Notes: generated by a model not told the origin, from the letters alone. A DNA stretch of 64,000 nucleotides from Kiritimatiellia bacterium (GCA_045617985.1 JAZLJP010000010.1:9961-73960); one strand, 5' to 3'; shown: positions 1 through 64,000, counted from the first letter of the stretch. Program-made: numbers and translations.

Positions 1-224
1 AGATGCGTGCGGCGCACGGTGAGCGGGCCTTCCTGTTCGGCCGGGAACGCCGCATAGAGCGCATCCGCCGAAAGAAGCCCGAAAACGGCGTCTCCCAGGA
101 ACTCGAGCCGCTGGTTGTCCTTCGCCTGCGGATTGCTCTGCTTGATGGACGGCGTCACGAGCGCCTGCGCGAGCAGGGACGAATCCTTGAATTCATAACC
201 GAGTTTTGTTTCGAGTTCCGTCAT
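1..224 (-). CDS. rnc: Ribonuclease III, N-terminal part (runs off the window start)
   Basis: Manual translation from ATG at 224: MTELETKLGYEFKDSSLLAQALVTPSIKQSNPQAKDNQRLEFLGDAVFGLL...; NQRLEFLGDAV is the RNase III signature. Not in the ORF track. Confidence 0.93.
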   Translation of the reverse strand, partial: MTELETKLGYEFKDSSLLAQALVTPSIKQSNPQAKDNQRLEFLGDAVFGLLSADALYAAFPAEQEGPLTVRRTH

Positions 225-229
225 GGCAC

Positions 230-1006
230 TTACCGAATTGAGCTTCCGGACCAGCCGAGTTTGCGGTTGAGAACGGCAAAGGGACTCCCCCCGGGGAGCT
301 GGATAAGCGGCACATGCTCCGCCGCACGGGCGATTTCAAGCGTCTCCCCGAGGCCGAGCTGCCCCGCGTCCACGCCGTCCGCAAAAACAGGGAGCCGGCC
401 GCTCCCATGCCGCGGCTCAAGCCGCATGGAGAGGCGCACCGTATCGCGCACGACAAGCGGGCGCGACGTCAACGCATGCGGGCAGATCGGCGTAATGACA
501 AACGCCTGCGAATCGGGGAGGAGGATCGGCCCGCCGGCCGAAAGCGAATACGCCGTCGAACCCGTGGGCGTTGCAACAACGAGGCCGTCGGCAAAGAAAC
601 GCGTTGCCGGCTCGTCATCCACAAAAAGCGAGATGACGGCCGCATGGCCCGAAACGCCCTTTGAAACGACGACGTCGTTCAACGCCGTGTGGCCGTTTAC
701 CGAAAGCGCCGCCCGCTGTGAAAGCGTGAACGCGCCCTCGGCGAGCGCCTTGATCGCCTCGTCGAAACGCGGCGCATCGACGGCCGCCAAATAGCCGAGA
801 GAACCGAGGTTGAGACCAAGGAGCGGCTTGCCCGGAAACCGGTGGACGGCGGAAAGCATCGTGCCGTCGCCACCCAAAACAACCACGGCCTCGGGGGCGA
901 CGTCGTCAAGCACAAGCCCACACGCACGCGCCACGTCCTTCAAACGCGCGAGCGCCGCCTTCGCCGCGGGCTTCGTGGAATTGGCATGGAACGTGATCCG
1001 TTTCAC
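230..1006 (-). CDS. nadK: NAD(+) kinase
   Basis: GGDGT, NLGSLGYL, ALND, DGLVVATPTGSTAYSLSAGGP and TPICPH motifs. Confidence 0.96.
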   Translation of the reverse strand: MKRITFHANSTKPAAKAALARLKDVARACGLVLDDVAPEAVVVLGGDGTMLSAVHRFPGKPLLGLNLGSLGYLAAVDAPRFDEAIKALAEGAFTLSQRAALSVNGHTALNDVVVSKGVSGHAAVISLFVDDEPATRFFADGLVVATPTGSTAYSLSAGGPILLPDSQAFVITPICPHALTSRPLVVRDTVRLSMRLEPRHGSGRLPVFADGVDAGQLGLGETLEIARAAEHVPLIQLPGGSPFAVLNRKLGWSGSSIR

Positions 1007-1036
1007 GAGAACGCGCCTTCGCTCTCCCGGGGCCGA

Positions 1037-2470
1037 TTAAAGCGCCGCGAGCTTCTTCGCCACGATCGGCCCGACGATCTTCGGATCGGCCTTGCCTTTC
1101 GAGAGCTTCATCACCTGGCCCACGAAGAAGCCGGCGGCGGCCTTCTTGCCCGCCTTGAAGTCCGCAACCGGGCCGGGATTGGCCGCAATCGCCTGATCGA
1201 CGAACGCCTCGAGAGCGGAGGTATCGGAAACGGCGCCAAGGCCGCGCTCCTTCACGATCGCCTCGGGATCGCCGCCCTTCTCGAAGATTTCGGGGAGAAG
1301 TTCCTTGAGCGTGGGGCCGTTGATCGTGCCCTTCGCGGAAAGCGTAATCAACGCGCGGAGCGCTTCGGGCTTCATCGCGCACTCGCCGATCGCCTTGCCG
1401 CTCGCGTTCAGGAGCGCCATCACGTCGCTCATGTAGAGGTTGCAGAGGAGCTTGGCGGTCTTCTTGTCGAGCCCCTTCGCGGCCGCTTCGAAATAGTCCG
1501 CATTCGCCTTCTGCTGCGAGAGAACGCCCGCATCGTATTCGGCGATGCCGTAGTCCTCGATCATGCGCGCACGGCGCGCCTCGGGCTTTTCGGGAAGGAG
1601 CTTGCGCCACGCCTCCACCTGCTCTTCGGAAAGCACGATCGGCACGAGGTCCGGATCGGGGAAGTAGCGGTAGTCGTGGGCGTTTTCCTTCGTGCGCATG
1701 GAGGCCGTCTCAAGCGCCTCGCCATCCCACCGGCGCGTTTCCTGCACGATCGGAATCGAATGCGCGATGCAGTCGCGCTGGCGGCGCGCCTCGTATTCGA
1801 GCGCGGCATGAATGCCCTTGAAGGTATTCATGTTCTTGATCTCCACCTTCGTGCCGAGCTGGGTGGCGCCCACGGGGCGAATGGAGATGTTGACGTCGGA
1901 GCGCATGTTGCCCTCTTCGAGGTTACAGTCCGAAACGCCGGCATAGACAAGCATTTCCTTGAGCGCGGTAAGATAGGCGATCGCTTCGTCGGCGCTCGCG
2001 AGATCCGGCTCCGAGACGATTTCCATGAGAGGCGTTCCGCCGCGGTTGAAGTCGACGCCGGAAGTGGTCGCATAGTGGTTGATCTTCGCCGCATCCTCTT
2101 CGAGATGGATGTGGTTGATGCGGATCGTCTTCGGCCCGTTCGGCGTTTCGATCGTCACACCGCCGCCGATGCAGAGCGGGTGCTCGTTTTCGGTGATCTG
2201 GTAGTCCTTCGCCATATCCGGATAGAAGTAGTTCTTCCGGTCGAAGGTCGCACGGCGGTTGATTTCGCAGCCGAGCATCAAGCCGCTCATCACCGTGAGC
2301 TTCACCGCTTCCTTGTTCATCATCGGCAAAGCGCCGGGATAGCCAAGGCACACCGGGCAGACGTTCGTGTTCGGCTCGCAGCCCGTCTTCAGGAGACAGC
2401 CGCAGAACATCTTCGTGCGCGTTTTGAGCTGCACGTGTGTTTCAAGGCCGATGGTCGTTTCAAAGTCCAT
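1037..2470 (-). CDS. gatB: Asp/Glu-tRNA amidotransferase subunit B
   Basis: IGLETHVQL, FDRKNYFYPD, HLEEDA, EEGNMRSDVNIS, YRYFPDPDL, C-terminal Yqey-like tail. Confidence 0.98.
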   Translation of the reverse strand: MDFETTIGLETHVQLKTRTKMFCGCLLKTGCEPNTNVCPVCLGYPGALPMMNKEAVKLTVMSGLMLGCEINRRATFDRKNYFYPDMAKDYQITENEHPLCIGGGVTIETPNGPKTIRINHIHLEEDAAKINHYATTSGVDFNRGGTPLMEIVSEPDLASADEAIAYLTALKEMLVYAGVSDCNLEEGNMRSDVNISIRPVGATQLGTKVEIKNMNTFKGIHAALEYEARRQRDCIAHSIPIVQETRRWDGEALETASMRTKENAHDYRYFPDPDLVPIVLSEEQVEAWRKLLPEKPEARRARMIEDYGIAEYDAGVLSQQKANADYFEAAAKGLDKKTAKLLCNLYMSDVMALLNASGKAIGECAMKPEALRALITLSAKGTINGPTLKELLPEIFEKGGDPEAIVKERGLGAVSDTSALEAFVDQAIAANPGPVADFKAGKKAAAGFFVGQVMKLSKGKADPKIVGPIVAKKLAAL

Positions 2471-4515
2471 TACTTAATCTCTTCTTTCTTCTTTTCAGGG
2501 GTGCCGAACGGCAAATGGAAAGTCGCCTTCTCAACATGGTTCGTGGCGAGCGGATCGCGGGCCTGTTCGTCGAGCGAACGCGTATCCAAAGCGGCAATGC
2601 CTTCGATGGCGTTGCCCGTGCGGTCGCCGGGCTCGAACTTCACGCCCGTCGTGTACATCCGCCCGAGAACGGCATTCTTCGGGAGGCCCACATCCGTCTT
2701 CACGTCATCCGGATCGGCAATGCCCACCGTCACAAAAACGAGGATCTCCTTCTGCACCTTCCGCCGGGACTTGCTGCCGAAGAGCTTGTCGCCGATCCAG
2801 GGCCAGTCGCGCAGCCACGGGATGCCCGTATCCACCTGCTCTTCCGTCGTCTTCGAAAGGCCGCCGATCACCGCCGTCGACCCCGCCTTGAGCGTGAAAT
2901 CCGTCACAAGGCGCTGCACGCTGATGATCGGGTAGCGGCTGCCTTCGGCGGTACCGCTTCCGGCGGTCACTTCGCCTGACTTTTCACTGATCGTCGGCAC
3001 GATCGAAACGGTGATGAGGTCGTTCGAGATGACGCGCGGCATCACTTCGAGGGAAATGCCCCAGCTGAAGAAGGCCTCCTTCGCGAAGAGGAGCTTATCC
3101 TCGCCCGGGATGACCGCCATCTTCATGTCAAGGTCGAGTGATTCGGAATTGCCGTTCAAGGTGCGCTTCGCGTTGATGGCCACATTCGGATACTTCTCGG
3201 TCATATCGACCGTCGCGCGCTTGCCGTTCGAAACGATGATCTTGGGGTTCGAGAAGATCTTCGCGTCCCCGCTCGTATCAAGCGCGCTCAAGACGAGCGA
3301 CATGTCGGTGAACGACAAGGTACCGGAGAAGTAGCTCACCCCGCCGTCGCGCCCGCTCGCCGTGGAGGTCGAGTCGCTCGTCAAGGTCTTCGCATGCGTG
3401 CCATCCGCGTTCTGCGTCTCGGAACTGGACGTGCGCTTCGTGGTCGTCTTGCCGGCGAGCCCGTAGGTGACCGTATCGCCCGAAGAAGACACCGTGCGCG
3501 AATAGTTCTGCACCGCGTTTCCGATATTGCGCTTGTCAAGGCCCCCGCCGAACGACGCCGTACCGCCCATGCCGTCGAGCATCGACCAGTCGATGCCGAG
3601 CTTGTGCTCGGCCGAGTTCTGAAGCTCCACGAAACGCGCCTCGATGTAGACCTGGCGCGGCTTGACGTCGAGCACCTTCAAGGCCTGCTCGCACGCATCG
3701 AGAATCACCCCGGGCGCCGTCACCATCACGGAATTCGCCTCGGGAAACGCCTGCGCGATCTTCGCCACCTTCCAGGCGATGCCGAAATCGCCGCTCCACA
3801 TGGTGTTGAACCGTTCCGCCACCTCCTCGGGAGAGGCGTACTGCAACAGGAACGTGCGCGTGGAAATCCGCCGCTTCACCTCGGCGGCCGCCACCTTTTC
3901 GGCCGCGAGATTGACGGCATTGACCGCCTGCACCACCGCATCCTGCGCCGCCTGCTTGAGCCGCACGTCGAGAGCCGCGTTCACGAGGTTCGTCACCACC
4001 GGGCCCACGCCCACCACGGGCTGGTTCGTGGCGACGTCGAAATAGGTATTCGTGAGCGCCAAGGCCGCCTCGGGCGAAATGACGCCGAGGACGCCCGCCG
4101 CCACATTCGTATTCGCCGCGCCGAGCGAGGCAAGATAGCCGGGCGGAAATGCCGCAGGCGCATTCGTCGTTGCCGAGGCCGCCAGAGCGGGGGCAGCGGC
4201 CGGAGAGGCCACCGCCCCGGCGGGCCGAGGCGCGAGCGGCGCGGGAAGCGACCCTGGCGGCAACATCGCCGCGAGGTTCGTCATCGCCACGAGAGAGGCC
4301 TGGTCTTCCGCATTGATCGGCGCCGGCGCAAGAACGTCGGCCGGCATGTTCGTGGGGAGAAGCGCAAAGGTCGTGCTGTTCGTCACCTGCACGAGAAAGG
4401 TCGCGACGTTCGTCACCGCCGGCATTTCGACTGCGCCATCGGCCTCCGCCCCCGCACAGACGAGGGCGAAGAGGGGCGCCACGAGGGCAACTGCGCATCT
4501 CCGGGCAAACGTCAC
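2470..4515 (-). CDS. Secretin (GspD/PilQ-type outer-membrane channel) with long Ala/Pro/Thr/Asn-rich N-terminus
   Basis: Signal peptide; N3-like domain (TRTFLLQYASPEEV...NSVMVT...LDVKPRQVYIEARFVE); secretin core LGIDW, GISLEVMPRV, IGGL...GIPWLRDWPWIGDKLF...EILVFVT. Overlaps gatA stop (GTGA) and gatB start (TAATG). Confidence 0.9.
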   Translation of the reverse strand: MTFARRCAVALVAPLFALVCAGAEADGAVEMPAVTNVATFLVQVTNSTTFALLPTNMPADVLAPAPINAEDQASLVAMTNLAAMLPPGSLPAPLAPRPAGAVASPAAAPALAASATTNAPAAFPPGYLASLGAANTNVAAGVLGVISPEAALALTNTYFDVATNQPVVGVGPVVTNLVNAALDVRLKQAAQDAVVQAVNAVNLAAEKVAAAEVKRRISTRTFLLQYASPEEVAERFNTMWSGDFGIAWKVAKIAQAFPEANSVMVTAPGVILDACEQALKVLDVKPRQVYIEARFVELQNSAEHKLGIDWSMLDGMGGTASFGGGLDKRNIGNAVQNYSRTVSSSGDTVTYGLAGKTTTKRTSSSETQNADGTHAKTLTSDSTSTASGRDGGVSYFSGTLSFTDMSLVLSALDTSGDAKIFSNPKIIVSNGKRATVDMTEKYPNVAINAKRTLNGNSESLDLDMKMAVIPGEDKLLFAKEAFFSWGISLEVMPRVISNDLITVSIVPTISEKSGEVTAGSGTAEGSRYPIISVQRLVTDFTLKAGSTAVIGGLSKTTEEQVDTGIPWLRDWPWIGDKLFGSKSRRKVQKEILVFVTVGIADPDDVKTDVGLPKNAVLGRMYTTGVKFEPGDRTGNAIEGIAALDTRSLDEQARDPLATNHVEKATFHLPFGTPEKKKEEIK

Positions 4516-5933
4516 GACCGAACCACCTCTTCGTAAGCCTTCGAAATGGCGAGGAGCTTGTCTTCACGATACGCGTCGCAAATGAACTGCACACCCACCG
4601 GCAAGGCGGGAGCATCGGCCGTCGGCCGCGTCCAACCCGTCGGCACGCTGATCGAGCAGTTGCCCGCAAGCGAGCCCGGAATCGTAAAGAGGTCGTTCAG
4701 ATACATCGTGAGCGGATCCTGCACCGCGCCGAGCTTGAACGCCGCCGTGGGCGAAACCGGCGAGAGGAGCGCATCGACCCTTTTGAACACCTCTTCGAAG
4801 TCGCGGCGGATGAGCGTGCGCACCTTCGCGGCACGCCCGTAGTAGGCATCGTAATAGCCGCTTGAAAGAACGTACGTGCCCATGATGATACGGCGCTTCA
4901 CTTCGGGGCCGAACCCTTCGGAACGGCTGCGCGAGTAGAGGTTGAACACGTTGTCGCTCCTCTCGGACCGATGGCCGTACCGCACGCCGTCGAAGCGCGC
5001 GTAGTTCGCACACGCTTCCGCCGGCGCCACGATGTAGTAGACCGCCATTGCGTAGTCGGTATGCGGCAGCGAGACTTCCTCCACCTCGGCGCCCGCCGCC
5101 GTGCAGCGCGCGATCGCCTCTTCCGTGAGGCGCTTCACTTCGGGGGCGAGACCGTCGATGAAATATTCCTTCGGGAGGCCGAACTTGAGCCCCTTGAGGG
5201 ACGCTCCTTCCATCGCCTTCGTGTAGTCGGGCACGGGCAGGCACGGCGTCGTGCCATCCATCTCGTCATGCCCCGCAAGAGCCTGCAGAAGGAGCGCCGC
5301 GTCGTCCACATTCTTCGTCATCGGGCCCACCTGGTCGAGGGAGCTCGCAAACGCCGTCACGCCGAAGCGGCTCACGCGCCCGAAGCTCGGCTTGAGGCCC
5401 ACGCAGTTGCAGAAACTCGCCGGCTGGCGAATGGAGCCGCCCGTATCCGTGCCAAGCGCGGCAATGCACAGGTCGCCGCCCACCGCCGCCGCGCTGCCGC
5501 CCGAACTGCCGCCGGGCACACGCGTGACGTCGTAGGGGTTCACGGTACGGCCGAGAGCCGAGTTCTCCGTAGAGGACCCCATCGCAAATTCGTCCATGTT
5601 CACACGGCCCGCCGGGATGAACCCGGCCGCGCGGGCGTTCTTGACCACCGTCGCGTCGTAGGGGCTCGTGTAGCCCTTCAGCAGCTTCGACCCGCACGTG
5701 CAGGGCTGGCCCGTCACGTTGATGAGGTCCTTGATCGCGAGCGGCACGCCCTTCGGATTCGCCTTCGCCTCAGCGAGCGCGCTTTCTTCGTCAAACGTCA
5801 GATAGGCGCCGATACGCGGGTTTTCGGCATGTACGCGATCGATGATCGCCTGCATGAGTTCCACGCTCGTAAAGTCGCCCTTCGCGAGGCCCTCGCGGGC
5901 CTCTTTGATGCCAAGCTTGTAAAGTTCGCTCAC
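4512..5933 (-). CDS. gatA: Glu-tRNA(Gln) amidotransferase subunit A
   Basis: Amidase signature PGGSSGGSAAAV, GTDTGGSIRQPA, NMDEFAMGSS, EVKRRIIMGTYVLSSGYYDAYY. Confidence 0.98.
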   Translation of the reverse strand: MSELYKLGIKEAREGLAKGDFTSVELMQAIIDRVHAENPRIGAYLTFDEESALAEAKANPKGVPLAIKDLINVTGQPCTCGSKLLKGYTSPYDATVVKNARAAGFIPAGRVNMDEFAMGSSTENSALGRTVNPYDVTRVPGGSSGGSAAAVGGDLCIAALGTDTGGSIRQPASFCNCVGLKPSFGRVSRFGVTAFASSLDQVGPMTKNVDDAALLLQALAGHDEMDGTTPCLPVPDYTKAMEGASLKGLKFGLPKEYFIDGLAPEVKRLTEEAIARCTAAGAEVEEVSLPHTDYAMAVYYIVAPAEACANYARFDGVRYGHRSERSDNVFNLYSRSRSEGFGPEVKRRIIMGTYVLSSGYYDAYYGRAAKVRTLIRRDFEEVFKRVDALLSPVSPTAAFKLGAVQDPLTMYLNDLFTIPGSLAGNCSISVPTGWTRPTADAPALPVGVQFICDAYREDKLLAISKAYEEVVRS

Positions 5934-6229
5934 GACTCCGCTCCTTCCACGATCTTGGGCAACATGAACTCGTCGCCCGTTCGGCCCGGCGCATTGCCAA
6001 GCGCCGCTTCGCGATCGAGCGACGGCCTTACCGTATCCTCACGGAAAGCGTTCACGATCTCGCAGCCATGCACCATGGGCGGAACGCCCTCCACATTCAC
6101 CGAGGAGATTTTCTCCACATACTTGACAATATTCTCAAGCTGCGGCTGGAAAACGGATTTTTCCTCATCCGTCAGCTCCAACCGCGCCAATTCCGCCACA
6201 TAGGCGACATCAATCGTGGGCTTGTTCAT
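5930..6229 (-). CDS. gatC: Asp/Glu-tRNA amidotransferase subunit C
   Basis: VAYVAELARLEL...FREDTV...NAP...FMLPKI; directly upstream of gatA. Confidence 0.96.
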   Translation of the reverse strand: MNKPTIDVAYVAELARLELTDEEKSVFQPQLENIVKYVEKISSVNVEGVPPMVHGCEIVNAFREDTVRPSLDREAALGNAPGRTGDEFMLPKIVEGAES

Positions 6230-6236
6230 GGGCGGT

Positions 6237-6266
6237 ATTATAGCACAAATTCCCGCCGAGAATCAA
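6237..6266 (-). promoter_or_regulatory. sigma70-like promoter of gat operon, probably leaderless
   Basis: Minus strand TTGATT-N18-TATAAT with extended TG, 7 nt before the gatC ATG; no SD. Confidence 0.7.
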
Positions 6267-6276
6267 GGAATAACGT

Positions 6277-7314
6277 TTAGTTACCAGCCTTCACGAGGAG
6301 GACGACACCGCCAAGGAAGAAGAGGAACATCGCAACGTTCAAAATCGCACACACCTTCGGGGCGCCCTTGAATTCACGCCACACGAGAATGCCCCAGAGC
6401 GCCGAAACGAGCGTTGCGCCCTGGCCGAGGCCGAAGGCGATCGCCGAGCCCGCCGTGCCCGCCGCCACGTAGTTGATGGCCGTTCCGAGCGACCAGATGC
6501 AACCGCCCAAAACGCCCACGAGGTGGAGCTTGCCGCCATCGGTGAAATAGCCCGGCTCGGCCCCCTTCCGCGTGATACGGAGCGGGTTGAAGGCGAACGT
6601 GGAAAAGACCGTACCCAAGACGAAGGCGAAGAAGCCCGTGTAGGGCGTGAGCTTGCCCGCCGCCGGCGCCGCATGCGTAAAGTTCGTATCGATCGTGCGC
6701 GCCACGAACGAATAGAAGAACGCCATCAAGATGCCGCAACCGATGAGCACCGCCATGCCCTTGGCCATGCTCGTCTTCTTCGTCGCCGCGCCGTCGCTCG
6801 CCACGGCCGGCTTCGCATCCTCGCGCTTCTTGCTCGCGAGCGACACGAGAACGATTGCCACCGCGAGAAGCGCGATGCCGAGGAAGATGTAGAGCGGATC
6901 GCCCTTCTTCTCCATGCAGAAGTTGACAGTCGTTCCCAAAACGAGCGCGATGCCGCACCCTACGGGAATCGCCGTCGCGAGGCCCACCATCGCGATCGCC
7001 ACCACAAGGAGGATGTTCGCGGCATTGAAGATGACGCCGCCGAGGAACGCCGAGCCCAGCGCCTTCCAGCCGTCGGGCGAGGCCGTCGCCGCCTTCAGGT
7101 TCGCGCAGAAGCTCCAGTCGTTGTGCCCCGTCGAGCCGACCGTCAGCCCCCACACGACGGAGAAGAGCAAAAGCCCGAGCACATAGTCCCAGTAGAACAG
7201 CTTGTACGGCCAGCGGTCGCCTGCGAGTTTCTGGGTATTCGCCCAGCTGCCCCAGCAGAACATCGTGAGCACGCAGCAAAGGACGGCCAGCGTGTAATTC
7301 GAACAATAGAACAT
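6277..7314 (-). CDS. DMT-superfamily transporter (GRP sugar porter / ureide permease-like)
   Basis: About 10 TM segments; CWGSWANTQKL, YWDY, GLGQGATLVSALWGILVWREFKG motifs. Confidence 0.85.
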   Translation of the reverse strand: MFYCSNYTLAVLCCVLTMFCWGSWANTQKLAGDRWPYKLFYWDYVLGLLLFSVVWGLTVGSTGHNDWSFCANLKAATASPDGWKALGSAFLGGVIFNAANILLVVAIAMVGLATAIPVGCGIALVLGTTVNFCMEKKGDPLYIFLGIALLAVAIVLVSLASKKREDAKPAVASDGAATKKTSMAKGMAVLIGCGILMAFFYSFVARTIDTNFTHAAPAAGKLTPYTGFFAFVLGTVFSTFAFNPLRITRKGAEPGYFTDGGKLHLVGVLGGCIWSLGTAINYVAAGTAGSAIAFGLGQGATLVSALWGILVWREFKGAPKVCAILNVAMFLFFLGGVVLLVKAGN

Positions 7315-7431
7315 TCTCTTTATCCCTTTCTCTTGAGGTTGACGATTCGATCCGGATCAGACACACGTCCCGTAACGACCGACAATCGCGACGCCCGTTC
7401 GCATGACGTTCCTTGCGCCCTCACCGCAATC

Positions 7432-7461
7432 ATTATACCAAAAGCCACCCCTCTCGCGCAA
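7432..7461 (-). promoter_or_regulatory. sigma70-like promoter of transporter gene
   Basis: TTGCGC-N18-TATAAT with TG extension, ~115 nt upstream of ATG 7314. Confidence 0.6.
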
Positions 7462-7497
7462 TCTCCGTGACAAACCTCTCCATAAGTTTCATCCCGG

Positions 7498-8031
7498 CTA
7501 AGGCCGTTCGACCAACGCCAGTACCAGTCCAGCTAAAAGCGCCAGCAGCGCATAGGATAGAGCAATCAACTTGACGCAGAACCGATTTCGAACGACCAGT
7601 CCCCAATGGCCCAGTCCCGAAGCCGGCAATTCGGACGGCGGACCGTATGCATTCTCCTCCCGATCGCCCGGCCAGAAACCGAGCACCAAAAGGGCAGGCA
7701 GCATACACCAGCCATCCTTCGCCGCCGGTATCGGCAAGTTTCTCACGAGATTATCGAGGGCAATCCCTCCGAGCAACCACCAACCCGACCTTCCCACATC
7801 GTGCAGTCGCCAAATCGTCAACGGAATCGACACCCCGAAAAGGATCAAAAGCTGTACCACCAACCAACCCATGTACAAAATGTACAATACCTGCAACGCC
7901 GGCGGGGTCAACACCTCCTCTTCCAAGCACTTGACACCGAAGAACGAAACGAAGGATAATCCGCTCGTCAGCAGAATCTTCCCCCAGAACTCACGCCTAC
8001 CGACTCGATTCATCGATGTGTTTTCCCCCAT
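7498..8031 (-). CDS. DUF805-family membrane protein
   Basis: RVGRREFW, TIWRLHDVGRSGWWLL, PGDREENAYGPP motifs. Confidence 0.85.
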   Translation of the reverse strand: MGENTSMNRVGRREFWGKILLTSGLSFVSFFGVKCLEEEVLTPPALQVLYILYMGWLVVQLLILFGVSIPLTIWRLHDVGRSGWWLLGGIALDNLVRNLPIPAAKDGWCMLPALLVLGFWPGDREENAYGPPSELPASGLGHWGLVVRNRFCVKLIALSYALLALLAGLVLALVERP

Positions 8032-8237
8032 CGTTGTCTGCCTTCCGATTCAGTCTTCCTTTCAAATCCCAGCGTCGAGATCGCCAGCGACTTTCCGAAC
8101 CGCCGCGGCCGCGCGCAGAAGTACTGGGCGAACGCCGGGCGAATCAACTCGCGCAGAATCGCGGTCTTGTCGACATAGACAAAACCGCCTCCGACGAGGT
8201 TCGAAAAGGTATAGACACTGGCGGTGATCGGTTTCAT
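8010..8237 (-). pseudogene. N-terminal stub of AAA-ATPase-like (AAA + PD-(D/E)XK nuclease family) gene
   Basis: MKPITASVYTFSNL...YVDKT...YFCARPRRFGKSLAISTL (Walker A) followed by unrelated sequence; the family is normally ~500 aa. TATAAT at 8245-8250, 7 nt upstream. Confidence 0.8.
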
Positions 8238-8292
8238 GCTTGCTATTATACCGTATTTTAGCATCCCAGTAGCTCGCCCCAGACGATTGCGG

Positions 8293-9471
8293 TTACGGGA
8301 TCGAATTGGGGCGTTCGGATGCCGGGGGAAAAGTCATGCTCTCTCCCCAGGCCAGGGGTTCGACACGAGGCCACTCGAAACCGGGGCTGGCGAGGCGTCT
8401 CTTGTCTTCATACATTTCACGATACGATTCGCGATGGTCGACCGTATGCATCAACTCGTTTTCATGCGACGGCAGGAAGACGGCCCGCTTCATCTTGAAC
8501 CCCGGCGTGGTTTTGCACGCAGAGACGATGTTCGTCACGTGGCTCCAGGTCGAGGAGATGATGATATCCGCCGGCGGACACTTCACCAGATTCCATTCGC
8601 ACTCTTTCCGCGAATTGTCGCCGTTGTCCACAACCCGCACACCGTCGATTTCCATGAGATAGGTGTTGCACGGAACTCCCTGATAACCCATGAAGTTCCA
8701 CAACTTCACGCCGTCGATCGACACCGATTCCGCGTGGTCGCGATCAAGCACGACGACTTTGTCGCCCGCCGAGTAACTCTCGCCTGTCGCCCGGTCGCGC
8801 ATTGGACAGGGCAGAACGAGCGTCTTACCAAGGGCGCGCATCCGCCGCATCAGCGGGAACGAGGTGTGGTCGCCATGCGGGTGGGTAATGACGAGCAGAT
8901 CGCCCAGTTCCGCGAATGCCTGCCAGTCGGCCTCCGTCCAGGGGGTGTTTCGCCCGAAGGACGGATGCGGCGTGAAGTCGATCAGCACCGTCTTGTGTGC
9001 GCCCTTCACTACATAGGCCATATTGTAGAGGTGCCAGACTTGAAGCGAGCCGGGCGAAACCTTCGCCGCTTTTGCCTCGCGCAGGACGCGGGCGATGGAC
9101 CGTCTCAGGTAGGCGATGACGGCGTCTTGATAGGCGGCGATCTCGTCCTTGGTCGTCGTGGGGGCGTAATTGTCGACATGCAGCGGATAGTCGAGCAACC
9201 TGAGCGTACGGCGCCGTTCAGGGTCGGCGTGGCCCTTGCCTTCCGAAAGCTTGAAACGGTTTTCACAGAAACGGATCGTTTCGCCGATCCAGTTCGTCGT
9301 GTTGGATTCGGATGCGATTCGATCGGCGAATTCGACAAGCCCGCTTTCACGGGCGAACCGAACACAATCCGATTTGAGTTCCGCCGTTGTCTTGCTCGGC
9401 CAATTGAGCGCCGATGCCGTCAACGGAAGAACGACGAGCCACGCGAACACGGCCTTACTGATGATATTCAT
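8293..9471 (-). CDS. Secreted metallo-beta-lactamase-fold hydrolase
   Basis: Signal peptide; ITHPHGDH motif; downstream DNGD and PSHENE. Confidence 0.8.
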   Translation of the reverse strand: MNIISKAVFAWLVVLPLTASALNWPSKTTAELKSDCVRFARESGLVEFADRIASESNTTNWIGETIRFCENRFKLSEGKGHADPERRRTLRLLDYPLHVDNYAPTTTKDEIAAYQDAVIAYLRRSIARVLREAKAAKVSPGSLQVWHLYNMAYVVKGAHKTVLIDFTPHPSFGRNTPWTEADWQAFAELGDLLVITHPHGDHTSFPLMRRMRALGKTLVLPCPMRDRATGESYSAGDKVVVLDRDHAESVSIDGVKLWNFMGYQGVPCNTYLMEIDGVRVVDNGDNSRKECEWNLVKCPPADIIISSTWSHVTNIVSACKTTPGFKMKRAVFLPSHENELMHTVDHRESYREMYEDKRRLASPGFEWPRVEPLAWGESMTFPPASERPNSIP

Positions 9472-9483
9472 TTTCGTTTCCTC

Positions 9484-10803
9484 TTAATGGAATTTAAACA
9501 GACGCCGGCACATCGGACCAAGCGCGTAAAGCGGAACATCCCACAGGCCATCTGCCTCGCGCAAATCTGCCAGCGATGTCCGAACAGCGAGCGTCGGTTT
9601 GAACTTCGCACGATACACGCCCAGGGACTTCGCCTGGAGATTCCGTTCGGCCTTGGCCTCGATTGGCACGATGCCGTCGGCGGATTCTGCCAGGAAGTCG
9701 ATTTCTGCGGACGAATCACTGGGTGCCCAGGTAAACGGCGCAATACCGAGACACGCACGAAGCTCCTGCTGGACATACTGCTCCGTCAGCGCCCCCTTGA
9801 ACTCGGTGAAGGCGCGATTGCCATCCACGACAGCCGACGGTGCCAAATGAGACTGTGCCGCCAGCAGGCCGACATCCAGCCCGAAGAGTTTGAACATGCG
9901 GTTGCGATACGAGGTGAGCGGCAGAGACGGCTTTGTGACGTTCCACACACGATACGCGAGTCCCGCCGCCTCCAGCCAAGCGAATGGATCGTGCAGATCA
10001 CGAGCCCGCACTTTGGCGCCGTCAATAACGACCTCGGCCGACACGAAGCGCTTATCCTCCTTCGCCAGCTGCCTCGGCAGAGAATCCCAGACAGCCGCAA
10101 TTCGCGGCACATCGCGCTTGGGCGCATGCTTGGAGAAATCCCGTGCATAATCCAAAAGAATATCCTGCTGTACAGCCCGCACATCGGCCAACGAAAGGGT
10201 TCGCGCATAAACATCGACCGCAGCCGGCATCCCACCGACCAGTAGATACGTTTTGAGGAGGTCCCTCAACTTGGCGTCAAATGCGGACAAGAGCTTCGCG
10301 TCGCCCGACTCGACGAGCTCTTCGAGTTTCCCCTCTCCAACGGCGAGCAGGAACTCCCCGAAGGTCATTGGATGAAGAGTCATCGAATTCGTCTTACCGA
10401 CCGGGTAACCAGTCCCTTCCATGAGCGCCAGCCCGACAAGCGCCCCCGCAGCCGCGACCGCGAAATCGTTCTGCTCCTCCTGCCAGTACTTGAGCCCCGT
10501 CAGAGCCGCCGGGCACAATTGGATTTCATCCAGCACCACCAGCGTCTCGCCCGCCACAATCTGAACGTCGCTCGCCGCCTGCAGCCCCGTGAGAATACGA
10601 CGGAAATCAAATGCCCCTTCAAACAACACGCCGAGTTCAGGATGCCGTTCGAAATTGACATACGCGGTACGTGCAAAATGCGTTCGTCCAAATTCCTTCA
10701 AAAGCCAAGTCTTGCCGACCTGCCGCGCGCCGCTGAGAACCAGCGGCTTTCGCGCAGGGCTATTCGCCCATTTTTCTAGCTTATCGATAAAGAAACGCTT
10801 CAT
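9484..10803 (-). CDS. AAA_14 / DUF4143 ATP-binding protein
   Basis: GARQVGKT Walker A, LDEIQ Walker B, VGGMP, DVGLL, C-terminal EIDF...PIEAK nuclease-like motif. Confidence 0.92.
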   Translation of the reverse strand: MKRFFIDKLEKWANSPARKPLVLSGARQVGKTWLLKEFGRTHFARTAYVNFERHPELGVLFEGAFDFRRILTGLQAASDVQIVAGETLVVLDEIQLCPAALTGLKYWQEEQNDFAVAAAGALVGLALMEGTGYPVGKTNSMTLHPMTFGEFLLAVGEGKLEELVESGDAKLLSAFDAKLRDLLKTYLLVGGMPAAVDVYARTLSLADVRAVQQDILLDYARDFSKHAPKRDVPRIAAVWDSLPRQLAKEDKRFVSAEVVIDGAKVRARDLHDPFAWLEAAGLAYRVWNVTKPSLPLTSYRNRMFKLFGLDVGLLAAQSHLAPSAVVDGNRAFTEFKGALTEQYVQQELRACLGIAPFTWAPSDSSAEIDFLAESADGIVPIEAKAERNLQAKSLGVYRAKFKPTLAVRTSLADLREADGLWDVPLYALGPMCRRLFKFH

Positions 10804-10811
10804 TTGCTCAT

Positions 10812-10914
10812 ACTATATCATTTATTTTGGTCAAAATCAAGAGGACTTTCAAGGCAATTTTGGCTTTTTTGCAGACGACTTTTTACAAAGAAATGGCTTT
10901 TTTGCCGACGACTT
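10812..10914 (-). promoter_or_regulatory. Promoter plus upstream 21-bp direct repeat pair
   Basis: TTGATT(10840-10835)-N17-TATAGT(10817-10812), 8 nt before ATG; TGGCTTTTTTGC[A/C]GACGACTT at 10861-10881 and 10894-10914. Confidence 0.6.
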
Positions 10915-10919
10915 CCATT

Positions 10920-11711
10920 TTATTCACGACCATGCCTGGAATCCTGTGGGGACTGTCCCCAAATGATTATTTCTCCCTGCACCAATTGTGTTCTGATTTT
11001 ACCGTCAGCGATCAACACCTCAATTTCAGCCCGGCTCAAATTTGTCGCACTTACCAGTTTCAAGTATTTTTTCATGCGCAAATCATCCGGCAGACACTCA
11101 AAATTTCTTTTCACTGCAACAGACAACAATCGTCCCACAATCAGCCTATGACGAGACACAAGGGTGTTCCAGTTTCGAATCTTGTCCACTTCATCCCTCG
11201 CAACCCGCAGATTTGGGGTGGTCGAATGCCCGATTGTAATCGCCGGCTTCGCTATCTTACCCGCCGCAATTAACGCCGCATCTTTTTCGCGCGCAATTTC
11301 GATCACCGACCTCAAATCGCTCTCTGGCACTCGTTTCACATCACAGTAATACTGCATGATTTTAGATGTCATCTGATCGTCGTATGCCCGCATTTGCAAA
11401 ACCGAAGACTGCCGCATCATAAATTCAATTGCAGAAAATCTTTTTCTCAATTGGCCGTCGCTTATGGACACTCTCCGGTCGAGTGCATTGAAAAGAATTT
11501 CACGAACAACTTCGTCCTTGTTTTTTCCTTGCGAGAAATAACCTCCTCTAGCCAACTTTTCAACCACAGGAACGAGAGATTGGCTGCAAGCGATTACATC
11601 TTGTGCGGAGAGTGCGTTTCTTACCATCTCAATTTCCGTCGCCTCGCCAACCGCAAACGAAAACCCATGGACAACGGCAACAAACGCCGACAACAAAAGA
11701 AACTTATTCAC
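10920..11711 (-). CDS. Hypothetical exported protein, candidate immunity protein of cassette 1
   Basis: GAGGAG SD then GTG at 11711, signal peptide (NKFLLLSAFVAVVHGFSFA), overlaps the upstream stop, AT-richer than core genes. Confidence 0.7.
   Translation of the reverse strand: MNKFLLLSAFVAVVHGFSFAVGEATEIEMVRNALSAQDVIACSQSLVPVVEKLARGGYFSQGKNKDEVVREILFNALDRRVSISDGQLRKRFSAIEFMMRQSSVLQMRAYDDQMTSKIMQYYCDVKRVPESDLRSVIEIAREKDAALIAAGKIAKPAITIGHSTTPNLRVARDEVDKIRNWNTLVSRHRLIVGRLLSVAVKRNFECLPDDLRMKKYLKLVSATNLSRAEIEVLIADGKIRTQLVQGEIIIWGQSPQDSRHGRE
10947..10961. repeat. Palindromic REP-like element TGGGGACTGTCCCCA
   Basis: Perfect 7-bp arms around a central base; same core at 14908 and three times at 26251-26317. 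Confidence 0.85.
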
Positions 11712-14448
11712 GTTCACTCCTCTTGATGGTAATGACATTGTTCGTCCCTCTGACAGCAGCAATGCCATGTTTTGAAATTTCCACGTCTGCACCGACTGAA
11801 ATGTCATTTGCCTGAACTGGCGTGACGAGCAGATTGGTGGGACCCGAATCTGGCACATACCAATACAACGGAATAGGGACTTTAAAACCGCCTTCGTAAA
11901 CAGGGGGAACCTGGGTCTTGTCGATTTTCAAAAACACATTGTCCCCAGTTCCTATTGCGTTTTCCATGGAAACTTGCCGAATCCGATACGCCCCCTGTTC
12001 TCTTCCATGATTCAAATGACCATTAAAACAGGTATTGGTGAAATAACCCGTAATGTCCTGTGCCTTCCCCAAACCTTCAAACAATTCCAACTCTGAAAAC
12101 GACACATAATTGGGGTGCAGATCTATTCCGACATGAAACACAGCTCCAATCTCCCCGGCCACAAAGGGTTCCATCTCCAAATCATTTTCCCATTCATCTG
12201 GAGTTGGCATACGGCAATCATAGACTCTCAGCTCCGCATGAGGCGGAACCACCTCAAAGGGCAAGGAAAGAACAACTCCACTATTTCCAATGCTTAACCT
12301 TGGGCATGAAGTTCCACTCGGCAGAGTGAGTAAACAACCAGTCGCATCAACGATGTTCGTCCCACTACCCAAGTCATGGGATTCATATTCGACGTCGACA
12401 TGTGGATCTACGCTGACTAATGTTCTTTCGGCGGGTCCATAGACATGCCTTTTTTTATTTGTTGGAAATTCGGCCATAGCTTCCACCGACACTTCGGCTA
12501 CTGTCATGCCGCGGTTGACCACGCCCATTCCGGCAGAACCGGAAATCATCGCGCGCACCCCCACGCCATGGACCGACGAACTCTTCTTGACGCCCTCCGC
12601 ATAGAAGACCTTGCTGCCAGACGTGCCGGGCGGCAAATTGGCGTACCAGGAGGTCACCACGTTTCCATTCGTGCCGTCTTCGTGCAGAAGGACATCGTCC
12701 GCGCCCTTCGGGACGGTGAGCATCAAGTTGGCCTCGCTGCCGGATGCGTTGCCGTAGGCGAGCTGCACGCAGACAAAAGTGCTTCTGCGGGCGACGATTT
12801 CACCCGGCCGGTTGGTGTACGCATTCTCGAACAAAATCACATCATGGTCCAGGCACATTGACAACGACAACTCCGGCGTCACGGAATTCGTCTCCGAATG
12901 CCCAGGGCCGCCCCCGCTTCCGCCACAGCCGCAACCGCCGCCGGAGAATGACAACGACGCCCCGCAATAGGAATAAGTCCCACCGGCGGAACACCCGCCG
13001 CACGAACACCCTCCCGAGCAGGTAAACGCGACGACATTGCCGCTCGACGCGATACAACACCCATCGGTCCACGAAAACACGCCGTTGAGGCACGACGGCC
13101 GGACGGAAACCTGATTGCAGTCAGTTCCACATGACGAGAACGAGAACGAAACCGGCCATTTCACCGAGAACCCCATCCCTCCCATCATGCGGTTCAAGAC
13201 AACGGGTGCGTTGGCACAGGACACCGAGAACGGCACGGATGACGTCACCGTGTATTCGAGTCCGATCAGAAGCGGCACGCGATTCGCCTCACCGGCATTT
13301 GCGATGACAACCGGGCTGCCAAGGTCGGAGCCGCCGTCAGCGACGAAATAGATCGGTGCCAGGCTCTCGGCGACGACATCGACAAAATAATACGCATTCA
13401 TGTTGACGCCGACTGCACGCGGTGCAAGTTCGACGCCTTCCACGCCTTGGGTCGCCGCGAACACATTCCCGCACACACGGTTGTACCATTCGGCGTTCGT
13501 GCCGTGCGCGTCGGGTCCCGCGACAAGAGGATCGGGGTCGACCGAGTTCTCGAGCCCGTCGCCGTCCCAGTCGAACGGGAACACGGGAGCATACTGGACC
13601 GTGCGGTCGGGATAACGGTAATCGAAGCGTCCGTCGGCGAAGAGTTCCGCCTGGAAATTGGTCGGACAATTCACGTCGCGGTTGTAGAGCGCGTTGTGCC
13701 AGGTGAGGACGAGCGAATTGCTCGGCGTCTGTTCGTGCCAGAACACACTCTCTCCGCCGTTGGGCAACACCCCCCAGTTCATTCGCGGCAGGAGCGACAG
13801 CTTTGCGTCGAACGGAGGTGGGAAGAAATGCGTCTTGACGTTGGGACGGAACTCGCCGTTCTCGAATACTGTAAGACCCGACGTCGTCTTTTCCGCAAAC
13901 GGGAAACGCCAACCCTCGGGCAGCAACCGGAACGTGTCGGACATGCCGCCATAGTCGAGCCAAGCGGTGTTGGTCACGGCATTCGCCGTCGGTTCGGCGA
14001 ACGAGTTCACGTCAACCGTCGTACCGATTCGCCACAATTGCGCAATGTCATTGTTTGTGATGGAGGCCATACTGGTAGGGCGCGTTCGCCGAACGCGCCG
14101 CAAATCCTGACCATCGGATTCCCCGTTCGCCTCACTTTGCGGCACGGCTGGAATCCGCGCCCTACCCTGTACGCCCCCGAGAACGTTAGTGCCGCCTTCG
14201 ACTTGCGTCACCGTGTTGGTCCCACCTTCTACCTGGTCGACACCGTTGGTGCCGTCCTTGGTTCCTGCAAAGGCAATCCACACGGACACAAAAATCAGAA
14301 TGAGGGCTTTCTTCCACCCCGGCAAACGGCGGAACCCTTTCCGCACACGCCTAAGCGGATGCACGCCCTTCTCTGCGCAGAGCGCCCGCAACCACAGGAA
14401 GACCAGGCAGAAAGCCGCAACGACGCCGATGATAGAAACCGCATTCAT
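11704..14448 (-). CDS. Large membrane-anchored/secreted protein with variable C-terminus (candidate polymorphic effector)
   Basis: 914 aa; two N-terminal hydrophobic segments, DWDGDGLENSVDPDP Ca-binding-like motif, Cys/Gly-rich block (CSGGCSCGGC...GCGCGG), visible shift to AT-richer DNA below ~12480. Confidence 0.8.
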   Translation of the reverse strand: MNAVSIIGVVAAFCLVFLWLRALCAEKGVHPLRRVRKGFRRLPGWKKALILIFVSVWIAFAGTKDGTNGVDQVEGGTNTVTQVEGGTNVLGGVQGRARIPAVPQSEANGESDGQDLRRVRRTRPTSMASITNNDIAQLWRIGTTVDVNSFAEPTANAVTNTAWLDYGGMSDTFRLLPEGWRFPFAEKTTSGLTVFENGEFRPNVKTHFFPPPFDAKLSLLPRMNWGVLPNGGESVFWHEQTPSNSLVLTWHNALYNRDVNCPTNFQAELFADGRFDYRYPDRTVQYAPVFPFDWDGDGLENSVDPDPLVAGPDAHGTNAEWYNRVCGNVFAATQGVEGVELAPRAVGVNMNAYYFVDVVAESLAPIYFVADGGSDLGSPVVIANAGEANRVPLLIGLEYTVTSSVPFSVSCANAPVVLNRMMGGMGFSVKWPVSFSFSSCGTDCNQVSVRPSCLNGVFSWTDGCCIASSGNVVAFTCSGGCSCGGCSAGGTYSYCGASLSFSGGGCGCGGSGGGPGHSETNSVTPELSLSMCLDHDVILFENAYTNRPGEIVARRSTFVCVQLAYGNASGSEANLMLTVPKGADDVLLHEDGTNGNVVTSWYANLPPGTSGSKVFYAEGVKKSSSVHGVGVRAMISGSAGMGVVNRGMTVAEVSVEAMAEFPTNKKRHVYGPAERTLVSVDPHVDVEYESHDLGSGTNIVDATGCLLTLPSGTSCPRLSIGNSGVVLSLPFEVVPPHAELRVYDCRMPTPDEWENDLEMEPFVAGEIGAVFHVGIDLHPNYVSFSELELFEGLGKAQDITGYFTNTCFNGHLNHGREQGAYRIRQVSMENAIGTGDNVFLKIDKTQVPPVYEGGFKVPIPLYWYVPDSGPTNLLVTPVQANDISVGADVEISKHGIAAVRGTNNVITIKRSERE

Positions 14449-14456
14449 GGTTCACC

Positions 14457-14812
14457 TCACCGGAAAAGAATTGCGGTCGGATCCAACGGCGTCCCGACCG
14501 TGAAGGTTTCATCCAAATGGGAAATGGAGAATGGAAAATGAAAAATACACAAGGCCCCTACACCCATTTTACATTCTCCATTTTCAATTTTTCATTTGAG
14601 GCGAACACCGCCTCCACATTGTTCGACGGCGTAGCGAGACACGACAACGAAAACGCAAACTTCGCAGCCCCGCGCTGCCACGAGGACATGACGACGTTCG
14701 TCGCCACCTCTGTGTCGGCGTGAACGACCTGCGGCAGGAACAATGCCGTCGGCACTGTCGCCCACACGGGCATCATAGATAGAAGCAATAAAACTGAAAC
14801 AGCCTTTTTCAT
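14457..14812 (-). pseudogene. Disrupted small exported protein (cassette accessory gene)
   Basis: N-part MKKAVSVLLLLS...HADTEVATNV...ATPSNNVEAVF from ATG 14812 runs into a heptamer hairpin; a C-part in another frame reads HLDETFTVGTPLDPTAILFR* (TGA 14457-14459), 8 nt before the next ATG. Confidence 0.7.
14515..14598. repeat. Inverted array of GAAAATG-type heptamers
   Basis: AAATGGGAAATGGAGAATGGAAAATGAAAAAT...ATTTTACATTCTCCATTTTCAATTTTTCATTT around a ~20-nt loop. Confidence 0.8.
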
Positions 14813-14821
14813 CTGCGGGAT

Positions 14822-14850
14822 AGTATACATCATCATCATCATTTCGTAAA
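14822..14850 (-). promoter_or_regulatory. Promoter with (ATG)5 repeat in its spacer
   Basis: TTTACG(14850-14845)-AA(ATG)5 (17 nt)-TATACT(14827-14822), 9 nt before ATG 14812. Confidence 0.65.
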
Positions 14851-14907
14851 CTCAATTTGATTTGATTTTCAGGCTCGTCGGCTAATCATGAAGACATGAG
14901 GCTTGCA

Positions 14908-14920
14908 GGGACAGTCCCCA
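14908..14920. repeat. REP-like element GGGACAGTCCCCA
   Basis: Same core as 10947, opposite orientation. Confidence 0.75.
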
Positions 14921-15038
14921 TGTGATTTTGAGGGGCTTCTGGCCAATGGCAATCCCCTCCAATGCAAGCGCGGTCTCGCCCAACGTAAGCGTGTTCCCCA
15001 AATCGGTCGACTAGACTGTTCGCTACGCCCGAGTTGCT

Positions 15039-16409
15039 TCAGCGGAACGTGCAACGGTCGATGACAACGCCCGTTGTGTCGTCCTGCACAATCGGCGGAC
15101 GCTCTTCGATTTCCCCTGTGTAGCGAAGGCGCACGTTTTCGAAGCGGATGTCATCTGCATGGCGCACATAGAAGCCGTAGGCCGGCAGCATCGTTCCGAA
15201 CATCCGGTTCTCGGGATAGTTCTTCTCGCGTTCGGGCACGGGCCCCGACGAAGCCCGGCGCGTACCGCCGCCCCTCACCGTGAAGTCGAGATCCCGAAGT
15301 ACGATGTTACGCGGCCGCAGGCCCGGCACGCCGGTGATGGAGCTCGCAATGAGGCATTCCGTCTGGTCCACGCGGATGCGTTCGATAAGGATGTTCTGCA
15401 AACAGCTCTTCTGGCCCGGCCTGGGCGAACGGCGGCGTCCATAGCGGATGAAGAGCGGTGTCTGCACGCCCTCCTTCATCACGAGGTCGTGCACGTGGAT
15501 GTTCTCCATGAATCCGCCGTCCACCACTTCCAGCGCCACGCCCGCGATGCCCGTTTGCGGACCCGTCACGCCCGGCACGATCGACGGCCGCCAGTTGAAG
15601 TGGCTCTTCGCGCACGGCCGCACGAGCGTGCAATGGTGGATTCGGCAGTCGGCGAACCCCGTGTGACTCGACGTACCGAACTTGATGAAGTTGCAGTTCG
15701 AGGCGAGCGTGCAGTTCCGCACTTCGACGTTCCGCACCACGAAGCCGGGCGTATCGCTCTTGAGGCAGATCGCGTCGTCCTCCGCATCGATCACGCAGTC
15801 TTCGATGAGCACGTTCTGAGCGTCGATGTCAATCCCGTCGCCGTTGTAGTTGGCATGGCTGTTGATGGTCACGCGGCGGGCGACAACGTTCGTGCAAGCC
15901 GAGAAGTAGCAGGTCCAGAAAGACGGGTCGCGCAGCGTCACGCCCTCCAGTTTTACGCCGTCGCAACGCGCGAAGAGACAGTCCGACCACCGCCGGCTGT
16001 CGTTGTTGTTATGGACGGCAAAGCGCCCGCGGCCATTCACCACGCCTTCGCCCGTGAGCGCCACGTTGTGCGCATCGCGGGCGTTGACGATCGCGTGGTC
16101 GAGCCCCTTCACTGAACTCGGGCACAACACATAGTCGGTAAAGTTGGTCGACCCGACGAGCGTCGCGCCCTTTTCGAGATGGAGCGCCACGTTGTCCTTC
16201 AGGAAGATGCTCGCAACGGCGTAGTCGCCCGGCGCGAGACGCACCGTGCCGCCGCCCTTCGCCGTTGCTGCGTCGATTGCCTGCTGAATGCCCGCAGTGG
16301 CCGATTTGCCCGCAAAGGTTTCAGCCCGCAACGTGGTCGTCGCAACATCGGCGAACGCCGTCACTCCCGTGACCGCCGCCACCAAACCAATCAAATACTG
16401 TTTTCTCAT
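15039..16409 (-). CDS. Glycoside hydrolase family 28 (pectin-lyase beta-helix)
   Basis: Signal peptide; IQQAIDAA..GGGTV, NGDGID, EDDAICLKS, IKFGT motifs. Confidence 0.88.
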   Translation of the reverse strand: MRKQYLIGLVAAVTGVTAFADVATTTLRAETFAGKSATAGIQQAIDAATAKGGGTVRLAPGDYAVASIFLKDNVALHLEKGATLVGSTNFTDYVLCPSSVKGLDHAIVNARDAHNVALTGEGVVNGRGRFAVHNNNDSRRWSDCLFARCDGVKLEGVTLRDPSFWTCYFSACTNVVARRVTINSHANYNGDGIDIDAQNVLIEDCVIDAEDDAICLKSDTPGFVVRNVEVRNCTLASNCNFIKFGTSSHTGFADCRIHHCTLVRPCAKSHFNWRPSIVPGVTGPQTGIAGVALEVVDGGFMENIHVHDLVMKEGVQTPLFIRYGRRRSPRPGQKSCLQNILIERIRVDQTECLIASSITGVPGLRPRNIVLRDLDFTVRGGGTRRASSGPVPEREKNYPENRMFGTMLPAYGFYVRHADDIRFENVRLRYTGEIEERPPIVQDDTTGVVIDRCTFR

Positions 16410-16427
16410 TGATGTCTCACTTTTTGT

Positions 16428-19400
16428 TTAACGGAAAAGAATCTGGCAGCCCCGCAACACGCGAAGGCCTTCGTCGTTCGCCACAAGCGACGCACGTTCG
16501 TTCTTCGCCCGGAACCGAACACCCGGCTTGGCGCTCCACCGAATCAGATAGTCGCCCGACGGCACATGCCGGGACGGCATCACGACATCGATCAACGATG
16601 CGCCCGCCGCGAAGGAAAGGCTCTTCCCCACTGCATCCACCGCGTTCTGACGGTCCGTCAGGTCGATCGTTGCGCCGTTTTGCAACTCGACATTGTAGAT
16701 GTAGTCCGTCACCGGCGTATAGGTGCCGAATACCTGGATCTTTCCCGTGCCCGTGCTCGCCGTTTCACCGGCATAGCGCAAGGTGAGGTCGCGCACCTGG
16801 ATGCCCCTGTTAATCGTGAAGAACACCCCAAGGTCAAGATCCAGCGTGCGGGCATCGTAGATTTCCGGCACTTCGGGCCTTGTAGACGTATCGATCATGA
16901 ACTTGCCCGCGCCCGCCGCCACCATCGTGCCGTCCTTATAGGTACCGCAGCCGTCGAGAGTAAAGTCCTTCCCGGCGGCGATGTTCACGGTGAGCGTCTT
17001 GCCGCCCAAATCGATCGTATAAGGTTCGGAGTTCTTATTATGGCGCAGCGAACCTGCCACGTCAAACGTCGAGTTCGCGCGGAGCGTCACCTCGCCGCAG
17101 CACCAATAGCCTTTGGCCGAGCCGTTGACCAGATCCGCGCCGTGGTTCGCGAGCGTACCGCCGTTAAGGATGAGACCATAGTGTCCATAGTCGTAAAGTC
17201 CATTGACATCAAGCGTACCGCCCGCATCAATGGTGATCGTATTCGAGGCCCTGTCGGGCAATCCCCAAGGTTTGTTCGCGTTGATCCCCAGCGTCGCCTT
17301 CGCCGTACCGGCGACGATTTCCGTACCGTTCACATAGGATTGGTTGCTCTTCGCCACCACCAAAGTACCCTCGCCCTCTTTGACGAGCTTCACGTTGCCC
17401 AAGAGCGCAATCTTGTCGTTGGTCGCCGTGGCACCGGCCGGCACGTCGATGTGGACCTCGCCCACGAGCCCCGCTCCGTTTGCATCGGTGATCGCGAACG
17501 ATTTCGGCGTGACCCCCGAGAGGGACAACTGCAGGACATGGCCATTGAGATCGATGTTCCCATTCGCCGTAAGAAGCGCAAGATTCAACCCGCGCCAATC
17601 GCAATTCGCGCCAAGCGAAGAAGGCGCGGCAATCGCCTTGCAGAGGAACGGCGCACCGTTCGTGCAGCTGAACGTGCATCCCGCCGGTAAAATGACCAAC
17701 GTATCCAAGGTGGGAAGCGCCCCCTCGAGCGTCTCGCCCAACGCATTCTTGCACTGCCAGTTGGAAGAATCGGCAATGTCGCCGTTTCCGGAATTCATCC
17801 AGGTCGCCTCAATAACGGCATTGGGATTCACCTGCATCAGCAATTGGCCGTTCGCCACGGAAAACGTCATCATCGCGTCGCCCGAAGGCGTCGAACGAAT
17901 GAAATCAACCGGGCCATCCGGCAGATCGACGCCGGAGGAAATGAGCACATAGGGCGTTTCCCGAAGCGCCGCCGCACCGTACTTGTGAACATCGACGAGG
18001 AGCGGATTCTCCGGCGACGCTCCGGCGAAGATCACCGCCGTCGGCGCAAGGCTATCGCATTCCGTCACCATGACATCCACGGCAAGCGTCGTACCGCCTC
18101 TCAACGTGAGTTCACTCGTCACCGTGCAGGCGGCGATCATCTCGTTCTGAAGAGAGAACGTGCCTTCTGAAACCGTGAGGGGAATCGAAATCGTCTCGAT
18201 ACCGGCGGCATTGATCACCCGGTTGCCCACCTTTTCAAGGCGCGTGAAACCGGCGAAGTCATCCTTCATAAGATCGCCCTCATAGGCCTGAAACACCGTC
18301 CCCGTGACAGCGCACACGCAACCGGGATACAAATTATTGCCCGCCGCCTTCGCGCGGAATGTATTGTACCCGTTCACATCATACATGCCGATCGTGCCAT
18401 CGTTCTTGAGTGCAGGCACGAGTTCGCAAACCGGCGTTCCATCCGCCGTCGTCATCAAAAAGGAATAGAACCTGAGTTTTCCCTTGTCGGTCGGCGTGGC
18501 AGTTCCCTGGCGCAACGCGAAGAGCACCATCGTCTTCGCACAGTCGCCGGAGGTCTTCACCCCGGTCAAAGTCTCCGTCCAGTTCTCATCCCCCACCGGC
18601 TTCCACGACATCGCCGTCTTCGTGCAGTTCATGGAAATGCGCTGCTCATAGAACGCCGGATTCGATCCCAAAATCGCATTGCCGCGCAGATACCGGTATT
18701 GGCCCGTACCGCCCGCACCGCAGCGAACCGCAACTTCGTAGGCCTTCGTACTTCCCGTCTCCCGAACGGCAAACGCCGTCGCCCAATTGGAGGCCTGAAC
18801 CTTGTAGGCGTAGATATCCGTTTTAATCTCATAGCTCTCCTTCGGGATCACGCCCGTATCGATGTATTGGGTACCATCCGATTCGATGAAACTCAAACGG
18901 CGGTAGCCGTTCAGGGTTCCCGACTTCGCGGCGAACTTTCCCTCCACCGTATCCCACAATCCCGCATCGCCCGCCGGATTGAGGCAGGGGATGTAGTCGC
19001 GCCGAACTGCGCCGTCCGCCGATTCGACCCGGAAGGAAAAGAGCTTGTATTTCGACTTGTCCGAATCCGCACATGTCCCGCCATTGTTCAAGCCGAAGAT
19101 GTAGAGCGGAAAGACGCAGTCGCCATTCAACGCGGACGCGCTCACCGTCGTTCCCACCCCTTCTCCGACCGGTTTCCACGTGCTGTTCACGCCGTTGCAG
19201 ACGATTTCAACGCGACGGTTGAAAAAGTTGGTCACCACCACCACGGACGCCGAAGCGCGCAGGTAGCGAAGCGTAAAGTCGGCGCCCGCACTGCCAACCT
19301 TTCCATGGACGTCAAACTCAAAGGCGTGAGACGATGACTTGTCACGCGTGCCAAATGCCGCCGCCCACGTATTCTGGCTGTGCGGCACGCACATTTCCGC

Positions 19401-19598
19401 CCGAATCACGTCCGTCGCCTTAGGCAGGTATTCGGTGTTCACAAACTGCGTTCCCGTCGATTCCACGAACTCGACGCGCGTGTAATCCGCCGGAAGCGGA
19501 TGTATGGGCGTGTAGTCGTCCGCCCAGAGCGTACTCACGAACACACTGCCCATGGCACAGACGCCAAAGGCGATTGCACGAGAGAATTTCAGGTTCAT
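16428..19598 (-). CDS. Large secreted protein: two lectin-like domains, passenger-associated beta-strand repeat, C-terminal GxxIxxR motif
   Basis: Signal peptide; duplicated ESTGTQ.IDT...DYIPC...GLWD domain; LVKEGEGTLVVAKSNQSYVNGTEIVAGT; ends GLRVLRGCQILFR. Confidence 0.85.
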   Translation of the reverse strand: MNLKFSRAIAFGVCAMGSVFVSTLWADDYTPIHPLPADYTRVEFVESTGTQFVNTEYLPKATDVIRAEMCVPHSQNTWAAAFGTRDKSSSHAFEFDVHGKVGSAGADFTLRYLRASASVVVVTNFFNRRVEIVCNGVNSTWKPVGEGVGTTVSASALNGDCVFPLYIFGLNNGGTCADSDKSKYKLFSFRVESADGAVRRDYIPCLNPAGDAGLWDTVEGKFAAKSGTLNGYRRLSFIESDGTQYIDTGVIPKESYEIKTDIYAYKVQASNWATAFAVRETGSTKAYEVAVRCGAGGTGQYRYLRGNAILGSNPAFYEQRISMNCTKTAMSWKPVGDENWTETLTGVKTSGDCAKTMVLFALRQGTATPTDKGKLRFYSFLMTTADGTPVCELVPALKNDGTIGMYDVNGYNTFRAKAAGNNLYPGCVCAVTGTVFQAYEGDLMKDDFAGFTRLEKVGNRVINAAGIETISIPLTVSEGTFSLQNEMIAACTVTSELTLRGGTTLAVDVMVTECDSLAPTAVIFAGASPENPLLVDVHKYGAAALRETPYVLISSGVDLPDGPVDFIRSTPSGDAMMTFSVANGQLLMQVNPNAVIEATWMNSGNGDIADSSNWQCKNALGETLEGALPTLDTLVILPAGCTFSCTNGAPFLCKAIAAPSSLGANCDWRGLNLALLTANGNIDLNGHVLQLSLSGVTPKSFAITDANGAGLVGEVHIDVPAGATATNDKIALLGNVKLVKEGEGTLVVAKSNQSYVNGTEIVAGTAKATLGINANKPWGLPDRASNTITIDAGGTLDVNGLYDYGHYGLILNGGTLANHGADLVNGSAKGYWCCGEVTLRANSTFDVAGSLRHNKNSEPYTIDLGGKTLTVNIAAGKDFTLDGCGTYKDGTMVAAGAGKFMIDTSTRPEVPEIYDARTLDLDLGVFFTINRGIQVRDLTLRYAGETASTGTGKIQVFGTYTPVTDYIYNVELQNGATIDLTDRQNAVDAVGKSLSFAAGASLIDVVMPSRHVPSGDYLIRWSAKPGVRFRAKNERASLVANDEGLRVLRGCQILFR

Positions 19599-22500
19599 TG
19601 CCGTTCCTCCTTGTTGGTGTTTTTTAAGGGTAATTCCACTTTGATCTTGAAGAGTTCCACCTGGGCGGGAGACGGTACGCGTACAACCGAGTACACGCGC
19701 CGGTCGCCGAGATCCGGCGCATAGGTGAAGCGGGGCGTACCATCGACGAGCGTGAACGAGGTGATGCGGAAATGGTCGTTCGGATCGGAGGGACTCGTTC
19801 CCGCCACGTAGTCCTGCCAGAGCGGAATGGACTTGCCCCAGGGCGAGGGCGTTTCAAGGACCACCTGCGCGAACTCGGCTGCGCTGGCCCAGGCAAGCGA
19901 CGGCCGCACCGCAACAGCCGCATCGCGAATCCATTGATGGGGCACGGCGGGTACCACACCGCCCATTCCGTCAATGGTCGGCGGCGTCGCATCGCGCGTC
20001 TCGTCCCAATCCGTTACGGTCACGAGAGCGAAGTTACGCGCAAGCGGCGCCCCTTCGCCGTCGTAGGCGATCAGCGAAAGGCAATTCGGGTTGCCCTTCG
20101 CCGCCGTCAACGCCGTAAACGGCACGACTGTTTCCACGGTTGCATTCGCTACAGGCGCCGTGCCCACCTTGAGTCCGTTCATGAAAAGATCAACGCTTGC
20201 CACGCGCAGGTCGCCGAGCGCGAATGCAAGCTTCAACGCCTGACCTTCCCGAAGAATTCCGGCAGGTGCATTCACGAACGCGAGCGGCAGGGTCACGGCA
20301 TCGGCCGTATACGGATGAGTGGATGGCGTTCCCGCATCGTCCGCCACTTTCCGAAGCGAGGCCATGAGCGTGGGCACATCGCGGAATTGCCGATCCATCC
20401 AGGCGAGACGTTTCGTCAGAAACGCCTTCAAAGTCGCAATCCCGCTCGCGAACGTTCCCGTTGCGCGCGGCCACTTCCGCGCATTCGCTACCCCGGCTTC
20501 GGCCAAATAGGCGGCATGTTCGTCGATCTTCGCAATCATCTCCACGAACTTTGCGCGCGCGGGCGGATACGCCGTCCACAGCAGCGTGCAAAACCACGGA
20601 TCGTCCGCCCATTCCTTGTAAAACGAGTAGGGAGCGTTCTTGACATCGTCATTCACAAGCCACCGTTCGGGATCGCGCCGCTCGAAGGCGGTTCGCTCGG
20701 GGTTGCCCATGTCGTAATCGAAGTCCCACACAGGGCCGAACTTCAGGAGCTCGCCGCGATCCTTGTAGGCGAATCGGCTCAACGAGCGTGCATCCCAGTT
20801 ACCGCACATTTCCATCACGAGGAAATAGCTGACCATCGAATCGACGTCGCAATACTCCGAGTAATGGCGCTCCGCAGCGGTTCCATCAAACGATGTGCAG
20901 GCATCGAAGAAGTTCTGCAGATAATCCTGGCACCACGTCATCATCGCCGGATTGGACGAAAGATATTCGGGCGAAACCACCTTCGTGAGCAGGCCCCGCA
21001 AGTTCCCGGATGAGAGCGTAAATTTCGAGCGCTCGTCATCCCGATAGTCGAACTCGAAAAGATAACCGCCGGAAAGATCGTCCACCGCAGGATCAACCCA
21101 CGAAAAATCCTTATCGCCCCCTTCGATGCCACGTGCCGCCGCTTCCTCTTCCCAGTCGAAAATGTCAACGCGGTTCTTGGCAATGCGCAGATGTTCGCAG
21201 AAAAGATAGCACCCTTGCCATTCGCCGTTCAGGACGCATTCGACCCATGTCGACTTCATGCCGAGCTGACCGATCGCGTTGGCGAAGTCATAGGCGAGCT
21301 TGTCGCGCATCTGCGTGGGATCGAGATAGTTCGCAAGCAACACCCAATGCTTCGACTTCGGAATGCCGAACATCTTTGCCTTCTCGTCGAGCTTGATCTT
21401 CCACGGTTTCTTTGCGTAGCCCGCCGTGGAATTCCCGCGAACCTTGATCGTCATCGTCCCGTCGTAGGGACTCTTCCATTCCTCGTTCCCCTGCGCATAG
21501 AGGCGCCCCGTATGTTCTTCCTTCTTCGCCGTCGGGGACTTGCCGTCATCTGTCGAGAGATAGAGGACGGGAAGCCGCGAGAAGAAAAGGTCGCGTTCCG
21601 CCCAAACCCCAAGGGCGTCGTTCACCTCGCATTTGAGCCAATGCCCACGGTCCGCAGCAACGGGCGAGTAGGAAGGCGTGGACGAAACAACGCTCCACCT
21701 CTCACGGGCCGTCCCTTCGCTTCGAAGCCACCGGTGTTCCACCGGCGGCGTAATACCGGCAAACGGCCGCGCCGTCATGCCCAACGGCACGCCCACGCGC
21801 GGGCGAGAAATATCCAGCTCGACCTTCGTGCGGATCGTACCGCTTTCAAGCGAAAGCACACCCTCCGCCGTTGGACGCACGAGCGCCGCGGCAAGAGTTG
21901 CCGTTTCACCGTTCCGTTCGAGCGCAACCGGTCCTGCGAGATGGACGAGTTCACCGGCGGCAGGCACTCTGCCATCCGACCAGTTGGTGGCGGCGTTCCA
22001 ATCGCCACCCGTACCGCCCACCCATTCTTTCGCAACCGATTCAACCGGCAACTCGCCCTGACGCGCCATGAACCCTGAAAACTGACAGTCCCCTACGATA
22101 CTCACACCCGCAATCGCCTTCATCGCTTCGCGGTCGACGGGAATCCATTTCGCTCCTGAAACGGCCGCCAGCTGCTCGTAGCCGGTCTCCGTCTCAACCG
22201 CCACGCCCACATACCCCGCGCCGCCGATTTCCTTCAGGATCACCCGCAGATCATACCAGCCATCGGTCTCGAAGATCAGGCCCGTCGCACAAAGACGCGT
22301 CCAACGCCCCGCCACGACCACCGCCACATCCAGACCTCCTCGAACTCCGGGAACGAAGGTGAGCAGAAATTTACAGTCTTCAACGGGACAACCAAAATCC
22401 GTCGCTTCTCCCGGACTGAACCGAATGTCAAAGGAGACGAGATCATTTGTCGCCACCGTCTCGGGAACAAAAGTAAGGGACGGCCAAACGTCAAATTCAC

Positions 22501-22702
22501 CTTGGAGGGCCATCGCCGAGAATCCGGCATCCGTCGTTCGATTCGCGACAACAGTTCCCCTCGGGACCGCCGGACTACCCCAGCTCCCGCCGTACGCACC
22601 TTTGTCCGACAAGTTTTCATTCACCCCGTAGTCTGAAAAGTCGCCCCCAAACCAAGGGAGAGAACTCGCGAACATGGCTCCCAAGAGCGTCCCCATGCTC
22701 AT
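19595..22702 (-). CDS. CotH-family kinase domain secreted protein
   Basis: IKVRGNST..YAKKPWKIKL, WVLLANYLD, GGYLFEFD, GPVWDFD; C-terminal DYVAGTSPSDP...FKIKVE region. Confidence 0.9.
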   Translation of the reverse strand: MSMGTLLGAMFASSLPWFGGDFSDYGVNENLSDKGAYGGSWGSPAVPRGTVVANRTTDAGFSAMALQGEFDVWPSLTFVPETVATNDLVSFDIRFSPGEATDFGCPVEDCKFLLTFVPGVRGGLDVAVVVAGRWTRLCATGLIFETDGWYDLRVILKEIGGAGYVGVAVETETGYEQLAAVSGAKWIPVDREAMKAIAGVSIVGDCQFSGFMARQGELPVESVAKEWVGGTGGDWNAATNWSDGRVPAAGELVHLAGPVALERNGETATLAAALVRPTAEGVLSLESGTIRTKVELDISRPRVGVPLGMTARPFAGITPPVEHRWLRSEGTARERWSVVSSTPSYSPVAADRGHWLKCEVNDALGVWAERDLFFSRLPVLYLSTDDGKSPTAKKEEHTGRLYAQGNEEWKSPYDGTMTIKVRGNSTAGYAKKPWKIKLDEKAKMFGIPKSKHWVLLANYLDPTQMRDKLAYDFANAIGQLGMKSTWVECVLNGEWQGCYLFCEHLRIAKNRVDIFDWEEEAAARGIEGGDKDFSWVDPAVDDLSGGYLFEFDYRDDERSKFTLSSGNLRGLLTKVVSPEYLSSNPAMMTWCQDYLQNFFDACTSFDGTAAERHYSEYCDVDSMVSYFLVMEMCGNWDARSLSRFAYKDRGELLKFGPVWDFDYDMGNPERTAFERRDPERWLVNDDVKNAPYSFYKEWADDPWFCTLLWTAYPPARAKFVEMIAKIDEHAAYLAEAGVANARKWPRATGTFASGIATLKAFLTKRLAWMDRQFRDVPTLMASLRKVADDAGTPSTHPYTADAVTLPLAFVNAPAGILREGQALKLAFALGDLRVASVDLFMNGLKVGTAPVANATVETVVPFTALTAAKGNPNCLSLIAYDGEGAPLARNFALVTVTDWDETRDATPPTIDGMGGVVPAVPHQWIRDAAVAVRPSLAWASAAEFAQVVLETPSPWGKSIPLWQDYVAGTSPSDPNDHFRITSFTLVDGTPRFTYAPDLGDRRVYSVVRVPSPAQVELFKIKVELPLKNTNKEERQ

Positions 22703-22798
22703 TTTTATTCCTTAAAGAACATGAACATACGAATCAGTAAGTCAAAATCTCCATGTCACGAAACCCATGGATTGGGAATCTCCGCAAAAAGAGACACA

Positions 22799-25700
22799 TC
22801 ACCTGAGGATGATCATGATCCCGCTTCGGAAATAGAGACCATCGTCCTTTATTCCAAGCCGTCCCACGATTCCCGGCACCAACTTGAACGTGACGCTTGC
22901 TGCGGGCTTCGTCGGCCACGCAACCAACTGATCGTCTGGCTTCACTTTGCGCCTATCGAAATCGACGGTGATCGTCGCATCGGCGGTGAAAGTCAGTTTC
23001 GCGGCATCCAGGGGGAGCGTGCAATCCGAGAGGTTCAACTTCGAACCGTCCTTCAGCGTGTACTTCGCGGCCGTATCAGCAACCATCGGATGATATGTGC
23101 CGTTGACGGAAATCATCCCGTTACCGCTCACCGCTGCGCCGGGACGCACAGTCCAGTCGTGCACCTCGGCCGGCACTGCGACCGTCGTCTTGGCGGCGAT
23201 GTCGAAGTCTGCCGCCGCCGCGCGCAGAGAAGTCTTGTCGATTGCGAACGTACCCGCGCCGGAAATCTTGAAAAGACCCGCCGTCACGTCGGCATTATCA
23301 AGCCAGAACCCTTTGCCGTTCGCAACGACGACATCGAGTTCATACCCGCCGAGGTCAAGACGGGTCGGCGCATAATTGCTTCCGATCAACCCCAACGAGA
23401 ACGCGCAGTCGATCGACGAATCGTCCTCCAACGCGACTTTCGCGTTCTGCGCCCACGAATTCGTAATGTCCTTCGTCGAGTTGACGAGGCGGCCACCCGC
23501 CAAAACGGGGAAGAACAACACGTCGCCGCAACCACGAAGGTCTAAAATCGCCCCCGTAAACACCGTGACCGGCGTATCGCGCATTCCAAGATCGTTGGTG
23601 TAGCCACCACCGCCTCTCTTGAGCATCCCCGCGAGGATATCCGTACCGGCCGTGTAGGACTGCGTATTCCTCGTCGCGACGAACACCCCCGGGCCATCCT
23701 TGACGAATCGCAGGTTGCCGCTGAGCGTACAACCCGTGTTGTCAACCGTCTTTCCCTCGGCAACCGTAACATGGAATTCGCCAGAGACGTCTTCACCAGA
23801 CGAGGTAATCTCGCCGGAAGAGGGAACATCCGTCATCATAAGCGAATTCCCTGCGAGGTCGAGGGCACCGTCAATCACGAAGTCGTCCATGGCGCTCCAG
23901 TCGCAGTCATCCGCGAGCGTGCAACCGGCGAATCTGGCGAGTCCCCAGTTCCGATCCGCAGCGGAGGTGACGTTAAAGGCGATCGGCCCACCAAACGTCA
24001 CCGCTGTAATGCCCGCGCGCGGAAGCGCGTCGGCGAGTTCCACGCCGAAGAAATTGGTACACGCCCAGTTCGCGGCCGCATTCAGGTCTCCGCTCGTGCC
24101 CCCCTTCCAAGTCGCCGTAAAGGGCAACTGGTCATCGGCGGTCATCGTGCCTGAAAGCGACTTGCCCATATAGCCGGCGGCGGCTTTCTCCTCGCCCGCC
24201 ACGAGCACACCGCCGTCCGTGGGCGTAATGAAGCGCCCGCTCACGCAGTCGAAGAATCCTGCCGTTCCCGCGGCAGTCTTCACAGGAAGATAGTCGAGGA
24301 TCTTGCGCCCGTCCTTGCCTTCCATGGTCAGATAATACCACCAGCCATAAGTGTGGTTGCCGGAATCATCCGGGAGACGCCCGAGGTAGAGATCCAAACC
24401 TTTGGTTCCCAGCGGCGAGGACCAAATGGCGCTGCCCGCCTGGGGAATCACCTCTGCGCCATTGAGGGTGAGGGTATGGCCCGAATACTTGACGTCGTTG
24501 CAAGCATTATCGGAAAGAGGGTTGTTCGTATACTTATAGGTATAGTTTTCGTAAGACCACTGCGCAGCGACCGTTGTCTTCAAGTCGGGATACGACGAAC
24601 CGGCCATATAGAGCCGGAAACCCGAATTACCGGTCGAACCGCCGGTTCCTGACCCGAAATACGTCGCGTACTTGCTCATGAGACCCGTGCAATAATATCC
24701 CAGCACGAAACCATAGACATTGTAATCGCGAATGCCAGTATCAATCCCGTCGTCATTGGAATCCAACTGCACCCGGGCAAGGGGCGTGTACGCATCACCC
24801 GCGAAAACGCGGAAGAGCCGCCCCTCATCGAGCCCCTGCGCAACGAGATCGACAGTATAGGTACCGCCTTCGGCGGGAACAGACGCAGCGAGTTCCAACC
24901 GGTCGCTCCAGGCGGCGAGGTCGTCACCACCATCGGTCGTGCCGTGCGCGAGGAAGAGCTTCGTTCCCTGGCCGTAGCCGGCATTCACCCGAACCGTGAG
25001 CGTGGCCCCGGCCGTCTTGTCGATCGACACTTCCGCCGGCCGTTTCGCAAGCTGCGGGAAGCTCCAAATCTTGCCCACCGGGAGCGTCACCGCAGTTGCC
25101 GCGTTGGTGGTGGTGCCGGCCGTAAGCGCCCCCACGCCGGTCGCGGCAACGAAATTGCCGCTTGCCCGATCGAAAAATCCCACCACGTTGTTTTTGACAG
25201 CCGGCACATAGTCCAGCATCAGATCCCCGAACCGATCGTAGAACTTCACATAATACCATTTCGTGCGCGAGTCGGTTGTCGTTGCATCCCCGCTTCGGTT
25301 GAGACTGAGGGTGTGGCCGGAGAGCCCCACCGGCGACGTCACCCACGCCGAGGCGCCAGAGGCTATTTTGCTGTCTACGCCGTTGAACTTCAACGAATTG
25401 GCGCGGAAAACGCAAGTGTTCATCTGGTCTTTCTTGAGATCCACCACATTGTTATACGTATACTTGCCATCCGTCATACGTGCAAAATTCACCTTCAACC
25501 CCGTCTTCGCATGCCACAGCGACATGCCTCCTGATGAACCGGCAATCGACACGAGAATGGACGGATACCCATAGGAAGTGGAATCGACGGAAACGCTTCC
25601 CCGCGCCGTCGGGCAGAATCCCACATCCAGGGCGTAGACATCCGTGTCCTTGACGCCCGTATCGAGCCAGGTGTTCTCTGAATTGCTCCAAGCGTAGTCG

Positions 25701-26062
25701 AGCAGGGTGTAGGCGCCCGTCGTGAACAGCCTGAAACAGGCATCAGCCGCCACGCCGAGGTCGGCCAGCGCAACGGTGAACGCAGCACCTTCGGCCGGGA
25801 TCGACTCGCTCAACGTCGTAGCGTTCGTCCAATCGGAACGATTGAGACTGCGGTCAAACGGCGCGAACTTGCTTGCGGCGCCTGTCGAAGCGTCATAGGC
25901 CAGTTCAAGCCTGCAACCGGTCAACAATCCCGCCGGCACATTCACCACCAATGCCGTCGCATCGTCGTTGATATCGAGCGTCACCTCGGCGCCTGTCAAA
26001 GAGAACACCGCGAACAACACCGCACCGACCAAACCACGGTGGATAATCTTCTGAGACATCAT
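22799..26062 (-). CDS. Large secreted protein, paralog of 16428-19598
   Basis: Signal peptide; two ..DTG...LDY.P....GFFD..SG.F domains; FVKDGPGVFVATRNTQSYTAGTDILAG; ends GLYFRSGIMIILR. Confidence 0.85.
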   Translation of the reverse strand: MMSQKIIHRGLVGAVLFAVFSLTGAEVTLDINDDATALVVNVPAGLLTGCRLELAYDASTGAASKFAPFDRSLNRSDWTNATTLSESIPAEGAAFTVALADLGVAADACFRLFTTGAYTLLDYAWSNSENTWLDTGVKDTDVYALDVGFCPTARGSVSVDSTSYGYPSILVSIAGSSGGMSLWHAKTGLKVNFARMTDGKYTYNNVVDLKKDQMNTCVFRANSLKFNGVDSKIASGASAWVTSPVGLSGHTLSLNRSGDATTTDSRTKWYYVKFYDRFGDLMLDYVPAVKNNVVGFFDRASGNFVAATGVGALTAGTTTNAATAVTLPVGKIWSFPQLAKRPAEVSIDKTAGATLTVRVNAGYGQGTKLFLAHGTTDGGDDLAAWSDRLELAASVPAEGGTYTVDLVAQGLDEGRLFRVFAGDAYTPLARVQLDSNDDGIDTGIRDYNVYGFVLGYYCTGLMSKYATYFGSGTGGSTGNSGFRLYMAGSSYPDLKTTVAAQWSYENYTYKYTNNPLSDNACNDVKYSGHTLTLNGAEVIPQAGSAIWSSPLGTKGLDLYLGRLPDDSGNHTYGWWYYLTMEGKDGRKILDYLPVKTAAGTAGFFDCVSGRFITPTDGGVLVAGEEKAAAGYMGKSLSGTMTADDQLPFTATWKGGTSGDLNAAANWACTNFFGVELADALPRAGITAVTFGGPIAFNVTSAADRNWGLARFAGCTLADDCDWSAMDDFVIDGALDLAGNSLMMTDVPSSGEITSSGEDVSGEFHVTVAEGKTVDNTGCTLSGNLRFVKDGPGVFVATRNTQSYTAGTDILAGMLKRGGGGYTNDLGMRDTPVTVFTGAILDLRGCGDVLFFPVLAGGRLVNSTKDITNSWAQNAKVALEDDSSIDCAFSLGLIGSNYAPTRLDLGGYELDVVVANGKGFWLDNADVTAGLFKISGAGTFAIDKTSLRAAAADFDIAAKTTVAVPAEVHDWTVRPGAAVSGNGMISVNGTYHPMVADTAAKYTLKDGSKLNLSDCTLPLDAAKLTFTADATITVDFDRRKVKPDDQLVAWPTKPAASVTFKLVPGIVGRLGIKDDGLYFRSGIMIILR

Positions 26063-26152
26063 CTTCGCTTCTTTCAGCTTAATTGTTTTTTAAACGTAGT
26101 CGAGGGAAGATTAATCCCCCTCGCTTCAACCCAGAATCCCATAAACGTTCGT

Positions 26153-26183
26153 ATTCTAACATTTATCCCCCCCCCACCGTCAA
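26153..26183 (-). promoter_or_regulatory. Promoter with G9 tract in spacer
   Basis: TTGACG(26183-26178)-19 nt containing G9 (C9 at 26167-26175)-TAGAAT(26158-26153), with TG extension. Confidence 0.7.
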
Positions 26184-26240
26184 TTAGAAATTTTGAAAAT
26201 AAATTACCCGGAATCTTTCCACCGACAATTCTCGAAAGCA

Positions 26241-26319
26241 AAGGTTCAACGGGGACTGTCCCCATGCCAAGGTTCACTGGGGACTGTCCCCATGCTGACT
26301 CACTGGGGACTGTCCCCAT
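26241..26319. repeat. Three tandem REP-like palindromes GGGGACTGTCCCC
   Basis: Cores at 26251-26263, 26279-26291, 26305-26317 in ~26-28 bp units with related flanks (GGTTCA(A)C...CATGC). Confidence 0.9.
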
Positions 26320-27550
26320 TCTGACGATTTTCCCAATACCGACAGCGTTTCGCTTTGTTGGCATTATGACGATTCCCGATGAACAGGCAGATCATGACCC
26401 CAAGAATGACCATTTCAACGAGCATGAACCCCGTCAAACGGCCCTGCGAGCCCAGATAACGCCGAACAATATCCAGCGGCACAATGACGGGCAGCGCAAA
26501 GAAGAATGCGATGAACGTCCACAGGCCCGTCTTGCAGAGAAAGCGGCGAATCGATCCGTGAGACTCCTTCGAACGAGCCGCATTTCCGCGACTGGAAAAT
26601 ACGAGTTCCACAAACTCGGCAAAGGTCTGTTCGGGCTGCAGCTTGTCCCTCGGGAGCTCACACTGGAATTCCTCTTCGATCTGCATCAGCGCTTCCACAT
26701 CATCCAAGTCGCCCCAATAATCGAGCCGATGAATGCCCCCCATCGTATCAGCCGGAAGAAGATTCGCCGACTCGCACTGAAATGCGCCCTTCACGATCTC
26801 CGCGCACCGCTTTGCAACGGCCTCGATTTCATCCGAGGGCCAGAATCCGGCACCCCACGTGTACGGACGCGCCGCCAATTGAGCATGCGCGGCATCCGCA
26901 ACGTGCGAATCGGGGCCCAGTTCCAGTCTCCAGAACGACGGTTTTCGCTCGACCTCCGCAGGAGGCTCGACAAGCGGCTTCAGCTCGGCCAGGTCGTCGC
27001 AGTTCATAACGGACGTGAGGCGGATGTCGTGCGGCTCCGCCGAAAGCGCGTCCACGAGCTGGAAGGTGTACGCAATCCCGATCTTCACGGCGCGTTTGGA
27101 CGTCTTGCCGAGCAGTCGGTCATACCAGCCGCCACCGTAGCCGAGACGCCCGCCGTCCTTCGTGAAGGCAAGCCCCGGCACCAGCCACGCGTGGACCTCC
27201 TCAGGACGAACCACCGGCCCCGCAGGCGGCTCGAGAATGCCATGCGGCCCCTTTACCAGCGTTTCGGGAGCGCCGACTTTCACGAGTTCATATTCGTTCC
27301 CGTTCCATCGCGGCGCCACCAGCGTGCAGCCAAACGATTGTGCGGCCGAAATGAAGTCCGCAAGATCGATCTCGTCCTTCGAGGCCAGATAGACGGCGAT
27401 CACCCCTTTCTTCGAAATCACCGTTCCCAGTTCCGGACACGCCGTAAAAAGCCGTTTCGAAAGCGCCCTTCCAGCCGCATCCCGCGCGCTCGGCGTCACC
27501 GCCTTCCGCCGCAAACGCATCGCCGCGCGAATCTCGTTCTTTGTCGCCAT
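26300..27550 (-). CDS. 5-formyltetrahydrofolate cyclo-ligase fused to an ACP-like domain and two TM helices
   Basis: MATKNEIRAAMR start; VPGLAF..DGGRLGYGGGWYDRLL and EPHD motifs; then GDLDDVEALMQIEEEFQCELP...TFAEFVELV; hydrophobic tail. Confidence 0.85.
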   Translation of the reverse strand: MATKNEIRAAMRLRRKAVTPSARDAAGRALSKRLFTACPELGTVISKKGVIAVYLASKDEIDLADFISAAQSFGCTLVAPRWNGNEYELVKVGAPETLVKGPHGILEPPAGPVVRPEEVHAWLVPGLAFTKDGGRLGYGGGWYDRLLGKTSKRAVKIGIAYTFQLVDALSAEPHDIRLTSVMNCDDLAELKPLVEPPAEVERKPSFWRLELGPDSHVADAAHAQLAARPYTWGAGFWPSDEIEAVAKRCAEIVKGAFQCESANLLPADTMGGIHRLDYWGDLDDVEALMQIEEEFQCELPRDKLQPEQTFAEFVELVFSSRGNAARSKESHGSIRRFLCKTGLWTFIAFFFALPVIVPLDIVRRYLGSQGRLTGFMLVEMVILGVMICLFIGNRHNANKAKRCRYWENRQNGDSPQ

Positions 27551-27601
27551 AAGGATAGCAATCGCCAAAAATCCAATACCAGCCCTTCCGTTCAGCAAAA
27601 A

Positions 27602-29740
27602 TCACCGAACGAGCAGCCAGAGATAACCATTTGCGGGAATTGTCAAGGTGACATGCGCCTTTTGGGCGGCGTCAAGCGGCGTCTCAATCGGGTTGCCGCC
27701 GTTCACCGAAACCATCGCCCGTTTTTTGAGTCCGGCGTAGTAGAGCGGCACGGCGATCTTCCGGGTCATTTCCTGATCCGTCGGATTGAAAAAGAACGCA
27801 AGCGCCTTTTCCTCGCCCTGGGCATCGACCAACACCCAACCGTCCCAGTCGCGTCCATCGGCGCGGCGCAGATGGATGAAGTCACCCGTCAACACCCGAC
27901 GATGGTCCTTGAAAAACTTCACCCACTTGCGGACCACCGCCAGCGTCTCGGGCGAATCGAACAGCCGCGGACCGCGCAGCAACGACTGCACACCCGCGCC
28001 GAACGTATCGGCAAAACGCCGGTCGTAATGTGCGAGATTTTCGCGCAACGGTTCCACGATCGAATCCTTGCCGCCATTGTGGTAGTTCGAAAGCGGAACG
28101 AACATCCAGCCCATGGAGGTGGACTTGTTCCAGGTGCCGTTGTAGATGTTCTGCCGTTCGATGATCGTCTGGCATTCGCGCGGCAAGGTCCAGTTGGTCT
28201 CCCTGTAGCCCATGCCGGTTTTATTGCCGCCAACGAGGAAATACCAGTCGGGCTGGTTCACGTAGATGCCCCGCGCCCGGCAGAAATGATAGAGATCCGC
28301 CTGCGCATGCCATTGGACCCAATAGGAATTGCCCGCCGTGGTGTGGCCGGGATGGTTCGTGGCCGAACAGAAATCCCCCGGATAGGGGCCGTCGTTCTCG
28401 AACACCCCGAAGCCGGCTTCGTCCATGAAAGATTTGAGATTTTCAATGTACTGCTTTCCCCAAACCGAACCGAGGCACGGACCTCTGTCGAAGAGGCACT
28501 TTCCCTTCACGTTGTCGGCAAGTGTGCCGGCATTCCGGGAAGACGTGAGCGAATAACCGCCGATGACCACGTTCTTCGCTTTCGCTTCATCAGCAATCTC
28601 ACGGTAAGTCGCGCGATAGGCAGGATCCGTCGACTCCAGATTGAACCGCGTGCCAAAGCTGATGATCATCGCCTCGAACCCCGTTTCCGCGCATTGCCGC
28701 ACGCCCTCGCGCACGCTCTGCGGCGTCGCCTTCTGCTTGAGGTGGAACAGGAGCGGATTCTCGTCCGTCCACGGCGCCAGCGTGCGATAAGCCCGGCGAA
28801 TCGCCAAACTCCGGCGTTCGCGGTCGCCGGAATCGTGGAGGAGGAGCCAGCTGCGGAAACACTCGACCGGCTCCTTGCCCGAAAGCCGCACGTCCACGTT
28901 GCATCCGGGAGAGAACTTCAACGTCATGATCCCCTCGTAGAAGTAGGGGCGCTGCGTCTTGTAATCGGGTTCCTTACAGAACTGGTAGCCGATCCGTTCT
29001 CCACCTCCGCAGACGTCTTCGACGATGGGCGTAAAGTTCTCCTGAACATCTCCAGCGAACGAAAAGAGAATGTCGGAATACTCCACGAAACGAATCTCGT
29101 CCGTCACGAAGGTCGTGAGCGTGCAGTCTCGCCCCGAGCGGTTCTCCACCGTCAACCACTTTGAAAAGAGCGGTACGCCGTCGTAGATCTCGTAGTGGAT
29201 CGTCACGAGCGGCAACCCCGGTTTCTGCGGCGCGTAGTGCATCATCAGGTGGCGTCCCTTCGGCGGCCAAGGGAGGTCGCGGCCCATCCATTCGCGGTGC
29301 AACTTGCAGGGGAACCGAGCCTCGATGGGTCCCTGCTCAGCATTCACATACGCGTATGCATTGGTGAGCGGTTCCATCTTGGCCAGCCACTCGGTCTTCA
29401 GATAGTTGAGAATCGGCTGTCCCGAAAGGCCACCGACCGCATGCCGCTGCCCGTCGATCGTAACGCTTGCTTCCGGCGAAACGGCGCGAAGATGTTCGTC
29501 GCCCGTCTGAAGATTCCGGATGGACACCGTGGCCGGAGCCGGTTTCAGCGCAATCGTACGGCTCACGAGGCCATTTTCCAGCACCACCCGGTCGTCCGAA
29601 AATGCGATCTTCGCCGCATAGGGTTCAGGATCCAGCAACCAGTCGGTCGCCCCCTCTTCAAGATTAGCACCTTTGGCGATTCCACAACTCGCGATGAAAA
29701 CGCAAATTGCAATCTTTACCATCATTCGCAAATCTTTCAT
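27602..29740 (-). CDS. Secreted alpha-galactosidase-like glycoside hydrolase (GH36/GH27-like TIM barrel)
   Basis: Signal peptide; LENGLVSR, FENDGPYPG, YVNQPDWYF..G, C-terminal FNPT...VPLYYAGL; exact start uncertain (29758/29740/29725). Confidence 0.7.
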   Translation of the reverse strand: MKDLRMMVKIAICVFIASCGIAKGANLEEGATDWLLDPEPYAAKIAFSDDRVVLENGLVSRTIALKPAPATVSIRNLQTGDEHLRAVSPEASVTIDGQRHAVGGLSGQPILNYLKTEWLAKMEPLTNAYAYVNAEQGPIEARFPCKLHREWMGRDLPWPPKGRHLMMHYAPQKPGLPLVTIHYEIYDGVPLFSKWLTVENRSGRDCTLTTFVTDEIRFVEYSDILFSFAGDVQENFTPIVEDVCGGGERIGYQFCKEPDYKTQRPYFYEGIMTLKFSPGCNVDVRLSGKEPVECFRSWLLLHDSGDRERRSLAIRRAYRTLAPWTDENPLLFHLKQKATPQSVREGVRQCAETGFEAMIISFGTRFNLESTDPAYRATYREIADEAKAKNVVIGGYSLTSSRNAGTLADNVKGKCLFDRGPCLGSVWGKQYIENLKSFMDEAGFGVFENDGPYPGDFCSATNHPGHTTAGNSYWVQWHAQADLYHFCRARGIYVNQPDWYFLVGGNKTGMGYRETNWTLPRECQTIIERQNIYNGTWNKSTSMGWMFVPLSNYHNGGKDSIVEPLRENLAHYDRRFADTFGAGVQSLLRGPRLFDSPETLAVVRKWVKFFKDHRRVLTGDFIHLRRADGRDWDGWVLVDAQGEEKALAFFFNPTDQEMTRKIAVPLYYAGLKKRAMVSVNGGNPIETPLDAAQKAHVTLTIPANGYLWLLVR

Positions 29741-29819
29741 TTCACATTCCATTAGCATCCCATTCGCCCACTGCGTTCGCGACCGGGATTAAAGTTCAAC
29801 ATTGCATCCGATAGTGATT

Positions 29820-30263
29820 TCCTGCAGCCTACAGGATTATGAAAACGCCACCTCCAGATACAACGAAGACAGTATACACCATCTTCCGACAGATAGTCAA
29901 CCCCATTCCGCCGAATATTTTCCGCGCATGCCATTCCCTTTCTCACTCGCCCATCGGATGGCGGTTGCCATGAAGCTTGAAACCCACGGGGGCGTTGCTC
30001 AAATGCCAATGCTTGTAATAGCTGTTCAACATCGAATTCCATTCATACTCATACCACACGGCATATGCCCTGCCCAACATCTCATCCGTTGCACCTTTCG
30101 CCTTCAGCCATTCTATTGCACTTCGATAATCATCTCCATGAATGAACTTGAACATCTCACGGTCGACATAGACATCTCATTCCGCCTGGGTCATCTGCGA
30201 TTTTTCCGCAAATGTCACGCCAGCCGTCGCCACCGCCAACAAAAACAACACGAAACGCTTCAT
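29820..30263 (-). pseudogene. Exported hypothetical protein interrupted by in-frame TGA
   Basis: AAGGAG SD, ATG 30263 MKRFVLFLLAVATAGVTFAEKSQMTQAE-TGA(30177-30179)-DVYVDREMFKFIHG... continuing in frame to another TGA at 29943-29945; 3' end uncertain. Confidence 0.6.
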
Positions 30264-30284
30264 CTTCACTCCTTTTCCCCACTT

Positions 30285-30594
30285 TCAACGATCGGCATTT
30301 TTTGCCGTCAGTTCCTCGTACATTTTGAAAAGTTTCGCGACGATTTCACTTTCGGTCGCGTTGGCGCTGAAACCGTAGGCGGCAAGTACCACCAAGTCGT
30401 TCGCCTGATGCGCCTTACGCAGTTCGATCGGCATTGTCAATGGATCATAGAGATCGGCCAACGAAGAATCGGGATAAAGCCGGCCACGGGAAGTTGTTGT
30501 AGACGATGTTGATGGAGTAGCTGTAGTCGGATTTCAAACGGCAGCAAACGACCCGCATCCAAGCCATGTGAACAGAAGAATTCAACACACCGAA
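30285..30594 (-). pseudogene. C-terminal remnant of MmeI-like (Type IIL) restriction-modification gene
   Basis: FGVLNSSVHMAWMRVVCCRLKSDYSYSINIVYNNFPWP then, after a frameshift, LYPDSSLADLYDPLTMPIELRKAHQANDLVVLAAYGF...ESEIVAKLFKMYEELT. Confidence 0.88.
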
Positions 30595-30684
30595 GCGGCT
30601 TTTTTCTGTTCCTTCGCCGTCATTTCTTATCACCCACCAATCCCAATGTTCAGAATCACAGGACTTCGCTCGCCACCAGGCACT

Positions 30685-33684
30685 TCATTCGACAAAGCCG
30701 CAGTCGCCCCAGTCGCCGTGGTCGGACTTGTCGTTGTCGCCGGCATCGGTCACCACGAACTTGATCTGCATCACGCCATCGGGAATCGCGACGTCAAAAT
30801 GCCACTCTTCCGTGCCGCCGAAGCGGACGACCGGCGAGGTGGCAAGTTCGCTCTCGCCGCCCGGATGGAGACCGATGATTTTGAAGACCGCGCTCGACTG
30901 GTCTTTGTCTCGTTCATGTTCGTCGATGCCCACCACCGCCACCACGCGCTTCCACTCGGGCTTGCGCGCGAACACGGCCTCGCCATTCGCGTGGATGGCC
31001 ATGCCGCCTTTATATTTCTTCTTGCCGATCTGAATGACGCCGTCATAGCCCCTCCCGAGGCGAATGCCATTACCCCAGCCCGAACGCTGCGAGAGCGGCT
31101 TCAAGGTTTCGATGCGCACCGTCGGGGGCGGCGGCACAGGCCCCGGCTTCACCGCCGGCGCATCGCGCGGCTCCGTGCTCGGGCGCTCCACCACGCCCTT
31201 CCCGAGCGGTTTAAGCCCCTTTCCCTGAACAGGCGCGCCAAAACGCGCCGCCCAGCGAATCGGCCGCGCGACAGGCGTCGTGAACGCCAAACGCACCGTA
31301 CCGTTCGTTTCTGTCACGGCCACCTTTACGCCGGATGCCACATCTTCCGCAGAAACGCTCGCGGCAACAAACGGCATCACCGTTCCATCCGGCAGATCGT
31401 TCGCGAGAACTACGCTTTCGGTTGTTTTGGCGGCAAGATGCTTCGCCACTCCCGAGAGGGTGCGCGAGGCGGCATTCCAGGTTTCGTCCGCCACGTCCAT
31501 CCAGCCCTGAAGCAGATGGCGCGTGGTCGAAACAACCTGCGGATGGTTCGCGGCGCGCGTAACGCGGAACATTTCGCACTCCATCCTGCCAAGTTTCATC
31601 GCAAGCGTATCGCCCGCACCGAGGATGCCGAAATAGAGATCGTCCCAGAACGAATGGACGCGCCACTTCGATGCAGGGTCGAGCCCGAGCGCCCCGGCCG
31701 TTGCACGATCGCCGCACAACGCCGCCTTCACGACGTCCCGCCGATTTTCGGGGTTGAAGAACATGACTTCATGCCAATCCTTCGTGAGTTCAAGATCGTA
31801 CACGCGCGGATTCACCGTGCCCGGCACAAAGGCATCGATCGGACGCGCCGCGAACGGTTCGCGGTATTCGGGATAGAGACGCGAAAGATCGCGCGTCATC
31901 TCGGGGGTGAAGAGACGGAAGCTCGTCGCGAGCTCCAGACGTCCGCTCGTGAGGTAGACCGTGGTCAGCAGCGAACGGCGCACGTTCGCGTTGATCCCGT
32001 GGATCGCCTTCGAATCGGGATAGTAGTTGAACACCGTACGCATCTTGAACCACCTGAGGCCATCCGTCGTGATCATACGCGGATCGAACTTGTTCGAGTC
32101 GCTCCACGTGCGCTGGGTATCGACAATGCCCGCCGTCGCATCGAGGCAGGGGCGGCCGCTCTCGCCGAGGTTGCGCTCGTCGAGGAACGCCTCCTTGCCG
32201 AGTCCTTCACGCGCGAGCGCGAAGTATTTACGATACACCTGCACGGCACTCGCGTGGATGTCGTCAAAGCCGCCCTCCATGCGGTAGCCGGTTTCGGGAT
32301 AATCGAACTTGATGCCGCACATGCCGTCTTTGCGCAGGCGCTTCCACATCGTGAGCATGTGGTCGGCCATACGTGGATCGGTCATGTCGTAGCTCACAAA
32401 CGGCTGATGGTGCATGTGCTTCTTTTCCGTGCCCTCGCAGGAGTTGAAGAGCATCCAATCGGAATGAAGCCGCTCGAAGTCATGGCTCGGCATGCCCACC
32501 TGGAAGTAGGTGTAGGGAATGCCATGGCGTTCCTTCAACGCGGCGCACCACTTGGCGAACGTCTCGTAGGGCGCACGGAGATGCCCGAACTTCGACCAGT
32601 GCGCGTCGTCATACCAGCCCTGCTCCGTGTTGCCGTTCGCGCCGTAGCAATAGGAATCGGGCTCGAGGCGCACGCCCACCTTGGAATACTGCGTGAAGCC
32701 CTTCTCGTTGGCAAGGTCGAGTTCATGAACGAGCGCCGGCGAATTGTTGATGTTGCCGAGATGGCTCAATGCCCCCACCGCCCAACCACAGAGGAGCGGG
32801 AAGTCGTAGACATTTGGATCGCAGCCATTCACCAAACGCATCGCACGCCCGTAGGTTTCGGCGGAAACGAAGGGATCATCGGTCACGGCATCGATGTAGA
32901 ACGTGTCGTGCGCAAAGAGAACATCGCTCGGCGGGTCGAGCAGTACGCCCACTTCGTCCTTCGCATAAAGCGTGAGCGCGCCTTCAACAAGTTCGGCGTA
33001 CTTGCCGAAGGCGTCGTACTGCAGGCCGCCCGCCACAAGCGTTGCGCGCTTGCCGTCCACAAGCCCCGTCACGAGCACGCCGTTCGCGCTACAGCGCGTA
33101 AGGCCGCCGAGGAGATGCGCAGGTTCGGCACCGGCGGCATGGTTGATCGTACGGACGTCTTTCAGTTTTGCCTGCGCTTCGGGAAGCCAGCGGCCGCCCC
33201 GAAGAACCGTCGCCTCGCGCAGACGATGGCGATACCATTTGGGCGTCTTCATGCCGAAGGACGCGACAAGCGCCGGATTATCGTCATAAAGCGTATAGGT
33301 GAAGACGGGGCTGGGACCATTCAGGCTGTGCGCATGCTGATACCCGGCATCGTAGAATCCCCAGCGCGCGCCAATCGAATCGTCCCGCACGGTAAAGGTG
33401 AGGCGCACACCGGAGCCGAGGACATCCCTGACGGCGCTTTCCGCCACGGAGAAATGCGCCCCCTTAAGCGCGCTCGTCGCCCCCACGCCCGCATCCGCAA
33501 GGCGCACCACGCCTTTCGCATCGCGAATCGTGAAGGTGCCCTTCGCCTCGTCAAAGGCCACGCTCACCACGCCGTTCGCGAGCGTCACGCCCCCCTTCTC
33601 CTTCTTTACGACCGCCTTTGCCGCAAGCGAATCAAGTGCCATCAACAATACGCTCGAAAGAATCAACAACCGTTTCATCTTCAT
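30685..33684 (-). CDS. Secreted glycoside hydrolase (GH27/36-like) with C-terminal NPCBM/NEW2 module
   Basis: Signal peptide; GIKFDY nucleophile-like motif; C-terminal GMAIHAN...VVGIDE...VTDAGDNDKSDHGDWGD. Confidence 0.78.
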   Translation of the reverse strand: MKMKRLLILSSVLLMALDSLAAKAVVKKEKGGVTLANGVVSVAFDEAKGTFTIRDAKGVVRLADAGVGATSALKGAHFSVAESAVRDVLGSGVRLTFTVRDDSIGARWGFYDAGYQHAHSLNGPSPVFTYTLYDDNPALVASFGMKTPKWYRHRLREATVLRGGRWLPEAQAKLKDVRTINHAAGAEPAHLLGGLTRCSANGVLVTGLVDGKRATLVAGGLQYDAFGKYAELVEGALTLYAKDEVGVLLDPPSDVLFAHDTFYIDAVTDDPFVSAETYGRAMRLVNGCDPNVYDFPLLCGWAVGALSHLGNINNSPALVHELDLANEKGFTQYSKVGVRLEPDSYCYGANGNTEQGWYDDAHWSKFGHLRAPYETFAKWCAALKERHGIPYTYFQVGMPSHDFERLHSDWMLFNSCEGTEKKHMHHQPFVSYDMTDPRMADHMLTMWKRLRKDGMCGIKFDYPETGYRMEGGFDDIHASAVQVYRKYFALAREGLGKEAFLDERNLGESGRPCLDATAGIVDTQRTWSDSNKFDPRMITTDGLRWFKMRTVFNYYPDSKAIHGINANVRRSLLTTVYLTSGRLELATSFRLFTPEMTRDLSRLYPEYREPFAARPIDAFVPGTVNPRVYDLELTKDWHEVMFFNPENRRDVVKAALCGDRATAGALGLDPASKWRVHSFWDDLYFGILGAGDTLAMKLGRMECEMFRVTRAANHPQVVSTTRHLLQGWMDVADETWNAASRTLSGVAKHLAAKTTESVVLANDLPDGTVMPFVAASVSAEDVASGVKVAVTETNGTVRLAFTTPVARPIRWAARFGAPVQGKGLKPLGKGVVERPSTEPRDAPAVKPGPVPPPPTVRIETLKPLSQRSGWGNGIRLGRGYDGVIQIGKKKYKGGMAIHANGEAVFARKPEWKRVVAVVGIDEHERDKDQSSAVFKIIGLHPGGESELATSPVVRFGGTEEWHFDVAIPDGVMQIKFVVTDAGDNDKSDHGDWGDCGFVE

Positions 33685-33699
33685 TCCCTTTCTTTAACG

Positions 33700-34899
33700 T
33701 TAAATTCCGGCCACCGTTTTCCGGCCTCTCCACCCCTGCCAAAACTCCCGACCGATCAGCGCGAGAAACGCGAGGTTCGCGAGGGGATGATTGAGGCAGC
33801 CCGCGCCAAACGGAATTTGGAGCGGCGAGAGAAACACAAACCAACACGCCGCCTCGAAAACGGAGAGCCCCTCCTTGGCACGAAAAGCGAGAACGGGCAG
33901 GAGATAGAGCCCCGTATAGATGTGCATGTTCCCCGGAACAAGCAACACCCCCGCGCCCGCAAGGAGCCAAAGGCCGGCAATGCCGCCGCGCCCCCGGAGA
34001 GACCGCACCACGCCGGCGAGCAGGCACGCCCCGCCCACGACGACATTCACGAAGCGTGCAAGAGACAGCGACGGCCACGGCGCAGAGACGTCAAGGTGAT
34101 GCATCACCCGCCAGGTACGCACAATCGGCACCGCGCCCCACGCGCCCCGATGCACGTAGGCCTGCGCATTCGCCCGCGCATTCGAAAGCCAATGCGTGAA
34201 ACCCTCCCACCCGCCATACCAGGCGAAGGGAACGAAAAAGAGAAGAAGGCCCGCACCGGCAAACCACGCAAAATCAACGAGGACGCGCCGCCGATCGGCC
34301 CCCGGCGCGCAGAATTGCGCAAGATAGACAACGCCAAAGGCCGCCGGCGTAATCTTCAGCGCAACCGCCGCCGCCAAACAACAGGCCGCCACGCGCCGGC
34401 ACACGACCGACGGCGCATCGAACCACGCGGCAAAGAGCGTTACCCCCGCAGCCGCATAGACGATCTGGTTTCCCCATTCAACGACATGGAGCATGATCGA
34501 CGAAAGGAGAAGGCCAACGAGTCCGCATGCGATTTCCCCCTTCGGGCGTGCGCGCCGCCTGAGCAGCTCGCCGAAGGCCCCCGCCCACAGGAAAATCCCG
34601 AAGAACGTAAAGACCGCGCCGCCGGCGGGCGAGTTCGGAAACGGACGCGCCAAGGTGGGCCCCAGAGCCGGATAGCACGCATCGTAGGCGGGAAGCTTAT
34701 CGCTCGCGTAACCGTATTCGGCACACGTCCGCGTAGTCGTAAAATCGGCAAAGAAGCTGCGGCCCCGTTCGAAGAAAACACGCGCTGAAACACCCTTCGG
34801 GTTGATTGCGAAAAGCGCGCCCCAGAGAAGCCCCGCACACGCGAGCGCCACGGCCAACGCCGCCGCGGGACGTTTCAAGATCCGAAGAACAACCGTCAT
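33700..34899 (-). CDS. GT-C membrane glycosyltransferase (GT87 / DUF2029-like)
   Basis: Multi-TM; FADF, YPAL, EWGNQ, ALKITPA motifs. Confidence 0.72.
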   Translation of the reverse strand: MTVVLRILKRPAAALAVALACAGLLWGALFAINPKGVSARVFFERGRSFFADFTTTRTCAEYGYASDKLPAYDACYPALGPTLARPFPNSPAGGAVFTFFGIFLWAGAFGELLRRRARPKGEIACGLVGLLLSSIMLHVVEWGNQIVYAAAGVTLFAAWFDAPSVVCRRVAACCLAAAVALKITPAAFGVVYLAQFCAPGADRRRVLVDFAWFAGAGLLLFFVPFAWYGGWEGFTHWLSNARANAQAYVHRGAWGAVPIVRTWRVMHHLDVSAPWPSLSLARFVNVVVGGACLLAGVVRSLRGRGGIAGLWLLAGAGVLLVPGNMHIYTGLYLLPVLAFRAKEGLSVFEAACWFVFLSPLQIPFGAGCLNHPLANLAFLALIGREFWQGWRGRKTVAGI

Positions 34900-35657
34900 G
34901 CGTCGCGTCCCTCACTTTCCGCGATGATCGCCTCCCGCAAGAGACGGACCTGTTCGGCAAAGGGCGCACGCGCATAGTCGCGCACAAACCGCACGCCCGG
35001 CTGGGCGGCCCACGCCATCGCCCCATCCGTCACAATCGCACGCCGCGCGTGCATCAACGCTTCAGCGACAACGAACCCGAAATTCTCGCTCAGCGTGGGC
35101 AGAACGAAACAATCGCACCAGTGAAAGGCCGCCTCTTTCGCGTCGCCAAACGCGGCGCTCTCCACACGGGCCTCGACAGCAAGCCCCTTCACCGCCGCCT
35201 CGAGTTGCGCGATTCCCTTCAGAGGATGAAGGCGCCCCAGGTAGAGAACGCGGAACGGGCGCCCCTCGACACGCGCCGGCTCCGGCGGCGGCGGAAAGGC
35301 GAATGCCGCCTTGAGGTCGACCGTCTGGAACGGCCCCTTCACCCCCCATGCACGGCACCACGCCTCCTCCCATGGCCCCGTCACCACGACGCGCGCCGCA
35401 CGCGCGAAAAAAAAACGTTCAATGGGTGCGACGAGACGCTTCTTCCAGGGGCTCTGCCGTTCAAGGTAGATCGGGCTCAAGCTCCCGTGCGTCATCCGCA
35501 CAAGCGTCTTTCCCTCCTTGAGCGCACGCGCGCACGCACACCACACGCGTGGCGTCCACATGCCGTGCACCCACACTTCGTCGGCCGGAATCTCGCCGCG
35601 CGCGCGAAGGAGGTTCTCCGCCACAACCATGCCGTTCGCCTCGGGTTTCGCACTCAT
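34896..35657 (-). CDS. Glycosyltransferase family 4 (short)
   Basis: HGMW, MTHGSL, YLGRLHPLKG, FVLPTLSENFGFVVAEAL; ATG 35657 overlaps the upstream TGA (ATGA). Confidence 0.88.
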   Translation of the reverse strand: MSAKPEANGMVVAENLLRARGEIPADEVWVHGMWTPRVWCACARALKEGKTLVRMTHGSLSPIYLERQSPWKKRLVAPIERFFFARAARVVVTGPWEEAWCRAWGVKGPFQTVDLKAAFAFPPPPEPARVEGRPFRVLYLGRLHPLKGIAQLEAAVKGLAVEARVESAAFGDAKEAAFHWCDCFVLPTLSENFGFVVAEALMHARRAIVTDGAMAWAAQPGVRFVRDYARAPFAEQVRLLREAIIAESEGRDA

Positions 35658-36439
35658 CGCGTTTCCCCCACCTTCGGCCACGCCTGAAGGACGCGGCCTA
35701 GATTTTCGGCCACGGTCATTCCCTCGTACACCATATTGCGAGCGGCCCCGAGCGTTTCGTTCGTAACGAGCCCCTGCCGCGTGTAATACGGCGTAAGGCC
35801 GCGCGCGCGCAGCGCCGCATCGAGGGCGGGCGTGCCGCGGCCAAAGGGATAGGCAAACGCCGTTGGGGGAGAGCCGCACCAGTCCGTCAGCGTCGCCTGC
35901 GCACGATCGATTTCCGCGAGCACTTCGGCCTCGGGACGATGCGGGCAGCTGAGATGGCTCCACGTGTGGTTGCCGATGCGAATGAGCGGATGCCGCGCGA
36001 GCGCGCGCACCTCATCGGGCGTGAGAAGCGTGCGCGGGGAGGCGGGATACGCATCGCACTGCGCGTAACGCGCCTCGGCGGGAAGGCGATACCAGGGATG
36101 CCACGTCTCATCGGGAACGCCCGAGAGCATGAGCGCATTCGTCCACACAACGCCACGCTCCGTTTCCCCTGGCGCGATGAACACCGTGGCGGGCTGGTGG
36201 AAAGATTCCAAAACGGGTAGCGTTGCCTGGAGCTCGCGCCATCCGTCGTCAAAAGTCACTTCGAGATCAAGCCCCTTGAGCGAGGCCAGAACGGCCCGCA
36301 CCTCTTCCGGCTTAGCCGCATGGAAGACAATCGGAAGGCGCACGCCCGGGGCTCGGCAACGCGCGAACGCACGCCGCCTGGCCCCGACGAGCCGATAGGC
36401 CTGGGCGAGGCACCATCCGATTTCGCGGCGGAAAAGCAT
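35654..36439 (-). CDS. Polysaccharide deacetylase (CE4/NodB)
   Basis: VTFDDG, GNHTWSH, FAYPFG motifs. Confidence 0.9.
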   Translation of the reverse strand: MLFRREIGWCLAQAYRLVGARRRAFARCRAPGVRLPIVFHAAKPEEVRAVLASLKGLDLEVTFDDGWRELQATLPVLESFHQPATVFIAPGETERGVVWTNALMLSGVPDETWHPWYRLPAEARYAQCDAYPASPRTLLTPDEVRALARHPLIRIGNHTWSHLSCPHRPEAEVLAEIDRAQATLTDWCGSPPTAFAYPFGRGTPALDAALRARGLTPYYTRQGLVTNETLGAARNMVYEGMTVAENLGRVLQAWPKVGETR

Positions 36440-36454
36440 GCCGTGCGCCCCCGT

Positions 36455-37558
36455 TTACTTCGCGGGCGAAACGGCCGCCGGGGCCGGCGCGGCCTTCGCC
36501 TGGGCTTCACCCTTCAACTTGCCGCCGTAGCTCATCACGCAGAAGGAGGCCACAAGCACCACCACGCCGAGCGCAAGGCAGGTGCGCGTTTTCGTGCCCG
36601 TGCCCTTCCATTCCTTCATGAAGATGCCGATGATCGTGGAAAAGAGAATCGAGGCCCCCATCACAAGCGCGAAACTGATGTACCCAAGCGAGCCAAGCTG
36701 CGGCTCGCCAGCCTTCTGGCAGGCGAACTGACACGCCCAGATGACGCCCGCAAGCGCTGCGAGCGCGAGCGCCGCAAAATCGCCCTTGAGCATCATCCCG
36801 TAGTCGCCGAAGCTCTGATTCTTCTTGTTCTGCCAGAGGCACCAAATCGCGTTCACCACAAGGCCGCCCCACAACACGGTCACGAGCACCGGCATCCCGC
36901 ACCAGGCCGCCGGCGTTCCCGCCTTCGCCGCCGCCGCTTCCAGCGTGCCGCCGCTCTGCAGGCCGAAGTTCATGCCGGCGGAGGCAATGCCCGAGAAGAG
37001 CGCCACAAGCATGCCCTTCTTGAAGTCGAAATCGGCCACGGCCGCCTTCTTCTGCTCTTCGGAAAGTTCGCCTTCCTTACACTTGCCCGCCAGGCCCACG
37101 AGCGCGATGCCCACGAGCGAACCGACGACGCCCGCAAGCACCACAAGGGCGCCTGTATTCGCTACGAGCTCATGCGCCTTGCCCTGCACGATCGGCGGAA
37201 TGAACGTGCCCGTGGCCGAGCAGAGGCCGCACCCGATCGCAAGCCCAAGGCCAATGCCGAGATAGCGGATCATGAGGCCCCAGGTGAGCCCGCCCAGCCC
37301 CCACAGGGCGCCAAAGCCGATGCACTTCGCGAGCACCGCCGGTTCCGCGCCGCCAATCACGTTGAACGTCTTCGGGCAGGTCGCCAGCGCGAGCAGGAGC
37401 GGGAACACCAGCAAGCCCGCAAGCGCATAGACGAGCCAATAGCTCTCGTACCTCACCTTCTTAATGCCGCGGAACGGCACGGCAAACACGGCGCCGGCGA
37501 AACCGCCGAGCGCGCAAATGAGACCACCGATCAGAGGATTAGTCGCCGCTTCAGTCAT
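36455..37558 (-). CDS. rhaT: L-rhamnose/H+ symporter
   Basis: ESYWLV, GALWGLGGLTWGLMIRYLGIGLG, KKG...SG..SAGMNFG, KEWKG; AAGGAG SD. Confidence 0.88.
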   Translation of the reverse strand: MTEAATNPLIGGLICALGGFAGAVFAVPFRGIKKVRYESYWLVYALAGLLVFPLLLALATCPKTFNVIGGAEPAVLAKCIGFGALWGLGGLTWGLMIRYLGIGLGLAIGCGLCSATGTFIPPIVQGKAHELVANTGALVVLAGVVGSLVGIALVGLAGKCKEGELSEEQKKAAVADFDFKKGMLVALFSGIASAGMNFGLQSGGTLEAAAAKAGTPAAWCGMPVLVTVLWGGLVVNAIWCLWQNKKNQSFGDYGMMLKGDFAALALAALAGVIWACQFACQKAGEPQLGSLGYISFALVMGASILFSTIIGIFMKEWKGTGTKTRTCLALGVVVLVASFCVMSYGGKLKGEAQAKAAPAPAAVSPAK

Positions 37559-37572
37559 TTAAGAATCTCCTT

Positions 37573-37613
37573 TTCAAATCACTTTTGAACGTGAAAACCA
37601 TGCCACTATTATA
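37573..37613 (-). promoter_or_regulatory. rhaT promoter and candidate operator
   Basis: TGCTATAAT (-10 at 37613-37608); inverted repeat TTCAAA-N5-TTTGAA at 37573-37589. Confidence 0.5.
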
Positions 37614-37697
37614 GCAAATTCCCTTCCGCTTTTCTATGGGGGACAGGGCGAATAGAGAAAGGCATACTGTAGATTCCTAAAGAGTCATAAAATCATC

Positions 37698-37981
37698 AAT
37701 TCGCTTCTCCCCCCAGATTCAATTGATGAAGCGGGACACCCGCCGAGATGAGCTGGTTGGTGATGGCGGCAAAATCCTCACGATCACCTTCGGGGCAATC
37801 GGGATGGTTCAACACGTAAGTTGCGAATTCAAGGCGGTTCGAACTCATGTCATAGCCCGTAAAACACGCTGCAAAAAGCGTGTCGAGAGGAACTGTTCCC
37901 AGCAGATCAAGATATCGATGGCGATATCGCTGACAGCGACAACAGAGAAATGAGAAAACCAGTGCAGAATACTTCTTTCAT
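37698..37981 (-). pseudogene. Internally deleted exported protein (candidate immunity gene of cassette 2)
   Basis: ATGA overlap at 37978-37981; MKEVFCTGFLISLLSLSAIS then frame change at GCGATATCGCCATCGATATC into HRYLDLLGTVPLDTLF...LHQLNLGGEAN*. Confidence 0.6.
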
Positions 37982-38766
37982 CTTGTATACACCTCCTGTT
38001 CGACATTCTTAACCTTATCGGCACCAACATCTAGACATGTCGTGTCGCACGAATTCGTCGTACCATTTCGCAAACTATAGACAGAACCATCTGGAATATC
38101 CAACGAAGCACCATCGTTGAAACCATACATGAGAAGTTTCTCTAAAATCACTCCATGCGTATCAGACGAACCATAATAGCCTCGCCCCGTCTCCTGCCCC
38201 CAGTCTCTTTTCCCTTTGAATGTCGACTTATTGACCACCTCATTGAAGCAGTGCAGATATGTTGTCACATAGTCGCTTCCAATCTTGACTTGACACACCG
38301 GATAGCAATCATCCAATCCGAGTTGGTGTCCCAATTCATGGGCAACCGTTAGTCCGTTCGCTTTTCTTCCAATCACAATCCCAAGTCCATCACAGTATTC
38401 TCCCAACGTGACCCCATCTCCTGTTGTCGGGTTTCGCCCCGTTCTGTTCCTCGGCGTATGCGAAAAAATGTCAGGATACTGCGTATAGGGGTACGGATCG
38501 GAACCCGCTGCGGCGAAGAGGTCGTTCGTCGCGTTTGGAAGAACAACCTTCGCCGAGACGGAGCGGACGCGCCCCCTGCGGCCCGTCTCGAAGACGAGGC
38601 GCAGACGCCGCACCCCCGCAGGAGAACCGTCGGTCTCGACCCGGTTCGTCGCAACGGCGCACCCGTCCTCAACGGAAGGAACGGCGCAACGCGCAAACCA
38701 TTCGCCGCAATCCCAGCCAACAGAAAAATCATCAGAAATGTCTTCGTTTCGCTTTACATTCTCCTC
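37978..38766 (-). pseudogene. Chimeric remnant: accessory-gene fragment fused in frame to a zinc-metalloprotease C-terminal domain
   Basis: Frame open from the stop at 38767 without a credible start; GC-rich part DDFSVGWDCGEWF...NATNDLFAAAGSDP, then AT-richer part with TVAHELGHQLGLDD. Confidence 0.7.
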
Positions 38767-41700
38767 TTATTTCCCAAGGACGAGGCGGGCGTGTTTCGCG
38801 TAGGCGCGGCGCGGATCGGCTGCGTAGGCTTCGAGGGTACGGCGGCCGAGATGGTCGGGCGTATCGCCAAGGCGATAGAGCGCGCGGGCGATGCAGAGTT
38901 CGCGGAGGGAGAGCGTGCGTTCCCAGTCACCTGCCGCATTCTGATAGCCGGGCACCACGGGCGGCTCGGCGCCCATCACCTGCCAGCGTCCGCCAATGCC
39001 GGGGCGCTTGAGAATATCCGCAAGAACGGGTATCGCCTCTTTGCTGCCGATCTCTTCGAGGGCGCGCGCGATTGCGCGGAAATGCGAATACTCGCTCCGC
39101 TCGGTGAGTGCGGCGGCTTTCGCGATGAGCGCGGGAATGGCGGCTTTTGACTTGCAGTGCCCGAGCGCGATCGCGTAGCTATCCACCCAGCTCACGCTGC
39201 GGTTGAACTGGCCCATGCCGCGATAGTTCCAGCCCTTGTCCCACGGCGTAGCCTTGAATTTCGCAAGGAGTTCCGCCTCGCCATCGGGATGGCCAAGCAG
39301 CGCAAGAACGTGCGCATAGATCGTCTTCGCTTCGCCTTCGGCCGTCTGATAGGCGCCCTTGATGCGCGGGAGGGCACGCGTACGATCCGTCATGAGAACG
39401 GGCAGGCCCTTGTAGTTGTCCGCGAGGTCCGCCACCGCCGTCTCGATCTCGCTTTCCGGGAGCGGGAAGTTATCTTTCATCTCAAGGTCGCCCGGCGTGA
39501 GGATCTTCATCTCAACGAGATGGCGCTGCAGCGCCTTCACGTCGATCTCGCGCACGGCAACGCCCGCTTTCATCGCCATGGCGGAGGCCGTGCCGGCCGC
39601 ATAGCCCTGGTTCTGGATATCGGGCTGCATGCGGAGAATGGGCATCGCGTCGCGATGGGCGCTGATGCCAAGCCCCGTCACGAGAAGCCCGTCGAGCTTC
39701 TTCGGAAGAAGGCACCGGTACGGCAGGTTCACATACATCGGCTTGTGGCCGGGATCCTGGATGAAGAAAAGATCGTCGCGGGTCTGGCCATGCGAATCGA
39801 AGTTCGAATAGGTGCGCGTGATGATGTCAGGATAAGTGCGGCCGCACACGACATCCGCCGCGCTCATGTAGAACGCGCCGATCATGCGGCGGCGCTCGCG
39901 GCTATTGATCACCTGCGCCTGATCCCAGGTGTTTTCGGGAAGGCTGAGGCGCGAGCGGAGCGCGAAATAGAAGACGTCCGCCGCATCGGTATCGTCGACG
40001 AAGCCGATATCGGAATTCGCATAGCCCGTGCCCAATGTCATCTGCGCGAGGCCCACGCCCTGCACGGAGAGGTCTTCATCCGTAATGAACTCCGTCTCCT
40101 CGCCCGCCATGGCCGGGAGTTCCGCATTGCCCGTTGCATCGATCGCCGTGCGGCAGGCCACGAGGCCGCGCGTACCATCGGCCATCACAACGACGACGCC
40201 CGTCACGCGTCCATTTGCAACCACAACGCCGTTCACGAAGACGCCGAACCAGATTTCCGCGCCCGCCTTACGCTGTTCGGCACGATACCATTCGCTCTTC
40301 GCCTGCGGGAACACGCTTCCCGTCGCGCGCGTTCCCTCGTCGATTTCCTGCGTAAAGCCCACGCGGTGGCCGAAGTAGTAACGCCCGATGAGGCCGTCGG
40401 TCTGCACGCCGCCTTCCACATAAAGGTAGTCCGCCACAATCGTCTTCGCGCCATGACGGGCGGCGGCGATGGCCGCAGGGGCGCCCCCCGTACCGGCGCC
40501 GACGACAAACGTATCGCATGTCGCGAGGACCGGCAGATTGTCGGGCGTTTTCACCGTGCCCTTCGTATTGACGAGATAGCCCGGGAGTTCACCATGGTGT
40601 TCGCCCAAGGTGGCCCCCCCTGCGAGCGCCGGCGCCTTCCCCGATGCAACGCACGTGAGCGCGCCGACCGCCGCCGGGCGCGTCTTCGCCTCGGCCGCCA
40701 CCGCACGGCCCACGCGCGCACCAAGGCACAAGGCGGCTCCCGGGCGGAGCATCGGCTCGACTGCGGAACGCGCCACATCGGCGCGCGGCCCGAGCACCCA
40801 CACCCCCTCCACCGCCTTCACGCGCAACGCTTCCAAATCAAGCGCGTCGGCGCCCTGCCATGCCGCTACCGGAACACGGCCCCGGATGGGATCCGGCGGC
40901 AGGAAGGTCAAGGTGTTTGCGGCATCCGTCTGCTGGATCGTAAAGGTGCGGTCGCGCGCAATCTGCTCCGCTTCGGCGAAACTTCGCGCCGAAGAGTCCT
41001 TCATCGGAATCATCACCGTGCAATCCCAGATCCGCGCCTCGATATCAAGCGGATGCTTCGGCTTGAGATGATTGTTCACGCGCACGGGGAAGGCCTCGGA
41101 AATCGCCCGCGCCGTCACGCCCGCCCCCTTCGGGGCCTCGCCGGAAACGACGATACGGTGGAACGGATACGTGCCCGGGCGGAAAGGCGCCGCCGCCACC
41201 CCGCCGGCAAGCGTTGCCGCAACGGCGCGATCCGTCGCATCCACCAGCACCTTGGCCCGCACGACCTGGCGGCCGCTCCGGTTCGCCATCACGACGCCCG
41301 CGAATCGCCCGTTGGCATCTTTCACGACATCGCACACGAGAACGCCCGTAATGTAGGGAACGCGAGAGGCGAGAAGCGCACGGTCGAGCGCGCGCTTGAC
41401 AATGAACGGCGACGTACGCACGGCAAGCTGTGCCGCCCCTTCCGCGGGACGCGCCACCGTAATCTCGCCGAGCAACTGGCGCGGGGCGTCAACCGCCTTG
41501 AGGGCCTTCACCCGCACGAACCGGGCACATCCCGTCTTTGCCCATCTGAACGTACGAAGGTCGTCTGCAAAATCGACGTTCTCCACGCGCGCGGGCGGGG
41601 TCCACGCCTTGCCATCCGCGCTCAGGGAGATTTCCATCGCGCTCGTTCTGAAGCCCACGTTCGGCCCCGTCGATTCGGTTTGCAGACGCTTTTTCTTGTT

Positions 41701-42180
41701 CGTCGGCCGAAAATAGGTCACGAGCTCCACGCCCTCAAGGGGCCGCACGGCCCCGAGATCGAGCGTCACCGTCACGTCGTCGGCATACTGCACGCTTTCG
41801 CGCGACGCATTCCCGAAGGCGCCATCGCCCAACATCGTGTTCGTCTTATCCGGATGCGCCTTATCGGCCTTGAGATCCGTCACGTAGGTAAACGGCCAAC
41901 CTTCCTTCTCCGGCGCGAAAATCGTCCGGAAGAGCGGATGGCGCACATCGTCCTCCGCCGCGCGCACAACGCGCAACGTGCCCGCCACGTCCTCGCCGAG
42001 ATAGGGCCGCGGCGCGAGCAGGAACACCTCCGCCCCCGCTTCCTTCGCAGCAATCGCCGCCGCAACGGCCGCCGTCGAACCGCCCACGACGACGACATCG
42101 GTTGAACGGACGATGGGCAACTGAGCCGCCCAAAGGTTTGCGGAAAGAACGGCGACAAGGGCGAGAAGCGTTTTTTTCAT
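38767..42180 (-). CDS. Secreted tandem FAD-dependent oxidoreductase with discoidin-like insert and HEAT-like tail
   Basis: DVVVVGGSTAA and DTFVVGAGTGG Rossmann motifs; VDATD/IDATG; LPYRCLLPK..DGLLVTGLGIS; DLG...FVRV discoidin pattern. Confidence 0.85.
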   Translation of the reverse strand: MKKTLLALVAVLSANLWAAQLPIVRSTDVVVVGGSTAAVAAAIAAKEAGAEVFLLAPRPYLGEDVAGTLRVVRAAEDDVRHPLFRTIFAPEKEGWPFTYVTDLKADKAHPDKTNTMLGDGAFGNASRESVQYADDVTVTLDLGAVRPLEGVELVTYFRPTNKKKRLQTESTGPNVGFRTSAMEISLSADGKAWTPPARVENVDFADDLRTFRWAKTGCARFVRVKALKAVDAPRQLLGEITVARPAEGAAQLAVRTSPFIVKRALDRALLASRVPYITGVLVCDVVKDANGRFAGVVMANRSGRQVVRAKVLVDATDRAVAATLAGGVAAAPFRPGTYPFHRIVVSGEAPKGAGVTARAISEAFPVRVNNHLKPKHPLDIEARIWDCTVMIPMKDSSARSFAEAEQIARDRTFTIQQTDAANTLTFLPPDPIRGRVPVAAWQGADALDLEALRVKAVEGVWVLGPRADVARSAVEPMLRPGAALCLGARVGRAVAAEAKTRPAAVGALTCVASGKAPALAGGATLGEHHGELPGYLVNTKGTVKTPDNLPVLATCDTFVVGAGTGGAPAAIAAARHGAKTIVADYLYVEGGVQTDGLIGRYYFGHRVGFTQEIDEGTRATGSVFPQAKSEWYRAEQRKAGAEIWFGVFVNGVVVANGRVTGVVVVMADGTRGLVACRTAIDATGNAELPAMAGEETEFITDEDLSVQGVGLAQMTLGTGYANSDIGFVDDTDAADVFYFALRSRLSLPENTWDQAQVINSRERRRMIGAFYMSAADVVCGRTYPDIITRTYSNFDSHGQTRDDLFFIQDPGHKPMYVNLPYRCLLPKKLDGLLVTGLGISAHRDAMPILRMQPDIQNQGYAAGTASAMAMKAGVAVREIDVKALQRHLVEMKILTPGDLEMKDNFPLPESEIETAVADLADNYKGLPVLMTDRTRALPRIKGAYQTAEGEAKTIYAHVLALLGHPDGEAELLAKFKATPWDKGWNYRGMGQFNRSVSWVDSYAIALGHCKSKAAIPALIAKAAALTERSEYSHFRAIARALEEIGSKEAIPVLADILKRPGIGGRWQVMGAEPPVVPGYQNAAGDWERTLSLRELCIARALYRLGDTPDHLGRRTLEAYAADPRRAYAKHARLVLGK

Positions 42181-42187
42181 AGCGGCA

Positions 42188-43198
42188 TCAGGTCTTAAGG
42201 GGGGCGAAGAACGTCATGGACGTCTTCTTGAATTCGCGTGTGGAAAGAAGGAGCGTTCCGGGAACGGGCGTACCGAGGGTTTCCGCGAGATGGGCGTCAA
42301 GGGCGCGAAATTGCGCGAGCGACTCCTCCGGCGTATGGGCGTGGACCATCGCGAAGACCGTGTAGGGGAATCCGGGCGCACTCGGGCGTTCGTAGCAATG
42401 CGTCACTTCGCCACGGGCGGCAAGAGCACGGCCGGCGGCCGTCGTCTCCCCTTCCACGCGCCAGCAGCACATACCGTTCGCCGCCCAACCGGCAACACGA
42501 TGAAAGAGGAGCAGCCCGATGCGCTTGAGGCGGCCCTGGCGGCGCCACACTTCAAGGCGTGCAAGAACGTCCCATTCCTTTGCGCCGATTTTCTCGGCGA
42601 TGCCCGCGAAGTAGTCGCTCCGCACCTGCGTATCCCCCTGGAGCGCGCCCACGAGGCGGCGTTCATCGGAAGAAAGCGGCGGCAGATCGTCCTCAACCCG
42701 TTCCTCTTTCGCACGCGTCGCGGCACCGAAAACGACGTCCACCTTGTACCGGCGCACGGCCGGGAGCACATGAACGGGGAACGGGGCGAGACGCGCGGCG
42801 ACTTCGCCCGCCATGGCCGAAAAGATGTCCGCCGGGTAGCTGAGCGTGAACCAGAGATTCGGCGTTGCATATTGGCTTGCCACAACGGGAGTGGCCGCAA
42901 GCGGCGCGCGGAGATAGCAGTGCGTCACGCCCACGAGCGGCGTGAGGCGCGCGGCACAGGCGTCAAGTTCGAGCTGCGGCACGGTGGCCGCACAGAGGGC
43001 CGAGGCGTATCCGAGGCGGCGCGTATCGAAGACGGCGCCGAAACGGCGCACGACGCCACGGGAACGGGCCTCGGCAAGAGCGGCGAGCACCTCGTCTTCC
43101 GTGCCGCCCAAGTCGTCCGCAAGCGCGGCAAACGGACGCGACACAAGCGGCAGCCCGCGCTGAAGCGCCACCAGAAGGTCTGCAGGGGCGATCTTCAC
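42188..43198 (-). CDS. Fused siroheme decarboxylase AhbA/AhbB (NirDL/GH-like, Lrp/AsnC fold)
   Basis: Two halves: LPLVSRPF...VRRFGAVFD...VTHCYLR...NLWFT and LKRIG...ANGMCCW...VTHCYERP..PGFPYTVFAMVH...REFKKTSM. Confidence 0.85.
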   Translation of the reverse strand: MKIAPADLLVALQRGLPLVSRPFAALADDLGGTEDEVLAALAEARSRGVVRRFGAVFDTRRLGYASALCAATVPQLELDACAARLTPLVGVTHCYLRAPLAATPVVASQYATPNLWFTLSYPADIFSAMAGEVAARLAPFPVHVLPAVRRYKVDVVFGAATRAKEERVEDDLPPLSSDERRLVGALQGDTQVRSDYFAGIAEKIGAKEWDVLARLEVWRRQGRLKRIGLLLFHRVAGWAANGMCCWRVEGETTAAGRALAARGEVTHCYERPSAPGFPYTVFAMVHAHTPEESLAQFRALDAHLAETLGTPVPGTLLLSTREFKKTSMTFFAPLKT

Positions 43199-43740
43199 GG
43201 GGCGGGCTGGGTTGAGGTCTTGCGGTTATAGGGGAAGCCCACCGCATCATCCACGATCTGACGCGCGAACTCGGCGGCGAGGCGCGCTACGGAATTGCGC
43301 TTGGCCGTGAGCAGGTCGTTCTGCACCGAAATCGTCGTCTCGGCCGTATACGTGCGCTTGAGGAAAAGCTTCTTCTCGGGCTCTGGCTCGTCGTTGTTGA
43401 TGTAATTCACTTCCACCGTCGCAAGGCAGCGATATTCGCCCGCGCGCATGCCGTAGCCGCGCGCATAGGCAATCGGCGAGAAGTCGGCCTTCTTGATTTC
43501 GCCCTGCACTTCGATCGAGGAGTGACCTGAACGGCGAATGGCGAACGTGCCTTCCCGCTGGAATTCGCGCAGCGTGTACTGCGTGGTGATCGGCCCGAGT
43601 TCGGCGAGATTCGTCGCATTCTGGAAAACCGGCACAGCCACCGTGCGCAGTTCTTCCGGAACACGCGAGGTCCAACGATAGTTGGCGCAACCGCACAGCA
43701 CAAGCGCGGGAACGAGAAAGAGAAATGTACGCAGTTTCAT
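43195..43740 (-). CDS. lptE: LPS assembly lipoprotein LptE-like
   Basis: Lipobox LCGC; TVAVPVFQN; adjacent to bamD-like gene. Confidence 0.75.
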   Translation of the reverse strand: MKLRTFLFLVPALVLCGCANYRWTSRVPEELRTVAVPVFQNATNLAELGPITTQYTLREFQREGTFAIRRSGHSSIEVQGEIKKADFSPIAYARGYGMRAGEYRCLATVEVNYINNDEPEPEKKLFLKRTYTAETTISVQNDLLTAKRNSVARLAAEFARQIVDDAVGFPYNRKTSTQPAP

Positions 43741-43775
43741 GATTGAATCCTTTTCATCGGAAGGTGAACGAAACA

Positions 43776-44816
43776 TCAGGGCGCCGGCGTAGGGGCCGGC
43801 GTTTGGGAAAGCTCAAGAATACGCAGGCGCACCTCTTCCGCATGGGGCGAATTGGGATAGTTCTTGAGGAACTGCTCCCATGCCGAACACGCCGCGTGGC
43901 GCGTGCGCCGCTTCGTATCGTAGCTCTTCGCCTGGAGATAGGCCTCCTTCTCCATGTAGTCGGCGATTTCCCGATCGCATTTCTTGATCTCTTCGAGCTG
44001 CTCGAGATCGGGATAGCGCGCCATCACGTGCGCGAAAAAGCCGCGCGTATCCTTGCAGCGCGCCTGATTGTAGCCGAGGCGGCGGCAGAGCCACATGCGC
44101 GCCAAGGCTTCACGATAGGCCCCGAGACGCGCCTCGGCGCGGAGCGGGTACTTGCTCTGAAGTGCGGCATAGACCTTCTGCGCCTCTTCATACTGCTGGT
44201 CGTCTTCACGCAATTTGGCGATCTTGAGCATCGCCTCCGCCACGAACGACGCCCCCGGCGCACGCCGAACGATCGATTCGTAGTGCTGGCGAACAAGACG
44301 ATTGGATAGGAACGAAAGCCCGAACCAGGACTTCTTCTTATCGACCATCGTATTGACAAGCTTATAGCCGTAATCGACGAGTTCAAGATAGGCGCAATCG
44401 CGCGCGTAGAAGTCGAGGAGATACTCAAGCTGCGTGAACGCCTCTTCGTAGTCTTCCAACTTGCCGGCAAGAAGGTGCACGAAATGCAACTGCGCCTTCG
44501 GCGCTTCGATGGCCGACGGCCACTCGCGCACAAGCGCATCGCAGGCCTTGGCGGCCCCCTTGAAGTCACCCTTCTTTTCCAGTTCCTCCGCAAACGCCAA
44601 CTGCTCGGCGGGCGTGGCGCGCTTCACGCCGAACCACCAGCTCTTTTCGCGGCGCTCGGGTTTCGGCACGTCGTCGAGACCGTCGAAGCCCGGATAGGCA
44701 TCCGTCGCAAACGGGGACTGCCCCCCCGGCGCGGCCCCCACCACCGTGCGCTGCGGCGCGGCCGAAAGCGCAAAGCCCGTCAGGGCCGCGACCGTCATGA
44801 TCAAAATCTTCTTCAT
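43776..44816 (-). CDS. bamD: Outer-membrane assembly factor BamD-like TPR protein
   Basis: TPR-like helices with WPSAIEAPKA, APGASFVAEAM, KYP, NYPNSPHAEE; bamD-lptE context. Confidence 0.72.
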   Translation of the reverse strand: MKKILIMTVAALTGFALSAAPQRTVVGAAPGGQSPFATDAYPGFDGLDDVPKPERREKSWWFGVKRATPAEQLAFAEELEKKGDFKGAAKACDALVREWPSAIEAPKAQLHFVHLLAGKLEDYEEAFTQLEYLLDFYARDCAYLELVDYGYKLVNTMVDKKKSWFGLSFLSNRLVRQHYESIVRRAPGASFVAEAMLKIAKLREDDQQYEEAQKVYAALQSKYPLRAEARLGAYREALARMWLCRRLGYNQARCKDTRGFFAHVMARYPDLEQLEEIKKCDREIADYMEKEAYLQAKSYDTKRRTRHAACSAWEQFLKNYPNSPHAEEVRLRILELSQTPAPTPAP

Positions 44817-46246
44817 TTCTTCTTTCCTTTCACATACTTGAGAATTCCGGCCGCGGCTTTGCGGCCTTCACCCATGGCGAGAATCACCGTCGCCGCCCCG
44901 AGAACGATGTCACCGCCCGCGAACACGCCGGGAATCGATGTCATATTCGTTTCCGGATCGACCACCAAGGTGCCCCGCTCCGAGAATTGCAACCCGGGCG
45001 TCGTTTCCGCGATGAGCGGGTTCGACCCGTTCCCCACGGCCACGATCACCGTATCGACATCGAGCGTGAACTCGCTTCCCGCAATCGGCATCGGCTTGCG
45101 GCGCCCCCGCGCATCGCTCTCGCCGAGCTCGTACTTGAGGCATTCGATCCCGCTCACCCGGCCGTTCGCATCGCCGAGGATCCGCTTCGGATTCTGAAGA
45201 AGGCACATCTCCACGCCTTCTTCACGCGCATGGAGCACTTCCTCGCGGCGAGCGGGCATTTCCACTTCCGAGCGCCGATAGACGAGATAGACCTTCTCCG
45301 CGCCAAGGCGAAGAGCCATGCGGCTTGCGTCCATCGCCACGTTCCCGCCTCCCAACACCGCCACGCGGCGCCCGTGCCAGAATGGCGTATCGACATGGCC
45401 TTCATCGAAGGCCCGCATGAGATTCGCGCGCGTGAGGTACTCGTTCGCGCTGAAAACGCCCACGAGATTCTCGCCTTCAATGCCCATGAACTTCGGAAGG
45501 CCCGCGCCCGTCCCCACGAAAACGGCGTCGAATTCCGCCGTGAGCTCCTGAAGGCCGCGCGTACGGCCCACCACGAAATTCGTTTCGATCTTCACGCCGA
45601 GGCGCTTCAAGCCGTCGATTTCACGCTGCACGATCTTCTTCGGGAGGCGGAATTCTGGAATGCCGTAAACGAGCACGCCGCCCGGTTTATGGAAGGCTTC
45701 GAAAATCGTCACGTCAAGCCCCGCGCGCGCGCAATCCGCCGCGCAGGCGATCGAAGCCGGGCCCGAACCGACAATGGCCACGCGCGCCGGCGCCGCAGCG
45801 GACGCAACAGCAGGCGAGGCCAACGGCGCATCGGCGGGCGCCTGACGCGCCGCCTCGTCGGCACAGAAGCGTTCCACGCGGCCAATCGCCACGGCCTTTT
45901 CCGCATCCTTCAGAATCTTCCCCACCGTGCAGAAGAGTTGGCACTGCTTCTCCTGGGGGCAGACGCGCCCGCACACGGCCGGCAGCAGCGACGACCGGCG
46001 AATCACCGCCAGCGCCCCCGCGAAATCGCCTGCGGCGGCCTTGGCGAGAAAGCCGGGGATATCCACCGCCACCGGGCAGCCTTTTGTGCACGGCTTCGTG
46101 GGGCAGGAGAGGCAGCGGCTCGCTTCGCGCTGCGCCTGCTCCCGCGTGTACCCGAGCATCACTTCATCCATGTTGCGCACACGAACGGACGGATCCTGTT
46201 CCGGCATCCGTTCGGGCGGGATGGCCAATTTTTCACTCTGTGTCAT
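44813..46246 (-). CDS. GltD-like NADPH-dependent oxidoreductase (NfnB/SudA-type)
   Basis: EASRCLSC...C..GCP, CGRVCPQEKQC, VGSGP, YGIPEFRLP, GGGNVAMD, AGGDIVLGAATVILAMGEG. Confidence 0.92.
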   Translation of the reverse strand: MTQSEKLAIPPERMPEQDPSVRVRNMDEVMLGYTREQAQREASRCLSCPTKPCTKGCPVAVDIPGFLAKAAAGDFAGALAVIRRSSLLPAVCGRVCPQEKQCQLFCTVGKILKDAEKAVAIGRVERFCADEAARQAPADAPLASPAVASAAAPARVAIVGSGPASIACAADCARAGLDVTIFEAFHKPGGVLVYGIPEFRLPKKIVQREIDGLKRLGVKIETNFVVGRTRGLQELTAEFDAVFVGTGAGLPKFMGIEGENLVGVFSANEYLTRANLMRAFDEGHVDTPFWHGRRVAVLGGGNVAMDASRMALRLGAEKVYLVYRRSEVEMPARREEVLHAREEGVEMCLLQNPKRILGDANGRVSGIECLKYELGESDARGRRKPMPIAGSEFTLDVDTVIVAVGNGSNPLIAETTPGLQFSERGTLVVDPETNMTSIPGVFAGGDIVLGAATVILAMGEGRKAAAGILKYVKGKKK

Positions 46247-46263
46247 TCTTCCTTCACACCTTC

Positions 46264-47121
46264 TTAGTGGTCATGTTTGCCTTCGCCATGCCACGGGATA
46301 AATTCGGGCACCTTGTCAATGCCGGAAGCGATGCGCTGGCGAACGGCCTCGTAGACGAGAATCGTCGTGGCGGCACTCACATTGAGCGAATCCGCAAGCC
46401 CCAGCATGGGGATGCGCACACGCAAGTCGGCATTGTCCATCCACTTCGCCGTCAGGCCATATTGCTCCGCACCGACGGCGAGCGCCACGTTCCCCGTGAG
46501 ATCGACTTCGAAGTGAAGCTTCTCGGCATGGGGCGTTGCCGCAAGAATCTTGAAATTCCGCTCCTTGAGCCAGGCGAGCGCCTCGTCGCTCGATGCCTCG
46601 ACGATCGGCACGGAAAACATCGTTCCCGTGGAGGCGCGCACCACGTTGGGGTTGTGCACGTCGGTCGTGCGGTCGCACACGATGACGGCGCTCGCCTTGG
46701 CGGCATCGGCGCTTCGGAGAATCGTTCCGAGATTGCCGGGCTTTTCTATGGCCTCTGTTAAGATCACGAGCGCCTGAGGGGGCAACACGAGATCGCCCAG
46801 CTTCTTCGCCACGTGCGGCCCCACCATCAGAAGGCCGTCAGGACGGTCCTTGTAGGCCATCTTCAAAAACGCCGCCTTCGTGCAGCGGAATTCCTCGGCA
46901 CCGCGCGCCACGCAATCCGCCACCAACACGGGTTCGTTTTCGTTCTTGAGGAAGAGGTCGGGGCAATGGAAAATCGCATGCGGGCGATAGCCGTTATCCA
47001 AGGCCCGCCGACACTCGCGGAACCCCTCCACGATCATCTCGCCCGATTCTTCGCGGGCGGAACACGTGCGGAGCTTGACGACGTATTTGATTTTGGGATT
47101 GGCCGGTGATGTCAGATCCAT
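46264..47121 (-). CDS. TrmH/SpoU-family RNA methyltransferase
   Basis: EKPGNLGTILRSA, VGAEQYGL, IPMLGLADSLNVS. Confidence 0.93.
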   Translation of the reverse strand: MDLTSPANPKIKYVVKLRTCSAREESGEMIVEGFRECRRALDNGYRPHAIFHCPDLFLKNENEPVLVADCVARGAEEFRCTKAAFLKMAYKDRPDGLLMVGPHVAKKLGDLVLPPQALVILTEAIEKPGNLGTILRSADAAKASAVIVCDRTTDVHNPNVVRASTGTMFSVPIVEASSDEALAWLKERNFKILAATPHAEKLHFEVDLTGNVALAVGAEQYGLTAKWMDNADLRVRIPMLGLADSLNVSAATTILVYEAVRQRIASGIDKVPEFIPWHGEGKHDH

Positions 47122-47874
47122 TTAACGCCCCCGCTCCGCGGCATTGCGCTTGGAAATCTCTTCCAGCCGCTCCAATTCAAGCAAGTGCTTCCGCCGCTCG
47201 ATGATCTTCAGGTAATCGGGCCGATGTTCGAGCAGGTCGGCGCACATCATGCGGTTCAAAAACACGATGCCGCCCGCACGCACGCGAGATTCGAGATCAA
47301 CGGCGTCATCGGCCTCGCGCATCGCCTCCGGCAGAACGGCAAGGAGCGCTTTCGCCACACGCGGCTCCACGACGACACGGGCGTAACGCGAACCGAAGAA
47401 GATGATGTTCCCTTCGCGCAGTTTGCGCTGCACATCGGCGCGATAGGCATCGATTTCATGAAGCAACGCCGCGCTCTTCGCATTCGGCGAGAACGCCTCG
47501 ACCTTCTCGGGCTTCGCCGGCGCATCGTCATCGGCGAAAAGTTCATCGAGGCTCTTCGCCTCGCCGACCTCCTTCTCGGCCTTCGCGGGAATGGCACCGG
47601 TGTAACCGGGTTGGGTCGCAAGGAATTTCCGCCACGAAAGAACCTGATCCGTCACCTGGATGTCGTTGATGTAAATCGCCGTGCCCATCCGCGCCACGCG
47701 ATAAGGCGGGCGGATGTACTGGCCGTTCGCGAAAACGAGACCGCTGTTCTGCGGTTTGCCCACGGCCCCCTTCAGCATCTGCATCGCCTGCTCCGGCACC
47801 TTCTCGAACGGCGGCGCCGCATAAAGGGCTGCAACGGCAAATCCTGCAGCCAATAAAATTCCAACCTTCTTCAT
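47122..47874 (-). CDS. Hypothetical exported protein
   Basis: AAGGAG SD then MKKVGILLAAGFAVAALYA signal peptide; coding-like bias. Confidence 0.75.
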   Translation of the reverse strand: MKKVGILLAAGFAVAALYAAPPFEKVPEQAMQMLKGAVGKPQNSGLVFANGQYIRPPYRVARMGTAIYINDIQVTDQVLSWRKFLATQPGYTGAIPAKAEKEVGEAKSLDELFADDDAPAKPEKVEAFSPNAKSAALLHEIDAYRADVQRKLREGNIIFFGSRYARVVVEPRVAKALLAVLPEAMREADDAVDLESRVRAGGIVFLNRMMCADLLEHRPDYLKIIERRKHLLELERLEEISKRNAAERGR

Positions 47875-47926
47875 CTCACTCCTTTTTTTCGGTTCATCCG
47901 CCTCCCGCATCCTTTCCTGCGGAATT

Positions 47927-48667
47927 TCACTCGAAGTTGCGCGTGCCGACGACCTTGAAGAATCGGCCCTCCGGCTTCGCGAATTCAAACGTATCGCCCT
48001 TTGCCTTCGCATCGAGCTTCGTGCCCATCTGGCCCGGCGCCAGGCCCGCCGCCACCTGATAAGTCGCAATCGGCGACATCCCCGCCACCGTGATCGTGAT
48101 TTTCGCACCGTCGACCTTGATTCCCGTGATCGCCGGCTCCGCAACGAGCGTCTGCTCCGTTACCGTCGCACCGCCCGCAGCCGTCGCCGCGAGCCGCATC
48201 GCCGTCGCCTGCGCCGCGGCCGCCGCCGCGGGCTCCGCCACCGTCACGAGCGCGTTCACCGCCGCCGGCTTTCCATCCTTGACCACAGCCAGCTTCACGG
48301 CGCCATCTTCCGCCTTCACGCGCGTATCGAGAAGGTAGATGCCGTAGGAACCTTTGCCCTTCAGCGCATCGGCCGTCGCCGCATCCACCTGGAAGAGCGT
48401 CTGCGGGCAGGCCCCGTTCTTCGCGAGCGGCGCGAGGAGCAGAAGCCGATCGGTGGCCGCAACGGGCGTACCATCGGCGTTCAAGCCCGCGAACGCGGCA
48501 CCGGTCGCCGTCCACACGAGCGCATAGCACTCGCCGTCAAGCACGGTCGCCCCGTCCGCATACTTGTCGGGGCCAGGCGTAGAGAACGTGAGCAACGCAT
48601 CATCCATCGCCGCCGCACTTGCGAACGTCAGGCCGAGGGCCATCATTCCTGCCAGCGTCTGCTTCAT
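47927..48667 (-). CDS. Hypothetical exported protein ending RFFKVV motif
   Basis: Signal peptide; FSTPGPDKYADG..VLDGECYALVW; C-terminal RFFKVVGTR. Confidence 0.8.
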   Translation of the reverse strand: MKQTLAGMMALGLTFASAAAMDDALLTFSTPGPDKYADGATVLDGECYALVWTATGAAFAGLNADGTPVAATDRLLLLAPLAKNGACPQTLFQVDAATADALKGKGSYGIYLLDTRVKAEDGAVKLAVVKDGKPAAVNALVTVAEPAAAAAAQATAMRLAATAAGGATVTEQTLVAEPAITGIKVDGAKITITVAGMSPIATYQVAAGLAPGQMGTKLDAKAKGDTFEFAKPEGRFFKVVGTRNFE

Positions 48668-48685
48668 CGAAAACGTCTCTTTCCC

Positions 48686-50545
48686 TTAACGCGTCGAATA
48701 GACGGTCGAGAACGTCGCCTCCGTCACCGGCTCGCGGAAACGGAAGGCCAGGCGCTCAGGCGAGCGAAGGCCGGGATTCTCGATCTTCTCCGTCAGGAAG
48801 TCGAGAGGGGCGGAGGCTTTCACGTCCATCCGCAGTTTCCGGGATCCCTTTGTCTTATCGAAGAAGAAGGTCGTCGCCTCGTCGTTCTTCGTCCATGTCT
48901 GGTAGGTGATCACCGGCACTTCGAACGTCGTCGGCGCGGAGCAGACGATTTTATCCGTCACCGTGTAGGAGGCTTGGGCGCGATCGAAAACGAACGTACG
49001 AACGAGCGACTTGAGCGCCGGCACCCGCCTCGCGTAGGCCGCCGTATAGTCGATCGCGAACGTATCCTTCGTCTCCGTGAAGTCGCTCACGAGCACCTTC
49101 GCCGCCGCCGCGCGCCCGCCGTCCTGCAGATGGCCGCCGACCACCGGCACGGGGTGGCCGTAGGAGTTGAGCACCTTCGACTGGTAGCGTTTCGACGAGA
49201 ACGTGCGGCGCGTGTAGATTTCGCCGCCCGGATCGCCCGTCATCGCGTTTCCGTCCACCATGACCGTATAGGACCCCACGTCGTTGTGGTTGTGGAGCTC
49301 GGCATTGTGGCCGCCCTTCATCGCCGTACCGAAAGCGAGCGTCTGCCCTTCCTTGGTACAGCGCGCGATGAGCACCTGTGCATCCTTGAACCACGAACGC
49401 ACCGGCAAAACGTCCATCGTCGGCTTGGCCGGCGGCGGCTCCTGGCCGAACGCGCGGAGCGCGAACGTCTGCGGCGCGCCAACAAGCAACGGAAGCTTCT
49501 CGGCCGCCGTAGACGTGACATCCGGCCACACCTGGCGCCCGAGCGCAAGGTTCGTCAGGGACGGATTTCCGCCGCCATCCGCAAAGAACGGCGACGCCCG
49601 GTTCTGAATCTGGAACCCGTAGGCATACTGCATCACCGTCTTCGTCTTCGGATTCGCGAAGAAGTCGACACGCCCCTTCGTGGCCGCACGCACCGAAAGG
49701 CCCATTTCGATGTGATGGCCATAGCCGTAGTTCCAGTAGCCCATGCCTTCCGAACAATAGCCGTCGTCCGTATAGCCCGCGAGCGCAAAGGGAACGCTCC
49801 CTTCGGCGTGCGCCACGAATTCCGCACGCAACCGGCGATCTTCAACGAGCGCGAGCGCCGCGCGCACCACGCCGGCATGACACACGCTGTTCCAATTGTT
49901 CCCGCCGTGGAACCACCAATGCGCATGCAGGTTTTCCTGGCCGCGCGCATGACGGAGGTGCGGCTGGAACGTGCGCCGGTCGACTTCGGCGTAGAGTTTC
50001 GCACGCGTCGCCGCCGGCAGTTTTTCCCCGAGCCACGACGAGCAGAGCGCGAGGTTCAACGACAACGCCGAACTCGCAAGATCGACATGCGGCTGCCCCT
50101 TGAAACAGGAGAGCGTACTATCGTGGGCGGGCAAGGTCCAGCTCTTCATCGCACAAATCGCATCCACATATTCCACGATTTTCGGGATGAACCGCCCCTT
50201 CGCCTCCAAGCACTCCGCCACATAGAGCTGCGTAAAGCCCCCTGTGCGCCGGCCCAGATCGCCTTCGTAGTTCCGGCGGTTGCCGTTCTGCGAGAACTCG
50301 AGATACTTCGCATCGGGCGTATCCGGCACGGGCTCTCCCAGCCATTTCTCCGCCGTCTTGAGAATCCGCTCGCCCTCGGGCGTTGCCGCCAGGCGCTCCC
50401 AGGCCGCACGATTCGCAAGCGGCGCGCCATCGGCCATCGGCCTCTCCGGCAGCCAGCCGGCAATCTCTTCGATCCGCGACTCCGTCACCGCCCCCCAGGC
50501 GGCCCCCATCGCCGCCAATGCCAACAACAACATTTTCGTCTTCAT
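48686..50545 (-). CDS. Heparinase II/III-like lyase
   Basis: Signal peptide; NNWNSVC, DGYCSEGMGYWNYG, KGGHNAELHNHNDVGS, NSYGHPVP. Confidence 0.85.
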   Translation of the reverse strand: MKTKMLLLALAAMGAAWGAVTESRIEEIAGWLPERPMADGAPLANRAAWERLAATPEGERILKTAEKWLGEPVPDTPDAKYLEFSQNGNRRNYEGDLGRRTGGFTQLYVAECLEAKGRFIPKIVEYVDAICAMKSWTLPAHDSTLSCFKGQPHVDLASSALSLNLALCSSWLGEKLPAATRAKLYAEVDRRTFQPHLRHARGQENLHAHWWFHGGNNWNSVCHAGVVRAALALVEDRRLRAEFVAHAEGSVPFALAGYTDDGYCSEGMGYWNYGYGHHIEMGLSVRAATKGRVDFFANPKTKTVMQYAYGFQIQNRASPFFADGGGNPSLTNLALGRQVWPDVTSTAAEKLPLLVGAPQTFALRAFGQEPPPAKPTMDVLPVRSWFKDAQVLIARCTKEGQTLAFGTAMKGGHNAELHNHNDVGSYTVMVDGNAMTGDPGGEIYTRRTFSSKRYQSKVLNSYGHPVPVVGGHLQDGGRAAAAKVLVSDFTETKDTFAIDYTAAYARRVPALKSLVRTFVFDRAQASYTVTDKIVCSAPTTFEVPVITYQTWTKNDEATTFFFDKTKGSRKLRMDVKASAPLDFLTEKIENPGLRSPERLAFRFREPVTEATFSTVYSTR

Positions 50546-50571
50546 GTCAACCTTTCACTTTCTTGTTTTAA

Positions 50572-50697
50572 CTACAATGTTACACAATCACACATCTTGA
50601 TCCAATTCATCCCCTCGCCCGCCACGCAGAACGCAGGAGCAAACAAGAACACAAGTAGAAGCATGACGCTCTTCAATGTCAACATCATTGTCCTCAT
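50572..50697 (-). pseudogene. Signal-peptide-only stub downstream of cassette 3
   Basis: MRTMMLTLKSVMLLLVFLFAPAFCVAGEGMNWIKMCDCVTL* (41 aa), starting 6 nt after the preceding stop. Confidence 0.45.
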
Positions 50698-50703
50698 TTT
50701 CCA

Positions 50704-51375
50704 TCAAGGTTCAGCAGGATATTGCATTCCACGGGAAAACCAATACAATGCTTCTTCATTGGTTGGATTCCAGATCAAGGTAGAACGGGGTTCTACGCTC
50801 ACCCTTTCAGCATCTGGCAAACCGCCATTCATGATGGCGGCAGCGAAATCTATGCTATTTGTGGGTGCCAAAATTCGCAATCTTAGATTCTTGCAGATCA
50901 AAATGCCGTCCCCATACATAGAACGTCCCCTACCAGCGAGATAAAGCATATTCGTCTGCGCTCCCATCGCCACCGCCTCGATATTTCGTACGCAACTGAC
51001 AAATGGAACATTTGCCGTCGAAATCTCAACAAAAGCGCCAAGGCGCGAATCCGTACCCTCTGCATATCGAACCACATCACCATTTGCCACACACGTGTCA
51101 TTCGTCAACGACAACACGCGGAATTCTTGCCGAAAATAACTACCTTCTACCCGATACGACACACCCGCCACCACAATCGAAGTTGGAAAACTCCAAGCCG
51201 TGCAGCTCTGCCACGAACAAGATTCTGGTATACGCAATAACGACATAACGTCACGTCCTTGTTGAATAAACGATGGAGTCCGCTCAACCTGCGTGACTTG
51301 CAACATCTGCTGCATAGCCGACAATGAAAACGGCAACGCAAGAATCAAGATGAAACAACGAACGAACAGTTTCAT
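50704..51375 (-). CDS. Hypothetical exported protein, candidate immunity protein of cassette 3
   Basis: AAGGAG SD, signal peptide MKLFVRCFILILALPFSLSA, AT-richer DNA, directly downstream of the large gene. Confidence 0.75.
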   Translation of the reverse strand: MKLFVRCFILILALPFSLSAMQQMLQVTQVERTPSFIQQGRDVMSLLRIPESCSWQSCTAWSFPTSIVVAGVSYRVEGSYFRQEFRVLSLTNDTCVANGDVVRYAEGTDSRLGAFVEISTANVPFVSCVRNIEAVAMGAQTNMLYLAGRGRSMYGDGILICKNLRLRILAPTNSIDFAAAIMNGGLPDAERVSVEPRSTLIWNPTNEEALYWFSRGMQYPAEP

Positions 51376-51387
51376 TTATAGTTCTCC

Positions 51388-54369
51388 TTATTTCACTAAA
51401 AACAAATTAACGGTTGTCCGTTTTTGATTCAAATTAAAGGGCGAAAAATAACCGTGAATCTGCTCAAGCATCGTCGAGTGGTCAATAGTATCTCTTAGGT
51501 AATCTGACACATCCTGAGTTCCAAGTGATGGCCCCGTACAAGCATCGAAAACATAACCTTCACCTGAGATAACGAACATGTGGTTGCCGAAAACTGATCT
51601 CGCAATACTATCGACTGAACAAACCGGCGTTCTAGGGACTTCCAAATTCTGTATAACCGGAGAACCATTAGCATCTATGGAAACTAGTTTCATTTCGTGA
51701 CTAGCTCCTTCATAAAATGGATTATTACATAGACCGACCCCAATCAAACTCGTTATGTTTATGAATCCGAATGGTTGTACCAGCATCGGTCTTGCTCGTC
51801 CCCCGAGTAAGTTTTCAATTGCAACAAGAGCACGCGCTTGATCATAACAATTGACTTTAGATTTTCGTCTATTCATATAGCCAGTCAAATCGAACATTTT
51901 CAGATCTGGATCCCAATATTGCTGTCTTCCTTCCTTGGTTTCATAAGAAAAGCCCATATTATTGAACAAATAACATGTAGCCAAGTACAACACGCCATAT
52001 TCACTAGAAGCCCCTTGGGCAATACTAACAGAAAATTCTAAAGCATCAACGCGAGGGGTTGTCGGCATATTAATGCCATTTGCATCCCACGGCATATCTG
52101 GTTCATCAAGGATCGTATAGATTCGATGACTCCCTGACGTAGCTGCGACAAAGTCGACTTCAACTTCCCTACTCCCAACAACCACCTTCGTTACAAACCA
52201 TTCCCATTCATGATCGTATCTATTCACACACTGGGGGACTGAATGCGATGAAGAATAGGTAGAGCTTTGGGATACTCCTGAATTTATGGAAACCGTTCGA
52301 GCTGCCAGATCGCCCAAAGCACCTTGAGCATCCACTGCCGTCGCCCCGATTCGGATTCCAGAAATAATATCGGGATAAACCCTGAACTTTACATCAACTA
52401 CGGGGGTTATTCCCGCAACATAACAAACGGGATCATTAACAACGCCACCATTGGCCCACTCACCTTGAGTCACTCCGATTTCCATGTTTTCGTCAAACTT
52501 TCTGAGCAAATTCACGCCATCGGTCGTGCATGTCGTTCGGTCTCGGTTGAATCGGATTTCATCGACCACAACATCAATGACATGGAGCAGCACCTCCTTA
52601 CCTCGGGCGACGTTGCCGCCGCCGGAACTGCCGTCAAATTTGCGCGTGCATTCATGTACGTGCGAAGTCAACAGGCCCGAGGCGTTCTCGGCGATCCAGC
52701 CGTCGCCGATGACGACGTCGGCGACTCCGGGCTTTCTCGTGCTCGAATAGTCGTCGAACGTCTTCGCCGAGGGCAGCCCGTCAATCTGGGCCTCCCAGCA
52801 ATACCAGGGCGCGCGTTCGTCCTCATGCCCATCCGAATTCAGCCAGCGCATCGTCAGTCGATAGGTATTGCCCTTATGGAGAAGCTTCATGCCGCTTGTG
52901 CCCGTCCAACCCGGCTCTTCCATCGAAAGGCGCATCGTCCGCCAGTCGTAGGGGCCCCGGCCTTCGATCTTCATCTCCCAGGCGGCATAGTCGCCGGCAA
53001 TGCCGAAATCGACCGGACGACACTCGTCCAAAGACGGCGGAATGCCAAGGTCGAGGGGATCGTTGGGATCGCTGCCATTCTCCACTTCCGTTCCGTCGTC
53101 CACGCCGTCGCCGTCGGTGTCGTATCCATCGGAAACGCCGTCATGGTCTTCGTCGGCACCAGACGGATTCGTGTCGTTGAGATATTCGGCGAAGTTATTG
53201 AGGCCGTCGTCGTCGAAATCAAGCACAGCGTCGGCTGGATCGAGCGGGTCGAGGCCATGGTCGAACTCCCAGCCGTCGGGAATGCCGTCTGAATCCGTGT
53301 CCGCGCGATTCGGATCGGTGCCGTTCGCCAATTCAAAGGAGTCGAGAAGTCCATCGTCGTCACTGTCGTCAAACACGGGATCGGTGCCGAGGCCAAACAG
53401 GAATTGGAGCGACACCCCGTCTTCGATCATCCAATACTCCGACGCCCCGTAGGCGCAATGCGTGGCAGAATCGAAACCACAGCTGCTGACGAGCCCGTTC
53501 TCGCCGTTTAAGTCGTCACCGGCGTCAATGCGATACCGTACGAACGCCCGGTCTGGATTCGCCAACGGCACAGCCAACTGATAGGACAAAACACTCGCAT
53601 CCCCCCAAAATAGTACGCCATGGAGACAATCACATTCAATGAGGAGATAGCCTTGCCCGTCATGCGTCGCCTCTCCCGCCCGAATACGCGTCGGCAATAC
53701 AGAATCCGCCGCTATCTCGAAGCAGCTCCAATACGGCGCCACGACGAGAACGTCGTCGTTCCCAACTTCCGCGGCAGAGTACTTAATCAATGAATATTCT
53801 GGCAACTCTCCTCCCGCACGGCAGAAATAGACGGCACCATTGACATCCAACACCACATTCGTCACCGAAACACCCCGGATGACGAGTTCCATCGGAAGAT
53901 GCCAATTCACAAGCTCAAAGGATGAGCTGGTGAACGACGCGGTCAAATCCTCCGACGTGTCAAACGCGAGCCATGGAAGCCCCGAGACCGTCGCAATCCC
54001 CCCGACTTCCTCACCATCTTCCAATCCGTCTCCATCGCTGTCACGCCGATTGGGATTCGTTCCCAGCAGCCACTCAGCTTCGTTCGAGAGTCCATCACCG
54101 TCCGCATCGCCATGCAAGTCGGAAAACGTCGAGGCCTTGAAGAACGCATTGGAAGGCCCCTCGTCGGCGCACCCCGTCAGAGCCGTATTTCCGATCCACA
54201 CCGTCCCACTCGTTTCATCCGACGGCGGCATCCATACACCGAGCCAACTCCACGCCGGGTCTTCAAGGTTGAGCTTGCCATAGAGGCCGATCGCTCCATC
54301 CTGCAAGGGAAGGTTCGGCGTCCACGCGAGCCCGAGCGTCACGCCGTCGACTAACGTTTCAATTGACAT
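51388..54369 (-). CDS. Large protein with DxDGDG (TSP3-like) repeats and C-terminal transglutaminase/papain-like domain; probably 5'-truncated
   Basis: Multiple D[ST]DGDG..D..E...GT[DN]P repeats; C-terminal VNCYDQA...FGNHMFV...VFDACTGP; no signal peptide. Confidence 0.8.
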   Translation of the reverse strand: MSIETLVDGVTLGLAWTPNLPLQDGAIGLYGKLNLEDPAWSWLGVWMPPSDETSGTVWIGNTALTGCADEGPSNAFFKASTFSDLHGDADGDGLSNEAEWLLGTNPNRRDSDGDGLEDGEEVGGIATVSGLPWLAFDTSEDLTASFTSSSFELVNWHLPMELVIRGVSVTNVVLDVNGAVYFCRAGGELPEYSLIKYSAAEVGNDDVLVVAPYWSCFEIAADSVLPTRIRAGEATHDGQGYLLIECDCLHGVLFWGDASVLSYQLAVPLANPDRAFVRYRIDAGDDLNGENGLVSSCGFDSATHCAYGASEYWMIEDGVSLQFLFGLGTDPVFDDSDDDGLLDSFELANGTDPNRADTDSDGIPDGWEFDHGLDPLDPADAVLDFDDDGLNNFAEYLNDTNPSGADEDHDGVSDGYDTDGDGVDDGTEVENGSDPNDPLDLGIPPSLDECRPVDFGIAGDYAAWEMKIEGRGPYDWRTMRLSMEEPGWTGTSGMKLLHKGNTYRLTMRWLNSDGHEDERAPWYCWEAQIDGLPSAKTFDDYSSTRKPGVADVVIGDGWIAENASGLLTSHVHECTRKFDGSSGGGNVARGKEVLLHVIDVVVDEIRFNRDRTTCTTDGVNLLRKFDENMEIGVTQGEWANGGVVNDPVCYVAGITPVVDVKFRVYPDIISGIRIGATAVDAQGALGDLAARTVSINSGVSQSSTYSSSHSVPQCVNRYDHEWEWFVTKVVVGSREVEVDFVAATSGSHRIYTILDEPDMPWDANGINMPTTPRVDALEFSVSIAQGASSEYGVLYLATCYLFNNMGFSYETKEGRQQYWDPDLKMFDLTGYMNRRKSKVNCYDQARALVAIENLLGGRARPMLVQPFGFINITSLIGVGLCNNPFYEGASHEMKLVSIDANGSPVIQNLEVPRTPVCSVDSIARSVFGNHMFVISGEGYVFDACTGPSLGTQDVSDYLRDTIDHSTMLEQIHGYFSPFNLNQKRTTVNLFLVK

Positions 54370-54391
54370 TGCCGAACCTCTTGCCTATCCC

Positions 54392-55597
54392 TTATTTCCT
54401 CGCGAAGCGGGTGAGCGCTTCGAGGAAATAGTAGTCGCCATAGTTGAGCGGCACATCCACTTCGCTGTTGCCCGGCTTGTGGCCGACGCCGTGCATGAGG
54501 AGGAAGTTGCCGTTCGTGCCGACCTTCGCGAGGTACGCAGGCGAAGCAAGCGCCGTGAGCGCCTTCACCGCAAAGTCGTGGTACTTCTGGGCCTGCTCGC
54601 CTTCCACGAACTCCGCAAGCTCAAGGAGGGCCGAGGCCATGATCGCGCCCGCCGAGGTGTCGCGCTCTTCGCCCGGGCAGGCATAGTCCCAGTACGGCAC
54701 GCCGTCCGCCGGCATGTTCGGGTTGTCGATGGCAAAGTCGGCGCTCTTGATCGCGCGCGCCAAGTAGCGCGGATCCTTCGTTTCACGATAGAACATCGTG
54801 TAGCCGTAGATGCTCCAGGCGTGGCCGCGGCTCCACACGCCCCCCGCCTTCGGCGAGCCCTGGCCCGAGCGATGCTCGAGGATGCGGCCCGGATTCTTTA
54901 GATCGTAGTTGATCACGTGATAGGCCGAGTTGTCGGGGCGGAAATGATTCGCGTCCGTCGTGTTGGCATGGATACGCGCGATTTCGTCGAACTTCGCGGA
55001 GCCCCCGTGCTTGGACGCCCATTCGAGCAGTTCGAGGTTCATCATGTTGTCGATGATCACGAGATAGTCCTTCTCGCTCTCGAGCCTGCCCCAGCTGCGG
55101 ATGAGCTTCATCTCCGGGCGGAAGCGCTTCGTGAGCGCCTCCGCGCCGTCAAGAAGGATGCCCTTGTACTCCGGCTTCGGCGCGAGCCTCAGCGCATTCC
55201 CCACGCTCGTCATCAGCATGAAACCGATATCGTGGTTGCCCGTGTAGTGGCGCACCTGGTTCTGAATCGCGGTGAACTTCTCCGCCCCGGCCTTGAGATC
55301 CTCGGCCTTCGTATTTTCATAGAGATACCAGAGCGAGCCCGGGAAGAAGCCGCTGCACCAGTCCTGCGGACGAATCGTCACGAGCTTGCCGTTCTGCCAC
55401 CGCTTCGGGAAGACGTTCTTCGGCTGCGCTTCCATCTGCTTGAGCAAGCCGCGATATTGTTCCGCCGCCTGCGCGAAAATCTGCGGCAACCGCGCCTTGA
55501 GGGCGGCGTCGGCCGCGGTCGGCTTCGCCGCTTTGCTGCCCACACAGCCAACGCACAACGCGGCGGCAAGGGAAAGGACGATGGGTTTCAGTTTCAT
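54392..55597 (-). CDS. Glycoside hydrolase family 88 (unsaturated glucuronyl hydrolase), lipoprotein
   Basis: WCSGFFPG, HDIGF, IIDNMMNLELL, WSRGHAW, RDTSA, YGDYYFLEAL; lipobox-like CVGC. Confidence 0.94.
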   Translation of the reverse strand: MKLKPIVLSLAAALCVGCVGSKAAKPTAADAALKARLPQIFAQAAEQYRGLLKQMEAQPKNVFPKRWQNGKLVTIRPQDWCSGFFPGSLWYLYENTKAEDLKAGAEKFTAIQNQVRHYTGNHDIGFMLMTSVGNALRLAPKPEYKGILLDGAEALTKRFRPEMKLIRSWGRLESEKDYLVIIDNMMNLELLEWASKHGGSAKFDEIARIHANTTDANHFRPDNSAYHVINYDLKNPGRILEHRSGQGSPKAGGVWSRGHAWSIYGYTMFYRETKDPRYLARAIKSADFAIDNPNMPADGVPYWDYACPGEERDTSAGAIMASALLELAEFVEGEQAQKYHDFAVKALTALASPAYLAKVGTNGNFLLMHGVGHKPGNSEVDVPLNYGDYYFLEALTRFARK

Positions 55598-56967
55598 TTT
55601 GAGGGGTCTCCTTTGACTTCGTCAGTTTTCTTTTGAAGCTCTGCCGGCGGGTCCTTCGTTTCGGACTGCCAATGGATGAAATTGAAGAACACGGAATAGC
55701 GCGTGCGGCCGTCGGGGCGGTCCTCGCTCTCCCAAAGCGACCAATACGGCGCCCAGTTGCGCTCGATGCCTTCCACATGCCGAATCGGCATCAATTCAAG
55801 CGTGCGATGGCGCGTACGCCCATCCACCGTCTCCGAACTCCAGAACGGCCAGATGCGGAAATAGCTGTCGTTCGGCTCGGCGCGGCTGCGGTACCACCGG
55901 CGCTCCCAGGTGAAGAACGGGAAGAAATTGAACCGCTTCTCGAGCGTACGCTTCGTTTCAAGCTGCGTCTTCTCGATGAGCTGCCACCCCACGCGCCATG
56001 TGCGCTCTTCAACGGGACGCGCCGATCCAAACGCGCGAGCTTCGATCTGTTCCCAGAACGGGAACACGGAGAGCCGGTCGCGCGAAGGCGATTTCAGATT
56101 TTCGAAGATCGGCCAGAAGAGCCGCCACCGATCCGTCGCCGCCGCGCCTGTACGCGAATGATCCGCCGTCGTGTGGGAGAAGCCGATGAACGGCAGGATC
56201 GTCTGCGACTCGCGCGCGCGCCGCACCTGGCCGTAGAACGGCAGGAACCACCACGAGCTCCCCGCGCCCGAGGTGTCGCGGTCTTCGTCATAGCGCGCCC
56301 ACGTGATGAGCGGCCAGAGCGCGTAGTGGTGCAAGCTCTCGCGCTGGCGCCCATAACCATAGATCGGCCACACGCCCACGCCCTCGCGCGGCGCCTCGCG
56401 CCAGGTGACGAACGGCCAAAGAACCGCCCGGCTTCGCACGCCCTTCACCGTATACGTGTGCCAGATCGGCCAGAGGGCGAACGTCCAATCGTCCATGAGA
56501 AGGAAATGCGGATGATGCCCGTAGAAAGGGAAGAACCCCCAATAGCCCTCATCCTTCCGGTCCGCACCGGAGAACCACAGGGGGAAAATGTCGAAGCTCC
56601 ACGTTGGATCCGTCGCGCGCGAATCGCCATACGCGATGAGCGCGCGCCACCAGGCGGCATCCTTGTGGTCATGCAAGGTGACGAGCGGCCAGAGGGCGTC
56701 GTACACCGCCGTGCGGGACTTTGGGTCGCGCACTTGCGAATAGAACGGGCGCACCGCCCAGAAGGCGGCGCTGCCCGGTTCAACGCGGCGGTATTCGAAG
56801 AACGGCCCCAAGTGCCAATTCGAAACGAGCTTCGCGCCGCCGCGCCGCACTCGTTCCGCCTCGCCGTCGGCGGCAAGGAGCCCCTGTGCGAAACACATCG
56901 CCAAGAGGCCGCCCAGCACCAGCCGCACGCCGAGGCGTACGGCCGGCATTTGAATCTTCACCGTCAT
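55594..56967 (-). CDS. Exported Trp/Phe/Pro-rich repeat protein of unknown function
   Basis: Signal peptide; about 14 repeats of hydrophobic-[WF]-P-[FIL]-[WYF]. Confidence 0.8.
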   Translation of the reverse strand: MTVKIQMPAVRLGVRLVLGGLLAMCFAQGLLAADGEAERVRRGGAKLVSNWHLGPFFEYRRVEPGSAAFWAVRPFYSQVRDPKSRTAVYDALWPLVTLHDHKDAAWWRALIAYGDSRATDPTWSFDIFPLWFSGADRKDEGYWGFFPFYGHHPHFLLMDDWTFALWPIWHTYTVKGVRSRAVLWPFVTWREAPREGVGVWPIYGYGRQRESLHHYALWPLITWARYDEDRDTSGAGSSWWFLPFYGQVRRARESQTILPFIGFSHTTADHSRTGAAATDRWRLFWPIFENLKSPSRDRLSVFPFWEQIEARAFGSARPVEERTWRVGWQLIEKTQLETKRTLEKRFNFFPFFTWERRWYRSRAEPNDSYFRIWPFWSSETVDGRTRHRTLELMPIRHVEGIERNWAPYWSLWESEDRPDGRTRYSVFFNFIHWQSETKDPPAELQKKTDEVKGDPSK

Positions 56968-56969
56968 CT

Positions 56970-58790
56970 TCAGCGCCGCGGCATCGTGAAGATGTCGTAG
57001 AACTTCTTCACGTTGAACTTGGGCGTACGGTCGTAGTAGTAGACGCCGTTCTCCTCCTGCTCAACGTCCGTAAGCTGCGTGTAGCAGAAACCGGTGATCC
57101 GCGGGCTCGACATGATGATCTCCACCTCGTCCTTGAGGATCTTGAAGAACTCGTCTTCGGTCTTGATGCCGCGCCCATAGCCCCAGGTGTTGTCGGCCGC
57201 ACGGCGCTCCGGCGGCACCCAGCCGAGACCGCCGAACTCGTCGATCATGTAGGGCTGGCCGGTGTAGACGTGATAGGGCACGTTCTTCCACTCCTTGCGC
57301 ATGCAGTAGACGTCCGGCGCCTTGACGTCGATTTCCCGCAGCTTCGGCGCGCGCGCATAGTTGTGGATCGTCCAGAGGTCGGTCTTCGCATGCAGGTCGC
57401 CGCTCGCGCTGTTGACGGGGCGGGTGGGGTCGATCACCTTGGCGAGGTCGTAGGCGTCGTTCTGGAGACGCTGGTGCTGAACAAGGTCGCTCGTCTTCCA
57501 GGTTTCGTTGAACGGCGTCCAGGCGACGATCGAGGGATGGTTGCGGTCGCGGCGGACGATTTCACCCCACTCGGTGATGAAGTTGCGGCCGTCTTCGATC
57601 TGGTTGGGATCGCAACCCCAGCTGGAGCTTTCGCCCCAGGTGATGTAGCCGAGCTTGTCCGCCCAATAGTGGAAACGTTCCTCGAACACCTTCTGATGGA
57701 GGCGCGCGCCGTTGAAGCCGGCCGCCATCGACATCTCGATGTCGTGCCTGAGCGCGGCGTCGCTGGGCGCCGTCCAGATGCCGTCGGGGTAGAAGCCCTG
57801 GTCGAGCACCAGGCGCTGGAACACCGGCTGGTCGTTGATGCAGATCCAGCCCTCGGAAACGGACACCTTGCGCAGGCCCGCATAGCTCTTGACCGTATCG
57901 CACACCTTGCCGTCCGCACCGACCACCTCGAACACGATGTCGTAGAGGTAGGGCTTGCCGGGGAACCACAGCTTCGGATTCTGCACCGGCACCGCCATCG
58001 CAACGCCGGAAACGGCCCGCGTTTCCTTGGAGCCCACCACCTTGCCCTCGGCGTCTTTCACCGTGGCGCGGAAGGTCTTCGCGAGCGTACGGCCCGGGCG
58101 GAACGCCGGCGTGAAGACGAACTGCGAATTGTCGACGTCGGGCACGATGAAGCAATCCGCCAAACCGCACGGCGCAACGGCTTCGAGCCACACCGTCTGC
58201 CAAATGCCGGTCGTACGCGTATAGGAGCAGCCGCGGCTCTTGAAGTCCGAGCACTGCTTGCCGCGCGGCTGATGGGAGTTGCCCTTCGTCTCGTCCTTGA
58301 TGCGCAGCACGAGATCGTATTCCTTGCCGGCCTCGACGTAGGGCGTGAGATCGACCGTGAACGAAACGGTGCCGCCGAAGTGGAAGGCGATCGAGCGGCC
58401 ATTCAGGAAGATTTCGCATTCGTAGTCCACCGCGCCGAAATGGAGCAGCACGTCGCGGCCCTTCCAGTCGCCGGGCACCGCAAGCTTGCGGTGATACCAC
58501 ATCGCGGGGATGAAGTCCTTGTAGTTGACGCCGGAGAGCGGCGATTCGGGGCAGAACGGCACGTTGATCTTCTTATCGAAACCCGTGGACCGATGAAGCT
58601 CGCGCCCCGCGTCGCGGCCGGACTTGCCGAAGTCGAACGCATACGTCCACGCGTCGCCGTTGAGGTTAATCCAGCTCGCACGCTCGAACTGGGGTTTCGG
58701 ATGCTCCGGACGCGGGATTGCGCCGAAGAGTCCACCCGCCACGACCGCCGCCGCAAGGGCCGCCGTCCACCGAATGCCTTGATGTTTCAT
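56970..58790 (-). CDS. Glycoside hydrolase family 2
   Basis: PRPEHPKPQF, LHFGAVDY, TGIWQTVWLE, LDQGFYPDG, NHPSIVAWTPFNE, IDEFGG, YTQLTDVEQE. Confidence 0.93.
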   Translation of the reverse strand: MKHQGIRWTAALAAAVVAGGLFGAIPRPEHPKPQFERASWINLNGDAWTYAFDFGKSGRDAGRELHRSTGFDKKINVPFCPESPLSGVNYKDFIPAMWYHRKLAVPGDWKGRDVLLHFGAVDYECEIFLNGRSIAFHFGGTVSFTVDLTPYVEAGKEYDLVLRIKDETKGNSHQPRGKQCSDFKSRGCSYTRTTGIWQTVWLEAVAPCGLADCFIVPDVDNSQFVFTPAFRPGRTLAKTFRATVKDAEGKVVGSKETRAVSGVAMAVPVQNPKLWFPGKPYLYDIVFEVVGADGKVCDTVKSYAGLRKVSVSEGWICINDQPVFQRLVLDQGFYPDGIWTAPSDAALRHDIEMSMAAGFNGARLHQKVFEERFHYWADKLGYITWGESSSWGCDPNQIEDGRNFITEWGEIVRRDRNHPSIVAWTPFNETWKTSDLVQHQRLQNDAYDLAKVIDPTRPVNSASGDLHAKTDLWTIHNYARAPKLREIDVKAPDVYCMRKEWKNVPYHVYTGQPYMIDEFGGLGWVPPERRAADNTWGYGRGIKTEDEFFKILKDEVEIIMSSPRITGFCYTQLTDVEQEENGVYYYDRTPKFNVKKFYDIFTMPRR

Positions 58791-58847
58791 CTCGTTCTGT
58801 CAACCTTTCTGCTTATCCTGGGACCTTATGTCCCCGTTGTTGAAGTA

Positions 58848-58856
58848 ATTATATCA
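58848..58856 (-). promoter_or_regulatory. Extended -10 element upstream of GH2 operon
   Basis: TGATATAAT about 57 nt upstream of ATG 58790. Confidence 0.5.
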
Positions 58857-58895
58857 AAAATCGCCTGTTAATGGTAGCGTCAAACGTCCATCCCC

Positions 58896-60302
58896 CTATT
58901 CGAACGTGAAGGATTGGCCGGGAACGGGGGCGACCGCTTTCGGGCAGCCGTGCTCTTCGAGGAGCGCGGCCATCGCGGAGACCTTTTCGGGTTCGCCGTG
59001 GACGGCGAAGGCGCATTTGACGTTCTTCTTCACGCCGTCAAACCAATCCATCAGCCCGTTCTTATCGGCGTGCGCCGAGAGGGCGTTGATCGTATGGACG
59101 CTTGCCTTGAGCTCCACCTCTTCGCCGAGGATCCTGATCTTGTCGCCATACTCCGCCTCGATGATGCGCCGGCCAAGCGTGTTCTCCGCCTGGAAGCCGA
59201 CAATCAGGACGATGTTACGCGGATCGTCGACATTCGCCTTGAGGTGATGCAACACGCGCCCGCCTTCGCACATGCCGCTCGCGGCAATGATGATCATCGG
59301 TCCGCGCAGATCGTTCAGCGCCATCGACTGCTGCGGCGTTTCCACGAACTGGAGGCCCGGGAATGTGAGCGGATTGATGCCGCTGTTGATGAGCGCAAGC
59401 GCTTCGGCGTTGTAGCAGCCCGGATGATTTTCGTAAATGCGCGTCGCCTTCTGCGACAAGGGCGAATCGATATAGACCGGAATCGGATAGATCCGCTTCG
59501 ACGCGAGCAGACGGTTCAGATAATAGAGGATCTGCTGCGTACGGCCCACCGAAAAGGCCGGGATGATGAGCTTCGACTTCTGGCGCACGATCTGGTCGAA
59601 GAACGCCTTCAGGCGCCCTTCAACGTCGCCCGCCGAAGGATGCAGCCGATCGGCATACGTCGATTCGATGAGCACAATATCCGCATCCTGCGGATACTCG
59701 TAGTGCCGGAGAATCGGCTGGTTCGGCTGGCCGAGGTCGCCGGAGAAGAGCAGCCGGTGGCGATGCCCCGTCTTGCCGCCGTCGAAATCGAGTTGGGTGA
59801 GCGCAGAGCCGAGAATATGCCCCGCGTTGTAGAACGTGAGCGTGATGCCGGGAAAGATCTCCCGCGGCGCCTTCATGTGCACCGGCACCATGTGCCCCAT
59901 CAGCGCATCGACGTCCTCCTCCTCATAAAGCGGCTCGAAGAGACGCTTGCCCTGCGCACGGCGCTTCTTGTTCACGTATTCGAGGTCGCGCTTCTGGAGG
60001 AAGCAGGAGTCCTTCAGGAGCACCGCGCAGAGAGCGACGGTGGACTCGCGGGCGAACACCTTCCCGCGGAACCCATGCCGCACGAGCTGCGGCAGGTTGC
60101 CCGAATGGTCGATGTGCGCGTGGGAGAGGATCACCGCGTCGATCGTCGCCGGATCGAACGGCAGGTTCCGGTTCTTCTCGAACGCCTCCTTGCGGTGCCC
60201 TTGATAGAGACCGCAATCGAGGAGAATGCGTTTCCCGTTCGCTTCGACAAGATGCATCGAGCCCGTCGTGGTTTGAGCCGCACCGTAGAATGTAATCTTC
60301 AT
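58896..60302 (-). CDS. MBL-fold beta-CASP ribonuclease
   Basis: LLDCG, SHAHIDHSG, AGHILGS, ESTY, PAFSVGRTQ, ASGMCEGGR, SAHAD, VHGE. Confidence 0.93.
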   Translation of the reverse strand: MKITFYGAAQTTTGSMHLVEANGKRILLDCGLYQGHRKEAFEKNRNLPFDPATIDAVILSHAHIDHSGNLPQLVRHGFRGKVFARESTVALCAVLLKDSCFLQKRDLEYVNKKRRAQGKRLFEPLYEEEDVDALMGHMVPVHMKAPREIFPGITLTFYNAGHILGSALTQLDFDGGKTGHRHRLLFSGDLGQPNQPILRHYEYPQDADIVLIESTYADRLHPSAGDVEGRLKAFFDQIVRQKSKLIIPAFSVGRTQQILYYLNRLLASKRIYPIPVYIDSPLSQKATRIYENHPGCYNAEALALINSGINPLTFPGLQFVETPQQSMALNDLRGPMIIIAASGMCEGGRVLHHLKANVDDPRNIVLIVGFQAENTLGRRIIEAEYGDKIRILGEEVELKASVHTINALSAHADKNGLMDWFDGVKKNVKCAFAVHGEPEKVSAMAALLEEHGCPKAVAPVPGQSFTFE

Positions 60303-60346
60303 AGAAGAGTCCTCCTTGTACGTGTCAGTTGTTGACTGGACTGAAA

Positions 60347-61765
60347 TCAGATTTTCACGAACTGAGTGGCCAGCGGCGCTCCGCGCCTACCATGTGACGA
60401 AACAGGCGTCACCAGGAAACCGACTTCCGTCGTACCGGCCGGTACCGCCGAAAACGCGATCTTCTTTTCCAGCGGCGCTGTCCGCAACTTGTGCGTCGGC
60501 TCGTAGGCGTAGTCCGGCGCACGAAGGCCGAGTCCCTCGCGAATGACCCGGCCGACACGGTTGACCATCTGGATGTCGTAGTCATAGGCACGGGCTTTGG
60601 CAGCCGTCGCGGTCGGGAATCTGAGTTTGAAAACGCCCTTCGTCTGCTTCTGGTTCGGTTTCGGCTTCTCCGGCACAAGGGCCTCGTCGTCACACGCAAG
60701 CGTGACGCATGCGCCTTCTGCGAATGCCGGCGCTCCAAGGGCCTTGGCGCGCGTCTTGAACGCAAACGGTTTCGACTCGGCTGCCGGCAGCGGAATCACC
60801 CAATCGTCGCCGAGGGAATTGTCACGGATGAATTCGCGGCGCTCGATCCGCACATGGTCGTCATAGACGTTGACAAGCATGCCCTGACGCGCGTCGAAAG
60901 GTCCCGAATAGCGAAGCGACGCCGTACCGATCGACGTAAACGCACCCTGCCAAATGTCCTGCTCATTGGTCAACGGAATATGCGAGTGTCCCGAAAAGGC
61001 GATCGCATTCGAGAACGGCGTCAATGCCCGAACCGAACGTCCATCGTCCTGCCCCCACTGTTTCGAACCGCACACCGTGTTCTTGGGGTGCGGATGCTGG
61101 AAGTAGAAGAACGGCTGTTTCGGATCAAATTCCCTGGCATGCTGGGCGAAGAACTCCTCGACGCCCACGATACCGCGCTCCTCGAAGCCGCGGCAGCAGT
61201 CCGCCACCCAGTGTGCACCGACGAACGTGTACCCCTTGACCTCCTTCATCCACACCGGCGCATACGCCTCATGCCAAATGCGCTCCCAGTTGCCCTTGTA
61301 GTCGGTACGCAGAATCTCCTTCGGCCGCCGAACCGGATCCGGGAACACCTTCTCGGCAAACTTGCCGTAGGCAAAGCCTTCCCAGTCATGGTTGCCGTAG
61401 ACGAACAAACGCGTCACCGTACGTCCATCGGGCGCCTTGTCATTCGGGAACACCTTGAACCACGCCGCCGCGACGGCTTCCATTTCCTTGACCATGCCAT
61501 GGTCGGCGATATCACCGGCGATCATCACCGCGTCCACTCCCTGGTCGCGGAACCACTCGAGCGTATGGATGAACGTCTTCGTGTCGTTGGGCTCATAGAG
61601 GCCCACACCCTTGTCACTCAGGCGCACGTGCACATCGCTCACCACGCCGAACTTGAGCTTTGGCGTACCGCTCACAATCCCCGGCAGGAACCGACAACCG
61701 TTGAACGCGCCAAAAGCGCCGAACGCACCTGCTCCGGCCAAAAAGAAACGGCGAGAAACATTCAT
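60347..61765 (-). CDS. Tat-exported calcineurin-like metallophosphoesterase
   Basis: SRRFFL Tat motif; SDVH, AGD, GNHD, HPH, GHSH. Confidence 0.9.
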   Translation of the reverse strand: MNVSRRFFLAGAGAFGAFGAFNGCRFLPGIVSGTPKLKFGVVSDVHVRLSDKGVGLYEPNDTKTFIHTLEWFRDQGVDAVMIAGDIADHGMVKEMEAVAAAWFKVFPNDKAPDGRTVTRLFVYGNHDWEGFAYGKFAEKVFPDPVRRPKEILRTDYKGNWERIWHEAYAPVWMKEVKGYTFVGAHWVADCCRGFEERGIVGVEEFFAQHAREFDPKQPFFYFQHPHPKNTVCGSKQWGQDDGRSVRALTPFSNAIAFSGHSHIPLTNEQDIWQGAFTSIGTASLRYSGPFDARQGMLVNVYDDHVRIERREFIRDNSLGDDWVIPLPAAESKPFAFKTRAKALGAPAFAEGACVTLACDDEALVPEKPKPNQKQTKGVFKLRFPTATAAKARAYDYDIQMVNRVGRVIREGLGLRAPDYAYEPTHKLRTAPLEKKIAFSAVPAGTTEVGFLVTPVSSHGRRGAPLATQFVKI

Positions 61766-61811
61766 GTTTTAACCCTCCTTTATTTCCGTGGATTTCAAAA
61801 AAACCAACACC

Positions 61812-62378
61812 TCAAAAGCCCAGCTCTTCGTCCACCAAGACGACTTCCGCGTCGATGCCCGTGGGCTTGCGATCGAAGATCACCGTGACCTTGCACATGC
61901 GGCCGGCCGAGTTGCAATCCGCACACGCGCCCGTCGCGCACGGCGTATCCTTGCCGAGGCGGCGCGCGTTCGGCGGGCAGGCGCAGCGCTTGATGCGCGC
62001 AATCGCGTCGTCAAGGCCGCCCGCGACGAGTTTATTGCGGCCCACCACGTACACCACCTTCTTCGGGCCGTAGATGGACGCCGCCACGCGGTTACCCGTG
62101 CCGTCGATGTTGACGATGCGTCCATCGGCCGTAATTGCGTTCGCGCTCAGGAGGAAGAGGTCCACGGCGCTCTTCCGCTCCGGCGCCTTCCCGCACGCGG
62201 CGAGCGCGGCCGGGATGCCGAGCGCCTTCAAGGTCTCGCTCCCCCCCTGCCCGATCGATGCCGCCGCCTCGGCCGCCTTCAAGACATGCGCCTTCGCTTC
62301 CGCGCCTGTCGCACAGCACGTCACCGTAAATCCGCGCCGCGCAAGCGCCGCCGCCACATTTTCAATCGCTTCGTTCAT
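61812..62378 (-). CDS. LUD-domain (lactate utilisation-like) protein
   Basis: GGSETL, SANAIT.DG.IVNIDGTGNRVAA, GRNK, Cys cluster CPPN...PC.TG.C.DC....MC. Confidence 0.88.
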   Translation of the reverse strand: MNEAIENVAAALARRGFTVTCCATGAEAKAHVLKAAEAAASIGQGGSETLKALGIPAALAACGKAPERKSAVDLFLLSANAITADGRIVNIDGTGNRVAASIYGPKKVVYVVGRNKLVAGGLDDAIARIKRCACPPNARRLGKDTPCATGACADCNSAGRMCKVTVIFDRKPTGIDAEVVLVDEELGF

Positions 62379-62403
62379 GTTCTTCTCTCTTTCTTAAAAT
62401 CGT

Positions 62404-64000
62404 CTATCGCAACAGGATCGTGATACCTGTGTAGAAGTAGAGGCCGTCCGGTCTCGAAACGAGATGTCCGTCACGCCGGCCAAGGCGAATCGGTACAAAC
62501 TTCACATCTGTCGGCTGCACATTCCACGAGATGACCTTACGCTCGGGGAATTTGACATTGGCCCCGAGATCGACCGTCACGAGCGCCCCTTCGGCGAACG
62601 TCGTCTGGAACGTCACCGGGGTTCCGTCGGACCGGAGATTGTCCAAGCTCAAGGTCGACCACGGGAACTCCGTGCGTCCCGAAAGATCGAGCGTCGAACC
62701 ATTCTGCATCTGGATGGGCGGGAAGTAGTCCGTCTCCGGCGTAAACGTGCCGAACACCTTCGTCGTCGCGCTGCTCCAGCCCCAGAGGCCCGTATTGCGC
62801 GTAATGAGGTTGCGGCAGCTGAGGTCGCCCTTGATTTCGAGATTCGCACCGAGGTCGAAATCAATGCCCGGCGCCGTGATCGACGAACTGGCCGGAATCT
62901 GGAACCGTCCCTGCCCCGGCAGCACCACGATCTTGCCCGTATTGGGCGGATCCAAAACCGCGAGCGACGTCAACATCAAATACCGCGTGTCGCGAATCGT
63001 CGCCGTCAGCGTATGACCATTCATGTTCTTGAGGTTCTGAATCTGGGCCGTGCCATCGCCACCGCTGAAGAAGGAATCGGCCGACAATTCAAGGACGCAG
63101 TTGAACTGTTCCGAAAGGCCCACGACCGTCCCCCCATGGAGGTCCACCGTATGCCACCCCCAGCCCTTCTTCGTATTGAGGTCGAGCGAAGCGCCGGTTT
63201 CAATGACGAGCGTTCCCACGCCGCCGACAAAATTCTTGCCGTACCCGCCGAACGGGTTGTTGGTCATGCCGCTCGTATTCGGGCGCAGCGTGCCGGCAAG
63301 AACCGTGGTGCCGCCCGTATACGGCTGGTTCGCCCGCGTGGCGATGAAGAGCCCCGCGCCTTCCTTCACGAGTTTGAGGTTGCCGTCGAGCACGATCTGC
63401 GTGTTGTTGAAGGTCGCCCCCGTCGGCACGTCCACATGCAGTTCGCCCGGCTCATGCACCGAGGTATCCGTGCAGGTCCACGCTACCGACGTCGTCTCGT
63501 TCTGCCCCGTCATGAACAGCTTGTGGCCCTTGAGATCGACCGTTCGGCCGGCGAAGCCCGTGAACACGCGGATGCCGCGCCAGTCGCAATCGCCCGTAAG
63601 CTGCACGTCGCCATCGAGAACAATGCCCACCCAGTCGGTTTCCGCAGGGCAGGAAATGCAGAGCGGCCCCGCGAGATGAACCGTGGCATGCACGCCCGGC
63701 AAACCATTCGCCACCACGCGGTTCGCGGCATTCGAGCAGGCCCAGTTGGCGGGATTGGTCACATCGTCCGTTCCGGCCGCCCCCGTCCAATGGGCATTGA
63801 CGACCACCTTCGAATCCGGATCGTCCGCGAACGACTGCGTCCAGATTTCGATCTTCGCCACTTCATAGGCATCGGCCCAGAATCTCTCGTAACCGGCACG
63901 ATCGGAGGATGCCGTGAACGTCCAGTCCGTCGAACCGAACACGTTGTTCGCGAAGTTGCCAAGGCCGATTTCGTAGGGTCCCGACGTGAACCGATTGAAC
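62404..64000 (-). CDS. Large secreted protein, third paralog of 16428/22799 family (5' end outside window)
   Basis: Frame open to window edge; NWACSN, CDWRG, GELHVDVP, LVKEGAGLFIATRANQPYTGGTTVLAG; ends GLYFYTGITILLR. Confidence 0.88.
   Translation of the reverse strand, partial: FNRFTSGPYEIGLGNFANNVFGSTDWTFTASSDRAGYERFWADAYEVAKIEIWTQSFADDPDSKVVVNAHWTGAAGTDDVTNPANWACSNAANRVVANGLPGVHATVHLAGPLCISCPAETDWVGIVLDGDVQLTGDCDWRGIRVFTGFAGRTVDLKGHKLFMTGQNETTSVAWTCTDTSVHEPGELHVDVPTGATFNNTQIVLDGNLKLVKEGAGLFIATRANQPYTGGTTVLAGTLRPNTSGMTNNPFGGYGKNFVGGVGTLVIETGASLDLNTKKGWGWHTVDLHGGTVVGLSEQFNCVLELSADSFFSGGDGTAQIQNLKNMNGHTLTATIRDTRYLMLTSLAVLDPPNTGKIVVLPGQGRFQIPASSSITAPGIDFDLGANLEIKGDLSCRNLITRNTGLWGWSSATTKVFGTFTPETDYFPPIQMQNGSTLDLSGRTEFPWSTLSLDNLRSDGTPVTFQTTFAEGALVTVDLGANVKFPERKVISWNVQPTDVKFVPIRLGRRDGHLVSRPDGLYFYTGITILLR

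Follow-up and report, generated by a model that had tools for sequence, protein, structure and literature searches.

An arginine-terminated C-terminal tail in a Kiritimatiellia bacterium as a possible, previously undescribed signal for sorting to the cell envelope

Our study of a 64,000-nucleotide stretch of DNA from a Kiritimatiellia bacterium (GCA_045617985.1 JAZLJP010000010.1:9961-73960, hereafter the window), and of the genome from which it came, revealed a short C-terminal tail that in its R-form closes 134 of 2,498 crude gene calls genome-wide and that resembles an envelope-targeting label not described before. The first-pass annotation of the window had reported this tail on three proteins; the observation is real and far larger than was first described. 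The tag has the form [P]-x-G-[L/T/F/M]-x-[I/L/V]-[F/I/L/Y]-[V/L/F/I]-R-COOH and takes up the last seven to nine residues.

Translation of the three window ORFs (Table 1) returned the termini originally read, namely ...GLRVLRGCQILFR at 16428, ...GLYFRSGIMIILR at 22799 and ...GLYFYTGITILLR at 62404, with G-x-x-h-h-h-R-stop as their common C-terminus, and in each of them the tail is preceded by the [LV][IV]xWxxxP..VxF-like stretch that had been described. The passenger-type repeat (LVKEGxG...Y.GGT..AG) attributed to these proteins was present in all three, but a family threshold was reached by the 62404 ORF only, which scored 22.2 bits against TIGR02601 (cut-off 19.85) and 19.8 against Pfam PATR, under the cut-off of 27. 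This gene leaves the window and its 5' end lies at the contig edge. The reported lack of an autotransporter barrel extended to the whole genome, where PF03797 was without a match (assembly 94% complete; the control matched in 3 reference genomes). The unrelated small gene at 14457, which had been offered as a further example, is a chance match that is absent from the coding-potential gene calls; it is the only one of 741 short window frames to end like the tag, and approximately 0.6 would be expected from the genome-wide frequency of 9/10,975. It is uncertain whether the protein at 27602..29758 belongs to the tag carriers, its Gly sitting one position further out. The genes adjoining carriers were ordinary oxidoreductases, glycosidases and CotH paralogs, with no candidate for a reader of the tag among them.

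Table 1. Tag carriers, their parts and neighbouring features in the window
Feature	Position	Strand	Basis
Gene for 1056-aa signal-peptide protein	16428..19598	-	Translation; terminal HMM match (i-E 2e-12); representative-search match
Layout of 1056-aa protein: two N-terminal 'YTxhEhhESTGTQ' domains, one beta-helix/PATR-like module, cap domain, tag	16428..19598	-	
Tag GCQILFR (stop 16428-16430)	16431..16451	-	
CotH-kinase-domain protein, 1035 aa, without tag	19595..22702	-	PF08757 at 1.4e-33; paralog comparison
Gene for 1087-aa signal-peptide protein: beta-helix module, cap domain, tag	22799..26062	-	Translation
Tag GIMIILR (stop 22799-22801)	22802..22822	-	Translation
Cap domain, about 58 aa (TVxVDxxxR..LVxWxxxPxxVxF....DDGLY), plus tag	22802..22975	-	Alignment; HMM matches
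3' part of gene for protein of at least 1367 aa: PATR repeat, cap domain, tag	62404..63999	-	Translation; Pfam/NCBIfam
Tag GITILLR of the gene above	62407-62427	-	
Possible fourth carrier: 718-aa exported protein, no Pfam family, ...NGYLWLLVR	27602..29758	-	
36-aa frame ending PTAILFR; not part of the feature	14457..14567	-	Frame counts

The tag is a real element and its position is strictly terminal. It was found on 119 of the 277 genes of at least 1000 aa, and the 134 R-form genes together with 11 K-ended look-alikes account for 216,294 of 1,269,423 residues and make up some 14% of the assembly. When ORFs of at least 200 aa were tabulated in six frames over the complete assembly, 138 ended in hhhhR-stop and 10 in hhhh-K-stop, with 0-6 for each of the other 18 residues; the R-terminal pattern is far beyond chance. 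The stop follows hhhhR immediately in 130/130 such ORFs of at least 600 aa, and 86 of the 87 terminal HMM matches end R-stop, the other being K-stop. Stop codons in these 130 ORFs were TAA (54), TGA (48) and TAG (28), all six Arg codons are in use for the final residue, and the DNA downstream of the stop showed no conservation. The variety of stop and Arg codons indicates that the terminal constraint acts on the protein. Within the tag, the hydrophobic run is 4-5 residues long (positions -6 to -2), the only outstanding positions are G at -7 (87/130) and the final R, with P at -9 in a minority, and the basic end is a single Arg rather than a cluster.

The tag was also found to be independent of the domain that precedes it, and so is not confined to one paralog family, a prospect that the first-pass annotation had itself raised. 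Of 130 R-tagged genes of at least 250 aa, 49 lie outside the main family and fall into 26 further sequence clusters; BLAST clustering of the 121 aa before the tail gave 27 clusters in all (81, 13, 5 of which three are R-ended, 4, 4 and so on down to singletons). A single expansion explains much of the raw count, since 81 of the 130 carriers are members of one paralog family. With one member taken per cluster, G at -7 occurred in 11/26 clusters against a background of 6.6% (p = 3e-7); P at -9 occurred in 7/26 against 5.6% (p = 4e-4) and [LTFM] at -6 in 22/26, and none of these three positions was part of the rule by which tails were selected. The cargo domains identified by Pfam included beta-helix modules, CotH kinases, GDSL esterases with Ig domains, a C25 peptidase, PA14/F5-8/LamG and lectin domains. 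The cap domain of the main family has 33 internal copies without the tail, which close internal modules of multi-module paralogs; their HMM match covers at most 54 of 59 positions and is followed by a linker. In an Ig-type carrier, ...GTYTVIAYNKNGSVQSASATVRIIL is followed directly by PGTLILLR. Tagged and untagged CotH paralogs diverge straight after a shared strand, as the untagged window protein continues from '...ARNFALVTV' into a further domain of approximately 110 aa ending ...FKIKVELPLKNTNKEERQ, whereas tagged paralogs elsewhere end about 10 residues past the same strand. We take the tag to be a free-standing element added to otherwise complete domains.

AlphaFold modelling of two unrelated carrier domains placed the tail outside the sheet, which speaks against the structural strand that the first-pass annotation had named as a possible refutation. 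Model 1 covered the last 470 aa of the 22799..26062 protein (mean pLDDT 91.8); here the tail was coil, with residues 463-470 outside any strand, and the last 10-residue block had a pLDDT of 83 compared to 95-97 upstream. In model 2, from an unrelated family, the block of the last 8 residues was coil with a pLDDT of 67 compared to 96-97 upstream. Assuming a value of 95 for the two strand residues in its block, the tail of model 1 has a pLDDT of approximately 80, which is not the level of a floppy peptide, and so the modelled tail may pack onto its domain. The Foldseek neighbours of the 22799..26062 module were all weak (best E 4e-3), with a C-terminal passenger fragment of IcsA first, alongside Ag43, EspP, Hap and pertactin.

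A crude signal-peptide rule was positive in 91 of 128 carriers of at least 600 aa. Of its 37 misses, 11 are truncated by a contig end, and a signal peptide is visible at the N-terminus of many of the rest. The rule is not specific, since it was also positive in 284 of 516 untagged large proteins. We infer that the tag may act in export or anchoring.

Distribution was assessed with a DNA pattern for G-x-x-h-h-h-R-stop and a reversed-pattern control, and the tag proved to be lineage-restricted. The source genome gave 116 matches against 42 for the control, and the other six genomes of the genus gave 35-88 against 10-27, so that enrichment was seen in 7/7 genus genomes. In the same order, 15 of 120 other genomes, from several families, had at least 40 matches and at least twice the control, as against 0 of 176 genomes from other orders and classes of the phylum. 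Where an assembly is small or fragmented, giant genes left unassembled may account for part of a low count. On homologous beta-helix proteins the tag is positionally equivalent to PEP-CTERM: of seven homologous PATR ORFs from other classes that ended within the fetched locus, five close with VPEPS-helix-RRR (PEP-CTERM), one with an autotransporter-like ...AGYRYAW and one otherwise. Among the best 148 module homologues from metagenomic relatives, R is the last residue in 110, K in 20 and Q in 6, and nearly all keep the hydrophobic run. The final residue in these relatives varies (K, Q, Y, W, H and L were found), which makes recognition of Arg itself less likely.

Comparison with known systems bore out the view that the tail matches no defined sorting domain, as a search of 43 tails against NCBIfam and Pfam (E <=10) returned only single-member noise. 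Tripartite C-terminal sorting signals, as characterised by Haft, lie at or very near the C-terminus, occur several per genome, and are carried mostly by proteins with a signal peptide, many pairs of which are otherwise dissimilar; they comprise a hydrophobic segment of transmembrane-helix length and an end cluster of two to five basic residues (10.1101/2023.06.07.544157). The tag shares the terminal location, the multiple occurrences, the signal peptides on most carriers and the dissimilar carrier pairs, but has neither a segment of that length nor a basic cluster. PEP-CTERM resembles the tag in its extreme C-terminal position, its many carriers per genome, the signal peptides on these unrelated carriers and the order of its elements (Pro/small residues, hydrophobic run, Arg). 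However, the tag was correctly judged too short for a PEP-CTERM transmembrane helix, with five hydrophobic residues, one Arg and no PEP motif, and TIGR02595 and PF07589 matched 0/43 tails at E <=10 and none of the whole window proteins at E <=0.01. Genuine PEP-CTERM proteins coexist with the tag, with 5 matches in the source genome and 1-7 in genomes of the genus, all in small ORFs.

The tag was also, as first noted, unlike the C-terminal domain (CTD) of the T9SS (TIGR04183/PF18962), a 70-100-residue beta-sandwich, in that what the carriers share amounts to just 7-9 residues, attached to many different domains, and neither PF18962 nor TIGR04183 matched the tails. The likeness is that of a signal placed at the C-terminus of surface enzymes and adhesins exported through Sec; the T9SS CTD closes with a hydrophobic strand whose final residue is basic, and a C25-family peptidase is among the tag carriers. 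Like T5aSS passengers, carriers can have a beta-helix module with a PATR-like repeat and a conserved terminal (autochaperone-type) cap, but they lack a linker helix or beta-barrel and end right after cap and tag, and the tag also occurs on non-beta-helical proteins. Beta-augmentation, as between pilins and PapD-type chaperones or between outer-membrane protein (OMP) C-termini and the DegS PDZ domain, likewise involves a short terminal hydrophobic strand and served as a working analogy only, under which a register set by the free carboxylate would account for the chain always stopping at its final residue. Unlike the tag with its Arg, PapD-type and DegS PDZ ligands have a hydrophobic or aromatic last residue, and no PapD-type chaperone or PDZ protein could be tied to the tag.

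No reader of the tag was found: C25 peptidase and one secretin fail to track tag abundance, and exosortase does not appear to do so. Peptidase C25 is absent from the tag-rich genomes G068, G074, G368 and G377, exosortase is present in 115 of the 121 genomes of the order, tag-rich and tag-poor alike, and the window secretin has no close ortholog in tag-rich G007, yet has one in tag-poor genomes. The source genome has one exosortase fused to an EpsI-like DUF3485, and only one Omp85 gene was found there. PF03865 (TpsB/ShlB-type transporter) had no match in the genome, and its control matched nowhere either. Neither SprA nor PorV turned up in the genome, although this absence is soft because the SprA control matched nowhere and the PorV control only weakly.

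The shared consensus, the lineage limits and the PEP-CTERM position indicate that the tail behaves like a sorting or retention tag. Functionally it would fill the slot that PEP-CTERM or an autotransporter barrel fills on homologous beta-helix proteins of sister classes, without being a PEP-CTERM domain itself, and would be read in trans by an envelope factor; this reading we hold to be evenly balanced. Carriers, as Sec-exported and mostly very large surface-type proteins, would be carried over the inner membrane by the N-terminal signal peptide, the five-residue hydrophobic run being too short to hold them there. An envelope factor would then read the tail in trans, perhaps binding it as an extended strand with register fixed by the terminal Arg and the free carboxylate, and would either send the protein to outer-membrane export or retain it at the cell surface. 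The tail could instead be a miniaturised PEP-CTERM that has lost most of its helix and Arg cluster and is still cleaved or transferred by the resident exosortase. The tail's position, which is that of PEP-CTERM on homologues in other classes, the DUF3485 fusion and widespread exosortase, the matching element order with enriched P at -9, and truncated-looking tails such as ...PPDPTTVILLR, ...VPEKASVILLR and ...NARPSGLTLIVR beside the genome's own PEP-CTERM ...VPEPSSGLLILLGG...RRRRR are all consistent with this. We nevertheless consider it quite unlikely, as exosortase presence does not appear to follow tag abundance, the PEP motif and PEP-CTERM family matches are lacking, and canonical PEP-CTERM proteins persist in the genome and genus, so that retention of exosortase needs no extra explanation. 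Moreover, from what is established for this class of signal, a substrate of an intramembrane enzyme cannot be kept in the membrane by five hydrophobic residues (10.1101/2023.06.07.544157).

An explanation with no trans reader at all would make the tail a physicochemical element, such as a terminal cap over an exposed hydrophobic edge, a nucleus for folding, or a beta-prone and sticky end in which Arg is the gatekeeper. The uninterrupted I/L/V/F residues have a strong beta propensity, the tail mostly comes after a strand and a tight turn (as in ...LVLRNxxPSG- and ...DGLYVxRG-), its pLDDT in model 1 fits packing, and no machinery was found. Against this, one consensus follows at least 27 unrelated sequences (complete Ig-like and lectin-type ends among them), internal copies of the cap domain manage without the tail, confidence in model 2 drops sharply at the tail, and a cap need not be strictly terminal across approximately 130 genes. 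We find this explanation unlikely, and equally so its sticky-end form, in which carriers would stick to one another or to the membrane surface. Very improbable, in our view, is a beta-signal mimic, whereby the BAM complex reads the tail as the last strand of an OMP and passenger-like proteins are docked or threaded at BamA with a borrowed barrel. The general beta-signal pattern is polar-x-G-x-x-hydrophobic-x-hydrophobic, which the tail logo fits when offset by one residue; the weak Foldseek resemblance to passengers also favours it, as does a single Omp85 gene with no separate TpsB or autotransporter barrel found. Yet the tag ends in Arg with no barrel preceding it, while the genome's own BamA ends in a canonical ...FSFSIGYDF and other barrel candidates (TonB receptor, FadL-like, DUF481) end in F or W, so the local beta-signal is ordinary and the final Arg departs from it. 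In addition, the hydrophobic residues of the tail are contiguous rather than alternating, one strand is not enough for barrel closure, and BamA would be jammed by about 130 abundant clients.

In summary, we tentatively propose a new type of sorting or surface-retention pathway, in which a 7-residue C-terminal strand, lacking a membrane helix, a basic cluster and a folded domain, would be read via its free C-terminus by an envelope receptor or enzyme that has taken over the role of PEP-CTERM. On this somewhat doubtful reading, the pathway would serve about 5% of the genes, and about one seventh of the coding DNA, in one PVC order. Each of LPXTG, PEP-CTERM, GlyGly-CTERM, PGF-CTERM and MYXO-CTERM has brought to light its own processing enzyme and has yielded surface-prediction rules for whole phyla. 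To our knowledge, all described short C-terminal sorting signals contain a membrane-spanning helix; a seven-residue tag on the largest proteins of a genome would, if true, imply that two-membrane cells can read a C-terminus in some other manner, or else that known machinery accepts far shorter signals than has been supposed. The tag would provide a one-line predictor of the surface or secreted proteome in uncultured, polysaccharide-degrading gut and sediment bacteria, taking in adhesin-like beta-helices, CotH kinases, esterases and lectins, and could potentially serve as a small handle in display or localisation experiments.

Translation of the window returned the three C-terminal ends that the first-pass annotation had read, each closed by the tail G-x-x-h-h-h-R-stop (h, hydrophobic; the last seven to nine residues), here called the tag and the proteins ending in it carriers. 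Nearly all gene calls in the window fell on the minus strand. Pfam and NCBIfam, run on the whole window proteins, gave no other family beyond CotH and one TIGR02601 passenger-associated repeat in the third tagged protein (22.2 bits, cut-off 19.85). Elsewhere the window carried genes for housekeeping and carbohydrate functions, with no dedicated operon for secretion. A conserved domain starting 'LPxGYTxLEYIxSTGxQYIDTG' directly follows the signal peptide in many carriers of the window's own assembly (G000), including two copies in the first tagged protein.

Features of the window and of other contigs of the same assembly (G000)
Feature	Position	Strand	Description
gatB	1037-2470		
Secretin gene	2470-4515	-	PF00263 (3.3e-28), Secretin_N domain; between gatB and gatA
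gatA	4512-5933		
gatC	5930-6229		after gatA
914-aa protein	11704-14448	-	N-terminal hydrophobic segments; no Pfam family; Cys/Gly-rich stretch ...CSGGCSCGGCSAGG...GGGCGCGGSGGG...
Tagged ORF	16428-19598	-	1056 residues; N-terminal signal peptide visible; end ...DEGLRVLRGCQILFR
LPxGYTxLEYI domain, two copies	18700-19500	-	within the preceding ORF; no Pfam or NCBIfam match
Untagged CotH-kinase-domain protein	19595-22702	-	PF08757 (1.4e-33); between the first two tagged ORFs
Tagged ORF	22799-26062	-	1087 residues; N-terminal signal peptide visible; end ...DDGLYFRSGIMIILR
993-aa protein	51388-54369	-	bacterial TSP3 repeats (PF18884); end ...NLFLVK, a K-ended tag look-alike
Tagged ORF	62404 to past window end	-	at least 1367 residues, cut at contig edge; end ...PDGLYFYTGITILLR
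Secretin beside three ORFs	C127:20073-29243		PF00263 match
Tagged protein	C104:30897-32210		'GKP[YH]AGNP[HY]VRF[DG]' near N-terminus, replacing an obvious classical signal peptide
Tagged protein	C151:15564-21134		same N-terminal motif, likewise replacing the signal peptide

The proteome scan proposed with the original motif bore it out as a genome-wide feature. Among all six-frame ORFs tabulated from the whole assembly (4.6 Mb, 222 contigs, 61% G+C), the strict form G[LIVMFY]x4Gxx[ILVMF]xxR-stop closed 52, of which 49 were longer than 300 aa, spanning 727-2456 aa, and an HMM built on the C-terminal 60 residues placed a terminal copy in 87 ORFs (86 R-ended, one K-ended). Four hydrophobic residues followed by R and a stop ended 138 ORFs of at least 200 aa, compared with 10 for K and 0-6 for each other last residue. 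On crude codon-usage gene calls (2,498 genes), the R form was carried by 134 genes and the K form by 11; because two of three K-form genes scanned with Pfam ended inside a known domain (GH123, GH2), the K forms were counted as chance. The 145 R- and K-form genes account for 216,294 of 1,269,423 residues, or ~14% of the assembly, and for 119 of the 277 genes of at least 1000 aa. In a logo built from 130 ORFs of at least 600 aa, position -7 was G (87/130), followed by L, T, F or M at -6, T, V, I or A at -5, I, L or V at -4, F, I, L or Y at -3, V, L, F or I at -2 and the terminal R. All three stop codons follow this Arg (TAA 54, TGA 48, TAG 28), all six Arg codons encode it and sequence downstream of the stop is unconserved, which together indicate a true terminus under protein-level selection; readthrough or recoding was ruled out by the same stop usage and lack of downstream conservation.

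Four lines of evidence point to the tail being a portable tag rather than the structural strand of one family. Clustering of the 121-residue stretch that precedes the final nine (blastp, 1e-4) gave one cluster of 81 proteins and 26 more (13, 5, 4, 4 and so on down to singletons), and the Pfam cargo varies among CotH kinases, GDSL esterases with Big_5, C25 peptidase, PA14 with F5/8 type C, and LamG. The consensus was tested on one member per non-main cluster (n=26) at positions outside the selection rule (-6, -7 and -9). G at -7 occurred in 11 of 26 (background 6.6%, p = 3e-7), P at -9 in 7 of 26 (background 5.6%, p = 4e-4) and one of L, T, F or M at -6 in 22 of 26. The main family is modular: its cap domain, the ~50 residues preceding the tail (TVxVDxxGRxLxxGExLVxWxxxPxNVxF....DGLY), repeats internally, typically every ~480-680 residues, closing successive beta-helix modules. 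In none of the 33 internal copies does the HMM match extend past position 54 of 59; after each copy come a linker and then the opening of the next module ('WTGxAGDGDxxNPxNWxC'), never a hydrophobic run. An Ig-type carrier ends ...GTYTVIAYNKNGSVQSASATVRIIL|PGTLILLR, which we read as a complete I-set-like end with the tail appended. Tagged CotH paralogs stop ~10 residues beyond the strand ARNFALVTV with ...TVILLR or ...GTLFILR, and the untagged window CotH protein runs past ...ARNFALVTV into a further domain. A common alternative end of untagged paralogs, ...[RK]FF[KR][IV][KR]V.LP, sits on this extra ~110-residue domain (the window protein and G000 C16_27759, C16_47819, C128_2265, C217_7429 and C2_11065), which the tagged paralogs lack; the CotH family thus has two alternative C-terminal endings.

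Structure modelling was applied to two unrelated families, and in the AlphaFold models of both the tail is predicted to be unpaired. For the 22799 gene product, the C-terminal 470 residues, modelled from an alignment of 43 paralogs, formed a confident beta-helix (mean pLDDT 91.8) whose final assigned strands were 451-455 and 458-462 (GLYFR); beyond them, the eight residues of the tail were coil, and pLDDT fell from 95-97 to 83 in the last 10-residue block. In the second model (C-terminal 258 residues of a protein of 3517 aa, 13 paralogs), the final reporting block, comprising the last eight residues, was coil with a pLDDT of 67 beside 96-97. Given unrelated cargo, internal copies without the tail and these unpaired ends, the motif is not confined to one paralog family as a structural strand. 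Nor did it match a defined sorting domain, as 43 tails searched against NCBIfam and Pfam at E up to 10 returned only unrelated single matches. Literature searches, judged from listings and abstracts, turned up no description of such a tag, and no paper was returned for 'Kiritimatiell' in combination with 'PEP-CTERM'.

A search of 1.84 billion library representatives gave 11,698 relatives of the terminal module at E ≤0.001. Among the best 148 of these, the last residue is R in 110, K in 20, Q in 6 and, in a few, Y, W, H or L, with the same hydrophobic run before it in nearly all. A relative of 5,881 aa closes with ...FNLVWKF, resembling a barrel-type terminus. A scan with a single protein for carriers in named genomes recovered no relative. 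A module profile run over 201 genomes of the phylum recovered a same-genus homologue ending ...SGTVFIVR and PATR-type homologues in other classes. Seven of the latter ended within their locus: five with a VPEPS-helix-RRR (PEP-CTERM) end and one each with an autotransporter-like ...AGYRYAW and with a different end. The closest structural neighbours of the module, although weak, were autotransporter passengers (top, the IcsA passenger C-terminal fragment, E 4e-3). Taken with the other-class ends, these neighbours place the tag where known devices for anchoring or translocation sit.

To our analysis of 121 genomes of the same order, G000 included, we brought a DNA pattern for the tail (GGN NNN NNN NTN NTN NTN MGN TRR) with its reverse as control. 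Calibration on G000 gave 116 matches; patterns ending in a different residue, or with the stop shifted or missing, gave 2-22, and the reversed control gave 42. Six other genomes of the genus had 35-88 matches (control 10-27), and genomes of other families reached 94 (G007; control 25), 87 (G306; 38), 101 (G313; 48) and 96 (G335; 37). At least 40 matches at no less than twice the control were found in 15 of the 120 other genomes of the order, and recurring GT[VA]hhhR-stop tails were among the matches listed for G304, G306, G312 and G315. Two families of the order (f3 and f5) showed little enrichment, with no genome at 40 matches and twice the control, and among 176 genomes drawn from the phylum's other orders and classes, none reached 40 matches at even 1.5 times the control. 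The cap-plus-tail domain is narrower, as only G000 and a single congeneric genome gave strong matches among 301 searched. A different end, ...PxP[LI][KR]VRVKK, closes related proteins of one f3 genome; the related-cap proteins at L043 and L054 (G116:C3), in a tag-poor family, end ...APxP[LI][KR]VRVKK, which may be a lineage-specific alternative terminal motif.

Candidates for a reader, a postulated envelope factor recognising the tail, were sought in gene content and context. The presence of a C25-family peptidase among the carriers pointed to a PorU-like enzyme, but peptidase C25 was rejected, being missing from tag-rich G068, G074, G368 and G377 and common in tag-poor families. The window secretin, one of five in G000, was likewise rejected: it has no ortholog in tag-rich G007, orthologs are present in tag-poor genomes, and its patchy distribution across the order does not track the tag. 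The gat cluster is an odd location for an outer-membrane channel gene. Another G000 secretin, on contig C127, lies beside ORFs whose N-termini appear by eye FlhA/SctV-type export-gate-like, SctJ-like lipoprotein-like and FHA-like, possibly a type III-like apparatus. Carrier flanks in G000 held no recurrent unknown gene, and the contexts of function-unassigned barrel proteins gave no lead to a reader.

The absence of a beta-barrel held, in that an autotransporter barrel was not found in G000; TpsB and the T9SS proteins SprA and PorV were not found there either, in searches whose controls were all weak. Outer-membrane barrels of G000 keep canonical F or W beta-signal ends (BamA, ...FSFSIGYDF), so the tail is not a local dialect of the beta-signal, and its acting as a mimic of the BAM beta-signal is very improbable. 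A preprint (Haft 2023, 10.1101/2023.06.07.544157) gives seven defining attributes for tripartite sorting signals. Of these, the tag shares terminal position, many copies per genome, carrier signal peptides and unrelated carriers, but it has neither the three invariant signature residues nor a hydrophobic segment of helix length nor a basic cluster. Exosortase is present in 115 of the 121 genomes of the order regardless of the tag and is therefore uninformative, and G000 keeps genuine PEP-CTERM proteins (5 matches, all small ORFs). PEP-CTERM counts reach 36 in tag-poor genus g9 of f3, are 0-8 in tag-poor f5 and are low in tag-rich genomes; clean complementarity with the tag was not found across the order. 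A miniaturised PEP-CTERM still handled by exosortase is a way to account for the tail that we consider doubtful. A purely intrinsic role is slightly less doubtful, yet also unlikely. A three-copy structure prediction of the last 110 residues, run without controls, gave no call (score 0.00) and weighs neither way on self-association.

Taken together, the findings are consistent with a portable tag, strictly terminal and putatively read in trans after Sec export, and we rate the chances as even that it has a reader other than exosortase. They are also consistent with the tag having replaced PEP-CTERM in its role on large surface proteins within part of one order.
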